DNA from: Planctomycetota bacterium
Lineage (GTDB): Bacteria > Planctomycetota > SZUA-567 > H5-PLA8
Direction of reading: 5' to 3'
Length of the DNA: 64,000 bases
Assembly: GCA_038227875.1 (NCBI GenBank)
Contig: JBBRPR010000009.1
Coordinates: 96,001-160,000 of the forward strand
The notes under the pieces are model-generated. The model did no database searches and was not told where the DNA came from. It saw nothing but the letters and a program-made list of their open reading frames with translations. Both the position numbers and the translations under genes were made by a program. The stretch's first letter is position 1. Every line of letters begins with the position of its first letter. This document shows positions 1 through 64,000 of this stretch, in pieces.

Positions 1-1013
1 GAGGCGGAATCGTCGGTGGTCTGTGCCGGATTGACGGTCGTGTACGTGGCGATGATGCCATTGGTGCCGTCGTTGCCGGTCGCGGAAAAATGCGGAACGC
101 CGTTGGCCGCGTTGGTGCTGATCGCCTGCGCGAGCGGGCCGTCCTGAAAATAAGGCTCATCGAGGAACCCGATGTCGTCGACGGTGATCGTGGATTTGGC
201 TGCCGTGCGCAGCGCGAGCAGATTCGTCGCCGCGGCTGTCTGCGTGCCGCCCGCGCTGGCGAAGGCCAGCTTGGAGCCGGGGGCGATGTCGTAAATCAGT
301 TCCATCATCGCTTCGCCTTCGTCGGAGCCCTTGCCCGGACCGGCATCGACGAGCTGAAACGTGGTCGGCAGATCGCCATTTTTCTGAGGTGTCGTTCCGG
401 AGACAAACGCATTGGGAGGCGTGCCTTGAACCAGCATCGTCGAGCCAATGACCGGGTTGGTATCGATGACCGAATCGGAGACGACGCCCACCGTCTGTCC
501 CTTCCCGGAAACGCCGAACGTGGAACGAAGCTTCGCCGCGTTCAGCAGCGGGTCGGCGGCGTTGTCCACCTTGCCCTGACGGCGCCGCTTGCCGGCCTGC
601 AGCTGGATCGATTGAATCGCATCGATCTTCGCCAGCGCATCCAGCTGGGGAACGGTCGCGATGGCATTGATGGTCCGCCACTGCGGCGCGGTGTCGGTAA
701 CCGTCGCGCCGGTTGCCTTGATCTGCGTCACGATGTCCGCGGTGACCGCCGCGTCGATGCGCACGGCAAACGTTTCCGGCGATGAAGTCGCCGCCAGCGC
801 GCGGCCGTGCGCTACCTTCACGGATTGCGCCGCGAGCGCCGCGGTGACCGTGCCGGCACGAAAATCGTTGAGCGCCGGAATCAGCCGGGCATCGACCTTG
901 AAGGCCAGAGCGCCGAGCGCCTGGGTCTTCGGGTTCTCCGCGTGGTCGGCGGCGGAAACGCCATTGAGCAGAACGGTCAGAAGCGCGATGACGAAAAGGA
1001 TGCGAATGAACAA
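1..1013 (-). CDS. Secreted subtilisin-like (S8) serine protease, N-terminal part; runs off the window start
   Basis: Not in the ORF track because no stop lies inside the window. Manual translation from TTG at 1013 (GAGG upstream) gives a signal peptide LFIRILFVIALLTVLLNGVSA, a prodomain, then GKGQTVGVVSDS (catalytic Asp), DEGEAMMELIYDIAPG (Glu at the usual His position), DDIGFLDEPYFQDG and SATGN (oxyanion Asn). Confidence 0.8.
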   Translation of the reverse strand, partial: MFIRILFVIALLTVLLNGVSAADHAENPKTQALGALAFKVDARLIPALNDFRAGTVTAALAAQSVKVAHGRALAATSSPETFAVRIDAAVTADIVTQIKATGATVTDTAPQWRTINAIATVPQLDALAKIDAIQSIQLQAGKRRRQGKVDNAADPLLNAAKLRSTFGVSGKGQTVGVVSDSVIDTNPVIGSTMLVQGTPPNAFVSGTTPQKNGDLPTTFQLVDAGPGKGSDEGEAMMELIYDIAPGSKLAFASAGGTQTAAATNLLALRTAAKSTITVDDIGFLDEPYFQDGPLAQAISTNAANGVPHFSATGNDGTNGIIATYTTVNPAQTTDDSA

Positions 1014-1266
1014 GCTGAGACCTCACTAAAGTTGCAGGACACTCGTGCGTATTTCCGAATCACCCGTACTGGAAACAGGCTAAAGCCCTGTTGGCGAAAG
1101 GCGAATGGAAGGCGGCTCAATCTGAGCACCGCAAGTATAGAAGAACCGGCGTTGCAATTTGCTGCTGCGGATTTTTAAAACTGTAATTCGTATACCTAAT
1201 GAACACGCCGCGAGAGCGGCGTGTGACAAAAAAGTGCTTAGTGCCAATTGGCACGCAGCAGAATAT

Positions 1267-2505
1267 TTAGTGTTTCTTCGCGTGCACCGGCGCGGGCTTG
1301 GCGTGGTGCTGGACGTAATTTTTCAGGATCTGCCACTGCTTCCAGAAATCGTGCGTCTCGCCTTCCAGCGGGTCTTTGAAGAAACAGGCCATGTGCTTCA
1401 TCGCGCCGCCTTCACCGTGACGGTGCGCGTGATCGGCCAGGCGGATCATGTCCAGCGCCAGCGGCGCGGCGAGCATCGAGTCGCAACCCTGCCAGATGAA
1501 CTGCATGATCATCTTGGTGCCCAGGAAGCCCTGGAAGTGGATGAAGTTCCACGCCGTCTTCCAGTCATCGAGACTGGGGCAGTAGTCGATGCGCACGCGG
1601 GTGTGCAGGTCGGGATCGTCGCCGAGAATTTCGCGCAGCGCGCGGTCCTTGCCGCGGGTTTTGGCTTCGTTGTTCTTCGGATCGTTGAGCACCACCGCGT
1701 CGCGGTTGCCAAAAATGTTGTGCCCTTCCCAGCTCATCACGTGCAGGTTGCGCGCCATGAACATCGGCGCGAGCACGGTCTTCATCAGCGTCTCGCCGGT
1801 CTTGCCGTCGCGGCCGCAGTGCGGGAGATTCTTCTCCAGCGCCAGTTCGCTCAGCGCCGGAATATCGGAACCGTGGCTGGGCGTGAAGTTGATGTACGGG
1901 CAGCCGAGGTCCAGCGCCGCGTACGCGTAAATCGTTCCCGCCGTGAAGCCATCGATGCCGTCGTTGAGCGCCTTGCGGAACGCCGCGAGATTGGCGTAGA
2001 ACGGCGGCAGGTGTTCCATGTACGGTTCGGTCGAGGCGAGATTGATGCAGACGACGCGGCGCAGTTCGTGGCGCTTTTTGAAGTCGGCGATGTCTGCCTG
2101 GATCTGTGCGACGACGAGCTTGGGCGTCATCGAATCGTCGAGCACGCCCGAGCCGCTTAAGCCGCGGATCGTCTTGCCGCAGCCGATCGTGGTCGCCTGG
2201 CGGATGTTCTGATCGATCGCCGTGTAATCTTCCTTCAGCGCGGCGACGAGTTCGTACGACAGAATGCGCGGGCCGTCGCGAAGTTCGAGCGCGGACTTCT
2301 CCAGCGTCGTCTCGGAGCGCAGTTCATGTCCGCCGAAGACCAGCCGGTCGAGCGGTGCGAGCTTCAACGCTTTGAAGTCGCGCAGTTCCGTCACCAGCCC
2401 CGTGGTCGGCGACAATCCCCGCGCAATCGCACGCGCGCCGGAGATCAAACACGTGCTGACCGCTCCGCGTGCGCCGAAGATCCAGACTCCGATTGATTCT
2501 GCCAT
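1267..2505 (-). CDS. ino1: myo-inositol-1-phosphate synthase
   Basis: Rossmann motif GARGAVST, plus NLASTE, YINFTPS, GRDGKTGETLMK, NIFGNRD, SLDDWKTAW and WQGCDSMLAAPL, all typical of MIPS. Confidence 0.9.
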   Translation of the reverse strand: MAESIGVWIFGARGAVSTCLISGARAIARGLSPTTGLVTELRDFKALKLAPLDRLVFGGHELRSETTLEKSALELRDGPRILSYELVAALKEDYTAIDQNIRQATTIGCGKTIRGLSGSGVLDDSMTPKLVVAQIQADIADFKKRHELRRVVCINLASTEPYMEHLPPFYANLAAFRKALNDGIDGFTAGTIYAYAALDLGCPYINFTPSHGSDIPALSELALEKNLPHCGRDGKTGETLMKTVLAPMFMARNLHVMSWEGHNIFGNRDAVVLNDPKNNEAKTRGKDRALREILGDDPDLHTRVRIDYCPSLDDWKTAWNFIHFQGFLGTKMIMQFIWQGCDSMLAAPLALDMIRLADHAHRHGEGGAMKHMACFFKDPLEGETHDFWKQWQILKNYVQHHAKPAPVHAKKH

Positions 2506-2560
2506 TGTTGGTTCTCCGTTTACGTCCTGGTTCGATTACCCGCGCAGGCTTCGTAGTGTT

Positions 2561-2760
2561 GGGATCGGGGATCAGGCATCGGGCATCGGTTAATCGTAAC
2601 GCCCGGTTAATGTGCCCTGCGCCGTTGCGAGTTGGCTGCGCAGTTTTTAATCGTTCACAACTCGCCGCGGATCAAGGGACTCCAATCCGGGCACACCCAT
2701 TAACCGATGCCCGATCCCCGATCCCCGATCCCCGATCCCCGATCCCCGATCCCCGATCCC
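2561..2760. repeat. Heptamer tandem repeat (CCGATCC x7 plus one variant, 2700-2760) with an inverted partner arm at 2561-2593
   Basis: ttaaccgatgcccgatccccgatcccc... is the reverse complement of gggatcggggatcaggcatcgggcatcggttaa; the arms enclose about 105 bp of intergenic DNA. Confidence 0.9.
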
Positions 2761-2774
2761 ATCTGTTCGTGTTC

Positions 2775-4157
2775 TCACTTCACATCGACGCTCGTAAACT
2801 TGTAATTGTATTCCTTGTATCCCGCGGCGGCCGGCGTCTTGAGGACAAAGTTGCGCTGCTCGCCGGGTTGGATCACGTCGGAGAGCGTTTTCTGGCCATC
2901 CAGGGTCTTGCCGTCGGGCAGCGCGAATGTGACGGTGATCGCGACGTCCTTCACCGGGCCGCTGCGGCCGTTGCGCATCGCGCCAATCAGCAGGACCGAC
3001 TTGTCGTCGTTGTTTGACGCGCTGGTGAAAATGACTTCGACGTCGGCGACCTCTTTGAACTTCGGCGTCTCCACCTTCGCGGGCGCTTCAGCCACGGCGG
3101 CGGGAGCAGCCGGCGCGTCTTTGCTCAGCTTGAGGTACGAAATCTTCTGTTCGAAGTTTTCGTACACCGGCACGGCGGGAATTTTGAAATCGAGCGGCCG
3201 GACTTCACCCGCGTTGAGTTTGCCGGGTACTTCGTAGGTGAAGCTCTTGACTTCCTTCTTCGCAGCGTTGGTGAACGTGAGCACCACGGTTGCTTTCTCG
3301 ACGGGCACATCGAAACCGTTGCGCACTTCAGCGATGGCTTTGACTTCCTGCGTCTTGGGGTCGCGCTTGAAGCTGAACTTGGCGAATTCCACGTCGGCGA
3401 TACCGGTGAAATCGGCGGCTTCCGGAGGCGTCTCATCGCAGACGACCTTGATCACGTAGCTGCCCGCGATTTTCGGGCAGTTGGGCGCGGAGAACGGAAT
3501 GAGCTGCTCGATCCCGCCGCGGAACGTGCCGTCGCCGAGGCGGTCGGTGACTTCCGCGATCTTCTTTTTCTTGTCGTCAAAGAAGGTGAGCACGAACTTG
3601 ACGTTCTTGGCGTCGGCAGTGCCGTTGTTTTTGACGCGCAGATTGCCGTTGAAGCGGCCGGTGCGGTCGACGCCGCCATCGCGGCCGAGGATCACCAGGT
3701 CAGCGATGCCCTTAATCGGCTCCGCGTTTTTCGCCTGTGGCTGGCCCGCGTCGGAACTCGAGAACCACTGCTCCTTGCCCGCGCCGCTGATGCCATCGTA
3801 TGTCACGGTGATGTCGTAGGATTCGAACGCGGGAATGAAATCGCCGATCACTTCCAGCTTGCGGGACTCGCCGGGTTTGAAATCGCCGAGCAGTTTCTTG
3901 ACCGGTTCGGCAGCCTTCTCGCCGCTGGCTACTGTGTATTGGATGACGATGTTGACGTTCTTGATCGGCGCACCGCAGGTATTCTTGGCCGTCATGTTGG
4001 CGATGACGCGGTTGCTGCTCGTGGTTGTCTTGCGGATGCGTCCGTACGACCAGTCGCTGAGCTGCAGCTTGAAACCGTTGTCGTCTTCGGCACGAACCTG
4101 CAGCGCGAGCACGATCGCCGCGAGACAGAAACTCAAGAAATACCGCCGTGCTGTCAT
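2775..4157 (-). CDS. Secreted protein with four Ig-like (FxLYD-like) beta-sandwich repeats
   Basis: Signal peptide ending VRA. Four units of the type G.V/M.N......V.V...F.D..GK.....L.PGE.R.F. Confidence 0.6.
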   Translation of the reverse strand: MTARRYFLSFCLAAIVLALQVRAEDDNGFKLQLSDWSYGRIRKTTTSSNRVIANMTAKNTCGAPIKNVNIVIQYTVASGEKAAEPVKKLLGDFKPGESRKLEVIGDFIPAFESYDITVTYDGISGAGKEQWFSSSDAGQPQAKNAEPIKGIADLVILGRDGGVDRTGRFNGNLRVKNNGTADAKNVKFVLTFFDDKKKKIAEVTDRLGDGTFRGGIEQLIPFSAPNCPKIAGSYVIKVVCDETPPEAADFTGIADVEFAKFSFKRDPKTQEVKAIAEVRNGFDVPVEKATVVLTFTNAAKKEVKSFTYEVPGKLNAGEVRPLDFKIPAVPVYENFEQKISYLKLSKDAPAAPAAVAEAPAKVETPKFKEVADVEVIFTSASNNDDKSVLLIGAMRNGRSGPVKDVAITVTFALPDGKTLDGQKTLSDVIQPGEQRNFVLKTPAAAGYKEYNYKFTSVDVK

Positions 4158-4226
4158 CGTCGTGGTTACTCCATTTTAATGTGGCGTGGCGCCCGATGGA
4201 AAGGGCGCCACGCCCGGGACACTATT

Positions 4227-5354
4227 TTACTTCATCGCGTTGATGCAGTTGTTCAATGCATCCAGCGCGTAGGACGTGGCGAGCACCGGATCGTTTTCCA
4301 TCCACGTTTCGTCGGCGTTGGCCCACGAACCGTCCGGCTTCTGCAGGGAGATCAACTGCGCGGCCATGTCCTTGGCCCAGTTCACCTTCTTGCCATCGGC
4401 GAGTTCGAATTCCTTTTCGCCCATCGCGGTGAAGGCCTTGCTGAACGCCAGACAATAGTAGTAGTAGCCCATGGTGCCCTTGCCGCCCGGATTCTCCGTG
4501 ACGGAGTAGTTGGCCTTGACCCACTTGTACGCGGCCTGCATCGACGGATCGTTCTTGTCGACCTTGGCGTAGATCAGACCCTTGATGCAGTTGTACGTCA
4601 TGTTGCCGTAAGGGCGGGGGACGGTCTTGCCGGTGCGCTTGGCAACGGTTGTGCCGAAGTCGTCGGCCACGCCGGGCGCATAGATGAAGCCACCGCCGTT
4701 GTCGCCGTCCTTCATGACGTTGTTGGCGCCGGTGAAATCATTCGTTTCGGCGTTGTCCTGGCTGCGCTTCATGAACTTCACCGCGTTCTTCCACGCCGGC
4801 GAATCTTCCTTGAGGCCCATCGCCTTCAACGCTTCCAGCGAGAACGCGCCGTTGCTGTTGTCGGGGTTCCCGTTTTCCGGGCTGTAGCCGAAGCCGCCTT
4901 CTTTTTCCGCACCGGCCGCCGCATCGCGCTGGCAGGCGAGAATGAACTTCTGGCAGTTTTCCAGATTGGTCTTGTACGCGGGATTTTCGAGCGACACGAG
5001 CGCGATGGCCGCGATGCTGGTGTTGTAATTTTCAGTCGGAATCTTCGGCAGCGTGATCGAACCTGACGGCTGCTGCAATCCGATGATGTACTTGGCTGCC
5101 TTGGCCAGCGCGGGCGTGTTGGCTTCGCGCGGAGCGCCGGGGCTCGACGCGATGGCCTTCACCGCCAGGCCGACGACGCCGGGCATGGCATCGGGCTTGG
5201 CCTTGCCGAAGACGCCGTTGTCGCCCTGCTGGCTGATCAGGTACTGCGCGGCTTTCTTCGCTGCTTCGCTGGCGGTCGTGGCATCGACTTCTCCGGCACA
5301 AACCGAACCGATGGCGAGCACCACTGCGAGCGCAAAACATTTTCGAACGATCAC
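4227..5354 (-). CDS. Secreted prenyltransferase/squalene-oxidase-repeat (alpha/alpha toroid) protein
   Basis: Signal peptide and QW-like repeats: YLISQQGDNGVF, YIIGLQQPSGS, GGFGY, GGGFIY, LISLQKPDGSW. Confidence 0.75.
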   Translation of the reverse strand: MIVRKCFALAVVLAIGSVCAGEVDATTASEAAKKAAQYLISQQGDNGVFGKAKPDAMPGVVGLAVKAIASSPGAPREANTPALAKAAKYIIGLQQPSGSITLPKIPTENYNTSIAAIALVSLENPAYKTNLENCQKFILACQRDAAAGAEKEGGFGYSPENGNPDNSNGAFSLEALKAMGLKEDSPAWKNAVKFMKRSQDNAETNDFTGANNVMKDGDNGGGFIYAPGVADDFGTTVAKRTGKTVPRPYGNMTYNCIKGLIYAKVDKNDPSMQAAYKWVKANYSVTENPGGKGTMGYYYYCLAFSKAFTAMGEKEFELADGKKVNWAKDMAAQLISLQKPDGSWANADETWMENDPVLATSYALDALNNCINAMK

Positions 5355-5456
5355 GGGCTTACCCTCCTGTTACCTTGGACGAAATACATGCGACACACTT
5401 AGAGTCATTGTCGCACATCCTTCCATTACTGTGTAGCGACGATCATGCGATCCGCT

Positions 5457-6461
5457 TCATTGATGGTGCTCGCTTCTCCGGTAGTAACTTTCCAGTCGCA
5501 GTTGCAGTTCCGCCGGCAACTGCGTGCGGATCGCGGTAAAGGCCTTCGCGGGATCCTGCGGCAAGCTGGCCGAACTCACGGGTCCCGGGGGATGCGAATC
5601 CTCCTGCGGGTTGGTGGCCTTGCCCGAGTTGGTCGTGGAACTGTCGGATGCTTTGGGATCGGGTTTGGTTGTGTTCGCTGACGCGGGCCGCAACTGGCTG
5701 AGCAACTCCCGGTCGAGCGGCGTGAGCTGGCTGTCGGGAATACCGGCGAGCTTCGCCTGCAGATCCTTGTACGCGTCGGCCTTGCGCGCCTCGGAGAGCA
5801 TGGGGTTGGACGCCAGTAACTGAAGCTTCAGCTGATCGGTCATCGAGAGCATTTCGACGGACGGCATTTCGTCGGCCGCGTTGCTGGCGGCGTCAGCGCC
5901 TCCCGCCTGGCCGGCGTTCTGTGTGCGGTGGCGGTGAGTTTCTTCGGTGTAATGGACCGGTGCTTCCGGCGGCGGCGTCAGCCACGCGCAGCAGAGCAGC
6001 AAAAACGCCAGCAGTACGATGCGACTCCATTCCGGCAAGCGCACCGGCACCAGCATTCGCGGATCGATCGCCGCGGCCTTCTGCAACATGGCTTCGCGCT
6101 GCGCGGTCAGGAATTCACGCTGCGTATCGTTGGTGGCGTGCGCGGGATTGGCGCGGAATTCATACCATGTGACCAGATGCTCCGACGACCCCGCGCGCTG
6201 GTCGAGCAGCAACGCGACCTGATCCATCGGCGGGTTGTCGCGCAAGTACGCACCAAACAGAGCGACCAGTCCGATCAGCGGCGGCAACGCCAATCCCACC
6301 GCCAGGAGTAGATCGTAATTTTTCAGGCGCGACCAGAGCACCACCGCGGCGGCGAGCAGCAATCCCGCGCCGAGCGCCGCCAGCGCCGTGCGCAGCGCGC
6401 GCTGCAGTCGCAAGCGGCGGGCGGTTCGGGCGAGAAGTTGGTCGACGTCAGCTTCGGTCAT
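5457..6461 (-). CDS. Hypothetical membrane protein (about three TM helices, low-complexity C-terminus ending YY)
   Basis: 334-aa ORF with plausible codon usage and hydrophobic segments, co-oriented with the downstream genes. Confidence 0.55.
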   Translation of the reverse strand: MTEADVDQLLARTARRLRLQRALRTALAALGAGLLLAAAVVLWSRLKNYDLLLAVGLALPPLIGLVALFGAYLRDNPPMDQVALLLDQRAGSSEHLVTWYEFRANPAHATNDTQREFLTAQREAMLQKAAAIDPRMLVPVRLPEWSRIVLLAFLLLCCAWLTPPPEAPVHYTEETHRHRTQNAGQAGGADAASNAADEMPSVEMLSMTDQLKLQLLASNPMLSEARKADAYKDLQAKLAGIPDSQLTPLDRELLSQLRPASANTTKPDPKASDSSTTNSGKATNPQEDSHPPGPVSSASLPQDPAKAFTAIRTQLPAELQLRLESYYRRSEHHQ

Positions 6462-6715
6462 GAAAGCAGAGGGTACCTAAAGAGTCGCCAGACCTAATGG
6501 CAAGGCTCGGGCCAACTGTGCAGACGGATACTTCCCTATGAGCGGCATTGAGTTACGTGGGCGATTGTGCAAACCGTGTACACGCGATGCGCAGCCGATG
6601 ACTTTGAACGAATGAGGTAAAAATTAAGGTATAATTTTCTGCACGTGGCGTCTTCGACGGACGATACCTGTCCAGCAGCTTCCTTTCGGACCGTGCCGGA
6701 CCTGCGGAGAGCCTC

Positions 6716-7813
6716 GTGTTCTACTACTTGAATTTGCTGTCCAAAGATTGGTGGTCGGCGCTGGCAGTCTTCAAGTCAGTGTCCTTCCGTGCGGCGTTTG
6801 CGTCGGTGACGGCGTTCACGATCTGCGTGATTTTTGGACCGCGCTTCATCAATTTTCTCAAGAGCCGCAAAGTCGAAGAGAACGTTCAGAAGAAAGACTC
6901 GGAATTCCTGATCGAAAAACACGCGGTTAAGAAGCACACCCCGACGATGGGCGGCGTGATTCTGCTGGTTGCGACGCTATCGACGATTCTGCTGTGGTGC
7001 CGGCTGGATGTGCTCTTCATTCCACTCTGCTTTTTCACCATGCTCGCGCTGGGATTGGTGGGCTTCTACGACGACTACATCAAACTCACGCACGCCAAGT
7101 CCGACGGCCTGACCAAGCGCGAAAAGTTGCTCTTCCAGTTCATCGTCGGCGGTGGCGTGGGACTCTGCCTGACCTGGTACGGCGATCCGAATCTCGCGAC
7201 GAAGCTCGTCATTCCGTTCACGGACGGCGCATTCTGGCCGGTGCTGGGTCTCGGCTTCATTGCGTGGGCCGGAATTGTGATGACCGGCAGCTCCAACGCC
7301 GTGAATCTGACCGACGGACTCGACGGCTTGGCGACGCTGTGCATCACGACCGTGGCGGTGGCATTCGGATTGATCGCGTACTTCGCCGGTCATGCCGGTA
7401 TCGCCGAACATCTCGGCCTGCCGCACGTTCACGGCGCTGAAGAACTGGCCGTCGCCTGCGCGGCGCTGGCCGGCGCGTGCCTGGGCTTCCTCTGGTTCAA
7501 CGCGCATCCCGCGGAAATCTTCATGGGCGACACCGGTTCGCTCCCGCTCGGCGGCATGGTGGGACTCGTCGCGCTGTGCATCAAGCAGGAACTCCTGCTG
7601 GTGATCATCGGCGGTGTCTTCGTGGCCGAAGCGCTTTCGGTGATGATCCAGATCTTCTCCTTCAAGTACTTCGGCAAGCGCGTCTTCAAGATCGCGCCGC
7701 TGCACCATCATTTCGAGAAAGTTGGCTGGTCGGAAACGAAGATTGTGACGCGCTTTTTCATCGTCTCGGTGCTGCTGGCCGTCTTCAGCGTCGCGGCGCT
7801 CCGCATTCACTAA
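6716..7813 (+). CDS. mraY: Phospho-N-acetylmuramoyl-pentapeptide transferase
   Basis: KKHTPTMGG, GFYDDYIK, NAVNLTDGLDGL, FNAHPAEIFMGDTGS, APLHHHFE. Confidence 0.97.
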   Translation: MFYYLNLLSKDWWSALAVFKSVSFRAAFASVTAFTICVIFGPRFINFLKSRKVEENVQKKDSEFLIEKHAVKKHTPTMGGVILLVATLSTILLWCRLDVLFIPLCFFTMLALGLVGFYDDYIKLTHAKSDGLTKREKLLFQFIVGGGVGLCLTWYGDPNLATKLVIPFTDGAFWPVLGLGFIAWAGIVMTGSSNAVNLTDGLDGLATLCITTVAVAFGLIAYFAGHAGIAEHLGLPHVHGAEELAVACAALAGACLGFLWFNAHPAEIFMGDTGSLPLGGMVGLVALCIKQELLLVIIGGVFVAEALSVMIQIFSFKYFGKRVFKIAPLHHHFEKVGWSETKIVTRFFIVSVLLAVFSVAALRIH

Positions 7814-7831
7814 AGACTCGAGCTTACTTTT

Positions 7832-9073
7832 ATGGATGGTGCACGCCGCACGCTACTCATCGTCACCGGAACGCTTCTGTCGCTGGGCGTGGTGATGGTC
7901 TACAGCGCCAGTTTTGTCTTCGCCGAGAAGAAATTCGGCTCGCCGACGTACTTCCTGCAGCGGCACGCCGTCTACCTGCTCACCGGCTGCATCGCGCTGG
8001 GGGTGACGAGCCTCTGGGACTACCACAAATTGGCGCGGCACTGGAAGTGGCTGATCTGCGCCGCGGCCATAATGCTGATCGCGGTGATGATTCCCGGCAT
8101 CGGCGTGCGCATCAACGGGGCGCGGCGCTGGTTTTCGCTCGCAGGCATCACGTTTCAGCCCTCGGAAGCCGTCAAGCCGCTGGTGATTATGGGCATGGCC
8201 GGCTTTGTTGTTTACGCGCGGGACAAGATCACCACCTTCTATGGCGGATTCCTCCCCGGCGCGCTGATCGCCACGACCATCGTCGTTCTAACCGCCTGCG
8301 AACCGGACTTGGGCTCGGCCGGTCTGCTGACCTGTGTGCTCGGTGCGATGCTCTTCGTCGGTGGCGTGCGGCTGAAATTCGTCGTTCCATCCCTCCTGGT
8401 GGCGCTTCCCGTTGCCGCCGTTATTGCGTACAAGAAACTCGGCTACATCCAAAACCGCCTGCACGATTTCATGGCCCCCGGCGGCAGCGATCCGCTCGGA
8501 CATGGTTACCAGATTACCCAGGCGATGATGGCTCAAGGTTCCGGCGGCGTTTTCGGAGCCGGGTTGGGGCAGGGGCATTCGAAGCTCCTTTTCCTGCCAG
8601 AAGCGCACAACGACTTCATTTTCGCGCTGATCGGTGAGGAACTTGGCCTGATCGGTACGCTTTCGCTGGTGGCGCTCTTTGCGCTGCTCGTGATCCAAGG
8701 CTGGCGCGTCGCGCGACGAGCGCCAGACATGCTCGGCACCCTGATCGCGCTCGGCGTAACGCTCTGCATCGGACTCCAGGCCGCGATCAACATCGCCGTC
8801 GTCACGCACTCGATGCCCACCAAGGGCATCGCCCTCCCGCTGGTCAGCTACGGCGGCTCGTCGTTGATCTTCACCCTTGCCGCCGTCGGCATGCTCCTGA
8901 ACGTCGCCGCGCACCCCGCTTGCGACGCGGTTCCAAAATCTGTCGGCGCCGTGCCACGAAACCGTTCATCTATCTTCAGAAGGCTTGTTGCGCAGCCGAT
9001 ACCTAAACAACAGGGGCCAGTGGTTAGGGGTCAGGGGCCAGAACAGCAAGAAGTCGCTGCGCGACCAGTTTAA
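7832..9073 (+). CDS. ftsW: SEDS peptidoglycan glycosyltransferase FtsW
   Basis: NGARRW, FQPSE, EPDLGS, GYQITQ, LPEAHNDFIF, LPLVSYGGSS; dcw context. Confidence 0.93.
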   Translation: MDGARRTLLIVTGTLLSLGVVMVYSASFVFAEKKFGSPTYFLQRHAVYLLTGCIALGVTSLWDYHKLARHWKWLICAAAIMLIAVMIPGIGVRINGARRWFSLAGITFQPSEAVKPLVIMGMAGFVVYARDKITTFYGGFLPGALIATTIVVLTACEPDLGSAGLLTCVLGAMLFVGGVRLKFVVPSLLVALPVAAVIAYKKLGYIQNRLHDFMAPGGSDPLGHGYQITQAMMAQGSGGVFGAGLGQGHSKLLFLPEAHNDFIFALIGEELGLIGTLSLVALFALLVIQGWRVARRAPDMLGTLIALGVTLCIGLQAAINIAVVTHSMPTKGIALPLVSYGGSSLIFTLAAVGMLLNVAAHPACDAVPKSVGAVPRNRSSIFRRLVAQPIPKQQGPVVRGQGPEQQEVAARPV

Positions 9074-9186
9074 GCAAATGATATTCACGGGATTCGGGGC
9101 GAGGTGGCGGTGGGTAGGGCGAACAACGGTTTCGCCACAGTGGAGATTCCTCCGCTCTGACCCCTGGCCCCTGACCTCTGACCCCT
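9012..9186. repeat. Empty inverted-repeat element with GGGG(T/C)CA heptamer arms at 9012-9042 and 9156-9186
   Basis: aggggccagtggttaggggtcaggggccaga pairs imperfectly with tctgacccctggcccctgacctctgacccct. The left arm lies inside the ftsW 3' end. Confidence 0.85.
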
Positions 9187-9214
9187 TTCCGCTACGCGGA
9201 ACCGGGAGAAATCA

Positions 9215-10369
9215 ATGCGGCTAGTGATTGCGGGCGGTGGAACGGGCGGGCACCTCTTTCCGGGACTCGCGCTGGCGGAAGAGTTGCTTTCGCGCGGCGG
9301 CGATCACCAAGTCCTGTTCATGGGCGCGCGCGGAGGACTGGAAGAGCGCATCGTTCCGCTGCACGGCTACAAGCTGGAACTGCTGCCGTCCACCAAGGGC
9401 GGCTTTTTCAATTTCGGTGGACCGAGAAAGGCCTGGCAGAGCTGCAAGGGTTACTTCCAGGCGCGCCGCGCGATTCTCGCGTTTCAGGCCGACGCGGTGG
9501 TGGGGCTCGGCGGCTACGCGTCGGCTTTGCCGGCCGTCGCGGCGTGGGGCGTCGAAGTGCCGAGCATGATCATGGAACAGAACGTGATCCCCGGCCGCAC
9601 CAACCGCCATGTCGCGCGCTTCGTCAGTGAGATTGGCGTTCAGTTTTCGGAAGCGGCGAAGTACTTCGCCAATTCGCGTCTGGTCAAGCAACTCGGCAAC
9701 CCGCTGCGGAAGAAAGTCGTCCTCGCCGGCAAGGCCGCCACCGAACGGAACACGATGGCCAACGCCACGCTCCGCAACGAACCGACCGTGCTGGTCGTCG
9801 GCGGCTCGCAGGGCGCGCGCGCGTTGAACGAACTGGCTGTGAAGTGCTGGCCGAAACTCAAGCAGACGATTCCGGGCGTGAAGATGCTCCTGCTCTCCGG
9901 TCGCGCCGATGAACAGCGCACGGTCGAAGCCTTCGCCGCCGCTGGCGTGCGCGGACAGGTGATCGGCTTTACCGAATCGATGGAAGATTTGTACGCGCAG
10001 GCCGACGTGGTCCTGGCGCGCGCTGGAGCCACGACGCTGGCGGAGATCGCGGCGTTCGCTCTGCCTTCGGTGCTGGTGCCGTACCCGTTCGCGGCCGACG
10101 ACCATCAGACCGAGAATGCCAAGGCGTTCAGTTCGCGGGGCGCGGGCTGGATGATGATGCAGAAAAACATCGAGGCCGACCGCGTTGCTCAGCGTTTGGC
10201 CGATGCGGTGCTGCAGCCGGAACGCCGCCGCAAGATGGCGATGGCTGCCTCGGCGCTCGCCGCGCCCAACGCCGCGGCGACGGTGATTGACCGGCTGATG
10301 GATCTTTCCCGGCAGAATTCCGCTGCGCCGAGCGCGCAGCCGCAGAACGCGGGCATGGCCGTTGCCTAG
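9215..10369 (+). CDS. murG: Undecaprenyl-PP-MurNAc-pentapeptide GlcNAc transferase
   Basis: GGGTGGHLFP, GLGGYAS, EQNVIPGRTN, GNPLR, GGSQGA, RAGATT, DDHQTENA. Confidence 0.97.
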   Translation: MRLVIAGGGTGGHLFPGLALAEELLSRGGDHQVLFMGARGGLEERIVPLHGYKLELLPSTKGGFFNFGGPRKAWQSCKGYFQARRAILAFQADAVVGLGGYASALPAVAAWGVEVPSMIMEQNVIPGRTNRHVARFVSEIGVQFSEAAKYFANSRLVKQLGNPLRKKVVLAGKAATERNTMANATLRNEPTVLVVGGSQGARALNELAVKCWPKLKQTIPGVKMLLLSGRADEQRTVEAFAAAGVRGQVIGFTESMEDLYAQADVVLARAGATTLAEIAAFALPSVLVPYPFAADDHQTENAKAFSSRGAGWMMMQKNIEADRVAQRLADAVLQPERRRKMAMAASALAAPNAAATVIDRLMDLSRQNSAAPSAQPQNAGMAVA

Positions 10370-10402
10370 TTTTTCCCTCATCGAATCGCGGATTGAAATC
10401 CT

Positions 10403-11896
10403 ATGAGCATACTTGCGGTAAAAACTCCTCCTTCTCTCAAAGCCGTGACCGGTCCGGTGCTCGCGCGCTCGCTGATGGCGTCCGTGCCCGAATACCAGCC
10501 GCGCATGGATGCGGGATTGAACGGGCGACGCATTCACTTCATGGGCGCCGGCGGCATCGGCGTCAGCGCCTTGATGGAACTCTGCGCGGCGCGCGGCGCG
10601 ATCGTGAGCGGCTGCGATTGCTCGAGCGGCGGGCAAGTCGCTACGCTGCGCGCGAAAGGAATCAAAATTGAAACCGGCCACTGCGCCAGCCACATCGCCA
10701 ACTGCGATGAACTGGTCTACACAGCCGCGGTGAACCAGACGCATCCGGAAGTCGCCGAAGCGCTCCGCGCCGGCAAAACGGTGAGCCCTCGCATGCATAT
10801 GCTCGGCCGCATCGCCCGCGGCACGCGCGGCGTCTGCGTCACCGGCGCTCACGGAAAAACCACGACGACGTGGCTGATCGCCAACATGCTGATTACCGCG
10901 CAGCGCGACCCATCGGTGCTCGTCGGCGGCGTCGTTCAGAAACTCGGCGGAAACGTCCGCGTCGGCAAAGGCCGCGAATTCGTCGCGGAAGTCGACGAAT
11001 CCGACAACCGTCTCCACGAAGTCGTGCCGACGATTCCCGTCCTGACTAACATCGACAACGACCATCTCGACAACTACGGCACGGTCGACGCGATCGAAGT
11101 GGCCACCGAACGCTTCGTCGGTTCGCTCGACGCACGCGACCCGCTCTCCGTCCTGATCGGCTGCGGCGACGACGTGCGCGTGCGCCGCGTGCTGAGCAAT
11201 GCCAGCCGCGCCTCGCGCCGGCCGGTGCTCGCCTACGGTTTTGCCACCAGCAACGACGTCTGTGCGATCCACCTGCGCAGCGAAGGTCTCGGCTGGCGCT
11301 TCGATGTGCTCGGACCATTCGGTTACTGGAAGGACGTCGAGCTGCCGATGCCCGGCCAGCACAACGTCCTGAACGCGCTGGCGGCGATCTGCGTGGGCTG
11401 GCACCTGGGCCTGGAGCAGGATGTCATCCGCAAGAGCTTCTCTGAAATCGAACGCGTGGCGCGGCGCTTTGAAATCAAGGGCACCGTCCGCGGCATCCGC
11501 GTGATTGACGACTACGGCCACCATCCGACCGAGATCGCCGCGACGCTCGACGCCGCGCGCGCGTCGACGACGGGACGTTTGGCCGTGATCTTCCAGCCGC
11601 ACCGCTTCTCGCGGACGTCGCAGTTGATGGATCAGTTCGCGGATTGTTTTCATGCAGCTCAAAAAGTGATCCTGATGCCGATCTACGCGGCCAGCGAGAA
11701 ACCGATTCCGGGAGTCGACCACTACGCGCTGGCACGCGCCGTGTTGTCGCACGGACAGATTGACGTGGAAGTCGTAGGCAGCCGCGCGGACGCGATCACC
11801 GCCGCGGTGGCGTGGGCGAAATCCGGCGACACGATCATGACGCAGGGCGCGGGCGATATTACGAGGGCGGGCGATGAACTGGTATCACGGCTTTGA
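10403..11896 (+). CDS. murC: UDP-N-acetylmuramate--L-alanine ligase
   Basis: HFMGAGGIGVSAL, GAHGKTTT, EVDESD, NIDNDHLD, DDYGHHPTE, FQPHRFSRT. The true start may be a later Met. Confidence 0.95.
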   Translation: MSILAVKTPPSLKAVTGPVLARSLMASVPEYQPRMDAGLNGRRIHFMGAGGIGVSALMELCAARGAIVSGCDCSSGGQVATLRAKGIKIETGHCASHIANCDELVYTAAVNQTHPEVAEALRAGKTVSPRMHMLGRIARGTRGVCVTGAHGKTTTTWLIANMLITAQRDPSVLVGGVVQKLGGNVRVGKGREFVAEVDESDNRLHEVVPTIPVLTNIDNDHLDNYGTVDAIEVATERFVGSLDARDPLSVLIGCGDDVRVRRVLSNASRASRRPVLAYGFATSNDVCAIHLRSEGLGWRFDVLGPFGYWKDVELPMPGQHNVLNALAAICVGWHLGLEQDVIRKSFSEIERVARRFEIKGTVRGIRVIDDYGHHPTEIAATLDAARASTTGRLAVIFQPHRFSRTSQLMDQFADCFHAAQKVILMPIYAASEKPIPGVDHYALARAVLSHGQIDVEVVGSRADAITAAVAWAKSGDTIMTQGAGDITRAGDELVSRL

Positions 11897-12809
11897 GCGC
11901 GTCGTCAGGGAGAACGTCTCCCTGGCGAACTTGACGACCTATCGTGTCGGCGGTCCGGCGGAGTTCTTCGCCGAACCTTCGGATGCGCTGGTGCTCGGCC
12001 AGTTGCTCACCCGCACAGCAACCGACGGCATCAAGACGCGCTTCATGGGCGGCGGCACCAATCTGCTCGTCGCCGATGCCGGCGTCCGCGGCCTGACGGT
12101 GAAGCTGCCGAAGTACGCATTTGGTTATCTCTACCGCAAGAACACGCGCGTCCGCGTTGGCGCGGGACACAGCCTGCCGGCGCTGGTGAAGTGGAGCATC
12201 GCCAATGGACTCAGCGGACTGGAATGTTTGCAGGGCGTGCCTGGCACCGTGGGCGCCGCACTGCGCATGAACGCGGGCGGAAAATACGGCGAGATCTGCA
12301 GCCGCGTGCGCCGTGTCATGGGCTTCGAACGCACCGGAACGGCGTTTGACCTGAGCGCAGATGACTGCGGCTTTACGTACCGCAATTCCAACCTGCACGG
12401 CCGCATCGTGACCGGCTGTGAACTGGACTTGATGGAAGGCGATCCCGTACAGAGTCAGGCACTGGCCGACAAGATCATTCGCGAAAAATGCGCGAGCCAG
12501 CCCTTGAACGCGCGCTCCGCTGGTTGCGTCTTCAAAAACCCGAAGCTTCCCGGCGTCGCCCCGGCCGGAAAGCTGATCGACGACATGGGCCTGAAAGGCA
12601 CACGCGTCGGCGGCGCGCTGGTTTCCGATCTTCACGCCAATTTTCTCCTGTGCGACGGCCGCGCATCGGCCGATGACGTAGTGAAGTTGATTCGTTTAAT
12701 CCGCGAAATGGTCTACCGCGAACGCGGCGTGTACCTCGAGACCGAGATTGAGACGTGGGGCTTTGACGCGCAGGAGCTTGTTCCGTCTGTGTGCGTACGT
12801 GCTGCTTAG
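11874..12809 (+). CDS. murB: UDP-N-acetylenolpyruvoylglucosamine reductase
   Basis: TTYRVGGPAE, GGGTNLLV, GVPGTVGAALRMNAG, FTYRNS, SAGCVFKNP, HANF; overlaps the murC stop. Confidence 0.95.
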   Translation: MNWYHGFERVVRENVSLANLTTYRVGGPAEFFAEPSDALVLGQLLTRTATDGIKTRFMGGGTNLLVADAGVRGLTVKLPKYAFGYLYRKNTRVRVGAGHSLPALVKWSIANGLSGLECLQGVPGTVGAALRMNAGGKYGEICSRVRRVMGFERTGTAFDLSADDCGFTYRNSNLHGRIVTGCELDLMEGDPVQSQALADKIIREKCASQPLNARSAGCVFKNPKLPGVAPAGKLIDDMGLKGTRVGGALVSDLHANFLLCDGRASADDVVKLIRLIREMVYRERGVYLETEIETWGFDAQELVPSVCVRAA

Positions 12810-12918
12810 CGCGGCGAGCGCGGCCAAGCCGCGAGGGGTCAGGGGTCAGGGGCCAGGGGTCAGAGTAGACGAGCGTTGCGCGAGAATGCGACAGGCACGG
12901 AGATTGATGGACGGTTGA

Positions 12919-12958
12919 ACAGCAGAACAGCAGAACAGCAGAACAGCAGGAACGGCAG
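12919..12958 (+). repeat. Octamer tandem repeat (ACAGCAGA)x~4 upstream of the four-helix-bundle gene
   Basis: acagcagaacagcagaacagcagaacagcaggaacggcag. Confidence 0.85.
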
Positions 12959-12975
12959 GTTTTGAGGAACGCGGT

Positions 12976-13365
12976 GTGAGTGTGGAGCGGATTCGCGATT
13001 TTCGAGATTTGATCATTTGGAAGAAGGCCATTGAGTTTGCTAAAGAGGTCTACGTGCTGACCGCGACGTTTCCGAAAGACGAACGGTTTGGATTGGTCGC
13101 GCAGTTGAGAAGATCATCAGTCTCTGTTTCATCGAATGTTGCCGAAGGACACGCCCGACAGGGAAAGGAATTCGCGTACTTTCTGTCGATTGCTCGCGGA
13201 TCATTAGCGGAAGCGGAAAGTCAGCTCTTCCTCGCAGTTGAACTCGGATTCTTAAGACCGCAAGACCTGAAAAGTGTTACGGGCCTTTCTGAAGAGATCC
13301 GCCGAATCGCAGCAAAGCTAGCGCGCACTCTAAGCGCTCGCCCAATTCTGACCCCTGGCCCCTGA
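12976..13365 (+). CDS. Four-helix-bundle protein (23S rRNA intervening-sequence protein / bAvd-like family)
   Basis: FRDLIIWKKA...FPKDERFGLVAQLRRSSVSVSSNVAEG...FLSIARGSLAEAESQL; RBS GAGG; more AT-rich than its neighbours. Confidence 0.92.
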   Translation: MSVERIRDFRDLIIWKKAIEFAKEVYVLTATFPKDERFGLVAQLRRSSVSVSSNVAEGHARQGKEFAYFLSIARGSLAEAESQLFLAVELGFLRPQDLKSVTGLSEEIRRIAAKLARTLSARPILTPGP

Positions 13366-13411
13366 CCCCTGACCCCTCGCGGCTCTGCCGCGGTGAACGG
13401 AGACGAAACAA

Positions 13412-14359
13412 ATGAGCGATCTACTCAAAGGCCTGGCGATTGGCGTGCTGTATGGCGGTCCTTCTTCCGAGCGCGAAGTTTCGATTGAGTCTGGGGAGAA
13501 TGTTGCGTCGGCTTTGGAGAAGGCGGGGCATGATGTTCATCGCGTGCTCCTCGATGGATCGTTTACGGCGAAGGATGCGCAGTCTCTTGGAATTGATGTC
13601 GCGTTTCTGGCTCTGCATGGTGAATTCGGTGAAGACGGCGTGATCCAGGGGATTCTGGAAGCGGCGGACCTTCCGTACACGGGCAGCGGAGTGGATGCGT
13701 CGTCGACAGCCTTCGACAAGGTGTTGGCCAAGCGCGCGTTTGAGAACCACAACCTCCGCACGCCGGCCTGGATGTCGCTGGACGTTTCCGAATTGGAAAA
13801 GGCCGGTGGCTTCAACGGGCTGTGCCTGATTCCGCCGATGGTCGTGAAACCGGCGACGGGCGGGTCGAGTCTGGGCGTCACCATCGTTCGCGACGAGTCG
13901 CAGGTGACTCCGGCGGTCAACAAGGCTTTCGAATACGCCGACACGATCATCGTGGAACGCTACATCAAGGGCCGCGAAGTAACGGTCGGGGTGCTGGGTG
14001 ATTCGGCACTGCCGGTCGCGGAACTGAAGATTGCTGGCGAGTTTTTCGATTACCAATCGAAGTACACCGACAACGGTACGACGGTGGTCTGCCCCGCGGA
14101 CCTCAACGAGATTCTCGCCGCGTGCGTGCAGTCGCTGGGCCTCGCCGCGCACCGCGCACTGGGTTGCCGCGATTACTCGCGCACCGACATCATCATCGGC
14201 GAAGACGGCCTGCCGTGGGTATTGGAAGTCAACACGCTGCCCGGCATGACATCACATAGTCTCCTTCCGCGCGCCGCGGGTGCGATGGGCAAGAGCTACG
14301 CAGAACTGTGCGAAGAGATGCTGCGCATGGCCGTCACCCGTTCGCTGGCGCGAAAGTAG
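13412..14359 (+). CDS. ddl: D-alanine--D-alanine ligase
   Basis: GGPSSEREVS, LHGEFGEDG, PYTGSG, VKPATGGSSLG, FFDYQSKY, LEVNTLPGMTSHSL. Confidence 0.96.
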   Translation: MSDLLKGLAIGVLYGGPSSEREVSIESGENVASALEKAGHDVHRVLLDGSFTAKDAQSLGIDVAFLALHGEFGEDGVIQGILEAADLPYTGSGVDASSTAFDKVLAKRAFENHNLRTPAWMSLDVSELEKAGGFNGLCLIPPMVVKPATGGSSLGVTIVRDESQVTPAVNKAFEYADTIIVERYIKGREVTVGVLGDSALPVAELKIAGEFFDYQSKYTDNGTTVVCPADLNEILAACVQSLGLAAHRALGCRDYSRTDIIIGEDGLPWVLEVNTLPGMTSHSLLPRAAGAMGKSYAELCEEMLRMAVTRSLARK

Positions 14360-14457
14360 GCAGAAGGCAGCGGCAGTCAGCAGTCCGTGATTGGAATGCG
14401 TTCAGCAAAGAAATTATTCCGCTCGAAGAAATTGAGTTTAACGGGGAGAAGGTCGGA

Positions 14458-14495
14458 CGGCCCTGACTGCAAGCGAGTCAGGGCCGTTTCGTTTC
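14458..14495 (+). terminator. Probable intrinsic terminator between convergent ddl and pstS
   Basis: Stem-loop cggccctgact-gcaagcg-agtcagggccg followed by tttcgtttc. Confidence 0.6.
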
Positions 14496-14571
14496 TGCTG
14501 TTTTCTGTTCTGCCGTTTCTGTCCATTCCACCGACGCGCTGAGCGCGCAAACCTTCCGTGCTCACGCCAAA

Positions 14572-14612
14572 CTCTGGCCCCTGACCCCTGACCCCTCGCG
14601 GCTAAGCCGCGC
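14572..14612 (-). repeat. Solo arm of the GGGGTCA inverted-repeat family directly after the pstS stop
   Basis: The minus strand reads gcgcggcttagccgcgaggggtcaggggtcaggggccagag, matching the 12819 arm. Confidence 0.85.
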
Positions 14613-14617
14613 TGCGA

Positions 14618-15745
14618 CTACTTCAACACGGGTTTCCCGTCGAACTTGACGCTCTTCAGCTTCGCTTCGACTTTTGTCTGCAGTTCCGGGGAGAGCGGGG
14701 CGTAGGCGGGTTTGGCCATGGCCTGACCTTCGTGCACGCCCCAGTTGATGAACGTCACGATCTGCGTGGCCTGGTCGATGTTCTTCAGGTACGAGAGGTC
14801 TTCGTAGACCAGCAAGTAAGTGTAGCCGCTGATCGGATATGAGCCGTCGCCCGGCGCGTCGGTGATGCTCAGGCGCAGATCGTCGGGGAAGTCGGACGAG
14901 TTCTTCGCGGCTTCGATCACGCTCTCGACGGTGGGGCGCACGGGTTTGCCGGCTTTGTTGATCATCGTGGCGTAGGGGAGCTTGGCGTTTTCGGCATAGG
15001 CTAGTTCGGCGTAGCCGATCGAGCCGGCGGCGTTCTGGACGTTCTGGGCGACGCCGTCGCTGCCTTTTCCGCCGAGTCCCGTGGGCCATTTCAGCGAGGT
15101 GGCGAAACCAGCGGCGGCTTTCCAATCGGCGCTGACCTTGCTCAGGTAGTTGGTGAAAATCCACGTCGTGCCGGAGCCGTCAGAGCGGTGGACGACGGTG
15201 ATGTCCGTCGCGGGAAGTTGCACGCCGGCGTTGAGCGCCGCGATTTTCGGGTCGCTCCACTTGGTGATCTTGCCGAGGAAGATTTCGGCCAGCACGTCGC
15301 CGTTAAGCGTCAGATTTTTCGCTTCAGGCAGATTGTAGACCACGACCACTGGACCGGCGACGGTCGGTAGATGTAGCACGCCGGGCGCCGCTTTCAGCTG
15401 TTCGTCGGTGAGCGGCGCGTCGGAGCCGGCGAACTGGACGGTCTTGTCGGTGATGCCCTTGATCCCGCCGCCGGAACCGATCGCCTGGTAGTCGGCCTTC
15501 ACCGAGGAACTGAGCGTGTTGTACTGCGCGATCCATTTGGCGTAGAGCGGAGCGGGGAACGTCGCGCCAGCGCCGTGAAGTTCGACCGAAGCGCCGGACG
15601 TGGGCGTGGCGGGTGTTCCGGATGGCTTGGCAGTGTCAGGGCTGCCACAGCCGCTGAGCAGAAACGCGAAGCCCAGCGTGGCCGCCACGAAACGATGGTT
15701 GATGATTGAGAATTGATGAATGGGACGGCTTGCGTTTTGGCGCAT
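14618..15745 (-). CDS. pstS: Phosphate ABC transporter substrate-binding lipoprotein PstS (copy 2)
   Basis: Lipobox LLSGC, GAGATFPAPLY, IGSGGG, HRSDGSGTT, YPISGYTY. ATG at 15745 is preceded by GGAG. Confidence 0.93.
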   Translation of the reverse strand: MRQNASRPIHQFSIINHRFVAATLGFAFLLSGCGSPDTAKPSGTPATPTSGASVELHGAGATFPAPLYAKWIAQYNTLSSSVKADYQAIGSGGGIKGITDKTVQFAGSDAPLTDEQLKAAPGVLHLPTVAGPVVVVYNLPEAKNLTLNGDVLAEIFLGKITKWSDPKIAALNAGVQLPATDITVVHRSDGSGTTWIFTNYLSKVSADWKAAAGFATSLKWPTGLGGKGSDGVAQNVQNAAGSIGYAELAYAENAKLPYATMINKAGKPVRPTVESVIEAAKNSSDFPDDLRLSITDAPGDGSYPISGYTYLLVYEDLSYLKNIDQATQIVTFINWGVHEGQAMAKPAYAPLSPELQTKVEAKLKSVKFDGKPVLK

Positions 15746-15952
15746 GTTATTCTCCAAACCAATAATGTTCCGGGAGGTAGGACAGTAAACGTTCGGGCGG
15801 GAGATTCAAACGAATGATGAAAAGGCAATAGCGTCGGTAGCGATTGAGCGTTCAGGGACGAAACGTCGAGGTCGTTGGTTTTTGGTGGTCGCAAATTTGC
15901 GACCACGGTTTTGCGCACAATGCAAGAATGCGCAATGTGAGTCGATCCGGAC

Positions 15953-17965
15953 TTACCGCGGCTGCATCTTGTTTCGGGAGACGTAGCGGACGATCAGGCT
16001 CAGCACGAGGATCACGAAGATCAGCACCAGCATTCCAGCCCACGCCTGGCGCTTCCAGTCGGCTTCGGCGGAGGTGACGTACTTGAAGATCTGGAGCGTC
16101 AGGGACGGGAACTGTTTGCGGGGGTCGACGACGTCGAGGTCGCTGCCCATCGCGGTGAAGAGCAGCGGCGCGGTTTCGCCGGCGATGCGGGCGACGGCGA
16201 GCATGATGCCCGTGACGATTCCGCTGCTGGCGGCGGGGAGCACCACTTTCAGCAGTGTGTGGTACTTGGCGCTGCCCAGGGCCATCGAGCCTTCGCGGTA
16301 GCTGGGCGGGACGAGTTTGAGCATTTCCTCGGTCGTCTTGGCGATGATCGGACACATCATGAAGGCCAGTGCCAGCGCACCGGCCAGGCCCGACTGCGTA
16401 TGCGTGGGGACGACCACGAGCTGATAGGCCAGCACGCCGATGATGATCGACGGCGTTCCGGCGAGCACATCGACCAGCAGCCGGATGACGTGGCTGAGTC
16501 GCGAACCGTTGGAGTATTCGGCCAGGTAGACGCCGCAGAGCATGCCCAGCGGAATGCCGATCAGGCTGGCCAGCCCTATCAGGATCAGCGTGCCGACGAT
16601 ACAGTTTCGCATGCCCGTTGGCGTGCCCACGGGGCCCGGCAGCTTGGTGAAGAAATCGAGGCTCAGGCTGGACGCGCCCATGAACAGGACGTAGCCGATG
16701 ATCAGGCCAAGCAGGGCGAGCGTCAGCGTCGCGGCGGCGATGCACAGAATCACCATGATCTTGCTGAACACGCGCACAAACGTGTTGTTGTGAGCGATGG
16801 CGATGTGCGGAATCGCCACGGGCGTGGTGGGCGAGACCGCGGAGGAATGGACGACGTCCGTGGACTTGGCCGGCTTGGGATTGCCCAGGCCGAAGGGCAG
16901 CAGCGAGCGGAGCCCGCCGGGCTTGGTGGTGCTGTTGACCATGACGCGGGCGATCAGATTCATGGTGAACGTCATCACCAGCAGGACCAGCGCGACGTAG
17001 ATCAGGGCGCTGACGTATTGTGGTTTGTCGGCTTCGGCGAATTCGTTGGCGAGCAGACTGGCCATGGTCTGAGCGGGCTGGAGCAGGCTGGCGCTGATCG
17101 AGTTGCTGTTGCCGATTACCATGACCACGGCCATCGTTTCACCGACGGCGCGGGCCAGACCGAGCATAATGGCACCGAAGATGCCGGTCTTGCCGTAGTT
17201 GAGCACCACCAGGGTGGCCTGCCACCACGTCGCACCGAGAGCGTAGGCGCCTTCGTCGAGATCCTTGGGGATCGAGCGCAGGACGTCGCGGGTGACGGAG
17301 GTGATGATCGGGATGATCATGATCGCCAGGACCATGCCCGCAGCGAGCATGCTCACGCCGACGGCCGGTCCGGAGAAGAGCGCGCCGATCACGGGCACTT
17401 TGCCCAGCGTGGCTTTGAGGAAGGGCATCAGGGTTTTCTGCAAAATCGGGACGAGCACCGCCACGCCCCAGAAACCGTAGGCGATACTGGGAATCGCGGC
17501 GAGCAGTTCAATCATGAAGGCGGTGGGGCCGACCATCCAGCGCGGGGCGAGGCGGACGAGAAACACCGCCGAACCGATGCTCACCGGAACCGCCAACGCC
17601 AGCGCGATCAGAGAGCTGACGATGGTTCCGAAAATGACCGGCAGCGCGCCGAACTGTTCTTCGACGGGATTCCATTCGCTGTCGAAAAGGAATTTCCATT
17701 TGTACTGCATGATCGCCGGCCAGGCGCTGTAGGTCAGCACCACGGCCAGCAACAGGACCAGGCCAATGATCGTCAAGCCGCCAGCGACGCAGGTGCCAAC
17801 GGTGAGGTTGTCGGCAAATTTGCGGAACTTGGCTTTGGCAATGGCCGGGTCGGGTGGGGCGGCACCTGAGTTGGAGGCTTCATTGACGGTGAGCGACGGC
17901 ATGTGGGGTTCTCTCGGTACTGCGCCAATGGAAGCCCAACGTGTGGCCGGGGTAGGTTCGGCCAC
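15953..17965 (-). CDS. pstCA: Fused phosphate ABC permease PstC-PstA
   Basis: The N-half is PstC-like (ELLAAIPSIAYGFWG, EGAYALGATWW, ARAVGETMAV) and the C-half PstA-like (GVYLAEY, LAGTPSI, REGSMALG, ARIAGETAPLLFT). Both lie in one 670-aa frame joined by a Pro/Ser linker. Confidence 0.9.
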   Translation of the reverse strand: MAEPTPATRWASIGAVPREPHMPSLTVNEASNSGAAPPDPAIAKAKFRKFADNLTVGTCVAGGLTIIGLVLLLAVVLTYSAWPAIMQYKWKFLFDSEWNPVEEQFGALPVIFGTIVSSLIALALAVPVSIGSAVFLVRLAPRWMVGPTAFMIELLAAIPSIAYGFWGVAVLVPILQKTLMPFLKATLGKVPVIGALFSGPAVGVSMLAAGMVLAIMIIPIITSVTRDVLRSIPKDLDEGAYALGATWWQATLVVLNYGKTGIFGAIMLGLARAVGETMAVVMVIGNSNSISASLLQPAQTMASLLANEFAEADKPQYVSALIYVALVLLVMTFTMNLIARVMVNSTTKPGGLRSLLPFGLGNPKPAKSTDVVHSSAVSPTTPVAIPHIAIAHNNTFVRVFSKIMVILCIAAATLTLALLGLIIGYVLFMGASSLSLDFFTKLPGPVGTPTGMRNCIVGTLILIGLASLIGIPLGMLCGVYLAEYSNGSRLSHVIRLLVDVLAGTPSIIIGVLAYQLVVVPTHTQSGLAGALALAFMMCPIIAKTTEEMLKLVPPSYREGSMALGSAKYHTLLKVVLPAASSGIVTGIMLAVARIAGETAPLLFTAMGSDLDVVDPRKQFPSLTLQIFKYVTSAEADWKRQAWAGMLVLIFVILVLSLIVRYVSRNKMQPR

Positions 17966-17982
17966 ACGCCGGGCAGATACAC

Positions 17983-19029
17983 TTACTTGACCAGGGGCTG
18001 ACCGTCAAACACGATCGTCTTCAACTTCTCTTCGACCTTCTTGGTCAATTCCGGCGCCAAGCGGGCGAAATTCGGGGCAGCCAGTTCCTGGCCGGCGTGT
18101 TCGCCCCACGTGATATAGCTGACCAGGGCCGTGGCCTGATCCTTGTTCTTCAGATAGGAGAGGTCTTCGTAGACCAGCAGGTAGGTGAACCCGCAGATCG
18201 GATAGGAGGCGTCGCCCGGGGCGTCGGTGATGCTGACGCGCATGTCGTCGGGGATTTCGATGACCGACTTGGCCGCTTCGTTGACGCCATCGATGCTGGC
18301 GCGGACCGGCTTGCCGGCCTTGTTGATCTGCGTGGCGTACGGAATCTTCGAGTTTTCCGCGAACGCCAGTTCGACGTAGCCGATGCCGCCGTCGGCGGTT
18401 TGAACAGCCTGCGCGACGCCGTCATTGCCCTTGCCGCCCAGACCTGTCGGCCACTTCACGGACGTGGCGTTGCCGACAGTCTTCTTCCAATCCGCGTTGA
18501 CCTTGGAAAGATAGTTGGTGAAGATCCAAGAGGTGCCCGAACCGTCCGAGCGGTGGACGACGACGATATCCTTGTCCGGCAGGTTGACGCCGGAATTGAG
18601 AGCCACCAGCTTGGGGTCGTTCCACTTGGTGATCTTGCCCATGTAGATGGCGGAAAGGACATCGCCGTTGAGCGTCAGATTCTGGACGCCTTCGAGCTTG
18701 TAGATGAGAACCACGGGGCCGGCGACGGTCGGCAGGTGCAGGATCTTGGCCGGCGCTGCCTTGAGCTGTTCGTCGGTCATCGGGGCGTCGGAGCCGGCGA
18801 ACTGGACGGTCCGGTCGGTGATCCCCTTGATGCCGCCGCCTGAACCGATGGCCTGGTAGTCGACCTTGATCGTGGCGTTGGCTTTATTGAATTCTGCCAC
18901 CCACTTGGAATATAAGGGAGCCGGGAACGTGGCACCTGCGCCATGGAGTTCAACATTCTCGGCCCGGGCTCCGGACATTCCGATTACCAGCACCGCACAC
19001 ACGGCGGCGAACCAACTCATTCTTACCAT
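17983..19029 (-). CDS. pstS: Phosphate ABC transporter substrate-binding protein PstS (copy 1, Sec signal)
   Basis: Same PstS motifs, signal peptide ending ARA, RBS GGAG. Confidence 0.94.
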   Translation of the reverse strand: MVRMSWFAAVCAVLVIGMSGARAENVELHGAGATFPAPLYSKWVAEFNKANATIKVDYQAIGSGGGIKGITDRTVQFAGSDAPMTDEQLKAAPAKILHLPTVAGPVVLIYKLEGVQNLTLNGDVLSAIYMGKITKWNDPKLVALNSGVNLPDKDIVVVHRSDGSGTSWIFTNYLSKVNADWKKTVGNATSVKWPTGLGGKGNDGVAQAVQTADGGIGYVELAFAENSKIPYATQINKAGKPVRASIDGVNEAAKSVIEIPDDMRVSITDAPGDASYPICGFTYLLVYEDLSYLKNKDQATALVSYITWGEHAGQELAAPNFARLAPELTKKVEEKLKTIVFDGQPLVK

Positions 19030-19344
19030 TGTACTTATCTCCTTCTCCCGTGATCGGGAAACTGTTTCTCTGTGTCACGATTAGACCATTGGAGAGTGAA
19101 CGGGGGTTGTGGGTCGTGTAAAGATTGGATGAAGACGGATTGCGGATCGGAGTCTCCAAGTAAGCCCTGAATTAGAGGATTGAACGAACGGAGGCGGGCG
19201 GCAAATAAGTTCAGCTGCTCGCATGTATTCTGATTGTCGAACCGTGTTCATTTGCTGCAAACCGGATCCGTGCTCGTTTCCCGCCTGTTGTCTCCGAAAT
19301 GACGCTCCGGTATTGTCACGCCAAAACCGAGGACTTTTCGACCC

Positions 19345-21708
19345 ATGGCCAAATCGATTCTCATTACGCAATGTTTGCAGCGGGATTTTATTGATCCGTT
19401 GTTGCCGCATGATCCGCTGCCGAATTGCCTGCATGTCGGGTATTCGGAGTCGGCGCGGTTGCTGGGGCATGATCCGGCGGCGGGGCCGATTGCGCAGTTG
19501 ATGCATTGGGCTCGCGCGCAGCGCGGCGATGACTTGGAGATCATCCATATTCGCGATTGGCACGACCGCAACGATCCCAAGCAGAGCGACCATCTGCGGA
19601 TGTTTGGCGAGCATTGCATCCAGGATACGCCCGGCGCGCAGCTGATCTTGAATCTCGATTCGGGCCTGGCGGGGCGGCGCAACGAGCGGACGGTCGATTC
19701 GATTGCGTTGAACGACTTCGAGCAGACGACGCTGGCGGCCCAGCTCGACGCGGCTATTGGAGGCGATCGCGAGAACGTGCGCATCGGCGTCGTCGGCGTG
19801 TGGACGGAAGCGAAGGTGAGCTTCCTGCTCTACGATTTGAAGACGCGCTACAACATTCAGGAACTGGCGACCTGCAGCGCGCTGACGGCCAGCGCGTCTC
19901 GCGCGCAGCACTTCAATGCGCTCGAACAGCTCAGCCGGATTCTCGGCGTGAAGGTTTTCGACACCGTGGGCGACCTGGTCGGCTGGCTGAGCCCGGGAAG
20001 CAGCACGCAATTGCCTGGCGATAAAGCAACGTTCGGGCACCGCGTGCTGATGAAGGGCACCACCGCCACCCAGGTCGGAATGCCGGCGCTGACGGAGAGC
20101 GACCAGGACATTGTCGGGTATCTCTACCGCGACAGTTCGGCGGTGAATCTGGAGCCGCTGTCGGGCGGCTTTTCTGGAGCGTTGGTGTTTCGCGCGACAA
20201 GCGCCGATGCGCTGGGGCACCAGCAGGCGCCGTCGGTGGTGAAACTGGGGCCGAACAAATTGATCGGCGCGGAGCGCGTGGCGTTCGAGCGCGTCGAGGA
20301 GATTCTGGGGAACAACGCGCCGAGCGTGCGCGGCTTTGCGGAGATCGGATCGCGCGCGGGGATCAAGTATTCGTTTGCGTCGATGGGGCAGGGAAAGGTC
20401 CGGTCGCTGAAGGGGCTCTTTGATGGCAATCAGCCTGTGGAAAAAATCGACGGCGTGCTGAAATGCGTGTTCGGGGAAGTGCTGCGGCCGTTTTATTCTG
20501 CGGCGCGCTACGAGCGGATGCCGCTGCTGGAGCACTATCGGTTCTCGCCGGAATTCGCGCCGCACGTGCGGAAGAACGTGGAGGCGATCGTCGGCACTGC
20601 CGCGGCGGGAAAATCGCGCCTGGAGTTTGCGGGCGGATACGTCGCCGACAACCTGTGCGGATTCTACGAATCGTTTTTGAAGAACGCTCAGCCGGATCCC
20701 GGCGAATCGCATTTCGTCTCGTATGTGCATGGCGATTTGAATGGTGCCAACATTCTCGTCGACGGGCGTGACAACGTCTGGATCATCGATTTCTTCCACA
20801 CGGCACCGGGGCACGTGCTGAAGGATCTGGTGAAGCTCGAGAACGATCTGCTCTACATCTTCACGCCGATTCCGGATCGCGAAACGCTGGCCGAAGCGCT
20901 GCTCATCACGCGGGCGCTGCGGGCGGTGGAGGATCTGGCCTCACCGCTGCCGGAAGCGATTGCGGGAATCAAGTCTCCGCAGTTGCTGCGCGCGTGGGCG
21001 ATGTTGCGGACGCTGCGTGGATTCGTGAGCGAGTATTGCAGGTCGGACCGGCATCCGGTGCAGATGGACATTGCGCTGCTGCGCTACGCGGCGCACACGT
21101 TGTCGTTTGATGAATCCTCACCGCTGCAAAAAGAATGGGCGCTGGCGGCAGCGTGCGGCTACGCGGAAGACGTGGTGAAGACGCGGCGCGCGGAAGAAGT
21201 GTTGCGCATCGATTGGATCGGGCTGCCCGGGCCAAAAGGCCCGGCCGGGCGTTTGGGAATCACGATCTGTCCGGGCCGGCGGGATCGCGGGCGGGATTTG
21301 GCGGCGGATCTGGAGGTGCTCGCGAACGAAAAAGTTTCGCGCGTGATTTGCATGGTGACCGACGCGGAACTGGAGTGGGCCGGCGTGCGCGAATTGGGCA
21401 GCGCAGTAAACGCGCGGGGGATGCAGTTCCGGCATTTCCCGGTGGCCGACCAGAACGTGCCAGCGCTCGACGACACGGTGGATCTGGTGCGCTGGATCCT
21501 GGCGGCGCTTCACGCGAAAGAAAACGTGGTGATTCATTGCATGGGCGGCTTGGGGCGCAGCGGGACGCTGGCGTCGTGCGTGCTGACGGCGCTGGGATCG
21601 GACGCGGCCTCGGCGATTGCGGCGGTGCGCAGTTCGCGCGGCCCGCGCGCGGTGGAGGTGCGGCGGCAGGAGGAGTTTGTGGAGGGGTTTGCGGGGCAGA
21701 AGGGCTAA
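19345..21708 (+). CDS. Three-domain protein: isochorismatase/nicotinamidase-like, APH/TCAD9-like kinase, and CDKN3-like CX5R phosphatase
   Basis: N-terminus: QCLQRDF, RDWH, FGEHC, GVWTEAKV. Middle: LSGGFSGALVF, VVK, HGDLNGANILVD, IIDF. C-terminus: GRLGITICPG, FPVADQNVP, IHCMGGLGRSG. Confidence 0.85.
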   Translation: MAKSILITQCLQRDFIDPLLPHDPLPNCLHVGYSESARLLGHDPAAGPIAQLMHWARAQRGDDLEIIHIRDWHDRNDPKQSDHLRMFGEHCIQDTPGAQLILNLDSGLAGRRNERTVDSIALNDFEQTTLAAQLDAAIGGDRENVRIGVVGVWTEAKVSFLLYDLKTRYNIQELATCSALTASASRAQHFNALEQLSRILGVKVFDTVGDLVGWLSPGSSTQLPGDKATFGHRVLMKGTTATQVGMPALTESDQDIVGYLYRDSSAVNLEPLSGGFSGALVFRATSADALGHQQAPSVVKLGPNKLIGAERVAFERVEEILGNNAPSVRGFAEIGSRAGIKYSFASMGQGKVRSLKGLFDGNQPVEKIDGVLKCVFGEVLRPFYSAARYERMPLLEHYRFSPEFAPHVRKNVEAIVGTAAAGKSRLEFAGGYVADNLCGFYESFLKNAQPDPGESHFVSYVHGDLNGANILVDGRDNVWIIDFFHTAPGHVLKDLVKLENDLLYIFTPIPDRETLAEALLITRALRAVEDLASPLPEAIAGIKSPQLLRAWAMLRTLRGFVSEYCRSDRHPVQMDIALLRYAAHTLSFDESSPLQKEWALAAACGYAEDVVKTRRAEEVLRIDWIGLPGPKGPAGRLGITICPGRRDRGRDLAADLEVLANEKVSRVICMVTDAELEWAGVRELGSAVNARGMQFRHFPVADQNVPALDDTVDLVRWILAALHAKENVVIHCMGGLGRSGTLASCVLTALGSDAASAIAAVRSSRGPRAVEVRRQEEFVEGFAGQKG

Positions 21709-21764
21709 GGACTGAGGACTGCGCATTTGGCCTTGCAGGTCCTAAAGCGTGCATTCACTCAATA

Positions 21765-21793
21765 AAAATCCCCCGCTGAATGCGGGGGATTTT
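21765..21793. terminator. Bidirectional intrinsic terminator
   Basis: aaaatcccccgc-tgaat-gcgggggatttt between convergent genes. Confidence 0.8.
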
Positions 21794-21812
21794 CATTCCT
21801 TCTTCGACATTC

Positions 21813-22493
21813 CTAGTCCCGGCTCTTGCTCATCTCAGAGCGGTCGAGCATCGTGACGCCGTCGCCGCTGTCGAACATGCCGACAATGGTGTAGATGCCG
21901 GTGCCGGTGACTGGAAAGAGGATGCCGTTCATTTTGGAACCGGAGGCGACGTCGGCGCGCGCGCCCTTGTCATCGTAAACGTCCTTGGTGATGGCCTGCC
22001 AGGTCTTGCTGCCGGCATCGTAGGTCAGCACAACCTGCGTGCGGTTTTTGGCGTTGTCGCCGAGGTTGAAGCGTTCGTCGGCGCTGATGCGCAGGCTGAT
22101 GGAGAGGCGGTACGTGCCGTCGGCGTTGGGCGTGAGGCCGGCCTGGAGCGCGTTGTCTTTTTCGACGCGCATCTGGCTTTTTCCGAACTCGGCGGCAGTG
22201 ATCGCTGCCACGGGGTCGCGCCCGACTTTTTCGTCCTTCTGCGCGGCGACAACGGCTTCGAACGAGGAGTCCTTCGAGTTCTGTTTGCGCAGCTTTTCAA
22301 GCCCCATCGAGAGCACTTTCTTTGGGTCGGCGGGATCCACCATCAGATACAGCGACCACGCGCTGTAACCCGCGGCGTGCGGACAGAGCACGAAGACGGG
22401 CTGCTTGACACCCGCGTCGGCGGCGCGCGCTGACGTGAGGCTCAACAGTGTGGCCGACAAAGCGAGCACCGATAGCGAACGAATGAAGCGCAT
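21813..22493 (-). CDS. Hypothetical secreted protein
   Basis: Signal peptide ending ARA, RBS GGAGG, 226 aa, no recognised motif. Confidence 0.65.
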   Translation of the reverse strand: MRFIRSLSVLALSATLLSLTSARAADAGVKQPVFVLCPHAAGYSAWSLYLMVDPADPKKVLSMGLEKLRKQNSKDSSFEAVVAAQKDEKVGRDPVAAITAAEFGKSQMRVEKDNALQAGLTPNADGTYRLSISLRISADERFNLGDNAKNRTQVVLTYDAGSKTWQAITKDVYDDKGARADVASGSKMNGILFPVTGTGIYTIVGMFDSGDGVTMLDRSEMSKSRD

Positions 22494-22593
22494 TCAAATC
22501 CCTCCAGAGCCTCAATTACAGACGCCGCAAGCTAAACGGGGAATGATATATTCGCGAGTATTTTCTGTCAGATAGTTCCGTCTTTCCTACTGC

Positions 22594-22965
22594 TCAATTT
22601 CCCGCAACTCCCACAGTTTCTATAACGCGGTTAAGTTCGAGAGGCTTGGCCAGCACCTTTTGAATACCGAGCATGCGGGCAAGAACGTCAGCGCGATTGG
22701 AGGCGGTCATCAGCACTACCTTCGCGAGGGGGTGGTGCCAGCCGGTGTATTCCAGGAATTTCGTCGCGCTGGGTCCGGGCATCATGTAATCGAGCAGAAT
22801 CGTAGTGACCGAGCGCCCGTCCAGGATCGACATTGCCTCTTCGCGATCCACAGCACAGACGACCGAGTAGCCTTTTTTCTTCAAAAAGTACGACAACATT
22901 TCGCGGGTCTCGAAGTCGTCGTCAACAATGAGAACGTCGGCGTTGGGAAGGGTCGCGTTTTTCAT
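22594..22965 (-). CDS. Single-domain response regulator (receiver)
   Basis: VLIVDDD, ILLDYMMP, VLMTA, LAKP. Confidence 0.88.
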   Translation of the reverse strand: MKNATLPNADVLIVDDDFETREMLSYFLKKKGYSVVCAVDREEAMSILDGRSVTTILLDYMMPGPSATKFLEYTGWHHPLAKVVLMTASNRADVLARMLGIQKVLAKPLELNRVIETVGVAGN

Positions 22966-23058
22966 GGGTGGACTGCCTCTGAAGTCGTGCGATCCGCTGC
23001 ATAGCGTTCAGACCGGGAGGCTCACGCGAACGTCCGCGTGAGCGCCCCAATCCGAGCG

Positions 23059-24033
23059 CTAGTTGGCGCTCGCTGTTTCATGGGTTGAATCGTGCTTTGG
23101 AGTTGCATCCGCACTGCCACGCTGGCAGACGGTCTGCCGCCAAACTTTGCGCGCGGGAGTCGCACAGACTTCGCGCGTGCGGTCTTCGTACCGGGCCGGA
23201 ACTGCGATGCGGCGTTCACACGCCTGCTTGACGCAGACCTGGCGTTCAACGGTCTTGAATTCCGCGGGGATCACGTCGTATGTCTTCTCGGCTTTGCGAA
23301 CGCAAACCTGCTTGGTGCGCATTTCGTAGACGGCGGGAATCGGGATGCGGATTTCGCTTTCGGGCTTCACGCAGACGCGCTTGGTGACGGTCTTGTAGAC
23401 GGGCGGAATCACGCGTTCGGCGCAGCGTTCGGGCGTCACGCAGACCTGGCGGGTGCGGGTTTCGAACTTGGCCGGGATGGCCACGAGGCAGTAGCAGGAA
23501 TCCTTGCTTTCATGCGCGGCCAGATCGGACGCGGCGCATTCGCTGCGGCGCCATTCGGTGCGGGCCGGCGAACCGCAGACCTGGTATTCTTCGGTCCGGA
23601 AGGTGGCGGGAATCGTGTAGCGTTCGCGCTTTTCACCACAGACCATCACCTGCTCGGTGCGGTCTTCGTACACGGCGGGAATCTTTTCCTTGCGGCAGGT
23701 CTCGTCCTTGACGCAGACACGGTAGCTTTCGGTCTTGTATTCAGCGGGAATTTCGCGGCAGACCTTGCTTTCGGGGCGCACGCAAACGCGTTCGCTGCGC
23801 GTCTCGTAGACGGCAGGGATCGGTTCGACACGGCAGGTTTCCGGCGCGACCATCACGCGTTCGGTCACGGTTTTGTACTGCGGCGGCAGTTCCACGAGGC
23901 ACCAGCATTCGCCGGGCTGCGCCTGCGGCGGTTTGCCGCCATCAAACGCGATTTCATCGGACGCGCGAACGCCAAAGTTCAGTGAACTCCAGACCGACGC
24001 GACTGCAATAAACATGGACAGTTTGCGATTCAT
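23059..24033 (-). CDS. Secreted Cys-rich protein of ten 23-aa IPAxY/FxT repeats
   Basis: Start reassigned to ATG 24033 (RBS GGAGAGG) with a signal peptide. Repeats such as IPAVYETRSERVCVRPESKVCRE occur in two blocks of five. Confidence 0.75.
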   Translation of the reverse strand: MNRKLSMFIAVASVWSSLNFGVRASDEIAFDGGKPPQAQPGECWCLVELPPQYKTVTERVMVAPETCRVEPIPAVYETRSERVCVRPESKVCREIPAEYKTESYRVCVKDETCRKEKIPAVYEDRTEQVMVCGEKRERYTIPATFRTEEYQVCGSPARTEWRRSECAASDLAAHESKDSCYCLVAIPAKFETRTRQVCVTPERCAERVIPPVYKTVTKRVCVKPESEIRIPIPAVYEMRTKQVCVRKAEKTYDVIPAEFKTVERQVCVKQACERRIAVPARYEDRTREVCATPARKVWRQTVCQRGSADATPKHDSTHETASAN

Positions 24034-24464
24034 TTGGTTTTCCCCTCTCCAGAACCTATTTCGATCACCGGGCACACGCCGGAAACTCATCCCACGGGCA
24101 AGCTGGACGCACGCCATGTGCCAAGTGTGAAATTGCGGTAAACGGCCATGGAGCGTGAGAATAGAGGCGCTAACTCCGTTCGGGCGCAAACGAAATACAG
24201 ATGGCGCCCACTGATTTCAGATGTCGAAGTTGGCGTAGAATTTCACAGTCCGGCAAAGTAGGGGCGGCGAACGTGAATATCAGACATCGGCTCCCGATAA
24301 TCGGTGAGTTGGCGAATAGACGCCGGCGGCTCTCCTGGGAGCAAGGCTGTGTCACAGTAGTAGGTAGTGGATTTATATGCCGTTGGCATCTGACTCGCTT
24401 TGTAGTGATGACGGACGTGTTTATTCAGGCACGACAAGGTCAAGTTACTCGAAAGGATTCGATC

Positions 24465-26468
24465 ATGAGGCATACCACTATTCTGCTGGGGGCATTGCTC
24501 CTAGCGTTTTCAGTTTCGGTCGCACCGAACGTGCTTGGAGCAGACGGCGTCGACGACGTGATTCGCATGTCGCGAGCCGGCGTCAGTGAAGATGTGCTGA
24601 ACGCGTACGTTCAGGACTCGAAACTCAGCTACGACGACATGTCGGCCGAGGACATTCAGGCGCTGCAGGATAATGGCGTGCCGTCGACGGTGATTGTGAA
24701 CATGATCGACCACGGTAAGGATGTGGCCGCCGCTCCCGTGAACACGGCAGTACCGGACAACGGCGATCCGGCCGCGGTAGACGTGGACGTGTCCGCCGCG
24801 GACACGGTGCTGGCGCCGGAATCTGACGACGCGAATATCACTTATTTTTATCAAGCGCTGGCCCCAGATGGCCGCTGGCAGCAGGTCGACGACCTGGGTT
24901 GGTGCTGGCAGCCGCGCGTGGCGGTGCAGGCCGATTGGCGCCCGTACACCAACGATGGACATTGGGTCTGGAGCGACGCGGGCTGGTTTTTCGAAAGCGA
25001 TTACCGCTGGAGCTGGGCGGCGTTTCACTACGGCCGCTGGCAGCATCACGAACGCGTGGGCTGGATCTGGCAGCCGGGCACCGAATGGGCGCCGGCGTGG
25101 GTCAGCTGGCGCGAGAGCGACAACCATTATGGCTGGGCGCCGCTGCCGCCGGATTCGCATTTCGAATCGGGTGTCGGCTTCACCTTTCACAACAAGCACG
25201 TCGGACTCGCGTTTGACTTCGGCTTGAGCGACCGCGACTACACGTTCGTACCTTCGGATCGGTTCCTGGAAACGAATCTCGCCATCGTGGCGCTGCCCCG
25301 CGACCGCAACCGCGACGTGTTTCGACAGACGACGATCGTAAACAACACGTATGTCTACAACGACAACCGCATCATCAACAACGGCGTCTCAGTCCGTCAG
25401 GTGCAGCAGCGTACCAACCGGAAGCTCGAAGCCGTGGCGATCTCCGACGCGAAGATCCGCCCGGGCGATGCCATCCGCGGTGAAGCGCGCGAAAAGAACT
25501 CGATCGCTGTGTTCCGTCCGAAGATCCAGAAAGCCGCGCCGAAGGATCCGCCCGCGGCGATCGCCAAAAATACGTATGTGAAGCATGACGACAAAGCGCC
25601 CGCACGGACGGCACGCCCCGATCGTACTGAACGTCCCGTGCGCCCGGTGAACACCGTCAGCGCCGCCGCGGCCAAGTCGCGCGTCGCCGAAGAACTGGCC
25701 AAGCGCAAAGCCAATCCCGTCGTGAAGAAGGAAGCTGCCGCGCAGCGCCGCGACGACCGCGTCGAGCAGGCGAAGGAGCAGACGCAGAATCGCGAGCAGG
25801 CGCGCGAACAGAATAAGGACGAAGCCGCGAAGATTCAGGCGGAACGTCAAGCCAAGCTGGAAGCAGAAAAGAACGCCCGCGAACAAGGTCGCGAGCAGAA
25901 TCAGAACGAAGCGGCGAAGGCGCAGGCTGAACGCCAGGCCAAGCTGGAAGCCGAGAAGAACACCCGCGAACAGGCGCGCGAGCAGAATCAGAACGAAGCG
26001 GCGAAGGCGCAGGCTGAACGCCAGGCCAAGCTGGAAGCCGAGAAGAACACCCGCGAACAGGCGCGCGAGCAGAGTCAGAATGAAGCGGCGAAGGTCCAGG
26101 CCGAACGCCAGGCCAAGCTGGAAGCGGAAAAGAACGCGCGCGGCCAGGCAGCTGAGCAGAACAAGAATGAAGCGGCGAAGGCCCAAGCCGAACGTCAGGC
26201 AAAGCTGGAGGCCGAGAAGAACACGCGCGAGCAGGCGCGTGAGCAGAACCAGAACGACGCGGCGAAGGCTCAGGCCGAACGGCAGGCCCGGGTGGAAGCC
26301 GAGAAGGCGGCACGGGAGGCGAAGAAGCCCGAGCCCGCGCCAAAGGCCGACAACGCTCCGAAGACCGCGGCCGAACGAAAGACCGACGCCGAGAAGGAAC
26401 GCGCCGATCGCGTGCAGGAACGCGAAGACAAGCGTGAGGAACAGAAAGCCAAGCGCGACGAGAAGTAG
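24465..26468 (+). CDS. Secreted DUF6600-like Trp-rich protein with charged helical C-terminal repeats
   Basis: Start at ATG 24465 (RBS AAGGA) with a signal peptide. WRPYTNDGHWVW...WAAFHYGRW...WAPAWVSW...GWAPLPP motif. Confidence 0.75.
   Translation: MRHTTILLGALLLAFSVSVAPNVLGADGVDDVIRMSRAGVSEDVLNAYVQDSKLSYDDMSAEDIQALQDNGVPSTVIVNMIDHGKDVAAAPVNTAVPDNGDPAAVDVDVSAADTVLAPESDDANITYFYQALAPDGRWQQVDDLGWCWQPRVAVQADWRPYTNDGHWVWSDAGWFFESDYRWSWAAFHYGRWQHHERVGWIWQPGTEWAPAWVSWRESDNHYGWAPLPPDSHFESGVGFTFHNKHVGLAFDFGLSDRDYTFVPSDRFLETNLAIVALPRDRNRDVFRQTTIVNNTYVYNDNRIINNGVSVRQVQQRTNRKLEAVAISDAKIRPGDAIRGEAREKNSIAVFRPKIQKAAPKDPPAAIAKNTYVKHDDKAPARTARPDRTERPVRPVNTVSAAAAKSRVAEELAKRKANPVVKKEAAAQRRDDRVEQAKEQTQNREQAREQNKDEAAKIQAERQAKLEAEKNAREQGREQNQNEAAKAQAERQAKLEAEKNTREQAREQNQNEAAKAQAERQAKLEAEKNTREQAREQSQNEAAKVQAERQAKLEAEKNARGQAAEQNKNEAAKAQAERQAKLEAEKNTREQAREQNQNDAAKAQAERQARVEAEKAAREAKKPEPAPKADNAPKTAAERKTDAEKERADRVQEREDKREEQKAKRDEK
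25803..26324 (+). repeat. Six tandem 87-bp (29-aa) coding repeats REQNQNEAAKAQAERQAKLEAEKNTREQA
   Basis: Visible in both DNA and protein; copies 2 and 3 are essentially identical. Confidence 0.92.
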
Positions 26469-26478
26469 TTTTTGTCGG

Positions 26479-26545
26479 AAGAATGGCCACTTCGCCATTC
26501 TTGAGCCTCGGAGCGAACGGTGCGTTGAGCGCCGTTCGCTCCGAG
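26479..26545. terminator. Two tandem hairpins between convergent genes (possible terminator/stabiliser)
   Basis: aagaatggc-cacttc-gccattctt and ctcggagcgaacgg...ccgttcgctccgag. Confidence 0.5.
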
Positions 26546-26549
26546 CTGT

Positions 26550-27254
26550 TTATAGCGCGAGAATTTTCGGCCGGAGGAACGCGCCGAGATGACGGTACAT
26601 CTGTTTCGAAAAATGCAAGTCGTCAGCGGCGAACATCTCCGGTTTGGGACGGCCGTTGGAATCGAGCAACAGATGCAGGTAATCGACGAATTCCAGCCGC
26701 GTCGCTGAGCGGGCGCAGAACGGTTGAATGCGCGCGTTGGCCTGGCGGATGTATGACCAGAGTGGCTCATCGCAGGGCGAAGGATGGATTGCCAGATAAA
26801 GGATCGCGGTCACGCTCGGAACGTGCGCCGCGACGAGTTCCGCAAAGAGCCGGAAGCCGATTTCCGCGTTGCGCGCGCCGGTTTCGCCCTGGCAGGAAAT
26901 ATCGTTGTCGCCGGCGCAGTAGACGATCACGCGGGGTTGTCTCGGCAGGATGAGCGCCTGAAAGCTGACGAGCACTTCCCACGTGCGCGCGCCGCCAAAA
27001 CCGAGATTCAACGCCGGGAGATCCGCGAAGAATTCCGCGAACCCATTCGCGTCACTCCAGAGGCGCATGTCCGAGTCGCCCACGAAAAGCACCGGACCCG
27101 GCGCCGCCGCCGAATGCAACGCCGCGAGCTTCTCCACCTGATTCCGGAAGCGGATCTCCGGGATCACCATGCCCTGCCGTTCGAGAAAGGATTGATCGAT
27201 CAGCGGAAAATCGCGATTCAAAGTCGAAACACTTCCCAAACCCGTCGGCTCCAA
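26550..27254 (-). CDS. SGNH/GDSL-family hydrolase
   Basis: LFVGDS (block I), NLGFGG, YCAGDND, DDLH (block V). Confidence 0.85.
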   Translation of the reverse strand: MEPTGLGSVSTLNRDFPLIDQSFLERQGMVIPEIRFRNQVEKLAALHSAAAPGPVLFVGDSDMRLWSDANGFAEFFADLPALNLGFGGARTWEVLVSFQALILPRQPRVIVYCAGDNDISCQGETGARNAEIGFRLFAELVAAHVPSVTAILYLAIHPSPCDEPLWSYIRQANARIQPFCARSATRLEFVDYLHLLLDSNGRPKPEMFAADDLHFSKQMYRHLGAFLRPKILAL

Positions 27255-27281
27255 TTCAGTTCGTGCCGTTCATTAGGCGGG

Positions 27282-29606
27282 CTAGTTCTTTAACACGCCC
27301 CGGTCCGCTGGAATCGGCACCGCCTTGCTGTACGGAGTCTCTCCGCCGAAGACGTCGATGGTGGAGCCGGAAACTTTAAGCTCCGCGCCATCGTTAAAGG
27401 AGAGGCCCGTGATCGTATTGCGGCCGCTGAGCAGGCCGGTGGTCAGGACGTTGGTGTTGCCGATGCTGATGTTGCCCTTCATGTCGATGACGTAGACATC
27501 GCAGAACGACGGGTTGAGCGGAAAGACTTCGCCTTCCGCGGCGAACGCGAGGTGGCGGCGATCGGGGGCGATCGTCGGAATCGTGATCGCGCAGGGAATG
27601 TGGAAGATCGGCGCCTGGGCTCCCGAAAGGCCGACGGCCGAGGCCGTCAGCGTCTTCACGCCGATATGGCGATCGACATACTTGCCGTCCTTGTCGAGCA
27701 CGCGCTGCGGCGTCAGGCTGGCGAAGGGAATGCTGTAGATGTCGATTTCCACCCACGTCTTCAAGGCGTCGTCGGGCGTGGCGTTCTCCTTGCTGACGCT
27801 GTGATCGCGGTACGGACGGCCCTTCACCGAGGCGATGAGCTGCGCGAGTTCGTTGGTGAGCGGACCGGTTTTGGCGGCGGAGAGTTGCGTGACGGCGTTG
27901 GCCTTGTTGGCGGCATCGCCGTGGCCGTCGAGCGTGTAGGCGATGGCGCTGAGTGCGGCGGCATACTGCGCCTGCGGGAAATCGGTGGTGCGTGCGGCCG
28001 CTTCCCATTTTTCGCCAGCGTGGACAAGTTCGCCGTTTTCGAAGAAGCACATCGCTTCCTGAAAGCGCAGCCCGCCCACGGTGGCTTCATCAGGACAGAT
28101 TGGCGAGGCCAGGCGGTAGGCTTCCTCGGCGTCGTTGTACTCGCCCTTGAGCCGCGCTTCGTAAGCGCGGCGCAGCAGCGGGATGAGCTTGTTCTGCGGC
28201 GCGGCGGTGCAGAGTTGTTCCATTTCTTTGACGACGGCTGCCGTTTCCGCGGGCGCGGGGCGGGGGAGGCCGGCGCCAGGCGGGAAGAGGAACGTCAATC
28301 CGTGCGGACCGCCGATGGGATGAAGGAGCAGCGCTTTCTCGAAGGAATCGCAGGCGGGATCGTATTGCTTGGCGGCGAGGTAGGCGCGGGCGTCGGCGCG
28401 GTCGAGTTCCCCCGCGTCGAGCGGCGGCGGCTGCAGTTCATGCGCTTTCAGAGCGCTGGCGACGGCCTTGTCGGCTTCGCCCTGGCGGATCTGCAGCGCG
28501 CTGGCGGCCATGCATTCGGTGGGCGTGAGCGGAAAATAACGGGCCTTGCCCGGTTCGCCCAGGGCCAGTCCGCCCGGCGAGAGCCACGCCTGCCGCAGTG
28601 TACCATTATGATGCGCCGCGCGCGGATCGGCGGCGTTGGCACCCGTCAGCGTCGCGCTGTCGCCGTCGAGATGCGTGAATTTCTTCGTTGTGAAGTCAAG
28701 CCGGTAGGACTGGAAAACAACGCGTTCCGACGAGGCTTGCGCGAGCGTGAGCACTGCGGAGTTGCCGTCATCATCGATGCGGACCATCACCGGCGTGGAG
28801 AGATTTTCAGGGAGCGGAAACGACTTGATCGCCGTAGTGTCCGTGCGCATGGTCCAGATTTTGGTGCTGCCCGGCGCGTAAAAGAGGACGCGGACGCGGT
28901 CGGGAAATGGATGGACGACGTACGTCGCCGCGGTCGGGTCGTTCTGTTCTTCGGTCGGAAAAATAACGCGCGGCTGCGTGCCGTCGAGATCGCAGATGCC
29001 CAGCAGCGGGAGCGATTCGGCGGGCTTCTGCGAATAGACAATCGCGCTGCCGTCGGGGAGCAGCGCCGGCGAATACAGTTCCGTCAGCGCACCCAGCGGC
29101 GTGCGCTTGTTGCTCGCGACGTTCCAGATTTCCACCGTGCCCGGCGAACCGGGACGCGCTTCACGTCCACTGACCAGCAGCGCCACCGCGCCGTCGACAG
29201 AAAGTTGGAAGCCGGTGAGATGCAAGTTGGAGAGCACCGGCTGCGGTTCGGCCCCGGCGGCGTTCTTCGTGTATTTGAAAATCTTGGTGTAGAAGCCGGC
29301 TTGATCGCGATCGCCGAGGTAATACAGCGTGGTGTTGTCGGGAAGCCAGCGCGGAAAGGCCGCACCCTTGGCGATCAACTGAGCTTCGCCGTTATCGTCC
29401 TCGACCTCAACGACATAGACGCTGGTGTCCAGGTACGACAGTGGCGCGCCAGCGGCCGTCTGGCCTTGCGTATATAAGGTGTAGGCGATGCGGCGGCCGT
29501 CGTTGCTCCAAGTTGGCCCCTGCAATTCCTGGCAACCGGCGAGCAGCACGAGCGTCATCACGACTGTGAAAATACGGCTGAGGCGGATTAGCACGAGACT
29601 CTCCAC
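27282..29606 (-). CDS. Lipoprotein with TolB-like (PD40) beta-propeller and TPR-like helical region
   Basis: Lipobox LLAGC, PTWSNDGRRIAY, PRWLPD, PALLPDG, PTIAPDRRHLAF, and Ala-rich helical repeats. Confidence 0.7.
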   Translation of the reverse strand: MESLVLIRLSRIFTVVMTLVLLAGCQELQGPTWSNDGRRIAYTLYTQGQTAAGAPLSYLDTSVYVVEVEDDNGEAQLIAKGAAFPRWLPDNTTLYYLGDRDQAGFYTKIFKYTKNAAGAEPQPVLSNLHLTGFQLSVDGAVALLVSGREARPGSPGTVEIWNVASNKRTPLGALTELYSPALLPDGSAIVYSQKPAESLPLLGICDLDGTQPRVIFPTEEQNDPTAATYVVHPFPDRVRVLFYAPGSTKIWTMRTDTTAIKSFPLPENLSTPVMVRIDDDGNSAVLTLAQASSERVVFQSYRLDFTTKKFTHLDGDSATLTGANAADPRAAHHNGTLRQAWLSPGGLALGEPGKARYFPLTPTECMAASALQIRQGEADKAVASALKAHELQPPPLDAGELDRADARAYLAAKQYDPACDSFEKALLLHPIGGPHGLTFLFPPGAGLPRPAPAETAAVVKEMEQLCTAAPQNKLIPLLRRAYEARLKGEYNDAEEAYRLASPICPDEATVGGLRFQEAMCFFENGELVHAGEKWEAAARTTDFPQAQYAAALSAIAYTLDGHGDAANKANAVTQLSAAKTGPLTNELAQLIASVKGRPYRDHSVSKENATPDDALKTWVEIDIYSIPFASLTPQRVLDKDGKYVDRHIGVKTLTASAVGLSGAQAPIFHIPCAITIPTIAPDRRHLAFAAEGEVFPLNPSFCDVYVIDMKGNISIGNTNVLTTGLLSGRNTITGLSFNDGAELKVSGSTIDVFGGETPYSKAVPIPADRGVLKN

Positions 29607-29837
29607 GGAACGGCGTTAGCCCGAAATTGGGGCGCTTTAGATTGTAACGTGTTCAGGGGTCTGTGGTCACGTGCATTTGTATGTGCGTAGGCGACCCGGA
29701 CGGTTCGTGACTATGATAGATTTTTCAGAATTGTGTTCAATAGTGGTGTAAAAGGTACTACGGTTAGTTACACGGAGCCCGTTTTTGTCGAAAAGGCGGA
29801 CCAAATCAGTTCGGAAAGCATCGATAAGAGGTTCTGA

Positions 29838-31604
29838 ATGACGCAACGTTTCAAGCTCTCTTCACTGGTGTTGTCGCTCGCTGTCGTGGCTGTGGTCGGA
29901 GCGCTGCGCGCCGCCGACGATTGGCCGCAATACCGCGGACCTTCGCGGCAGGGCATCGCGGCCGACGGCGTGAAACTGGCTGACGCATGGCCCAAGGAGG
30001 GGCCCAAACAACTGTGGAAGAGCGAGTGGATTCCCGGCGCCGGCGAAGGCGGCGCGGGCAGTCCCGTGGTGGCGGACGGCAAGGTTTATCTGTACGTCAA
30101 CTGGATGCATCCGGTCGGGGGTGGACGAAAGTACCATCTGATCACCACGGAGTTTCTGCAGGATGCCGGATGGCTGCCGGACCTTCCCGCGGAGCTGGCG
30201 AAAAAAATCGAGGACGCCTGGGCCGCTCCGGCTCATCCCCCGTGCTCCAAGGCTCCGGCCTGGTGGGGCGTAGTTGGTCCGAAAGACGAAGAGTTCGAAG
30301 CGTTCCTCGCGAAAGCACCCGACGTCGACAAGTACATCAAGGATTTCATGGCCACGCTGCCCGCGGCCGACGCTCAGAAATATGGCAAGTACATCAAGCG
30401 GCGGTTGTGCATCTCCGGGCCGAAGACGGGATGGAATCCCACCGGCGGTTACACGTGGGACGAATTGGAGAAGATGAGCAAAACGCGCGACGAGGAGACC
30501 GAATTTGCCTGGAACTACAAAAAGCGCGCTGGCAGCGTTCAGATTCTAAACAAGGGTGCATTCGACGACAGAGCCGGCTGGCTGATCTCCAACATCTGGC
30601 TGCGGGCCAGCACTCTGACTGACACTCTCGTCTGCCTGGACGCCGCGACGGGCAAGGTACTGTGGAAGCGGGAATTCCCGGCCACCCGTGAACGGGTGTT
30701 GAGTTGTCTGAGCATGGATAAAGGTGGCTTTGGACAAATTGGTGCCAGCGGTACGCCCACCATTGCGGACGGCAAGTGTTATTTCGCGGGAATCATGGGG
30801 CTGTACTGCATCTCCGCAAAGGATGGCACGCCGATCTGGAATGTCGAAGGCGAAGCGACCCACAATTCGCCGCTCGTGGCCAAGGGCATCGTGTACCACT
30901 ATGGCGCCGCGTACAACGCCGCCGACGGCAAATTGCTCTGGAAGCACCCGCAGTGGAAACCCAATCTCGGCGCGTGGGAAGTGGCGGCCAAGGCCAACGC
31001 TCCAATCTTGTGGACGGTGAATGGCAAGGACTACATCATCACCACCAACGGCAACCACGATTGGTGTTGCCTGGAATTGGAAACGGGAAAAGTGCTATGG
31101 ACCGTCCGCGGCGCGCCGGATCTTTACTCTCCCGTGTTCAAGGATGACCTCCTGATTTTACGCGGTGCGACGCAGGTCGAAGCCTTCAAAGCGACTCCGG
31201 CCGCCGCCACGTCACTGTGGAAGCAGGCGGTGAAAATGGACAGCCGGGGAAGCTATACCATCGTCAACGATGCGCTGTTCATGCTGGGATGCCCCGACGC
31301 CGGCGCGATGTGGACGTGTCTGGATCTGAAAACCGGTGACGTTAAATGGAGCCAGGCGATTCCCGGGGAAACACTGTGCAATGCAGCGGCCACAGTGGAT
31401 GGCAAGCTCATCAACGTTTTTGGGAAAGGGCACTACGACAGTAACTTCCAAGTGGAGATGATCGATGCCACTCCGGAAAAGTATGTCCAACGCGGCCTTT
31501 TCAATCCGAAAGCCTGCGTGTATTCCTGCCCCGCCATCGCGGGCGGAAAGCTGTTTTTGCGGCTGGAAGATGGCGTGGCGTGTTATGACCTGCAAGGAAA
31601 GTGA
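29838..31604 (+). CDS. PQQ-like beta-propeller (BamB-like) repeat protein
   Basis: ADDWPQYRGP, SPVVADGKVY, LVCLDAATGKVLW, CLELETGKVLW, PAIAGGKLFLR. Confidence 0.85.
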   Translation: MTQRFKLSSLVLSLAVVAVVGALRAADDWPQYRGPSRQGIAADGVKLADAWPKEGPKQLWKSEWIPGAGEGGAGSPVVADGKVYLYVNWMHPVGGGRKYHLITTEFLQDAGWLPDLPAELAKKIEDAWAAPAHPPCSKAPAWWGVVGPKDEEFEAFLAKAPDVDKYIKDFMATLPAADAQKYGKYIKRRLCISGPKTGWNPTGGYTWDELEKMSKTRDEETEFAWNYKKRAGSVQILNKGAFDDRAGWLISNIWLRASTLTDTLVCLDAATGKVLWKREFPATRERVLSCLSMDKGGFGQIGASGTPTIADGKCYFAGIMGLYCISAKDGTPIWNVEGEATHNSPLVAKGIVYHYGAAYNAADGKLLWKHPQWKPNLGAWEVAAKANAPILWTVNGKDYIITTNGNHDWCCLELETGKVLWTVRGAPDLYSPVFKDDLLILRGATQVEAFKATPAAATSLWKQAVKMDSRGSYTIVNDALFMLGCPDAGAMWTCLDLKTGDVKWSQAIPGETLCNAAATVDGKLINVFGKGHYDSNFQVEMIDATPEKYVQRGLFNPKACVYSCPAIAGGKLFLRLEDGVACYDLQGK

Positions 31605-31676
31605 GGCGACTCGCGCAACGATTGCTTTTTAAGCGTCCAAGGCCTAGCATGATAGCTGTATATCAGGAGGCCGCGC

Positions 31677-32516
31677 GTGATAGATCTCGATCAACTTATT
31701 GTCAAAGCATACGACCTCGAACCACTTCCGGCGAGCGTGACGCGCTTGTCGGCGCTGGTCGCGGATAACAACTCGCAGCTCAACGAGATCGTCGAAGTTC
31801 TCACCTACGATCCGGCGCTCACCGCCGGCATTCTGCGCTCGGCCAATTCCGCGGCCAGCGCCAGCCACACGGCGATCTCCAATGTCAAAGATGCGGTGCT
31901 GCGCATGGGCCTGGGCACGGTGCTTTCCCTGGCCGTCGCGGCGAGCGTGAAACGCAACATGATCCTCGCGCTGCCCGAATACGGCTTGCGCGAAAATGAG
32001 CTCTGGCGGCATTCGGTGCTCTCCTCACTGAGCGTCGAGGCAATTCAGGCGCATTCGAAGGTCCAGATTCAGCCCGACGCGTTCACCGCGGCGCTGTTGC
32101 ACGACATCGGCAAGCTGGTGCTCAGCCGCTTTCTCGACGCGGACGTGCAGTACATCATGCAATTGGCGCACGATGAAGGCCGGCTGGAGACGCCGGCGGC
32201 GGAGTCGGAAATTCTCGGCGTCAATCACGGCGAAGTCGGCGGCCTGATGGCGCAGCACTGGAAGCTTCCCGAATCGATCGTGCGCGGCATCTCGTACCAT
32301 CACAACCCCGCGGAATGCGGCGACACGATCTGTTACGTGGTCGCGCTGGCCAACCTGACGGCGCACCGGATCGCCGACAAAACCAGCGACGATCAGGGTT
32401 TGCTGCCGCCGAAAAAATATCTCGAACGCCTGAGTTTGACGACCGAGTCGTTCGAAAAAGTCTGCGAGACCGCGTCCAAACGCATGGACGATGTTCAGCG
32501 GCGGTACAATGCGTAG
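31677..32516 (+). CDS. HDOD domain protein
   Basis: LEPLP, DPALTAGILRSANSA, LWRHS, AALLHDIGKL, HGEVGG...WKLP, YHHNP. Confidence 0.92.
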   Translation: MIDLDQLIVKAYDLEPLPASVTRLSALVADNNSQLNEIVEVLTYDPALTAGILRSANSAASASHTAISNVKDAVLRMGLGTVLSLAVAASVKRNMILALPEYGLRENELWRHSVLSSLSVEAIQAHSKVQIQPDAFTAALLHDIGKLVLSRFLDADVQYIMQLAHDEGRLETPAAESEILGVNHGEVGGLMAQHWKLPESIVRGISYHHNPAECGDTICYVVALANLTAHRIADKTSDDQGLLPPKKYLERLSLTTESFEKVCETASKRMDDVQRRYNA

Positions 32517-32646
32517 CAAAATTTGACGGGTTGAAATCCAGGGCGTAACCTTATGACCAATTGGTCACATGGTTGAAAGCAGACACCCCGTAACGAATTC
32601 GTTACAGGGTCATTTCAATTCGAATCCAAATTCCAAGGAGACGCGT

Positions 32647-33486
32647 GTGCCGAAATCCCTCGCAGCAACCACCACGTTGAACAACGGAGTCAAGATGCCC
32701 TGGTTTGGGCTGGGTACCTGGCAGGCCACCGGATCTGGTGTCCGCGACGCGGTGACGTGGGCGCTCGAGGTTGGCTACCGCCACATCGACACCGCGATGA
32801 TTTACAACAACGAAACGGATGTTGGGCACGCCGTGCGTGAATCGGGAATTCCACGGCGCGAAATTTTTGTCACGACCAAAGCCTGGAATTCCGATCAGCG
32901 CCTGGGCTACGACGCAGTGCTGAAAGCGTTCGACGCATCGATGGGCCGGCTCAACATCGAGTATGTCGATCTGTATCTCGTCCACTGGGCGCTGCCGGGC
33001 ACGTACAAGGACGCGTGGCGCGCGCTCGAAAAAATCTACGGCGACGGCAAAGGTCCGGTGAAGGCGATCGGCGTCAGCAACTTCATGATTCCGCATCTCG
33101 AAGATCTGCTCAAGACGGCAAAGGTCGTGCCTGCGGTGAACCAGGTCGAATTCCATCCGTGGCTGCGCCAGCAACCGCTGCTCGATTTTTGCGTGAAGCA
33201 CAAGATTCAGCACGAAGCGTGGAGCCCGCTGATTCAAGGCAAGGTGAAGGACATCCCAGAATTGAAAACGATCGGCGCGGCGCACAAAAAGTCCCCGGAA
33301 CAGATCGCGCTGCGCTGGGGTTTGCAAAAGGGCTCGGTGATGATTCCCAAATCCACGAACAAGGAGCGGCTTACGTCCAACGCGGCGATCTTCGATTTCG
33401 AACTGAGCGCCGCGGAAATGGCGCAGATCGATGCACTCGACAAAAACAAACGCGTGGGCGCCGATCCATTCAACGTGACGTTCTGA
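32647..33486 (+). CDS. Aldo/keto reductase
   Basis: GLGTW, GYRHIDTAMIYNNE, FVTTK, DLYLVHW, IGVSNF, NQVEFHP, IPKS. GTG start after AAGGAG. Confidence 0.93.
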   Translation: MPKSLAATTTLNNGVKMPWFGLGTWQATGSGVRDAVTWALEVGYRHIDTAMIYNNETDVGHAVRESGIPRREIFVTTKAWNSDQRLGYDAVLKAFDASMGRLNIEYVDLYLVHWALPGTYKDAWRALEKIYGDGKGPVKAIGVSNFMIPHLEDLLKTAKVVPAVNQVEFHPWLRQQPLLDFCVKHKIQHEAWSPLIQGKVKDIPELKTIGAAHKKSPEQIALRWGLQKGSVMIPKSTNKERLTSNAAIFDFELSAAEMAQIDALDKNKRVGADPFNVTF

Positions 33487-33806
33487 AGCGCGATCCGTAA
33501 AATTCATAAAGCCAATCTGTTTGGGTAATATTAGCGTGCCGCTGAAGCTTCAGCGGCACACTTCACTATTTTGTGCAAGTCTCTAATAAGGCGCACGTTA
33601 TGAGCATAATGCACAGCTGCACAGCAGGAGAGGCGCCCTCCGCCGCACGAAAGTGCGTGGCGAATTTTTAAAATCGGGCGGAAATCCTTGACGGGCACGT
33701 GAAAGCACTTTACACAATCAAGCCGCTGAAGCAGTTGTGGTCGGGGATCGAAACGTTTCTCGCATCGAATTTTCAGGTCAGGACAGAGGGAGGAGGCACC
33801 TTTTAC

Positions 33807-35507
33807 ATGGCTATACCGCCGAAGAAAGTAGTTCCCGCGAAAGCCCCGGCAGGACCATCCGCAAAATCTCCGGTCAACCCGGCCAAGCACGAGGACGAAG
33901 AGACGACGCTCGCCAAGAAGCGCAAAAAGCGCGACGAGGATGAAGAGGAAGAGGAGGACGCCGAGGACGACGAAGAAGCTGATGACGATGAGGAAGATGA
34001 AGACGACGAAGATGAAGAGGATGATGACGAAGAAGACGAAGATGAAGAAGACATCGACGAAGAAGAATTAGACGAAGAAGAAGAGGAAGAAGAAGACGAG
34101 GAAGAAGAGCTCGACGAGGAAGACCTTGAAGAGGTAGAACTCGACGACGAAGAGCTCGACGAGGACGACGAAGATCTCGATGACGACGAGGATGAAGAAG
34201 ACGACGAAGACGACGAAGACCTCGACGACGACGAAGACGATGAAGACGACGACGATGAGGACGACGAAGACGAAGAGGATGAAGAGGACGACGAAGACGA
34301 ACGTCCCGCACCCAAGAAGAAAAAGGGCAGCCGGGGAGAAGCGGCTGCCGTTGTGGCGGTAGGAGCTGTGGCGGCGGCAGGCGTAACTGCCGCCGCTGTC
34401 ATTGCGGCGAAGAAGGCCGGCGACGCGGGGACCAGCGGCAAATCGCCGGCGGTCAAGGCTGGCTCGGACGCATCCAAGAGCGCCAAGGGGCTCGCGTCGG
34501 TCAAGCCCACGGACGCGGCCAAGAGCGCCAAATCGCTGGCCTCAGTGAAGCCGACCGATGCCTCGAAAAGCGCCAAGGGCCTGGCCTCCGTCAAGAAAGA
34601 TGACGTTGAAGACGCTGATGCCGAAACTGATGTAACCAAGCCGGTGATGAAGGCAGCCTCCGCTCGCCCCCTCAAGGCGGGTGCTTCCTCCGCCTCCGGT
34701 GCGGCCGTCGGTTCAGCGCGTGTGTCAGGCAAAGCGGGCACGTCCCGTTTGTCGCGCGCCGTCGGCGACCCGAAGGAAAAGCAGCCACAGAAGCCAAATA
34801 AGATCGTCGGCTACATGATGATCGCCTGCGTGATCCTGTTCATCCTGATCATCGTGGTGCTGGTCACGCGCTGGGACATCATCAAGGCGCACTTCACCAA
34901 GGGACCGCCGCCGGCACCGGTGAAGAAGCTCTCCGATGCCGCGCAGGCTCTGGTGGACAAAGCGAAACAAGCGCACGACCTGTACGACGAAGGCGTCGCC
35001 GTGCCGCAGGCCGCCGCGGTCCTCTCCGCGCTTCGCGGAAAAACCAAGCCCGATCAGTTGTTGAAAGACAGCAAGCCGGAAGACGCCGAGGCGTTGCGCG
35101 CCGCAGCTTTGAAACTGGAGAAAGCGACGGAGCTTTTCGACAGCATCAAGGATTCCGGAAGCGTGGTGCCGGGGTACGAAGATCTGATCAACGAAGCGCA
35201 GAAGCGCCTGCCGGAAATCGACAAGGAACGCCACGAACTGGCGGATGTGGCCACCAGCATCGAGATGGCGAATATGGGCAAGGGCTTGAACAAGCCCCCG
35301 CCGCCCGACAACAAGCAGCCGGGCACTACGCCGCCGGTCGGTACCGGGATCCCCAAGCCGCCGGAAGAAATTCCGACGCCGCCAGATGGCATGACCATGG
35401 ACGATTGGCTGAAAAAGCTGGAAGAAGAGGACTACAGCAAGGCCTCAGACATCCGCAAGCTGATCAAGAAGAAGGAAAAAGAGAAGCAGGATCAAGAGAA
35501 GAAGTAG
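33807..35507 (+). CDS. Bitopic membrane protein with a ~123-residue Asp/Glu tract in its N-terminal (probably cytoplasmic) part
   Basis: ATG 33807 after GGAGG. D/E tract at 33933-34301, three ~15-aa DASKSAKGLASVKPT repeats, single TM (IVGYMMIACVILFILIIVVLVT), helical C-terminal domain. Confidence 0.8.
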   Translation: MAIPPKKVVPAKAPAGPSAKSPVNPAKHEDEETTLAKKRKKRDEDEEEEEDAEDDEEADDDEEDEDDEDEEDDDEEDEDEEDIDEEELDEEEEEEEDEEEELDEEDLEEVELDDEELDEDDEDLDDDEDEEDDEDDEDLDDDEDDEDDDDEDDEDEEDEEDDEDERPAPKKKKGSRGEAAAVVAVGAVAAAGVTAAAVIAAKKAGDAGTSGKSPAVKAGSDASKSAKGLASVKPTDAAKSAKSLASVKPTDASKSAKGLASVKKDDVEDADAETDVTKPVMKAASARPLKAGASSASGAAVGSARVSGKAGTSRLSRAVGDPKEKQPQKPNKIVGYMMIACVILFILIIVVLVTRWDIIKAHFTKGPPPAPVKKLSDAAQALVDKAKQAHDLYDEGVAVPQAAAVLSALRGKTKPDQLLKDSKPEDAEALRAAALKLEKATELFDSIKDSGSVVPGYEDLINEAQKRLPEIDKERHELADVATSIEMANMGKGLNKPPPPDNKQPGTTPPVGTGIPKPPEEIPTPPDGMTMDDWLKKLEEEDYSKASDIRKLIKKKEKEKQDQEKK

Positions 35508-35529
35508 CTTCAACCAGAACGGAAACGGC

Positions 35530-35570
35530 AAAGCGAGCAATTTGGATCTATCCAAATTGCTCGCTTTTTT
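35530..35570. terminator. Intrinsic terminator, probably bidirectional
   Basis: aaagcgagcaatttgga-tcta-tccaaattgctcgctttttt between convergent genes. Confidence 0.8.
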
Positions 35571-35621
35571 ATTTAGAGAGTCTAGTGGTGGAAAGTTAGG
35601 CCAAGCGGCAATATCGCTCGA

Positions 35622-37988
35622 TCACACGATCTCCAGATTGACCTGCTTCTTCCCCAGATCGATATGCAGGATCCGCACGTCAAGCTTGTCGCCGAGGCGG
35701 AAGCTGCGTCGGTTGCGTCGGCCTTGCAGCAAGTGCTGGTTCTCGAAGTACTCGTAGTAATCCTCGTCGATGTCTTCGACCTTGACCATGCCTTCGACGT
35801 AGCAGTCCTGCAATTCCACGAACAGTCCAAACTCGCGCACGCCAGTGATCAGGCCGGGATGCGATTCTTTCATGTTGCGTCGCAGGAATTCGATCTGCCG
35901 GAACTTTTTGACTTCGGCCTCGGCCGAGGCCGCCTCGCGTTCGCGAATCGAGCAGTGCTGCGCCAGCGGCCGCAGAAACGCGATGCGTTTAAAGTACGAC
36001 TGCCCCGCCGCTCCGCCGCCGCGCTTTTTTCCGTGCACGGGCAACGCGGCTTCGCCGGGCGTGAAGTGCGAATCGAGCGCGCGGTGGACGATCAAGTCCG
36101 GGTAGCGCCGGATCGGGCTGGTGAAATGCAGGTACCGCGAAAAGTTCAGCGCGAAATGAGGCTGGCATTCGGCGGCATACTTCGCTTGCTTCAAGCTCGT
36201 CAGCAACGCCAGATGAACCGTGTGTGCGAAGTCCTTGCCGCGCACCCGGTCGAGCACGCTCTTCAACTTCAAGCGGTCCAGCGGCGGGCGCAGGGAGATG
36301 CCGAACTCCTTCACGAATTCCATGAAGCGGTCGAGCGACTCGGGTTTCGGATCTTCGTGGATGCGGAAGAGCCCCGGGATTTCATGCTCGACCAGGTACA
36401 TCGCGACAGCGCGGTTGGCGGCGAGCATCATGTCTTCGATCAGCTCGTGCGCCCAGTGGTGTTCGGCCTTCTCCCAGCCGGCAACCTCGTTCTGAGCATT
36501 GAGCTTCAACTTAACTTCCGGCAGTTCCAACTCGAGCGACCCGGTGGCCAGGCGCTTCTTACGCAGCGCTTCGGCAAAGGGGCGCATGACTTTCAGCGCC
36601 GCGTAGATCTCCGGCGTGCCGACGAGCTCCGGCTTTTCCTGCTCCAGAGCGTCGCGGACTTGATCGTACGTCAGGAACGCCGCCGAGCGGATGTAGCTGC
36701 GTTCGATCTTGATCGTGTCGATGGTCAAGTTGGGCGTGAAGGTCATCGAGACGGTCTTGGTCAGGCGCGTTTTGCCTTGCACCAGCGAGCAGAGATTGTT
36801 CGAGAGCTTCTGCGGGAGCATCGGGAAGACGCTGCCCGGCAAATAGACGCTCGTCGACCGCTCGCGCGCTTCCAGATCGATGGGGCTGCCTTCGCGGACA
36901 TAGTGCGAGACATCGGCGATGTGAACCAGCAGCGTGATGCGCCCGTCGTCCTCCGTGCGGATGGCGACGGCGTCGTCGTGGTCTTTGGCGTCCGGCGGAT
37001 CGATGGTGAACGTGATCGGGGTCGAGTAATCCGTGCGGCCGATCAGGTCTTCGTCGGGAACTTCCAAGCCAATGGCTTCGGCCGCGGCGAGCACTTCCTC
37101 GGGAAATTTGGTGCGGACGTTGAAATTCTCGACGATCGCGCGCACGTCCGCGTCGGCTTCACCGGCGGGTCCGAAGACTTCGATCACCCGCACCAGCGGC
37201 CGGAAGCCCGCGCGCTGCGAGCCTTCCGGGTCGACCAGTTCGACGGCGACCTTGTCGTGGTGCTTGGCGCCGTTGCGGTCAAGAGGCATCACGTCGAATT
37301 CGGTGAACATGCCGCGCGCGTCGGGGATTACGGTGCCGCCCAGCGCATGGCGGAAGCGATCGCTTTCCTGCGCCTGGTACGTCCCGATGATCCGCGAGCG
37401 GCCACGTTCCAGAATTTTCACCACGCGTCCGGAGGCGCGCGAATGCGGCGAGCCGTAGCTCTGTCCGAACTTGCCGCGCCGCGGGCGTTCCACGCGGCGG
37501 CTCAACGCCACCGCCACGAGATCGCCGCTGAGCGCCCCGCAGAGATCGTCGGCGCCGACGAAAATATCGTTGCCGGCCGTTTCGCTGATGACAAAGCCCA
37601 TCCCGCCGCGCTTCACCTCGATGCGACCGATGATGGTGCCCTTGGGTGCGCGTACCTGCTTGCGCGCGTGAGCGTCCTCCTCGTCTTCCTCCGGCTCCGG
37701 TTCGTCGCCCGGTTCGGCTTCTGTTGATTCGTCTGAATCGTGGTCGCGCGATTTCTTTCCGGCCGGCTTGCGTTCCGCGCCGCCATCGGTGGCGGGGAGT
37801 CCGAATTTGCCGCGGCGCAATTCGGCGATCTCGCCGCTTTCCGCCAGTGCCTCCAGGATGCGGCGGAACTGCCCGTAGAATTCATCGGGAATTTCCAGCG
37901 CCTTGGCCAGTCCGCGTTTGCGCATCGGCATGTACTTCGCCGAGGCCATCAATTCAAAAATCCGGGCTTTGGTCTGATCGGTGTCCAT
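35622..37988 (-). CDS. rnr: Ribonuclease R
   Basis: N-terminal HTH and cold-shock domains, FTIDPPDAKDHDDA, VHIADVS, LIEDMMLAAN, HFTSPIRRYPDL, C-terminal S1 domain. Confidence 0.93.
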   Translation of the reverse strand: MDTDQTKARIFELMASAKYMPMRKRGLAKALEIPDEFYGQFRRILEALAESGEIAELRRGKFGLPATDGGAERKPAGKKSRDHDSDESTEAEPGDEPEPEEDEEDAHARKQVRAPKGTIIGRIEVKRGGMGFVISETAGNDIFVGADDLCGALSGDLVAVALSRRVERPRRGKFGQSYGSPHSRASGRVVKILERGRSRIIGTYQAQESDRFRHALGGTVIPDARGMFTEFDVMPLDRNGAKHHDKVAVELVDPEGSQRAGFRPLVRVIEVFGPAGEADADVRAIVENFNVRTKFPEEVLAAAEAIGLEVPDEDLIGRTDYSTPITFTIDPPDAKDHDDAVAIRTEDDGRITLLVHIADVSHYVREGSPIDLEARERSTSVYLPGSVFPMLPQKLSNNLCSLVQGKTRLTKTVSMTFTPNLTIDTIKIERSYIRSAAFLTYDQVRDALEQEKPELVGTPEIYAALKVMRPFAEALRKKRLATGSLELELPEVKLKLNAQNEVAGWEKAEHHWAHELIEDMMLAANRAVAMYLVEHEIPGLFRIHEDPKPESLDRFMEFVKEFGISLRPPLDRLKLKSVLDRVRGKDFAHTVHLALLTSLKQAKYAAECQPHFALNFSRYLHFTSPIRRYPDLIVHRALDSHFTPGEAALPVHGKKRGGGAAGQSYFKRIAFLRPLAQHCSIREREAASAEAEVKKFRQIEFLRRNMKESHPGLITGVREFGLFVELQDCYVEGMVKVEDIDEDYYEYFENQHLLQGRRNRRSFRLGDKLDVRILHIDLGKKQVNLEIV

Positions 37989-38043
37989 GGTAGCAGTTTA
38001 GTCGAAGCGGCGCCGATCTGCAGGACATCTGCGCGAAACGCAC

Positions 38044-39249
38044 CTAAGCGTCGCGCGCGACGTTGAAGACGAGACGGGTACTTCCCTGATCGTCTTCCAC
38101 TTCAGTGGAGTGGTGTTGGTGGCGCGACGGCTTTTTCTGGGAGAGCAGCACGACACCGCCGATCAGCGCGAGGATCAGCACGACCAGCGTGAATATTTTC
38201 CAGAAACTGTACGGCCGGTCGCCAGTCACTTCTCCGGTCTGGCCGTTGATCTGGAAGCAGAAACTTTTGTTGTTGAAGCGGTAGCAGCTCACCCACAGCG
38301 GCAGCAGTATGTGCTTGTAGGTGATGCCATTGTACGCGGTATTGATCGACAGAATGCGCTGCTCGTCGCCGCCGATTTCGCTGCGCACGCCTTCGCGGAT
38401 TTCGTCGGCGATCACGGATTTCGCCTTGCTCCAGCCTTCTTCGCAGGAGACGGCGTAGCGTTCCGCGCCGAAGCCGCTGAGGTACTCGGGCGTGTATGGC
38501 GTCAGTTCGTTCAGACCGTATTTCGTCGGGTACTTGGCGTCTTTGCCCGCGTCGATCAGCACGTCGTCGAAAAATTCGCTGTGAACGCCGGAGACTGGAA
38601 TCCACATCGTGTGCCGGACCTGGCGTGTCTTGGTGACGGTCTTGCCGTCTTCGGTGGTCGTGTAGGTTTCCGTTGTGTAATAGTACGTACCGCGTTCGCC
38701 CATCCAGTGGCTAATGGTGTTGGAGTCGTACGTCCAGAAGGGCCGGTAGACGCCATGGAGTTGCTTGGCGTGCGAATCGTTTTTGAGCGAATTGGGCGCG
38801 AACCAGAGTCCGGAAATCCACTTCGAGAACAGTTTCTGCGCTTCTTCGAGCGTGACTTTGAATGGCAGCACCGCTTCGGGCGTGACGATGTCCTCGGCCG
38901 TCTTCTCGCCTTCGCCGTCCTCCACCACCAACGGCGCGCCACAGTAACCGCAGGTTGTCGCGCGGATATTCGCGTCGAGATGCGCGATCGCGCCACAGCC
39001 GCTGCAGCGGACATCGCGGCGCTGGCCGGGCGTTTCGCCGTAGCCGGTGGACTTGGGTTTCGCGAGGTAATCGTTGAACGAGTACTCTTTGATCTCATCG
39101 GCCGTCTGCGGAATCTTTTCTTCGTGCCCGCAGAAACCGCACTTCAACGCGCCGTCCTTCGGCGCAAAAACCAGATTCGCGCCGCAGGCCTTGCAGGGAA
39201 ACTTGCGCTCTTTCTCGGTGACGGTCGGTGCGGCTTCTTCTTGCGCCAT
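38044..39249 (-). CDS. Multi-zinc-ribbon membrane protein (family commonly paired with SPFH/YdjI-like genes)
   Basis: CKACG, CGFCG, CSGCG and CGYCG knuckles; PEAVLPF, YRPFW, LLPLW, INGQTGEV; C-terminal TM. Start could be GTG 39264. Confidence 0.75.
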   Translation of the reverse strand: MAQEEAAPTVTEKERKFPCKACGANLVFAPKDGALKCGFCGHEEKIPQTADEIKEYSFNDYLAKPKSTGYGETPGQRRDVRCSGCGAIAHLDANIRATTCGYCGAPLVVEDGEGEKTAEDIVTPEAVLPFKVTLEEAQKLFSKWISGLWFAPNSLKNDSHAKQLHGVYRPFWTYDSNTISHWMGERGTYYYTTETYTTTEDGKTVTKTRQVRHTMWIPVSGVHSEFFDDVLIDAGKDAKYPTKYGLNELTPYTPEYLSGFGAERYAVSCEEGWSKAKSVIADEIREGVRSEIGGDEQRILSINTAYNGITYKHILLPLWVSCYRFNNKSFCFQINGQTGEVTGDRPYSFWKIFTLVVLILALIGGVVLLSQKKPSRHQHHSTEVEDDQGSTRLVFNVARDA

Positions 39250-39368
39250 AGCTTTCCGTGACACCCATGGAGTCGGCGGGCAGAAAAGCTGGCTATCTTA
39301 AGACAGCCAGTTTGACGGATTATTTTTGGAAGACTTTACGCCTGGAGTGAGCGCGCGCAAGGTTCACG

Positions 39369-40388
39369 CTACAATTTCGCCAGCAGCTCAGTCTTCTTCG
39401 CCGTGTACTCCGCCGCATCGATCAGCCCGGCTTCCATGAGCTTCTTCAGCTGGCTGAGTTTCCCGACGATGTCCTCGGCTCCACCGGCAGCGGGAGCCGC
39501 CGGGGCCGCAGCGGGCTGCGGTTGCTGTTGAGCGGCGGCCATGGCGCTGGCCATCTGCCCGCCCATCATCGCGCCCGCGCCCAATCCCATGCCGATGCCG
39601 GCCATGCCGCCGGGCTGTTTCGCCGCGTCGGGAATCGCATTGGCGACCTGGAACTGCGTGAAGCGATTGAGATCGCCGATCGCGCCCATCTGCGAGCGCT
39701 TGTCGAGCGCTGCTTCGACTTCTGGCGGGACGGAGATATTCGAAATGATGAAGCGCGTCAGAGTCAGGCCGTGGGATTCGAAATCCGCGCCGATATCCTT
39801 GGTCAGCGCGCCGCCGATCTCCTTGTAGTTCGCCGCCAAGTCCAGGCACGGCACCTTGGCTTTGCCCAATGCTTCAGCGAACGCCTGGAGCAGCATGTCG
39901 CGAAGGTACTCGCTGATCTTTTCCGTCTCGAAGAGGCCGTCGGTGCCGACGATCTCTTTCAGGAAGACGCCGGGATCAGAGATGCGCACCGCATACGCGC
40001 CAAATGCGCGGAGGCGAACGACGCCGAAGTCGGCATCGCGCATCATGATCGGATTCTGCGTGCCCCACTTCAGGTCCGTGAACTGCCGCGTCGCGACGAA
40101 GTACACTTCGCTCTTAAAGGGGGATTCGAAGCCGTACTTCCAGCCCAGCAGCGTGGAGAGGATGGGCAGATTCTTGGAATCGAGCGTGTAGGTGCCCGGT
40201 CCCATGACGTCGGCGAGCTTGCCTTCGCGGATGAAGACCGCCGCCTGGCCTTCGCGGACGACGAGCTTCGCGCCGTTCTTGATTTCCTTGGCGTAGACGG
40301 GAAAGCGGTAGACCATCGTGTCGCGGGAATCGTCGACCCACTCGATGATCTCAATGAACTGTGCCGTCAACCGATCGAAGAACCCCAT
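39369..40388 (-). CDS. SPFH/band-7 (YdjI-like) protein with C-terminal SHOCT domain
   Basis: IEIIEW, LVVREGQAAVF, PGTYTL, SPFKSEVYF, KWGTQNP, LRAFG; terminal LSQLKKLMEAGLIDAAEYTAKKTELL. Confidence 0.85.
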   Translation of the reverse strand: MGFFDRLTAQFIEIIEWVDDSRDTMVYRFPVYAKEIKNGAKLVVREGQAAVFIREGKLADVMGPGTYTLDSKNLPILSTLLGWKYGFESPFKSEVYFVATRQFTDLKWGTQNPIMMRDADFGVVRLRAFGAYAVRISDPGVFLKEIVGTDGLFETEKISEYLRDMLLQAFAEALGKAKVPCLDLAANYKEIGGALTKDIGADFESHGLTLTRFIISNISVPPEVEAALDKRSQMGAIGDLNRFTQFQVANAIPDAAKQPGGMAGIGMGLGAGAMMGGQMASAMAAAQQQPQPAAAPAAPAAGGAEDIVGKLSQLKKLMEAGLIDAAEYTAKKTELLAKL

Positions 40389-40566
40389 GCGGACGTCTCC
40401 TTTTTTAACGCGAAGCACGTGGTGAAGTGACGGGAGAATAATACCTCACAGAGGCCATCACTGGCAACGCCTATTGAGCGCCAAGTGGTGGACACAAAAT
40501 GCGGTTTTTCATAGGCGAAGTTCGGCTTACAAAAATAGTTCCGATTTGTAACGCGCTACGTATTTC

Positions 40567-40647
40567 ATCTCACGCAAAGGCGCGAAGCCGCAAAGAACGG
40601 ATTTTTTGATCTCGCGCAAAGACGCAAAGACGCCAAGAACGGATTTT
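40567..40647. repeat. Two direct ~40-bp repeats built of CGCAAAG-type octamers; a third copy is inverted at 50655-50688
   Basis: atctcacgcaaaggcgcgaagccgcaaagaacgg and atctcgcgcaaagacgcaaagacgccaagaacgg. Confidence 0.8.
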
Positions 40648-40757
40648 CGAAAGGGATGTTGAATTTGGCTTGAGCTCAAATCCCACGCAAGGGGTGCTGC
40701 CCTGAGCTTGTCGAACGGGCGGGAAGAATGTGGCGGTTGCAAATTGGCGCGCTGAAC

Positions 40758-42089
40758 TCAGGGCGCTTGAAACAACGCCGTTACGCGCAGGCCGAGCTTC
40801 ACGAACTTCGCGGGCGGGGGTGTGTCGAAGATCACGACGGTCTCGACGATCTTCACATCCACGCGCTCTTTCGATTCACCGGTCGAAAAGCGTTTCTGGC
40901 CAGTGGCGTTGCTGACGCTTTGGACGGTGCCGTTGAAAGCTGTGCCGGCGAAGGCGTCGGCGGTGATCTTGACGCGCTGGCCGGCGGCGACGCCGGGGAA
41001 GTCGGCTTCGTCCACGTCGGCGCGGACGCGCAGGCGCGACAGGTCGGCGACGGTCACCACCGGCTGTGGATGGAGCGCGTCGATCACTTCGCCGGGATGC
41101 ATGAACTTGCGGATGACCGTGCCGGAGAGCGCGGCGACGATGCGCGTTTTTTGCAGCTCGGCTTTCGCCAAGTCGACTTGGGCGCGCGATTGTTCGACTT
41201 GGGCCTGAGCCGACTGGATCACGAACGACGCGGTGGCTTTCTGGCGCAGGACTTCGGCCTCGGCGCTGGCGAGCATCGCGCGAGTGCGGTCTTTCTCTTC
41301 CGGGCGCGATCCGGTTTCCAGTGCGCGCAGATGCGCCTTGGACGCGGCAAATTTCGCGGCGGCGGCCTCGGCGTAGCGGTGGGCCTGATCGTAGAGCTGC
41401 ACCGACCACGACGTGCCGCGCCCGTTGGGGTTGGCGTAACGCTGTTCGTCTTCGGAGAAGCGCTTGGCGTCGGCCTCGAGCGCGGCGGCATCGGCGCGCG
41501 CCTGCTCGAGGTCCTCATGGCGCGGTTCGAGCAGCGTGACTTCGGCCTTCAAGCGCGCGACTTCACTCTCAGCTTTTTTAAGTTCGCCATCGAGGTTGGC
41601 GCGCAGCATGCCGAACTTCGCGTCGGTGGCGCTCAGGTCGGCCTGGCTGGATTTCAGCTTTGCGGCGAGGTCCGCGTTTTCCAGTTCGGCGATCACGTCG
41701 CCGGCCTTCACCGGCTGGCCTTCGTCGACGTAGACGGCGCGAATCTTGCCGCCGACTTCAAACGAGAACGCCCGCTCGCCGCTGGCTGCTTCAACGAGAC
41801 CCGGAGCGGCTTTGTAGTGTTCGAACGGAGCCGGCGCGGGAGTCGGCGGCGGCGCGACGCTCACACTTTCGGCCGTGCTCTGGTGTGCGCTCATGAATGT
41901 GAACGCGGCGACGAGCAGCGCCACCACGACAGCGGCGAGCACAAGCCAACTGCTCCGCCCGCGGTGTTTGCGAGGTACTGCCAGCGGCGTGGCGCTGTCG
42001 ACGCGCACGGCAGTTGGGAGCGCGACGCTCGATTTCGGCACGCGCGGGCGGGCTGGCGCCGGTACGGGTGCGGCGGAATCTTTTTTCAT
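40758..42089 (-). CDS. HlyD-family periplasmic adaptor (DevB-like)
   Basis: N-terminal TM, APGLVE, GKIRAVYVDEGQPVKAGDVIA, long helical hairpin, IVAALSGTV, VRADVDEAD. Start overlaps the upstream TGA. Confidence 0.9.
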   Translation of the reverse strand: MKKDSAAPVPAPARPRVPKSSVALPTAVRVDSATPLAVPRKHRGRSSWLVLAAVVVALLVAAFTFMSAHQSTAESVSVAPPPTPAPAPFEHYKAAPGLVEAASGERAFSFEVGGKIRAVYVDEGQPVKAGDVIAELENADLAAKLKSSQADLSATDAKFGMLRANLDGELKKAESEVARLKAEVTLLEPRHEDLEQARADAAALEADAKRFSEDEQRYANPNGRGTSWSVQLYDQAHRYAEAAAAKFAASKAHLRALETGSRPEEKDRTRAMLASAEAEVLRQKATASFVIQSAQAQVEQSRAQVDLAKAELQKTRIVAALSGTVIRKFMHPGEVIDALHPQPVVTVADLSRLRVRADVDEADFPGVAAGQRVKITADAFAGTAFNGTVQSVSNATGQKRFSTGESKERVDVKIVETVVIFDTPPPAKFVKLGLRVTALFQAP

Positions 42090-42847
42090 CAGTTGCTCGC
42101 AGTCTCGGCGACCACGGCGCCGGTTCGGGAAACCAACCATTGGCCGTCGGCAGCCTGTTCCGGCCGCACGCGGCGGACGATCCGATGCAACTTGCCGTCG
42201 GCCATTTCGATCACGCGGTCGGCGAATTCGCGCACGCGGGGATCGTGGGTGACAACCAGCACTGTCGTGCCGTCTTCTTTCGCGCGGGTGCGCAGCAGGT
42301 CCATCACGCGGCGGCCCTGAAACGCGTCGAGCGCCGCGGTCGGCTCATCGGCCAGCAGCACCGGCGGGCCGCCGGCCAGAGCGCGGGCGATGCCGACGCG
42401 CTGGCGCTGGCCTCCGGAGAGTTCCATCGGATACGACTTCGCTTTCGCGGCGAGGCCGACGCGGTCGAGCAGTTCCGGTGCGGAACTCAAACTCACACCG
42501 CGGAGTTGTAGCGCGACTTCGATGTTCTCCAGCGCCGACAGCGACGCGAGCAGATTGAAGCTTTGAAAAATGAATCCGATGCGCGAGCGCCGGAACGACT
42601 GTAACTGGGCTTCGCTGCAGCAATCCAGGCTGACGCCGCAGACGCTGATTTCGCCGTGTGTCGGCGAGAGCACGCCGCCGATCATCGACAGCAGCGTCGT
42701 CTTGCCGCTGCCGGAGGGTCCCATCAGGACGGTGACTTCGCCGGGAAAAATCGAGAGCGAGACGCCGCGCACGGCCCAGGATTCGCCGCCGTCGTAGTGC
42801 TTGCTGACATTCCGGATCGCAATCGTGGCGTTCATGTCGTGCCTCAT
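42089..42847 (-). CDS. ABC transporter ATP-binding protein (DevA/LolD-like)
   Basis: GPSGSGKT, IGFIFQ, LSGGQRQR, LLADEPT, VTHD. Real start is ATG 42847 (ATGA overlap), not the 43705 start in the ORF track. Confidence 0.93.
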   Translation of the reverse strand: MRHDMNATIAIRNVSKHYDGGESWAVRGVSLSIFPGEVTVLMGPSGSGKTTLLSMIGGVLSPTHGEISVCGVSLDCCSEAQLQSFRRSRIGFIFQSFNLLASLSALENIEVALQLRGVSLSSAPELLDRVGLAAKAKSYPMELSGGQRQRVGIARALAGGPPVLLADEPTAALDAFQGRRVMDLLRTRAKEDGTTVLVVTHDPRVREFADRVIEMADGKLHRIVRRVRPEQAADGQWLVSRTGAVVAETASN

Positions 42848-43986
42848 GTTCTGAAGACCATTCCCGGTTCGATCCGTCTCAGGCGGTGGATCGAGAGCAA
42901 CGACGATCCCGACGCGAGGAAAAATGTGAGCACGGAGACGGCTGCGATCAGCGGCAAGGGAATCAGCACGGCGTTGCCGGCCGATGTCGCCAGCGCGCCG
43001 AGCGCCTCGCTCAACACCAATCCCGCCAGCAATCCCGCCGCGCCGCAGAGTAGACCTTGCGCCAGGACGATGCGTGCGAGTTCCAGCATGGTTGCGCCCA
43101 TTGCCTTGAGCACGCCGAACTCGGGGAGCTTTTCCAGGGTCATCGCGTAAAGCGTCTGCGAGACAATCACACCGCCGACGACCAGTCCCAGAAACGCCGC
43201 GACGAGGAAGCCCAGTCCCACGCCGGTCTCCAGCAACCAGTACTTGCGCGTGCGCCAACTGAAGCCTTCTTTGGTGTGCGCTTCGACGAACGGAATCGCT
43301 GCTTCGATTCGCGCGCGTACGGCGTCGACGTCCGCGCCGGGTGCGACTTTGACCAGGAAGTAGACCGAGCGTTCGCTGCTCGAACCGATGCCGCCGGCCA
43401 GCCAGCCGTATTCCTTCCCGCGCCGCAACGTGGTGAAGAGAAAGGGCGTGGTCGTGAACGAGCGCATGCCTTTGGTGAAGCCCACGACTTTTGCGCGGGT
43501 CGTCAGCACTTCGACGTAATCGCCGAGATTGGGGTTGCCGAGCTTCTTGCGTTCGCCTTCGTCGAGGATGATGGCGTCCTGGTTGTGCAGCGCAGCGACG
43601 TCGCCTTGAGCCATATTGAGCGGCGCGCCGAGCTGGCCGTTGGGATCGAAGCCGATGACGATGCAGTTGGCGTTGCCGCCGTCCGGCATCCGCCAGACGC
43701 TCCACGAGACGTTGTACTCTTCCACCAGCGCCACGCCGGGCACGGCTTGAATCTGGAACTTCTTGCGCTGGTCCATCGGCGTGACGAAATCGAAGGTCTT
43801 CACGTCGCGCACGCTGACCCAGATGTCCGCGTTGGATTTGTCGATCAGCAGCGACGCGTCGCGCACCAGTCCCAGCAGCATCCCGATCTCGAGCGTGACC
43901 AGCACCACTGAGAAGACGATGCCGAGGACGGCGATGCTGGCGCGCAGGGGATCGCGGATCAGGTTGCAGCAGCCGATGGCAATCAT
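42844..43986 (-). CDS. ABC transporter permease (DevC/FtsX-like)
   Basis: TM, periplasmic domain (ADIWV...), then three TMs; QTLY...EFGVLKAMGA, C-terminal IEPGMVF. Confidence 0.9.
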   Translation of the reverse strand: MIAIGCCNLIRDPLRASIAVLGIVFSVVLVTLEIGMLLGLVRDASLLIDKSNADIWVSVRDVKTFDFVTPMDQRKKFQIQAVPGVALVEEYNVSWSVWRMPDGGNANCIVIGFDPNGQLGAPLNMAQGDVAALHNQDAIILDEGERKKLGNPNLGDYVEVLTTRAKVVGFTKGMRSFTTTPFLFTTLRRGKEYGWLAGGIGSSSERSVYFLVKVAPGADVDAVRARIEAAIPFVEAHTKEGFSWRTRKYWLLETGVGLGFLVAAFLGLVVGGVIVSQTLYAMTLEKLPEFGVLKAMGATMLELARIVLAQGLLCGAAGLLAGLVLSEALGALATSAGNAVLIPLPLIAAVSVLTFFLASGSSLLSIHRLRRIEPGMVFRT

Positions 43987-44017
43987 GGCGCGTTGCTCCG
44001 ATGGAATTTCGTGCGGG

Positions 44018-44061
44018 TCAAAAGTCAACATAGGGACCATGGTCCCCATGTTGGCTTTTGA
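44018..44061. promoter_or_regulatory. Long imperfect palindrome between the acyltransferase and permease genes
   Basis: tcaaaagtcaacatagggacc-at-ggtccccatgttggcttttga (21-bp arms, 2 imperfect pairs). Confidence 0.55.
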
Positions 44062-44066
44062 TCACT

Positions 44067-44948
44067 TCAAACTGCCAGCGTTTCGATCTTGGCGGGTGCG
44101 GTGAGCCCGAAATACCGCGCGTCGTCGCGGGTCATCGGCTTGTGACTCGTGGCGAGGAACTGCGCCACCGCGCCTTCCTCCAGCCACGAATAGAAGTAGG
44201 GGTAGAGCGTTCGTTCGTCGGAGCGTGCGCCCTGTCCGCCGACGCGGCGAATTTCGCGCTCGCCCATCCCCAGGTCGCAGCGCAGCAGCACGGCCGGCGC
44301 GCCTTGCACGCGCAGACAGGCGCGCTCCGGGCCAACCTGCTCGAAATTCAGGAGGCGGCGGTAGTAGGTGACGTGGCGCGGATTGACTTCGATCACGAAG
44401 TCGTCGAAGCCGCGCACGCGCCGCGCGAAGATGTAGATGAAGTTGAAGAGCCGGACCAGCAGCAGCTTTGAGCGCTGATTTTCTTCGCTGATGGCCAGGC
44501 GGGTGACTTCCACGAGTCGGCGGCCCTGACCGCGCAAACTGTCGAGCTCGTCGCGATAGATTTCGTCGCAGGGCAGGCCTTCGTCGGAATCGAAGACGAG
44601 CGAAATGGTGGCGGCGTCGCCGCCTTGTTCATCTTGCGCCAGCAGCGTCAGCGTTGAGGTATGCGTGTCGAAGCGCGAGAGGATGAGCTGCTGCTCGCCG
44701 GAGACATACCCGCGGCCGCTGTACACGCGGTGTGCCAGCGCGTAGGCGCGGCGGCGTGTCGCGCGATCGGCGGCGACGCGGATTTGAAAACCGGGATCGC
44801 CGTTATCGCCAGAGACGTTCCAATCGACCAGGCCGCGGTCGAAGTCGGCGTTGATGGCCTTCAGCACTTGGGAAACGGCGCTGGGGCGGCGCACGCGGAC
44901 GGTTTCGGTGGGCAGGCCCAGCACGTCGCGATCTTCCGAAGTCAGCAT
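44067..44948 (-). CDS. N-acyl amino acid synthase, FeeM-type (GNAT/LuxI-like fold)
   Basis: AYALAHRVYSGRGY, ATISLVFDS..GLPCD, LVEVTRLA, IEVNPRHVTYYRRLLNF, GAPAVLL. Confidence 0.85.
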   Translation of the reverse strand: MLTSEDRDVLGLPTETVRVRRPSAVSQVLKAINADFDRGLVDWNVSGDNGDPGFQIRVAADRATRRRAYALAHRVYSGRGYVSGEQQLILSRFDTHTSTLTLLAQDEQGGDAATISLVFDSDEGLPCDEIYRDELDSLRGQGRRLVEVTRLAISEENQRSKLLLVRLFNFIYIFARRVRGFDDFVIEVNPRHVTYYRRLLNFEQVGPERACLRVQGAPAVLLRCDLGMGEREIRRVGGQGARSDERTLYPYFYSWLEEGAVAQFLATSHKPMTRDDARYFGLTAPAKIETLAV

Positions 44949-44989
44949 GGTGGATTCTCCTCAATTGAAATCGGTGCAGTCCGCTACTT

Positions 44990-45952
44990 CTATTTCGCCA
45001 TCCGGCTTAGCAGCACGTGCCGGCGGAGCCGCTGCAGCGGCGAGCGGTTGCCCCAGCGCAACTTACCGCGCGTGACGGTGAAGGTTTTGGCGTTGAAGGC
45101 CGCGTAATGCGGAGCGGCGGAGACTTGATCGGGATCCTGGAGCAGCCGGAGCACAGTCGTCGCCACGACGCCCGAAGCGATCGACGCGGCCAGCGCCAGC
45201 GACGGCGCGTTGGTGCTTCCAGTCGCGGTGACTTTGGAGAGATCGAGATCGCGGAAGCCGTTCATGGTGGGGGACAGTCCCAGCGCGAAATTGGCGAGGC
45301 ATTCTTCGCGCGACCGGCATCCCGGAAAATCGAAGTAGCGATTGAAGCTCATCCCGCCCGGCCGGAAGACCAGCATGTTGACGCCGAAGCCCATCGGCGC
45401 GGCGGTGACCAGCGGAATGCCCAGCTTCTCCGCGGCCGTAAAGAGCGCCAGGCGCGCTTCGAGCGCATAAAATTCAATGCTGTCGACGACCACATCCACA
45501 CCGTCGAGCAGACGTTCGACGTTCTCCGCGTCGACGTCCGCGTGTTCGACCTGCAATTGCGCGTGCGGGTTGATTTCCAGAATCCGCTCCGCCACCGCGT
45601 CGGCTTTCCAGTTTCCCAGCGTCGCGGTGGTCGCGCCGGCCTGGCGGGCGAGATTGGAAATCTCGTAGCGCTCCGGATCGGTCAGCACCAGACTGCGGAT
45701 GCCCAACCGCGCCAGCGCAAACGCATGGAAGCTGCCCACCGAACCGGCCCCGGCCACCAGCACCCTGGCCTTCCACAAGCGCTGTTGCAACGCTTCGTCG
45801 ATGATGCCGCGGTGCCGTCCATACACGCGCTGAAAATAGCCATCAGGAGTCTGGATGTCCGCGGGCGTTTTCGACTGGATCCTGGGCATGCTCTGCACGT
45901 GCGGCTCGACGGTCAGCATCGTTTGGGCTCCATGTGGGAACAGAGTTTCCAC
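44990..45952 (-). CDS. ThiF/MoeB-family adenylyltransferase (stand-alone, no CxxC zinc motifs)
   Basis: VLVAGAGSVGS, DPERYEISNLARQ, K, DVVVDSIE, C-terminal GNRSPLQR. The start could be ATG 45919. Confidence 0.88.
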   Translation of the reverse strand: METLFPHGAQTMLTVEPHVQSMPRIQSKTPADIQTPDGYFQRVYGRHRGIIDEALQQRLWKARVLVAGAGSVGSFHAFALARLGIRSLVLTDPERYEISNLARQAGATTATLGNWKADAVAERILEINPHAQLQVEHADVDAENVERLLDGVDVVVDSIEFYALEARLALFTAAEKLGIPLVTAAPMGFGVNMLVFRPGGMSFNRYFDFPGCRSREECLANFALGLSPTMNGFRDLDLSKVTATGSTNAPSLALAASIASGVVATTVLRLLQDPDQVSAAPHYAAFNAKTFTVTRGKLRWGNRSPLQRLRRHVLLSRMAK

Positions 45953-46006
45953 GCTGCCAGTTCGCGGGAACTGGCCTCGCCACTCTCAATCCAGTTTGCA
46001 GAACAT

Positions 46007-47461
46007 TCAGGGTTTCTTCTGGCCGCTGTCCGCTTTCTCAGTCCGGCTCGGTTGCAGGATCAACTGCCTGAAATTGATGAACGCCTCCGGGTCGCGCAAT
46101 GGGTCGGGAATTTCGCTGGGCGCCAGTGTTTTGATCTCCAATTCGTCGACGGCCACATTTTGGAGCTGTAGCAGTATGGAGCTGGTCTCCAAGGGCTTCG
46201 TGAATTCACTGACATGCGTGAGTTCATCGTTGCCGAAGACAAACGAGTATCGACCGATCCAGTAGGTCGTGACGGTGATCGCCGGGGTCGTGAACGTATC
46301 GTGTGACGAGGTATCCCAATGCAGGGCTTTATGCCAGAAGCGACTTTCGCGTTCCGGGCCATTCTCGATGCGAAAAAGCGAGCACTCGTAATTGGGGGAC
46401 TTCTTGTCGATGATTCCGCAGTAGCGCATGCGGGACATGGCCGGGCGCGAATCGAGCTTCAATGGAATCTGAATCTGGCTGACGGCTTCCACGCGGAGTA
46501 CGCCCTTGAACGGTCCGGAGCTGGCCTGCCAGTCGACTTTGCCATTCAGGAATTGAAAATTCGCGGGCCTGCCGTCGTCGAACGTATAGCGGGTCTGGAC
46601 TGGAGCATCCGTCGCCGTCTCCGTGGATGTGGCTGGGGCGACGACGGGCGTTGGCGTCAGCGCGGTCACAGACGCCGGACGATTGCTATAGAGGTAAAAA
46701 CCGACCAGTCCCGCGCACACGACGGCGCAGGCACTGAGAACCAGGGACCGTTGCCCGTTTCCTGCGCGTTCCACAATTTTGCGAATGGATGGCCGCAGCG
46801 GCCCGCCCTGAGCCACGTGCTGCAGGCTCTGCTGCAGCGACAACGGCGCCGTCTGCATCGGCAGTTGCGACAGCAGTTCTGGAAGCGCCACGGCGCCCAG
46901 CACGATTCCGCCGGCGGTAAGTTGAGCGCGGATCATTTCCAGCGCCCGGGAAAGCTGCACGCGGATGGTGCCTTCCCGCGCCTGCAATGCCTCCGCCGTC
47001 TCACTTTCGCTCAGGCCGTGACAGTAACACAGCAACACCGGATCGCGGTAGCGCTCCGGCAGCCGGAGCAGCACCGCCAGCACGGTGTCCATGAGGTCCA
47101 CGGAGTCCTGTGCCGGCGTGGATTTCTTGTTCATGGACCCACCTCGATTTTGCCGGACTTCGTCTTCCCGGCGCACTCTGCGCTGGCCGGAGCGGACGAT
47201 CAGCCTGCAGGCTTTGCGGACGATCGAGTACAGCCAGCCGCGGATGCTCTGCACCCGGCCGTATTCGCCGGCCCGCCGCATCACGTCCAGAAAGGCCATC
47301 TGCATCGCATCCTGGGCGTCGTCGGGGTTGCGGAGCACGCGGAGCGCGAAGGCGTAAAGTTCGTCCTGGTATCGAGCAAAGAATTCGGACAGCGCCGCGG
47401 GATCCTGCCGCTCGGCGTAGGTGCGCAGCAGCTGGCGCTCGTCTTGGGAGTTTATGGGCAT
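46007..47461 (-). CDS. ECF sigma-70 factor with C-terminal TM and extracytoplasmic domain
   Basis: Region 2 DAQDAMQMAF...WLYSI, region 4 LPERYRDPVLLCYCHGLS...GTIRVQLSRA, TM LVLSACAVVCAGLVGFYLY, beta-rich C-domain. Confidence 0.88.
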   Translation of the reverse strand: MPINSQDERQLLRTYAERQDPAALSEFFARYQDELYAFALRVLRNPDDAQDAMQMAFLDVMRRAGEYGRVQSIRGWLYSIVRKACRLIVRSGQRRVRREDEVRQNRGGSMNKKSTPAQDSVDLMDTVLAVLLRLPERYRDPVLLCYCHGLSESETAEALQAREGTIRVQLSRALEMIRAQLTAGGIVLGAVALPELLSQLPMQTAPLSLQQSLQHVAQGGPLRPSIRKIVERAGNGQRSLVLSACAVVCAGLVGFYLYSNRPASVTALTPTPVVAPATSTETATDAPVQTRYTFDDGRPANFQFLNGKVDWQASSGPFKGVLRVEAVSQIQIPLKLDSRPAMSRMRYCGIIDKKSPNYECSLFRIENGPERESRFWHKALHWDTSSHDTFTTPAITVTTYWIGRYSFVFGNDELTHVSEFTKPLETSSILLQLQNVAVDELEIKTLAPSEIPDPLRDPEAFINFRQLILQPSRTEKADSGQKKP

Positions 47462-47691
47462 GGAACGCACTCTTTTCCTGACCGGCACCCTGGTCCCTGT
47501 CCTGAACCTGCCCGCTTTCACTGCACTGGATACCGCAGGCGGTACCCCGATTACAAGAATCCGAATTTTTTAAACGGTAATGAACGTTGAAATTATCCCA
47601 GCATATATTGAGCCCAGTCCATCCTACTAAGGATGTGTAAAAAGAAGTGCAGAAACTTTAACTCCCGCCGTCTGTCTAAGTAAGGGTGCGC

Positions 47692-48153
47692 ATGTTAAAG
47701 AAAGCGTCGGTCGACGACCTCAAATCGGGTGCAATAACGCGAGCCACAAGTTACATAGTGATTACGATGTGCCACTACCCGCGGGGTATACGTAAGGAGT
47801 TGTCGGACGAGTACGTCAAAGCCCTCGCCCCGGACCCAGGCCTGCTCAAAGACTTCCAGAGCGAGAAAAAGCGGCGGGAGGGCAGTCACAATGCCGCATT
47901 TGCCTGCGTCCACTATGAACAGCGGTTTAAGCTGGAGCCGGAAGGAATCGCCGAGCTGCGCCGCCTGGCGGGGCTGAGCGGCGAAAGGGATGTCACCTTT
48001 GTCTGCCAGTGCGCGGCGGATGAACGCTGTCACCGGGAATTATTACTCATTCTCGCGCGACAATGGTATGGGGCGAAGACGGAGATTCGCCGGTTTTCGT
48101 ACCCGCTCTTTGAACGCCGCATTCCTGAGAAAGAAGGCCCGCTCAAGTCCTAA
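47692..48153 (+). CDS. DUF488/YeaO-like protein
   Basis: YPRGIRKE, LAPDPGLL, C-x-C...CHR motif. Confidence 0.7.
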   Translation: MLKKASVDDLKSGAITRATSYIVITMCHYPRGIRKELSDEYVKALAPDPGLLKDFQSEKKRREGSHNAAFACVHYEQRFKLEPEGIAELRRLAGLSGERDVTFVCQCAADERCHRELLLILARQWYGAKTEIRRFSYPLFERRIPEKEGPLKS

Positions 48154-48224
48154 GATCGACCTCATTTTAAAGTAGTAAAAGCGTCTACCCACCGGCGCGA
48201 TCCCGTTGTAAGATTCATTCGGGC

Positions 48225-50507
48225 TTGAACATGAAAGGAATAGCGCCCTTGCCAACCCGCACCGACATCCACCCGCTGCACCCGCTCTTTCGCAGGACCG
48301 CCGTGATGCTTCTGGCGGTATTCAGTCTCACCTTTCATTTTCGAACCAACGCGGCGGAGAAGCTCAAGCCTGAGCATGTGGCGATCCTGGTGCCGCAGAT
48401 TCTCGAGATCCACGTCAAGCAGCACACCATGGATCCGGCGTTCATGCGCCGCCTGATGAAGGAATACGTCGAGCAGCTCGATCCGGGCCGCAGCTTCTTT
48501 TTGAAATCCGAATACGACGCCGTGTTGACGCTCACCGACGACGAATGCAACACGCTGGCTCAGCGCGCCACCGACGGCGACTTGGGACAGTTCAAAACGA
48601 TCCTCAAGAACTTCCTCGACAAGCAGATCGCGCGCGACACGGAGATGTACGCCTCGCTGGACAAGCGCGCCGATGAAATCCGCCAGAAGGCCAAGGACCG
48701 TTTGAAGGCCCGCACCGACAAGGCCGACGCGACCAAGCCTGACACCGCGATCAAGCCCGACACCGCCGTGAAGCCCACCAAGCCCGACGAAACGGTGACC
48801 AAGGACAAGGACAGCGAGGACGATTACATCGATCCCGACGGCATCATCTGGAAGGACCGCCCGGCGACCAACGAGGAACGCGAAAAGCGTCTGATCATCT
48901 CCACCGCGTCGCTCTACTCCCTGAACAAGGAGTACCTCAAGGACGACGAAGCGATGAAGCTCGCCATCCAGGCAATTCAGCGCAACCGCGAAAAGTGGCA
49001 GAAGACGGTCGTCGACGACGACGTCGCCAAGATTTTCCTGAAGAGCTTCATGATGGCGCTGGACCCGCATTCCGATTACCTGGAAGGCGACGACGAAGAA
49101 GATTTCACCTCGCACATGGAACGCAGCTTCGCGGGAATCGGCGTGCAGATTCGCCCGTGCCCGCTGGGCGCGCATATCGAAGATGTGATCAAGGGCGGAC
49201 CCTCGGACAAGAGCGGCAAGTTCGCGCGCGGCGACCAGATCGTAGCCGTCGACAACGTGGTGCTGGCCGGCATGACCATCAACAAGATCGTCAAGCTGAT
49301 CAAGGGCGAGAAGGGCACCGACGTGAAGTTGACGGTGCTGAAGCGCGACACCAGCAAGACCGATGTCATCACCATCAAGCGCGACACGATTGAACTGGCC
49401 GACATGCGCGTGAAGGGCAAGACCATCGATTCTCCGGACGGCCCGGTGGGCTTGATCTCCGTGCAGGCGTTCTACCAGGGCGTGCACAACGACGTCCGCG
49501 ACCGCCTCAATGAAATCAGCAAGGGCAAGGCGCTCTCCGGCGTGGTGCTGGACCTGCGCAACAACACCGGCGGGTACCTCGACGAAGCGATCGGACTGGC
49601 GAGCCTGTTCATCGAATCCGGCGCGGTGGTCGGCGAACGCAACGGCCGCAACAAGATCCAGTGGCAGGACGATCCGGACGAGAAGATCGAATTCCGCGGC
49701 CCGCTGGTCATCCTGACCAACCAGTTCTCGGCCAGCGCATCGGAAATCGTGACGGGCACGCTGAAAGCCTACGGCCGCGCGGTGGTCGTCTCACACACGC
49801 AGACGTTCGGCAAGGGCACCGTTCAGAAGGTTCTGCCGCTCAATTCGCACGGCCTGCCGGGCGAAATCAAGGTTACGACCGATCAGTACTTTCTGGCCAA
49901 TGGTTCGTCGGTGCAGTTGAAGGGCGTTGATCCGGACGTGATCATTCCCGGCCCGAAGCTGCTCAACGAAGACGGCTACCTGGAAGCCGCGACGCCCAAC
50001 GCGATCGCATGGAACCAGATTCCCGGCCGCCTCGACAACGCCAAGCCCGAAGTGAAGATGTGGATGGAGTGGAAGAACAAGAACATGAAGTCGCTGCAGG
50101 GTCGTTCCAAGCAGCGCATCGACGCCAACCCGGAATTCGCGAACCTCTTCGACTTGAAGAAGCGCAAGGAAAAGGAAAAGGCGAACCCCGAGAAGGACAA
50201 GCCCGACAATCCTGACGCTCCGCCGGCGCTTGACGAGAAGAAGAAGGACGAGAAGGATCCGCAGGCCGACGAAGCCGTGGCGATTGTGCGCGACATGATC
50301 AGCACGTGGCCGTTGAACGACGGACAAGCCGTGGCCGAAATGCCGCCGCCTCCGCCGGTTGTCGCTCCGTCCGTCGCTGCCGACACCGAGCTGCAGGCGC
50401 AGATCGAAAAGTTGAAGGAAGAGAACAAACAACTGCGCGAAGAGAACGAGAAGCTGCGCAAAGGCGTGACCCAGTCCAAGCCCGTGAAAGACGAAATCAC
50501 CAAGTAG
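48225..50507 (+). CDS. prc: Carboxy-terminal processing (tail-specific) protease, S41A
   Basis: LDPGRSFF, LDPHSDYL, GIG plus PDZ domain, LDLRNNTGG, SASASEI, TFGKGTVQ, SVQLKGVDPD. Exact start uncertain. Confidence 0.92.
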   Translation: MNMKGIAPLPTRTDIHPLHPLFRRTAVMLLAVFSLTFHFRTNAAEKLKPEHVAILVPQILEIHVKQHTMDPAFMRRLMKEYVEQLDPGRSFFLKSEYDAVLTLTDDECNTLAQRATDGDLGQFKTILKNFLDKQIARDTEMYASLDKRADEIRQKAKDRLKARTDKADATKPDTAIKPDTAVKPTKPDETVTKDKDSEDDYIDPDGIIWKDRPATNEEREKRLIISTASLYSLNKEYLKDDEAMKLAIQAIQRNREKWQKTVVDDDVAKIFLKSFMMALDPHSDYLEGDDEEDFTSHMERSFAGIGVQIRPCPLGAHIEDVIKGGPSDKSGKFARGDQIVAVDNVVLAGMTINKIVKLIKGEKGTDVKLTVLKRDTSKTDVITIKRDTIELADMRVKGKTIDSPDGPVGLISVQAFYQGVHNDVRDRLNEISKGKALSGVVLDLRNNTGGYLDEAIGLASLFIESGAVVGERNGRNKIQWQDDPDEKIEFRGPLVILTNQFSASASEIVTGTLKAYGRAVVVSHTQTFGKGTVQKVLPLNSHGLPGEIKVTTDQYFLANGSSVQLKGVDPDVIIPGPKLLNEDGYLEAATPNAIAWNQIPGRLDNAKPEVKMWMEWKNKNMKSLQGRSKQRIDANPEFANLFDLKKRKEKEKANPEKDKPDNPDAPPALDEKKKDEKDPQADEAVAIVRDMISTWPLNDGQAVAEMPPPPPVVAPSVAADTELQAQIEKLKEENKQLREENEKLRKGVTQSKPVKDEITK

Positions 50508-50544
50508 CGCGCTAAAGCGCGAGGGGCCAGGGCCAGGGGTCAGA
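50508..50544 (+). repeat. Solo degenerate arm of the GGGGTCA family immediately after the prc stop
   Basis: cgcgctaaagcgcg-aggggccagggccaggggtcaga. Confidence 0.75.
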
Positions 50545-50566
50545 AAAGAGCGAGTGATTTGAGATG

Positions 50567-50601
50567 CAGGCGCGACCAGAAATGGTCGCGCCTGTTTTTT
50601 T
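50567..50601 (+). terminator. Intrinsic terminator of prc
   Basis: caggcgcgacca-gaaa-tggtcgcgcctg followed by T7. Confidence 0.88.
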
Positions 50602-50654
50602 GATCGGGGACCATATGGACTGTAGTCCCTAAGTAAAAACTACCACACAACTCG

Positions 50655-50688
50655 CCGTTCTTTGCGACTTAGCGGCTTTGCGTGAGAT
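50655..50688 (-). repeat. Third copy of the CGCAAAG-octamer repeat unit
   Basis: Minus strand atctcacgcaaagccgctaagtcgcaaagaacgg matches the 40567 copy at 31 of 34 positions. Confidence 0.8.
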
Positions 50689-50700
50689 TAAGACGAAGTA

Positions 50701-51369
50701 TTAGCCGCTCACGTCCGCGTTGGGCGGCTCGGTTTTCCAGAGCTCCACGCTGACGCCCTCGGGGCTGGGCGTAAAGCGGTAGATCTTGTCGGCGTACTTT
50801 TCGAAGACCGTGTGTTCGTGATGGCTGATCATGATCACCTGGAAGCCCAGCTCGCGTCCGGCGCGGTGGACGATGTTCACCAGGCGCGGGACGAGGTCCG
50901 GGCGCAGCCAGCAGTCCTGTTCGTCGAGCACCAGAAACGGGCGGTGTGTTTTGGGATCCAGCGTCGCCAGCGCGTACATGCGCAGACCGACGGAAAGCAC
51001 ATTGGCGACCGAACCGCCCTGGCCGCGGATGATGTCCTCCTCGCAACCGTCGCGGACGACGGTGAACTCAATCGCAGCAGCTTTATTCTTGATCGTCTGC
51101 GTGACTTTCACCGCGATGGGCTGGTCGAGGACTTCGACCAGCGCCTGCGTCAGATTGCGTTCCAGCAATTGGCTGATGTGCTGAAAGAGCTCGCTGCTGA
51201 GTTGCTCCAGCGCTTCGCTGACCTGCGTCGACATCGCCAGGTACGCGCTGACGCGTTCGAACTCGGCGCTGATGCGCGTTTTCTGCGCGGCGCTGGTTTC
51301 GTGCAGCACGGTGAGGCGATCGAGCCGGCGCGCAAGCGCTGCGGGTGAGCGCAGATCGGGCGGCGGCAT
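50701..51369 (-). CDS. C-terminal half of a Rad50/SbcC-type ABC ATPase as a separate protein
   Basis: N-terminal coiled coil, signature-like GQGGSVANVLSVGLR, Walker B FLVLDEQD, H-switch IMISHH; no Walker A. Confidence 0.85.
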   Translation of the reverse strand: MPPPDLRSPAALARRLDRLTVLHETSAAQKTRISAEFERVSAYLAMSTQVSEALEQLSSELFQHISQLLERNLTQALVEVLDQPIAVKVTQTIKNKAAAIEFTVVRDGCEEDIIRGQGGSVANVLSVGLRMYALATLDPKTHRPFLVLDEQDCWLRPDLVPRLVNIVHRAGRELGFQVIMISHHEHTVFEKYADKIYRFTPSPEGVSVELWKTEPPNADVSG

Positions 51370-51704
51370 CAGGCGCGGCGTCCTTCAGCAGGGATGCTGC
51401 CGCCGTGCGCGGCGCGGTGGGATTCTTCGACGCTGGCCAGTTGCGTCTCGATCCCGTCGAGGTGCTTCTGATAGTCGGCGCGCAGGCGCTCGTTGTTGGC
51501 GATCATGTCTTTGAGCTTCTTCTGCAGCTCGGCGAGATCGTCGGTCTGGTATTCGTCGCGCGCTTTCTTGCGCAGCTTTTCGAGAGCTTCCTCGGCGGAC
51601 TTGCGGTTGGTCTCCGCGGCGATGCGCTTTTCGTTCAGCGCTTCGAAGCGCTTGCGCAACTGCTCGATATTTTCCTGCGCCGCGTCACTTTTCAACTTTG
51701 CCAT
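51369..51704 (-). CDS. Small coiled-coil protein (111 aa)
   Basis: Heptad-rich and charged; overlaps both neighbours (TGATG at 51369). Confidence 0.75.
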   Translation of the reverse strand: MAKLKSDAAQENIEQLRKRFEALNEKRIAAETNRKSAEEALEKLRKKARDEYQTDDLAELQKKLKDMIANNERLRADYQKHLDGIETQLASVEESHRAAHGGSIPAEGRRA

Positions 51705-52653
51705 CGGGCACGACCTCCTTCGCCAGCTCCAGAATTTCTTCCTGCACCGCCGCGGGGTAACGGTCGATGTTCTTCTTTAAAAACGAGGTCAAGCCGCCGC
51801 CGCCCTGCGTGCGCAGCGTCCGCAGCTCGTTCAAGCCGGAGACGAAGAGCGAACGTTCGGTGTCGGCCGCCGCGGTCTTGGCGGCGCCAGCGTGAAACAC
51901 CTTGGCAAATTTTTCGTGCGGCACTTCGACGATCTCGCTGCGCCAGCCGTGCGTGTCGATGTCGACGCGGAGCACCGCGGGGACGCGCTCCTTGTTGCCG
52001 TCGCTGAATTTCACGCGCGCGATGTTGCCGGGATTCATCCACGTGGTCACGCCCTGTACCACCGCGGGCGCGGGCGTGTGGATGTGGCCGTTGACCAGCA
52101 GCGTGACGCCAGGAATCTCCGTCGCGTTGAAGCGCCCGCTCGATTCGTAGCCGGCGAAGCGGATGTCGTGGTGCGCCATCCAGAAAACCAGCGGCCGATC
52201 CTGGACCAGGAATTCTTCGGGCATCTCGAACGCCTCGGGAATGCGCTGCCCCCAGGAGGTGCCGCCGATGATCACCAGCCGCGACCCCATCCAGCCGCGC
52301 CACGGACGGTCGAAGTCGACGATGCGCAGCCGTCGCGCGCGAACCACGATCTGCAGCGTGTCGTCGTCGCTGAGTTCATTGGTGGCGCAGTCGTGATTGC
52401 CGTAGATGCAGAGGACCTCGCCGTCGAGTATCGCCATCAGTTCGGCCAGCAGCCAGTTGGCATTGTCGCGCGGCCAGTGGAAGACGTCGCCGAGGATCGC
52501 GGGGATCAGCTTGTTCTCCTTGGCGTACTTCAGGCACCACTGCAGCTTCTTCAAAATTGCGCGCGGATAGTCGTCGGAACGGAATCCCGGCACGCGGCTG
52601 GCGAGATGCGGGTCGCCGATGAAGAGGATGCCTTTGTAGATTTCATTTGGCAT
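51685..52653 (-). CDS. Mre11/SbcD-like metallophosphoesterase nuclease
   Basis: IGDPHL, LGDVFH, GNHD, AHHD, NGHIH, NPGN. Confidence 0.88.
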   Translation of the reverse strand: MPNEIYKGILFIGDPHLASRVPGFRSDDYPRAILKKLQWCLKYAKENKLIPAILGDVFHWPRDNANWLLAELMAILDGEVLCIYGNHDCATNELSDDDTLQIVVRARRLRIVDFDRPWRGWMGSRLVIIGGTSWGQRIPEAFEMPEEFLVQDRPLVFWMAHHDIRFAGYESSGRFNATEIPGVTLLVNGHIHTPAPAVVQGVTTWMNPGNIARVKFSDGNKERVPAVLRVDIDTHGWRSEIVEVPHEKFAKVFHAGAAKTAAADTERSLFVSGLNELRTLRTQGGGGLTSFLKKNIDRYPAAVQEEILELAKEVVPDGKVEK

Positions 52654-53992
52654 GGGTGTGCTCCCGCCGCGAGAGCAGCGACTCAGCGTCCACCGCGCCG
52701 CCGCAGGTCGGGCACGTCGGATTGCTCGACGCCCACGCGCGGATTTCGTTCATCACGCCTTGGCGCTCGGCCTCGAGATCCTTCGCTTCCTGAGCCGCGT
52801 CCCTGGCGCGGGCTTCCAACTGCGCGCGGCTCTCGAGCAGCTCAACCAGCGCGCGAGTTTCCTGCTCGGCTGGCAAGACGCGGAGCACTTTCAACACATC
52901 GCGGGCCTGGACATGAGCCGCGAAACGGCGCTGCGCGGCCTCGAGTTCCTCGGTCAGGTGCGCGAGCTTCGCCGCATCGCCGAATTCCGGCGGCTCGTCG
53001 AGAATGGAAAGCTGTTCCGCGCGCCCCGCGTTGACGGCGTGCGCGCGTTCCTGCTCCTCCAGATGCTGGCAGAGCCACGCCAGAGCCGCGGCATCGCCGA
53101 GCCGCGGCGGCGGGGTGATCGCGCGCAACGCCTGCGACTGCGCCGTCCATGTGTCGCGCGCGTCGTGGTAATGCGCGAGGGATTCCAGCACCACCGTCAG
53201 TGCGCCGGTATCCGGCAGAGGGGGCGGGGGAGTCAGCGCGCGGATCAGCTCGACGGCAGACTGGCAGCGGCCATGGATTTCCGACTGTGTCTCCAGGTGT
53301 TCGACCAACTGCCTCAACTTTTCCGTCTCGCGTTCAGCGGAGACGATCGTCTCGTAAGCGCGCTCGGCCTCCGCGATCGATTTGTTCAGCTCCGCGACCG
53401 GATCGAGCGCCGCGAGCAGCGCGTCGGCGGCATGGAGCTCCCGTTCCAGGCGCGTCTTTTCGCGGGAGGCTTCCATGACCTTGGTGCGGTGGCGCTTCTG
53501 CATTTCGACCAGCAGCGCCGCGTCGGAGGCCGACGCGAAAAACAGCGCCGCGCGGCTGGGCGGTTCATCGAGCAGAAAGATCGGCGCTTTCTGCGTCGCG
53601 AAGTGGATGTCGAAGGCTTCGCGGCGTTCGGCGGCGTCCGGCGCGTCGGTGGGGATGACCTTGGGCAGGCGCAGCACGTCCTGGATCTGCTCCAGGATGT
53701 CCTTTTTGACCCGATGGACGGGTTCGCCGTCGAGTACGTAGCCCGGCACGCCTTTTTTCCGGAACCATTCGATGGTGTGGCCGTCGTCGGTTTCGACGAT
53801 GACCTGGCAGTCCTTCTCGTTGTGGCGGACCATGTAGCTGCCCTTTTCGTTGCCGCAAAGGGTTTGGAGCGCGCTGACGACCGCCGATTTGCCGCAGTTA
53901 TTGGGGCCGATCAAGACGGTGAGGCCCGCCGCCGGTTCGATAACGGTGAGCGCGTGGGACATGTAATTTTTAAGCGTGATTTTTTTCAGCAT
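52643..53992 (-). CDS. N-terminal half of a Rad50/SbcC-type ATPase ending in a CPTC zinc-hook motif
   Basis: ITLKNYMSH, Walker A GPNNCGKS, Q-loop FATQ, coiled coil with four 39-aa repeats, CPTCG at residues 427-431 of 449. Confidence 0.87.
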   Translation of the reverse strand: MLKKITLKNYMSHALTVIEPAAGLTVLIGPNNCGKSAVVSALQTLCGNEKGSYMVRHNEKDCQVIVETDDGHTIEWFRKKGVPGYVLDGEPVHRVKKDILEQIQDVLRLPKVIPTDAPDAAERREAFDIHFATQKAPIFLLDEPPSRAALFFASASDAALLVEMQKRHRTKVMEASREKTRLERELHAADALLAALDPVAELNKSIAEAERAYETIVSAERETEKLRQLVEHLETQSEIHGRCQSAVELIRALTPPPPLPDTGALTVVLESLAHYHDARDTWTAQSQALRAITPPPRLGDAAALAWLCQHLEEQERAHAVNAGRAEQLSILDEPPEFGDAAKLAHLTEELEAAQRRFAAHVQARDVLKVLRVLPAEQETRALVELLESRAQLEARARDAAQEAKDLEAERQGVMNEIRAWASSNPTCPTCGGAVDAESLLSRREHTHAK

Positions 53993-54038
53993 GACCGCGT
54001 TGAACTATAACGCGTTTCGCGGAGCCGTACAGCGGCGG

Positions 54039-55559
54039 CTATCCCGTCGACCGCCGTCTCATGAATTTTCGAGCGGTGAGAATCAGAACGATCGCGAGGA
54101 CCACGACTGCCGCCGTGGGATAGAAGTGCAGGTTCATACCGGGCGTGGTCGTGATCGTGAGCGTTCCATTGGACAGGGTCGTAGTCGAGACACGCGCGGC
54201 GGATGGCGACATCAACAACCAGGCGAAGCCCAATCCCACGGGCACCAGCGCGAGTGGCAACGCGAGCACAAATGCCGCAATCGCCAGTGGCGAGTAGCCG
54301 CCCCGCGCAGTCTTTGCGTCGCGCCAGGTCACGGCCGGCGCGGTGGCCTGCGCCAGCGTTGATTCGGGCGCGGGCTCGAAGACCCGCACGCCGTTGGGAC
54401 CCACCTCAATGCGGCGGCCGTTCTTCAACTGAAAACACGCCGCCAATCGCGATACGCGTTCACGTTCGGGCGAAGCTTCCGGAGCCGCGGTGATCGATGG
54501 CGTGGCGCTCGGAACTTTGCTCGGAAACGGAATCGCGGGCGCGGCAGCAGGTTGGGCAGCGGGCGCGGCCACAGCTTCGTGCTTTGACGAATACGTCGAC
54601 GCGATGCCCTCCACGTCCTTCGACAGCATCCGCGCGCGCTGGTAGCGCATGTCGGGTTCCTTCTCGAGCGATTTAAGGATGACTTCGTCGAGGCGCACGT
54701 CGACTTCGACCCGCTTCGACGGCACCTGAAAACGCCCGATCGGCAGTTCGCCGGTGAGCATTTCGTAGAAGATCACGCCCAGCGAGAAAATATCGGCGCG
54801 GTGATCGACGGTCTTGGCGCGTTCGCGCTGTTCGGGCGCCATGTATTCCGGTGTGCCCATCAGCACGTGGGTGTGAGTCAGACGTTGTTCGGGCAGCGAC
54901 ATCTCGCCGTGGATCATCCGCGCGAGACCGAAGTCGGTGATCTTCACGTGTCCGTCGGTGGTGAGCAGAATGTTTTCCGGCTTGATGTCGCGGTGGACCA
55001 GGCCTTTGCCGTGCGCGTATTCCAGCGCGGCGCAGATCTGCGGCACGATTGCCAGCGCCTGTTCGGGCTTGAGCTTGCCGTCCAGCTGCAGGCGGCGCAG
55101 GCTGACGCCTTCGACGTATTCCATTACCAGGTAGAATGTGTCGCCGGAGATGCCGCGGTCGATGATTTGAACGATATTATGGTGGTTGAGCGTCGCCAGC
55201 GCGAGGGCTTCGCGTTCGAAGCGCGTGCGGAATTTGGAGTCGGCGGCCAGGCGCTTGGGCAGTACTTTAACCGCGACTTTCCGCTCGAGCGATTTCTGGA
55301 CGCCCAGGTAGACGACGCCCATCCCGCCGCGCCCGATTTCCGATTCAATCAGGTAGCCGCCCAGGTCCGCGCCGCGCGCCAACCCCGGCGCTTCGTTGTT
55401 CTCGACCGGGGCTTCGCCCGATTGCGAGACCGGTTGCGGCACCGTTTCAACGCGCGCGGGTTCAAACTGCCTGGCACAGGCATGGCACGTCAGCACCCCT
55501 TCCGATGCCGGATTGCCGGCACCACAGTGAGGACAATGGAAGGTGTTTGCGTCGCTCAT
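54039..55559 (-). CDS. Hanks-type Ser/Thr protein kinase with N-terminal zinc ribbon and C-terminal TM helices
   Basis: CPHC...CHAC, GRGGMGVV, VAVK, HRDIKPEN, DFG, GTPEYMAPE, DIFSLG. Confidence 0.94.
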   Translation of the reverse strand: MSDANTFHCPHCGAGNPASEGVLTCHACARQFEPARVETVPQPVSQSGEAPVENNEAPGLARGADLGGYLIESEIGRGGMGVVYLGVQKSLERKVAVKVLPKRLAADSKFRTRFEREALALATLNHHNIVQIIDRGISGDTFYLVMEYVEGVSLRRLQLDGKLKPEQALAIVPQICAALEYAHGKGLVHRDIKPENILLTTDGHVKITDFGLARMIHGEMSLPEQRLTHTHVLMGTPEYMAPEQRERAKTVDHRADIFSLGVIFYEMLTGELPIGRFQVPSKRVEVDVRLDEVILKSLEKEPDMRYQRARMLSKDVEGIASTYSSKHEAVAAPAAQPAAAPAIPFPSKVPSATPSITAAPEASPERERVSRLAACFQLKNGRRIEVGPNGVRVFEPAPESTLAQATAPAVTWRDAKTARGGYSPLAIAAFVLALPLALVPVGLGFAWLLMSPSAARVSTTTLSNGTLTITTTPGMNLHFYPTAAVVVLAIVLILTARKFMRRRSTG

Positions 55560-55613
55560 GAAAAACCTGTTCTCGGTGTTGCGCGGAACTCACCCACTTC
55601 GATTCAGTACATC

Positions 55614-56249
55614 TTAATCGTCGAGCCCCTGTTCGCCTACTGATCCGCTGGTCTTCTTCGGCGCAGGATTGGAGTTGGTAGAGGCATTCGTCTTGGGCGG
55701 ATCCGGTCTCTCCACGGCGCCGAACTCGTCGGGGTTCTGTTCCCCAACCGAACCGGTCGTGGCCGAGCGCTGCGTGTTGGCTGGAGTCCGCGCACCGTTC
55801 GAGGGCGGCGGGGGGATTACAGGCGGAGCGGTGACGCTGATTATGCCTCCATTAGCACCGTTCCCACCCGAGGCGTTCATGCCGCCAGTGCCACCCGGTC
55901 CCGATAGTGTAATTATTGAAGGCGCTGCGGGCGGGGTACTCGGCGTCACCGTCATGTATACAGCCGGCGGGGAAATCGTGCTCGTTCCGTACGTTGCGCT
56001 CGAACCGCTTCTGCCGCCTGCCAGAAAGCCGAAGAACAGGAGTATCGGCACGATCAGGAGACTCATCGAGCCCAGCAGAATGGCCAGCAGCGCCAGACCG
56101 CGTCCCCGTACCGCGCCGCCGGAACGGTCGATCTGCCGCAGCGCCATCACGCCGAGAACGATGGGCAGGATGCAGAAAATAAAGATGGCCAATCCGACTC
56201 CACCGATGGCCAAAAAAGCGCCGGGAAACATGGAATTCGTGGGACTCAT
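55614..56249 (-). CDS. DUF4190-like membrane protein with Pro/Ser/Thr-rich tail
   Basis: IVLGVMALRQIDRSGGAVRGRGLALLAILLG motif; RBS GGAGG. Confidence 0.75.
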   Translation of the reverse strand: MSPTNSMFPGAFLAIGGVGLAIFIFCILPIVLGVMALRQIDRSGGAVRGRGLALLAILLGSMSLLIVPILLFFGFLAGGRSGSSATYGTSTISPPAVYMTVTPSTPPAAPSIITLSGPGGTGGMNASGGNGANGGIISVTAPPVIPPPPSNGARTPANTQRSATTGSVGEQNPDEFGAVERPDPPKTNASTNSNPAPKKTSGSVGEQGLDD

Positions 56250-56270
56250 TTTTCCTCCAGACCTTAAACG

Positions 56271-56657
56271 CTACGCCGTTTCCGTCACCGGTTCAATCGG
56301 GATGATGATCCAGGCGAGCACATAAAAGAACACGCTGATGCAGGTCAAAATCGCAACCACCGTAATGATGCGCACGAGCGCCGCATCGATGCCGGCATAG
56401 CGCGCGAATCCGCCGCAGACGCCGCCCAGCACACTGTCGTTTCGCGAGCGGTACAAGCGCTGTTGTTGTGCGAGCGCGCGCTGAGGTGGCTCGAACCGCG
56501 TGGGCGCCGCCGGATACGCGGCGGGTATCGCATCGGCCAGGCACGTCTTGCAGTGGTGCTTGCCGGCCACCGTCACGTCGCATTCCGCACAGACCAGGTT
56601 GCCGCATGAAACGCAACCCGCCACCGCCTCACGGTCATCATGAATCTTGCAGTTCAA
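56271..56657 (-). CDS. B-box-type zinc finger fused to a PspC domain
   Basis: CKIH...CVSCGNLVCAEC...HCKTC, then LYRSRNDSVLGGVCGGFARY...LVRI...YVLAWIIIP. TTG start after GGAGG. Confidence 0.85.
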   Translation of the reverse strand: MNCKIHDDREAVAGCVSCGNLVCAECDVTVAGKHHCKTCLADAIPAAYPAAPTRFEPPQRALAQQQRLYRSRNDSVLGGVCGGFARYAGIDAALVRIITVVAILTCISVFFYVLAWIIIPIEPVTETA

Positions 56658-56681
56658 CGCCACACCCCTCCGGCACTTCAC

Positions 56682-57170
56682 TCAATTGCAGATCCAGAAA
56701 ATCGCCGCGACCAACAGCGTCCAGAACATCGCGGCCCCATAATCGGTGATGCCGAAAAGGCCCAGCACACCACCCCTCTCTTTGATGTCCGCTCGCGGTA
56801 CGACCATGACCGCCATCAAGGCTCCGACGAGGTAGATCCCGAACCCCGAGCCCAGAGCACACAGAATCGCGAAGAAGATGCCCTCCAGATCATGGTGCCG
56901 GTGGGAGATCTGGCCTCCAACAAAGCCCATCATTCCACCGACGACGACCGCAAAGGTGATCAGTCCGAAATTGAAGCCTCGCGCAGCGCGCGTTTCGCGA
57001 TTCGCGGTCGCGGTTACCGCCAGTTGCGCCGGCACGGCTTCGGCCTCGGCCAGACACTTCTTACAGACGTGATGATCGGCCAGTTGCACGTCGCAGGCCT
57101 CGCAGATCAGATTTCCGCAGGACGCGCAGTGCAATTCCGCTTGCCGGTCCGCGTGCAGGTAGCAGTTCAT
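56682..57170 (-). CDS. B-box-type zinc finger membrane protein (about three TM)
   Basis: MNCYLH...CASCGNLICEAC...CKKC followed by hydrophobic helices. Confidence 0.75.
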   Translation of the reverse strand: MNCYLHADRQAELHCASCGNLICEACDVQLADHHVCKKCLAEAEAVPAQLAVTATANRETRAARGFNFGLITFAVVVGGMMGFVGGQISHRHHDLEGIFFAILCALGSGFGIYLVGALMAVMVVPRADIKERGGVLGLFGITDYGAAMFWTLLVAAIFWICN

Positions 57171-57461
57171 CGTTGAAATCCCAAGTTCGTATCGACCTCT
57201 ACAATAGACCACGATTGCAAGGCGAATGCCATCAGAAAGTATTCGCTTGGCGCCGTCGCATCTATCGCTCCGGCCATGGTTTGCGGGATTGAATCAGCCG
57301 GAGTGATAGGACGGTGAAACGCGGCCGATTAAAGATTCTTTCCGCGTGAGGTATTAAGAATCTTTAGCCCCCACGCATCAGACCCCCAGGCCCCGAGTTC
57401 TGGGGTCGACGGGAATACGTTCACTCTTGCACCGCCACGCAATCGCGCGAAGATAGGACGC

Positions 57462-58388
57462 GTGAAAACGTCGGTCGTGATTCCCACCTTTAATGGCGGC
57501 GCGGAGATCGGTCCGCTGCTGGCCGCGCTGCGCGCGCAGCAGCCCAGGCCCCCGGACGAAATTCTCGCCATCGATTCCGGCTCGCGCGACAACACTTGCG
57601 AACTGGTCCGCAACGCCGGTGGCCGCGTGATTGAATGGAAAGAGCGCTTCAACCACGGCCTGACGCGCGACGCCGGCATCGCCGCGTCCACCGGCGAGAT
57701 CGTGCTGCTGACGGTTCAAGACGCCGTTCCGCTCAATACCGATTGGCTGGCTCGGATCGTGGCTCATTTTGAGGACGCGAAAGTCGGCGGCGTCAGTTCG
57801 CGCCAGATCCCGCCCGCCGATGGCCCGCTGGAATTGCAGATCAAGGCGAAGCTGGAAGCCGAAGCGATGCCACACCCGGTGCGCCTGAGCTTGAGTGAGC
57901 ATCCCAACTACGCCACGTACACGCCTGCGCAGCGATTGGAACTCTACCGCTTCGACGACGTCTGTTCGGCGCTCCGCCGTTCGGCGTGGGAGAAAATTCC
58001 CTTCGGCCCGTGCCGCTACGCCGAGGATCTGCTCTGGGTGCGTCGTGCGCTGGAGGCCGGCTACACGATTGTGCGCGATCCGCACGCGCCGGTGATTCAC
58101 GCGCACCGCCGGCGCTTCTGGTACGAGCTCCGCCGCGCGCTGCTCGACGCATGGGTGCTCGACGAGGCCTTCGGCTACCGCTACCGCCTCCGCGACAAAC
58201 TCAACCGAGTCACACGCATCGCCGGGTCGAGCGACGGACCGCGGCCGACGTTCGGTTCACGGCTCGGTGCAATGAAAACGTATTCGGCGCACGTCCTCGG
58301 CCGGACGCTTTACAGCACGTACCGCGCGGTCGGTCGTCCGCTGGGGGTGGGGCAGGGGGCGATGGATTGGATGACGCGCGGGATCTGA
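57462..58388 (+). CDS. Glycosyltransferase family 2 (rhamnosyltransferase-like)
   Basis: SVVIPTFNG, IDSGSRD, FNHGLTR, TVQDA, RQIP, AEDL. Confidence 0.88.
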   Translation: MKTSVVIPTFNGGAEIGPLLAALRAQQPRPPDEILAIDSGSRDNTCELVRNAGGRVIEWKERFNHGLTRDAGIAASTGEIVLLTVQDAVPLNTDWLARIVAHFEDAKVGGVSSRQIPPADGPLELQIKAKLEAEAMPHPVRLSLSEHPNYATYTPAQRLELYRFDDVCSALRRSAWEKIPFGPCRYAEDLLWVRRALEAGYTIVRDPHAPVIHAHRRRFWYELRRALLDAWVLDEAFGYRYRLRDKLNRVTRIAGSSDGPRPTFGSRLGAMKTYSAHVLGRTLYSTYRAVGRPLGVGQGAMDWMTRGI

Positions 58389-58499
58389 ACGGAGACATCT
58401 CATTTTGTGATGGTGCCACTGATGCGCGGGCTCTTGAGCGTAGCGAAAGAGTCCGTTCATCCGTGCTAGACGCATTGAACTAGCGGTTCGCTGAAGTGA

Positions 58500-58525
58500 A
58501 CCCTGGCGCAAATTTGCGCCAGGGT
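58500..58525. other. Perfect 26-bp intergenic palindrome
   Basis: accctggcgcaaatttgcgccagggt; its core CGCAAATTTGCG is shared with the palindrome at 15885-15906. Confidence 0.7.
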
Positions 58526-58640
58526 ACAGACTGTTCAAGTTTCGGCACTCTCGTGCCAGCTGTCACGAGGATCATTTTGACCCGCAAGTGATACACCAGT
58601 ACTACAGGCAAATTTGCCTGAGGGTTATCAGGAGCCAACG

Positions 58641-59123
58641 ATGTTCACACTCAAACCCGCGCTCGAATCCGATATCCCGCTGCTGCTCAACTTCATCCGC
58701 GAACTGGCGGAGTTCGAGAAACGCGCGCACGAAGTCGTCGCGACGGAAGCGTTGCTGCGCGAGAATTTCTTCGGCGCGAAAAAATGCGCGGACGCGGTGA
58801 TCGGATATCTCGACGGCCAGCCCGTGGCGATGGGCGTGTACTTCTTTACAATCTCGACGTTTCTCGGGCGGCCGGGGCTTTACGTGGAAGACGTTTACGT
58901 CCGTCCGGAATGCCGCAGCAAAGGACTGGGCAAGGCGATCTTCGAACATCTCGCGCGCGTGGCGGTCGAGCGCGGATGCGGGCGCATGGAATGGTCGGTG
59001 CTCGACTGGAATCAGAAGGCGATCGACTTCTACGACCGCCTCGGCGGCGTGCGGATTGACGAGTGGAAGAAGTACCGCCTGAGCGGCGCGGCGCTAGTGA
59101 AATTAGGCGCTTCGAAAAGTTAA
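58641..59123 (+). CDS. GNAT acetyltransferase (diamine/spermidine N-acetyltransferase-like)
   Basis: IRELAEFEK, STFLGRPGLYVEDVYV, RSKGLGK, RMEWSVLDWN, FY; ATG after GGAG. Confidence 0.9.
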   Translation: MFTLKPALESDIPLLLNFIRELAEFEKRAHEVVATEALLRENFFGAKKCADAVIGYLDGQPVAMGVYFFTISTFLGRPGLYVEDVYVRPECRSKGLGKAIFEHLARVAVERGCGRMEWSVLDWNQKAIDFYDRLGGVRIDEWKKYRLSGAALVKLGASKS

Positions 59124-59246
59124 ATTTAAGAGTGAAAAACAGTGCTTTTATTGCCCTGCTTTGAGTGGCGCGGCGTGGCTATTTCTCGTAGAATTTCAGC
59201 ACCAAATTGGACGTGAAGATTCGTTACGGAGAGCACCCGAAAAACC

Positions 59247-62012
59247 ATGCCACCGCCCACAGATCCGCCCGACGACAGCACCTATCAGACCAACGAATTA
59301 CGCGACAATCACGGCGGCCGAATCGAAAATCTGCTCATCGAAGATGAGCTGAAAGAAAGCTACCTGACGTACGCGATGTCGGTGATCGTCTCGCGCGCGC
59401 TGCCCGATGCCCGCGACGGACTGAAGCCCTCGCAGCGCCGCGTGCTGATGGCGATGAACGACTTGAATCTGGGGCCGCGGTCCAAGCACAGAAAGTGCGC
59501 CAAGATCTGCGGCGACACCAGCGGTAATTACCATCCGCACGGTGAATCGGTGATCTACCCGACGCTCACGCGCATGGCCCAGTACTGGAACACGCGCTAC
59601 ACGCTCGTCGACGGACAGGGCAACTTCGGTTCGGTCAATCCCGATCCGCCGGCCGCGATGCGATACACCGAAGCGCGCATGACCGGTCCCACCGTCGACA
59701 TGTTCGACGATCTGGAACGCGACACCGTAGACCTCGTCCCCAATTACGACGAAACACGCACCGAACCGACCGTGCTGCCGGGCCGCTTTCCCAATCTGCT
59801 CGTCAACGGCGCGCAGGGCATCGCCGTCGGCATGGCCACGCAGATTCCGCCGCACAACCTGCGGGAAATCTGCGATGCGCTCGTTCACCTGATCGAAAAT
59901 CCCGACTGCTCCGTCTACGACCTGATGCAGCACGTCAAAGGTCCGGACTTTCCGACCGGCGGCATGATCTGCGGCCGCGAAGGCATCGACCAGGCCTTCC
60001 AGACCGGCCGCGGGCATTTGACGCTGCGCGCCAAGGTCGAATTCGAAATGGAAAAGGACCGCGAGAAAATCGTCGTCCTCGAAATTCCCTACCAGGTCGG
60101 CTTGACCCGCCTGTGCGAAAAGATCGTCGAAGCGGTGAAGGCCGACCGCATCAAGGGCATCAGCGACGTCCGCGATGAAAGCAGCAAGGAAGGCCTGCGC
60201 GTTGTCGTTGAACTCAAGCGCGGCGAAAACCGCGACGTGGTTTTGAATCAGCTCTACAAGTACACGCCGCTGGAAACGACCTTCGCGGTCAACACGCTGG
60301 CGCTCGTTCGTGGCCGGCCGCGCGTGCTGAACCTCAAGCAGATGCTCGAGCAGTACCGCGAACACCGCAAGGAAGTGATTACGCGGCGCACGCGCTTTTT
60401 GCTCGCGCAGGCCGAAGAACACGCCCACATACTCGAAGGCAAGATCATCGCCGTCGATCACATCGACGAAGTGATCAAGATCATCCGCGCCGCGAAGGAC
60501 GCTGAAGTCGCGCGCGACAACTTGATCGCGCGCTTTGAGCTCACGCCGCGGCAGGCGAAGGCGATTCTGGACATGTCGCTGCGCGCGCTGACGGGCTTGG
60601 AACGCGACAAGCTGAAAACCGAGTACGCGGAAGTGCAGGACCGCATCCGCGACTACCAGTCGATTCTCTCCGACGTCAACCGCGTGCTCGATATCATCAA
60701 AGAAGACCTCTTTGAGATGAAGGAGAAGTACGGCGACGACCGTCGCACGATCCTGGTCGGCGCGGCGGGCGATATTTCCGCGATGGACTTGGTCGCCGAC
60801 GAAGTGATGGCCGTGACCATCTCCCATAAGGGATACGTCAAGCGCGAACCGCTGGCCAGCTACCGCCTGCAATCGCGCGGCGGCAAGGGGATCATCGGCG
60901 CCCGCAGCAAGGACGACGAGGATTTCCCCGAGAACATCTTCATCGCGAGCACGCACGATTACCTGTTGTTCTTCACGAACGACGGGCGCGTGTACTGGCA
61001 GAAAGTGTATGACCTCCCGCAGCTCGGCCGCATGGCGCAGGGGCGCGCGATCGTCAATCTGCTCGAACTAAAAGGTGAGCAGAAAGTGGTCTCGATCGTG
61101 CCGGTCAAGAATTTCGAAGAGGACGCGTCGATCTTCCTCGTCAGCCGCCAGGGCTACATGAAGAAGTGCCGCCTGAGCGAATACAAGAACCCGCGCCGCG
61201 ACGGCATCGCCACGATGGGCTTGGAAGAAGGCGATCACATCATGGCCGCGCGATTCGTGCGCCGCAATCAGGAAGTGGTGCTCTGCACGCGCATGGGCAT
61301 GGCGGTGCGCATCGATGAAACGGTTGTGCGCGACATGGGCCGCACGGCCCGCGGCGTCAACGGTCCGCACCTGCAGGAAAACGACAGCATTGTCAGCGTC
61401 GTCGTCGGCCAGCCTGGCGACTACCTGCTGACGGTCTGCGAAAAGGGCGTGGGCAAGCGCAGCCAGATCGACGAATACCGCAAGACCGGCACGCAGCGCG
61501 CCAAGGGCGTGATCAATGTGAAGATCACCGAGAAGAACGGACCCGTCGTTGCCGTGATCGCCGTGAAGGAAGGCGACGAGCTGATGCTGATGGCCGAAAA
61601 GGGAAAAGTCATCCGCTCGAAGATCGACGACGTCCGCGAAACCGGCCGCAGCGCCATCGGCGTGTACCTGATGGATCTGGAAGACGATGACAAGGTCGTC
61701 AGCGTCGCCAAGATCGCCGCCGAAGACGCCGAAGCCGCTCACGAACAAGCCGCCGCGCGCAAGGCCGAAGAAGCCGACCAGAAGGAACGCGACGGCACGA
61801 CGATCAAGAAAAAGGATAGCTCCGCTGACGCCGAAGCAACTACTCCTGCGGACGAAGCTCCGAAAGTGGAAGGCACTCCCGATCAGGTGAATGATCTGGT
61901 CGACCGCGCCGACGCGGACGCCGAGGCCAAAGAGCAGGAAAAGAAGGCCGCGGAAGAGAAGCAGAAGGAAGAAGAGTCCGGCGAGAAGGAAGAAGGTAGC
62001 GAAGAGAAGTAA
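59247..62012 (+). CDS. gyrA: DNA gyrase subunit A
   Basis: [33 protein letters not shown], GyrA-box QSRGGKG, beta-pinwheel repeats, acidic tail. Confidence 0.97.
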
Positions 62013-62154
62013 GTCGCAAATTCGCGAGTCAGAGCCGAGGGTGGCCCGGTGCAGCCAATTGTTTTTCACCGGACTGCCAGGCGGTACGTGACTATTTGAA
62101 TTGCAATGCCAGATGAAATATCTCAGAGACGTCTAGTCGCGCTTCTTCCGCCTG

Positions 62155-62871
62155 GACCCCAAAGGGGTCCGTTTTCACTAGCGAAGGGCGGCGCAGGATC
62201 GGCGCGAATGCGCCGGTCCTGCGCCGCCCTGGAAAAAAGTACGCCACAATTTTATTGTCCTGAAGGGACAATTTAGGAGGCGCGCCAATGCCGCAATCTC
62301 TCACCAAAATCCTTATTCATATTGTATTCAGTACGAAAGACCGGATTCCGATGATCGACAAGGCTATCGAAACTCAGTTGCATGCGTACATGGCGGCAAT
62401 TTTTCGCGACCTTGATTCACCCATACTGATAATCGGTGGCCGTCCCGATCATGTTCACGTTCTCGCGTCGATGTGTCGAACGCGTGCATTGTCCGACGTC
62501 ATCAAGAAGGTCAAAGGCGAATCGTCAAAGTGGATCAAGACCAAGGGCGATCCGTATCGTCGATTTTTCTGGCAAGCTGGATTTGGCGCATTTTCAGTCA
62601 GCGAATCGCTGGTTGAAAAGGTTGAAAAATATATCCGCGAGCAAGACATCCATCACGACGGTGCCTCATTCAAGAGTGAAATGCGCGGCCTATTTCGCAA
62701 ACACGGAATAGCCTACGATGAGCGATACGTTTGGGATTGAAACCCGTTTATTAAACTGTCCCTTTAGGACAACAGACGGTCGCGGGCCCTTTTACCAGGG
62801 CGGCGCCGAATTGACGCATTCGCGTCAACTCGGCTTGCCCTTCGCTGTTGAAAACGGACCCCGTTGGGGTC
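62155..62871. mobile_element. Y1-HUH transposase locus (IS200-like / REP-associated) flanked by structured inverted repeats
   Basis: The left arm (62155-62275) and right arm (62752-62871) are imperfect reverse complements, each containing three hairpins. Confidence 0.75.
62288..62740 (+). CDS. IS200/IS605-family (Y1 HUH) transposase, RAYT-like
   Basis: HIVFSTK, DHVHVL (HUH), KGESSKW, FFWQAGFGAFSVS, YIREQ (catalytic Tyr); RBS AGGAGG. Confidence 0.92.
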   Translation: MPQSLTKILIHIVFSTKDRIPMIDKAIETQLHAYMAAIFRDLDSPILIIGGRPDHVHVLASMCRTRALSDVIKKVKGESSKWIKTKGDPYRRFFWQAGFGAFSVSESLVEKVEKYIREQDIHHDGASFKSEMRGLFRKHGIAYDERYVWD

Positions 62872-63083
62872 GGAGCGTCGTTCAGCGCCGTACAGTTAGT
62901 GCGGCTATCCTTTGGATGCCACTGTTCATATACTGCCCCACAAAACCTCACTTGTTTTCATTCAAACAATTAAATATCCCACCTTAATAGATGCGATAGG
63001 CTGAACGCTTACTGACCCGCGCACTTTTTTAAAAACAGTCTGTCTCAAAAGCCCTCCGCCGGGATTTAGGCATTGGGTGCAAA

Positions 63084-64000
63084 ATGGTGACGATGACAGC
63101 GACAACTCCATACAACTCCACAGTGAAAGCGCTGGCGCAACTGGCGCGCACACGCGATCCGGATGCCTGGGGCTACCTGCTGCAGCAGCACGGTTTTTCG
63201 ATGCTGCAGGTGGCCGGCCGCATTACCGGAGACGTGGCGCTGGCGGAAGATGTCTGCCAGGAAACGCTGCTGCAGTTGCGCGATTTCGCGGGCAAGTTTA
63301 AGCCGCGGGAGAGCGATCCGGAGGGTTCGGCGCGCGCGTGGATTCTGCACGTGACTTGCAACACCGCGCTGAAACTCAAGCGCAGTCGGCAGCGCGCGCA
63401 ACATCACCACAGCGAGGCCGCGCAGATGCAGACCGATCCGGCAGCACAGCAACAGCAGAACGCCGCCCGCGAGAAACTTGCAGCCGCTGTCCGCGCCGAA
63501 CTTCAGCAGCTTCCCGAAGCCTTCCAGCAGCCGCTCGCCTTGCGTTATTACGGCGGCCTGGATGTCCGTGACGTCGCCGGTCAACTGCGGCTCTCGGAAG
63601 AGGCCGCGCGCAAACGCATCAGCCGCGGACTTGAGCAGCTCCGCAAGCGCCTGGCGCTGCTGGGGCTCACGCTGGCCGAGGCCGAACTCGTGGCCCTCTG
63701 TTCGGCGGAAATCGCAGAAGCCGCCGGAACCGCCGGACACCTGTCGCTGTCATCGCATCATCTTGCCCAGTGGAAGGGCTTACTCACAAGCCCGCAACAC
63801 GCGGCGCTCAACGCGCTGGCGTCAACTGGAGGCATGACTGTCATGGCCAAATGTGCAATCGGGATCACCGCGCTGGTACTCGCCGGCGTAGTGGGAATTC
63901 AGGCTCGAAAAACGTGGACCAGCGAAACACCGGCGGCGCCCGCTGCGATCCAGACTCAGATCATCGCCGATGCTGCGCCGCAAGTGACGACGACGTTGAC
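63084..64000 (+). CDS. ECF sigma-70 factor with C-terminal TM extension; runs off the window end
   Basis: Not in the ORF track (no stop). Manual translation gives RDPDAWGYLLQQH...LAEDVCQETLL...AWILHVTCN...LPEAFQQPLALRYYGGL...AARKRISRGLEQLR, then TM CAIGITALVLAGVVGI. Confidence 0.85.
   Translation, partial: MVTMTATTPYNSTVKALAQLARTRDPDAWGYLLQQHGFSMLQVAGRITGDVALAEDVCQETLLQLRDFAGKFKPRESDPEGSARAWILHVTCNTALKLKRSRQRAQHHHSEAAQMQTDPAAQQQQNAAREKLAAAVRAELQQLPEAFQQPLALRYYGGLDVRDVAGQLRLSEEAARKRISRGLEQLRKRLALLGLTLAEAELVALCSAEIAEAAGTAGHLSLSSHHLAQWKGLLTSPQHAALNALASTGGMTVMAKCAIGITALVLAGVVGIQARKTWTSETPAAPAAIQTQIIADAAPQVTTTL

What the first reader, a model, noticed from the sequence alone, without database searches (positions are those of the whole stretch)
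40758..47461. ECF sigma + ThiF + N-acyl amino acid synthase + DevBCA-like exporter: candidate lipoamino-acid signal or natural-product system
Seen: six co-oriented genes with short gaps or overlaps. Established: FeeM-type synthases make long-chain N-acyl amino acids from acyl-ACP, and ThiF-family enzymes adenylate carboxylates. N-acyltransferase plus ThiF-domain pairs are known to cyclise N-acyl amino acids, e.g. the OxzAB oxazolone pathway, where ThiF is fused to a nitroreductase. DevBCA-type ABC systems export lipids. Here ThiF is stand-alone with no nitroreductase, no sulfur-carrier (ThiS/MoaD) gene and no visible precursor peptide. Inference: the cluster makes and exports a cyclised or otherwise activated N-acyl amino acid, and the membrane-anchored sigma factor may sense it, forming a non-LuxR quorum-sensing-like loop.
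Basis: partly seen in the sequence, partly recalled or inferred. Interest (0 to 1): 0.78.

Follow-up and report, generated by a model that had tools for sequence, protein, structure and literature searches.

The report
Sigma-controlled N-acyl amino acid lipid operon
A planctomycete-like bacterium carries a six-gene operon that probably makes, chemically activates and exports a fatty-acyl amino acid under a membrane-spanning sigma factor, a new variant of a pathway already known from other bacteria.

Summary
The six co-oriented genes are real and tightly packed, at exactly the stated coordinates. [quoted passage not shown]

No nitroreductase/FDO gene lies anywhere in the 64 kb. A stand-alone ThiF beside an NAS is already known from TyzB of M. 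tuberculosis and from the Stieleria stieleriacine clusters.

What differs here:
- **ThiF:** it belongs to the NAS-linked ThiF family, not to MoeB/ThiF/TcdA, but forms a rare, divergent branch. That branch was seen again only in one related Planctomycetota locus, again directly after the orthologous sigma gene and again without a nitroreductase.
- **Sigma factor:** it represents a small family (51 clusters among 1.84 billion proteins) with a lectin-like periplasmic domain. It sits next to FeeM genes in 4 of 7 planctomycetal loci. ECF-type promoter motifs are shared between sigma genes and FeeM genes.
- **Exporter:** linkage to the enzyme genes recurs in 2 loci.

That the sigma factor senses the product itself remains untested. 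The sensor fold resembles carbohydrate-binding modules.

Verdict: new variant of a known kind, of moderate interest.

The parts
47529..47555 (-). Putative ECF-type promoter, TGTAATC-N13-CGGTATC, upstream of the sigma gene
   Evidence: Single exact match in 64 kb, with 0 expected in 100 shuffles. The same motif with the same spacing lies upstream of the orthologous sigma gene in L008, 10837-10863. A 2-mismatch copy lies 53 nt upstream of the L008 FeeM start. Its function as a promoter is inferred.
46007..47461 (-). Fused ECF sigma / linker helices / one TM helix / Pro-Ala-rich spacer / about 190-aa all-beta periplasmic domain (484 aa from ATG 47461; the ORF extends to GTG 47521)
   Evidence: Pfam Sigma70_r2, r4_2 and Sigma70_ECF. 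Hydropathy gives one TM helix at ORF residues 257-279. AF2 model pLDDT 85, C-terminal domain about 95. Foldseek: the sigma part matches SigW-RsiW and CnrH-CnrY, and the C-terminal domain matches lectin-like jelly rolls.
44990..45952 (-). ThiF-like adenylating enzyme of the NAS-linked family, on a divergent branch ('ThiF-A'); the database copy starts at Met12 (45919)
   Evidence: Pfam ThiF 137 bits. NCBIfam PRK08223 259 bits against a cut-off of 266. Every column invariant across MoeB, ThiF, TcdA and the NAS-linked ThiFs is kept, and there are no CxxC zinc motifs. It is 78% identical to L008:12474-13427 and at most 42% to all others.
44067..44948 (-). [quoted passage not shown]
   Evidence: Pfam FeeM 163 bits. 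The family profile hits solved FeeM 2g0b at E 5e-16. 560 homologues, whose named records are Planctomycetota.
42844..44049 (-). DevC/MacB-type ABC permease, 401 aa
   Evidence: Pfam MacB_PCD plus FtsX. NCBIfam DevC 99 bits, cut-off 290. 63% identical to the L001 permease.
42089..42847 (-). DevA-type ABC ATPase, about 252 aa; its start overlaps the DevC stop
   Evidence: ABC_tran. NCBIfam DevA family 222 bits, cut-off 296. Start located. 72% identical to L001.
40758..42089 (-). DevB/HlyD-type membrane fusion protein; ORF runs to 42140, likely start ATG 42089
   Evidence: HlyD_D23, HlyD_3 and Biotin_lipoyl_2. NCBIfam DevB family 103.5 bits, cut-off 129. One N-terminal TM helix.

Best explanation
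One operon, read from an ECF-type promoter, encodes both its own regulator and a short lipid pathway.

1. The FeeM-type synthase joins a fatty acyl group (from acyl-ACP or acyl-CoA) to an amino acid.
2. The ThiF-like enzyme uses ATP to adenylate the free carboxylate of that N-acyl amino acid. As in TyzB and OxzB, this lets the amide oxygen close a 5(4H)-oxazolone ring.
3. No desaturase is encoded here, so the local product would be a saturated, labile azlactone. It could be exported as such, react with an amine, or re-open to an N-acyl amino acid, possibly with inverted configuration.
4. The DevC-A-B-like MacB-type ABC pump with its membrane fusion protein moves the lipid out of the inner membrane.

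The regulator is a single polypeptide: ECF sigma, short inhibitory helices, one TM helix, and a periplasmic lectin-like domain. By analogy with IutY and ECF52 proteins, a periplasmic cue would trigger proteolytic release of the sigma part. The released sigma would then raise transcription of its own operon.

What is shown: the gene identities, the conserved linkage, the intact ATP-site residues, the shared promoter motifs and the predicted architecture. What is inferred: the chemistry, the export substrate, the proteolytic activation and the nature of the cue.
For: - **Gene calls and packing:**
- **ThiF family:** it scores best on the family that is fused or adjacent to NAS and FDO genes. PRK08223 gives 259 bits. 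PRK14852, a 989-aa model, is matched by the window's ThiF at model positions 303-581 and by the window's FeeM at positions 39-224.
- **ThiF residues:** ATP-site columns are kept, and the family-specific insertion is shared with nitroreductase-linked relatives.
- **Linkage:** 36 of 80 FeeM loci have a ThiF gene nearby. L001 has sigma, FeeM, ThiF, nitroreductase and DevC-A-B, with DevC 63% and DevA 72% identical. L008 has FeeM, sigma (sigma part 73% identical), ThiF-A (78%), a second ThiF and DevC-A-B.
- **Sigma family:** a C-terminal-domain HMM finds this family only in the window, L001, L003, L008 and three times in L009, each time within about 2 kb of FeeM.
- **Promoter motifs:** TGTAATC-N13-CGGTATC lies before both orthologous sigma genes, and a 2-mismatch copy lies before the L008 FeeM. 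In L009, CTGCC-N15-YGGATWK lies before two sigma genes and FeeM: 3 matches against 0.02 expected.
- **Structure:** the modelled sigma part matches anti-sigma-bound ECF structures (TM-score 0.82-0.84 on the target) better than RNA-polymerase-bound ones (0.31-0.43).
- **Published chemistry and precedents:** TyzB/OxzB cyclisation (PMC10404671 and PMC12596934, passages read). IutY and ECF52 fused sigma/anti-sigma factors activated by proteolysis (PMC5411451 abstract; PMC8999054 passages).
Against: - No product, substrate or activity is known for any member of this ThiF branch.
- The branch scores just under the PRK08223 cut-off (259 against 266) and sits on a very long branch, so its reaction may differ.
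- In M. tuberculosis, TyzB appeared to act last, and no cyclised saturated intermediates were seen (PMC10404671, discussion passage). A ThiF working without a desaturase is therefore unproven.
- A desaturase could be encoded outside the 64 kb. Planctomycetal pathways are often unclustered (PMC12479983, section 6).
- The promoter motifs were defined from the very sites then counted, so their statistics are partly circular.
- Linkage evidence rests on few loci: 7 planctomycetal loci, 4 of them from one genome.
- No outer-membrane channel gene lies in the cluster.
Confidence: 0.55

Rival explanations
1. The exported lipid, or its oxazolone, is itself the ligand of the periplasmic domain of the sigma factor, giving a quorum-sensing-like autoinduction circuit without LuxR.
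For: - Synthase, exporter and a membrane sensor-regulator lie in one autoregulated operon.
- FeeM genes in L008 and L009 carry the same promoter motif as the adjacent sigma genes.
- One genome holds four FeeM loci, three of them with sigma paralogues, like multiple synthase/receptor pairs.
- The C-terminal domain diverges faster than the sigma domain: 38% against 73% identity between the window and L008.
- Authors of the stieleriacine work speculated about a signalling role (PMC7293339, discussion passage).
Against: - The sensor fold matches carbohydrate-binding lectin-like modules, and no lipid-binding protein ranks among the top hits.
- L009 has three sensors for one synthase, and two of them share a promoter motif.
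- No binding data exist.
- Complex prediction cannot take a lipid ligand and was unavailable in any case.
Confidence: 0.2
2. The pathway is the ordinary tyrazolone / N-acyl-dehydro-amino-acid route. A flavin-dependent oxidase of the nitroreductase superfamily is encoded elsewhere in the genome and completes it.
For: - 27 of 36 FeeM loci that have a ThiF also have the nitroreductase next to it.
- The window's FeeM and pump are closest to those of L001, which has the nitroreductase.
- Planctomycetal pathways are often unclustered (PMC12479983, section 6).
Against: - None in 64 kb here and none in 20 kb of L008. These are the only two loci with this ThiF branch.
- The nitroreductase-linked ThiFs form other branches.
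- Nitroreductase-less NAS/ThiF pairs exist elsewhere: L033, L045, L055, L071.
Confidence: 0.25
3. The ThiF-like enzyme does not act on the FeeM product. It belongs to the sigma module, with which it is co-inherited, and adenylates another carboxylate such as a peptide, a protein C-terminus or a cofactor.
For: - In both loci that have it, ThiF-A directly follows the sigma gene. It is conserved like the sigma domain (78% and 73%), whereas FeeM is only 52% identical and sits elsewhere in L008.
- L008 keeps a second, ordinary NAS-type ThiF as well.
Against: - ThiF-A scores far better on the NAS-linked family models than on protein-adenylating ThiF, MoeB or Cap2 models.
- There is no candidate small protein or peptide gene.
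- Three further ThiF-A homologues appear to share contigs with FeeM homologues.
Confidence: 0.1
4. The genes are only neighbours. The sigma factor and pump form a generic envelope-stress or efflux module unrelated to the NAS/ThiF pair.
For: - MacB-type pumps and ECF sigma factors are common. Planctomycetes carry about 49 ECF genes per genome (1134 in 23 genomes; PMC7671368, passage).
Against: - Overlapping or near-abutting genes on one strand.
- The same combination appears in L001 and L008.
- All 7 members of this sigma family found in about 188 kb of planctomycetal DNA lie within about 2 kb of a FeeM gene.
Confidence: 0.05

Closest known systems
Acyl-oxazolone pathways: OxzAB (Pseudoalteromonas rubra), TyzABC and TrzAS (Mycobacterium tuberculosis and relatives)
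   Same: An N-acyltransferase of the FeeM/LuxI-like fold sits next to a ThiF-like ATP-dependent cyclase. TyzB is a stand-alone ThiF, as here. Sources: PMC10404671 and PMC12596934 (passages), PMC12856293 (abstract).
   Different: All three include a flavin-dependent oxidase of the nitroreductase superfamily, either fused (OxzB, TrzS) or adjacent (TyzC). None is present here. This ThiF is a separate, rare branch. No ECF sigma or ABC pump is described for those clusters; an MmpL transporter gene lies near tyz.
Stieleriacine clusters of Stieleria (Planctomycetota)
   Same: Same phylum, with NAS genes clustered with a ThiF-family gene. The products modulate biofilms. The saturated stieleriacine C probably carries a D-amino acid whose origin is unexplained (PMC12479983, sections 4 and 6 and passages).
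   Different: The Stieleria clusters have a nitroreductase, a methyltransferase, a DegU-type regulator and RND (membrane fusion protein plus CzcA) pumps (PMC7293339, Supplementary Table 3). They do not have a fused ECF sigma or a DevC-A-B-type ABC pump.
DevBCA heterocyst glycolipid exporter / MacAB-type tripartite ABC pumps
   Same: A three-part system of MacB_PCD+FtsX permease, ATPase and HlyD-type adaptor. The best NCBIfam models are DevA, DevC and DevB.
   Different: All three score below the family cut-offs. Gene order is C-A-B. The substrate is unknown, and no outer-membrane partner lies nearby.
Fused sigma/anti-sigma ECF factors: IutY (ECF243, P. putida) and ECF52 such as SCO4117 (S. coelicolor)
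   Same: A single polypeptide with a cytoplasmic ECF sigma, a TM segment and a periplasmic sensing part. [quoted passage not shown] IutY is released by Prc and RseP (PMC8999054 passages; PMC5411451 abstract).
   Different: There is no FecR-like domain, no zinc-finger anti-sigma motif and no Pfam match for the C-terminal domain. The family is specifically tied to FeeM genes.
LuxI/LuxR acyl-homoserine-lactone quorum sensing
   Same: A synthase of related fold lies next to a regulator gene. The FeeM/TyzA fold resembles AHL synthases (PMC10404671, passage). Autoregulation is possible.
   Different: The regulator is a membrane-spanning sigma factor rather than a cytoplasmic LuxR. Sensing of the product is not shown.
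NAS genes linked to PEP-CTERM/exosortase loci (Craig, Cherry and Brady 2011; seen only as a reference-list title)
   Same: FeeM-type NAS genes in Gram-negative bacteria.
   Different: No PEP-CTERM or exosortase gene was found among the 46 window ORFs scanned.

Membership tests
FeeM-type N-acyl amino acid synthase (PF21926) | Pfam FeeM domain above the gathering score | tested here: met
   163.1 bits against 27, residues 68-225, full model length.
FeeM-type N-acyl amino acid synthase (PF21926) | Sequence relation to the solved FeeM structure, with its conserved acidic residue kept | tested here: met
   The family profile hits 2g0b_A at E 5.4e-16. The Glu aligned to the FeeM 'LAEV' Glu is invariant (E147) in 23 of 23 aligned homologues. 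The catalytic role of that Glu is recalled, not tested.
FeeM-type N-acyl amino acid synthase (PF21926) | Makes long-chain N-acyl amino acids from acyl-ACP or acyl-CoA | not testable with these tools
   Needs expression and LC-MS.
Acyl-oxazolone pathway (Oxz/Tyz/Trz) | NAS gene adjacent to a ThiF-like gene | tested here: met
   41-nt gap, same strand. 36 of 80 FeeM loci show a ThiF nearby.
Acyl-oxazolone pathway (Oxz/Tyz/Trz) | ThiF belongs to the NAS/FDO-linked ThiF clade | tested here: inconclusive
   Best model PRK08223 at 259 bits, with a cut-off of 266. Relatives next to nitroreductases score 312-456. In the tree it is outside E. coli MoeB, ThiF and TcdA but on its own long branch. TyzB and OxzB sequences themselves were not available here.
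Acyl-oxazolone pathway (Oxz/Tyz/Trz) | Intact ATP-binding and adenylation residues | tested here: met
   G68, G70, G73, D92, N100, R103, Q104, K116, N128, P129 and D157 align with the same residues of E. coli MoeB, ThiF and TcdA.
Acyl-oxazolone pathway (Oxz/Tyz/Trz) | Flavin-dependent oxidase (nitroreductase superfamily) fused or adjacent | tested here: not met
   No Pfam Nitroreductase hit in 46 ORFs. No tblastn hit in the window with 4 queries that hit 27 loci.
DevBCA exporter | NCBIfam DevA, DevC and DevB models reach their cut-offs | tested here: not met
   DevA 222.1 against 295.8; DevC 99.3 against 290.35; DevB 103.5 against 129. They are the best-scoring models but only at subfamily-like level.
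DevBCA exporter | MacB-type permease (MacB_PCD + FtsX), ATPase and HlyD adaptor encoded together | tested here: met
   Gene order here is C-A-B, not B-C-A.
Fused sigma/anti-sigma ECF factors (IutY / ECF52 type) | ECF sigma2+sigma4, followed by a TM helix and an extracytoplasmic domain, in one polypeptide | tested here: met
   Pfam, hydropathy, AF2 model. 48 of 57 aligned family members carry Sigma70_r4_2.
Fused sigma/anti-sigma ECF factors (IutY / ECF52 type) | Recognisable anti-sigma module (FecR domain or zinc-finger ZAS motif) | tested here: not met
   No Pfam hit beyond the sigma domains. The linker holds 0-2 Cys and 0-3 His with no motif in 7 of 7 sequences. Only two confidently modelled post-sigma4 helices, together with a closed sigma conformation, hint at inhibition.
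Fused sigma/anti-sigma ECF factors (IutY / ECF52 type) | Activation by regulated proteolysis | not testable with these tools
   An S41/Prc-type protease gene lies divergently at 48225-50507, but this proves nothing.
LuxI/LuxR-type quorum sensing | A receptor that binds the synthase product and induces the synthase gene | not testable with these tools
   Only shared promoter motifs between the sigma and FeeM genes are seen. No LuxR-type receptor is present.

The most novel reading that the evidence does not exclude
Planctomycetota may run a LuxR-free lipid signalling system. FeeM synthases would be paired, often in several paralogous copies per genome, with a dedicated family of membrane-spanning sigma/anti-sigma fusion proteins. 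The lectin-like periplasmic domain of each would recognise the exported N-acyl amino acid derivative.

In the nitroreductase-less version seen here, the divergent ThiF would be an ATP-driven 'azlactonase'. It would make a saturated, amine-reactive oxazolone. Ring re-opening would yield N-acyl-D-amino acids, which would explain the unexplained D-configuration of stieleriacine C.
Probability: 0.15. Interest if true: 0.85.

Novelty: new variant of a known kind. Interest (0 to 1): 0.55.

Why it matters
[quoted passage not shown] They include tyrazolones in M. tuberculosis and biofilm-modulating stieleriacines in Planctomycetota.

This operon offers three things:
- **A compact test case.** It has a synthase and a ThiF-like activator but no desaturase. 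It can therefore show what a ThiF of this family does on its own: a saturated oxazolone, epimerisation, or transfer to a nucleophile.
- **A possible regulator.** In the literature searched here I found no paper linking NAS genes to ECF sigma factors. The genomic and promoter-motif link found here would be a first candidate for regulation of these lipids in Planctomycetota.
- **A handle on a new sensor family.** The link to FeeM gives a way to assign a function to a small family of fused sigma/anti-sigma sensors.

If the sensor binds the product, this would be a new architecture for cell-cell signalling.

Tried and rejected
- **Sigma homologues with contig data:** The search for homologous proteins on sigma residues 296-504 returned no scored hit. 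No contig-length cross-check of the sigma family against FeeM contigs was therefore possible.
- **Complex prediction (FeeM with ThiF-A):** FeeM/ThiF binding stays untested.
- **ESM Atlas on the sigma C-terminal domain:** only weak leads. The best scores were 0.88, one of them for a PF06439 cluster. I treat this as no more than consistent with a beta-sandwich fold.
- **Rfam:** no RNA family matched in 38-50 kb.
- **Sigma-70 promoter and terminator scans:** at chance level, 2 against 1.1 and 9 against 8.6.
- **Other sigma targets in the window:** relaxed matches of the promoter motif were at chance, 4 against 2.2 expected. No further targets can be claimed.
- **L001 promoter:** by eye I found no motif shared between the upstream regions of the L001 sigma and FeeM genes.
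- **L001 motif matches:** two matches of the L009 motif at L001 904-930 and 1360-1386 lie in unannotated sequence and were set aside as probable chance.
- **PEP-CTERM/exosortase context for the window:** rejected. None was found among the 46 ORFs scanned.
- **ThiS/MoaD or precursor peptide:** rejected. There is no room and no credible ORF.

Full report
**1. The observation**

Region 40758-47521 holds six ORFs on the minus strand. GC3 is 0.76-0.82 for five of them. The ATPase frame is diluted to 0.63 by an over-long upstream extension.

| Gene | Coordinates | Pfam |
|---|---|---|
| ECF sigma | 46007-47521, 504-aa ORF | Sigma70_r2, r4_2, Sigma70_ECF |
| ThiF | 44990-45952, 320 aa | ThiF, 137 bits |
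| FeeM | 44067-44948, 293 aa | FeeM, 163 bits over the full model |
| Permease | 42844-44049, 401 aa | MacB_PCD + FtsX |
| ATPase | within 42089-43705; real start 42847 | ABC_tran |
| Adaptor | 40758-42140 | HlyD_D23, HlyD_3, Biotin_lipoyl_2 |

Gaps are 54-87, 41 and 17 nt. The last two junctions overlap by 4 nt and 1 nt.

The chromosomal context is ordinary: dcw/mur genes, phosphate ABC transporter, RNase R, gyrA. Named homologue records are from Planctomycetota.

**2. What is absent**

- None of the 46 ORFs scanned carries a nitroreductase domain.
- tblastn with four TyzC-like nitroreductase proteins from related loci hit 27 of 81 sequences (80 loci plus the window). The window was not among them.
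- The intergenic gaps cannot hold a ThiS/MoaD gene or a precursor gene. The 339-nt gap after the adaptor contains two tandem 42-nt repeats and only repeat-derived ORFs.
- Rfam finds nothing in 38-50 kb.

**3. The enzyme pair in context**

The FeeM protein has 560 detectable homologues, the best at 70% identity. Its family profile matches the solved FeeM 2g0b at E 5e-16.

A scan of one genome per species with an alignment of 23 FeeM homologues found 334 relatives, of which 80 loci were kept. Seven are labelled Planctomycetota (L001-L004, L006, L008, L009). L005 is an identical copy of L006 under another label. The rest are mostly Burkholderiales.

- 36 of the 80 loci have a ThiF gene near FeeM, 37 hits in all.
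- In 27 of those 36, a nitroreductase-family gene follows the ThiF or is fused to it. One example is the 719-aa L010 protein with ThiF plus Nitroreductase.
- Of the 9 without a nitroreductase, L014, L038 and L050 are cut by a contig end, L031 has only about 1.1 kb left after its ThiF, and L008 is discussed below.
- L033, L045, L055 and L071 appear to be true nitroreductase-less pairs. L033, L045 and L071 sit among PEP-CTERM, Wzz and polysaccharide-export genes.

So NAS plus ThiF is a known, frequent pairing, and lacking the oxidase is uncommon but not unique.

From the literature:
- OxzA/OxzB, with ThiF fused to a nitroreductase (PMC12596934, passages).
- TyzA, TyzB (a stand-alone ThiF that performs ATP-dependent cyclisation) and TyzC, a flavin-dependent oxidase (PMC10404671, passages).
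- TrzA/TrzS (PMC12856293, abstract).
- Stieleria clusters with NAS, ThiF, nitroreductase and methyltransferase (PMC12479983, sections 4 and 6).

**4. Which ThiF is this?**

NCBIfam ranks PRK08223 first (259 bits, cut-off 266). Next come PRK14851 (208) and PRK14852 (192). PRK14852 is a 989-aa model that the window's FeeM also matches at positions 39-224. MoeB, ThiF and TcdA models score at most 97 bits.

For comparison, PRK08223 scores are:
- 330 for the ThiF of L001
- 312 for the second ThiF of L008
- 436-456 for Burkholderiales ThiFs
- 268 for the first ThiF of L008

In a 40-row tree, E. coli MoeB, ThiF and TcdA are outside (SH-aLRT 93). The window's ThiF pairs with L008:12474-13427 (100) on a very long branch. 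That pair is separate from the Burkholderiales clade and from the L001/L008-second pair, and its position among these three is unresolved.

In the 5.8-billion-protein collection, only 7 clusters are 68-80% identical. Identity then drops to 42% or less. Three of those seven share exact longest-contig lengths with FeeM homologues (26329, 6498, 4243). I take this as co-location; it is an inference.

All columns invariant across MoeB, ThiF, TcdA and the NAS-linked ThiFs are kept. The two CxxC motifs of MoeB and ThiF are absent. The insertion typical of the NAS-linked family is present.

The enzyme is therefore an intact adenylating ThiF of the NAS-linked family, on a rare divergent branch that I call ThiF-A. 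Both loci that carry it (the window and L008) lack the nitroreductase.

**5. The exporter**

DevA, DevC and DevB are the best NCBIfam models, but all fall below their cut-offs. Gene order is C-A-B.

The same three genes follow the enzyme genes in two loci:
- L001: 63%, 72% and 43% identity.
- L008: 36%, 45% and 30% identity.

That is 2 of 80 loci, or 2 of 7 planctomycetal loci.

Other NAS loci carry other exporters:
- an ABC_membrane-type exporter in L007
- ABC ATPase + FtsX + a LolA-like protein in L033
- RND pumps in Stieleria maiorica (PMC7293339, Supplementary Table 3)

**6. The sigma factor**

The protein has the following parts:
- sigma2 and sigma4
- about 50 residues of helices
- one TM helix
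- a Pro/Ala-rich spacer
- a C-terminal domain of about 190 aa with no Pfam match

The AlphaFold2 model, built from a 57-row alignment, has mean pLDDT 85. The sigma part exceeds 95, the two post-sigma4 helices are about 93, and the C-terminal domain is about 95.

Foldseek places the sigma part nearest to ECF sigma factors crystallised with their anti-sigma factors: SigW-RsiW at TM-score 0.82 and CnrH-CnrY at 0.84, normalised to the target. RNA-polymerase-bound ECF sigma factors reach only 0.31-0.43. This suggests a closed, self-inhibited state, which is an inference.

The C-terminal domain modelled alone (pLDDT 90, pTM 0.86) matches lectin-like jelly rolls. These include calreticulin, sialidase carbohydrate-binding modules and the galactocerebrosidase lectin domain, at E about 3e-5 and TM-score up to 0.49.

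Searching 1.84 billion representatives with the C-terminal domain gave only 51 hits. Nearly all are proteins of 470-550 aa with the domain at the C-terminus. In the 57-row alignment A3, which combines the window's protein, 6 sigma proteins from the loci and 50 of those 51 hits, 48 members carry Sigma70_r4_2.

Known parallels are IutY and ECF52 (SCO4117). SCO4117 has a Pro-rich spacer and a carbohydrate-binding domain and controls antibiotic production. Activation by proteolysis is shown for IutY and proposed for ECF52 (PMC8999054 passages; PMC5411451 abstract).

**7. The link between sigma and FeeM**

An HMM of the C-terminal domain, run over all ORFs of at least 100 aa from the window and the 80 FeeM-centred loci, finds seven proteins: the window, L001, L003, L008 and three in L009. 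They were part of the model, so their matching is by construction. The informative result is that nothing else matches.

Each lies beside FeeM:
- L003: sigma, then FeeM 66 nt later.
- L001: sigma, then FeeM 538 nt later.
- L008: FeeM, then sigma, ThiF-A, a second ThiF and DevC-A-B.
- L009: sigma, sigma, FeeM, sigma.

L002, L004 and L006 have FeeM without this sigma family. So 4 of 7 planctomycetal loci show the link, in addition to the window itself. L002, L003, L008 and L009 come from one genome.

Since the loci span about 20 kb each, six of seven sigma genes lying within about 1.1 kb of FeeM or its ThiF is far from random placement. This is my rough estimate, not a tool result.

Promoter motifs:
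- TGTAATC-N13-CGGTATC occurs once in the window (47529-47555; 0 expected) and once in all 83 loci, upstream of the orthologous L008 sigma gene.
- A 2-mismatch copy with an identical -10 part lies 53 nt upstream of the likely L008 FeeM start.
- In L009, CTGCC-N15-YGGATWK occurs three times (0.02 expected), upstream of two sigma genes and of FeeM.

These motifs were derived from the sites themselves, so the counts are supportive, not proof.

Between the window and L008, the sigma domain is 73% identical but the C-terminal domain only 38%. The three L009 paralogues show 44-53% against 22-29%.

**8. Mechanism**

The best-supported reading is a sigma-controlled operon for making, ATP-activating and exporting an N-acyl amino acid lipid.

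With no oxidase present, ThiF-type cyclisation would give a saturated 5(4H)-oxazolone. From general chemistry (recalled), such azlactones racemise easily and acylate amines. PMC12479983 reports that the saturated stieleriacine C probably contains a D-amino acid. It names a tyrazolone-like intermediate as one possible route to the needed epimerisation (passage). A nitroreductase-less NAS/ThiF pair would be a natural place to test that.

Points against:
- In the Tyz system, TyzB seemed to act last, and no cyclised saturated intermediate was seen (PMC10404671).
- An oxidase may lie outside the window.
- ThiF-A travels with the sigma gene rather than with FeeM, which leaves room for another role.

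The cue for the sensor is unknown. The lectin-like fold and the three sensors around one synthase in L009 favour external or envelope cues over strict self-sensing, but they do not exclude it.

**9. Comparison and novelty**

Every component type is known. The combination is not described in the papers I could search. This includes the loss of the oxidase, the rare ThiF branch and the FeeM-linked sigma family with shared promoter motifs.
- 7 papers with oxazolone, ThiF and N-acyl.
- NAS / sigma factor / Planctomycet.
- FeeM plus ThiF.
- ECF C-terminal extensions.

The published planctomycetal cluster uses DegU and RND pumps instead.

I rate it a new variant of a known kind.

**10. Limits**

- The sigma word-index search found nothing.
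- TyzB and OxzB sequences were not obtainable, so the ThiF tree uses nitroreductase-linked locus proteins and NCBIfam models as proxies.
Those of the other ECF papers were not consulted. Any of them may already list this sigma group.

Noticed in passing
window 40563-40646: Two tandem 42-nt copies (86% identical) in the 339-nt gap between the adaptor gene and the next gene. They generate a spurious 71-aa ORF.
   Followed up: partly
window 48225-50507 (+) and 47686-48153 (+): An S41/Prc-type tail-specific protease with a PDZ domain, and a DUF488 protein, are transcribed divergently from the sigma promoter. Prc is the site-1 protease of the fused sigma/anti-sigma IutY, so it is a possible activator here. 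It is not conserved next to the L008 cluster.
   Followed up: no
window 19345-21708 (+): A 787-aa protein combining Isochorismatase, TCAD9 (ternary-complex-associated domain 9) and a dual-specificity phosphatase domain. It resembles components of conflict or signalling systems.
   Followed up: no
window 33699-35507 (+): A 602-aa protein with no Pfam match. It has a run of about 130 residues that is almost pure Asp/Glu, Lys-rich stretches and one TM helix. It explains the strong AT skew (0.3-0.4) at 34-35.5 kb.
   Followed up: partly
window 38044-40418 (-): Just downstream of the cluster lies a gene pair: an SPFH/Band-7 protein with a SHOCT tail, and a 406-aa zinc-ribbon membrane protein with no Pfam match.
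   Followed up: no
L009 6493-12461: Three paralogous long sigma genes (504, 520 and 516 aa) flank one FeeM gene. Two sigma genes and FeeM share CTGCC-N15-YGGATWK upstream. The third sigma has a variant with GTGCC.
   Followed up: partly
L008 12474-14613: Two ThiF genes in tandem, one of the divergent ThiF-A branch and one of the ordinary NAS-linked type. There is no nitroreductase within 20 kb.
   Followed up: partly
L033 11321-14382; also L011, L014, L032: In Burkholderiales, FeeM is followed by an ABC ATPase (44-45% identical to the window's DevA-like ATPase), an FtsX permease and a LolA-like protein. This is a different lipid-export-looking module next to NAS genes. Pfam was run on L033 only; for L011, L014 and L032 only the tblastn ATPase hit was seen, at 0.8 to 5.7 kb from FeeM and on the opposite strand in L011.
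   Followed up: partly
alignment A1 (FeeM homologues P0018, P0027, P0029, P0032, P0034): Several planctomycetal FeeM homologues end in a conserved Ala-Ala-Gly-x tail. The window's protein does not. The meaning is unknown.
   Followed up: no
window 47521 and L008 10868: In both orthologous sigma genes, an alternative start codon (GTG or TTG) lies 5-8 nt after the -10-like element. The transcript may therefore be leaderless and the protein 20 residues longer than from the ATG at 47461.
   Followed up: no
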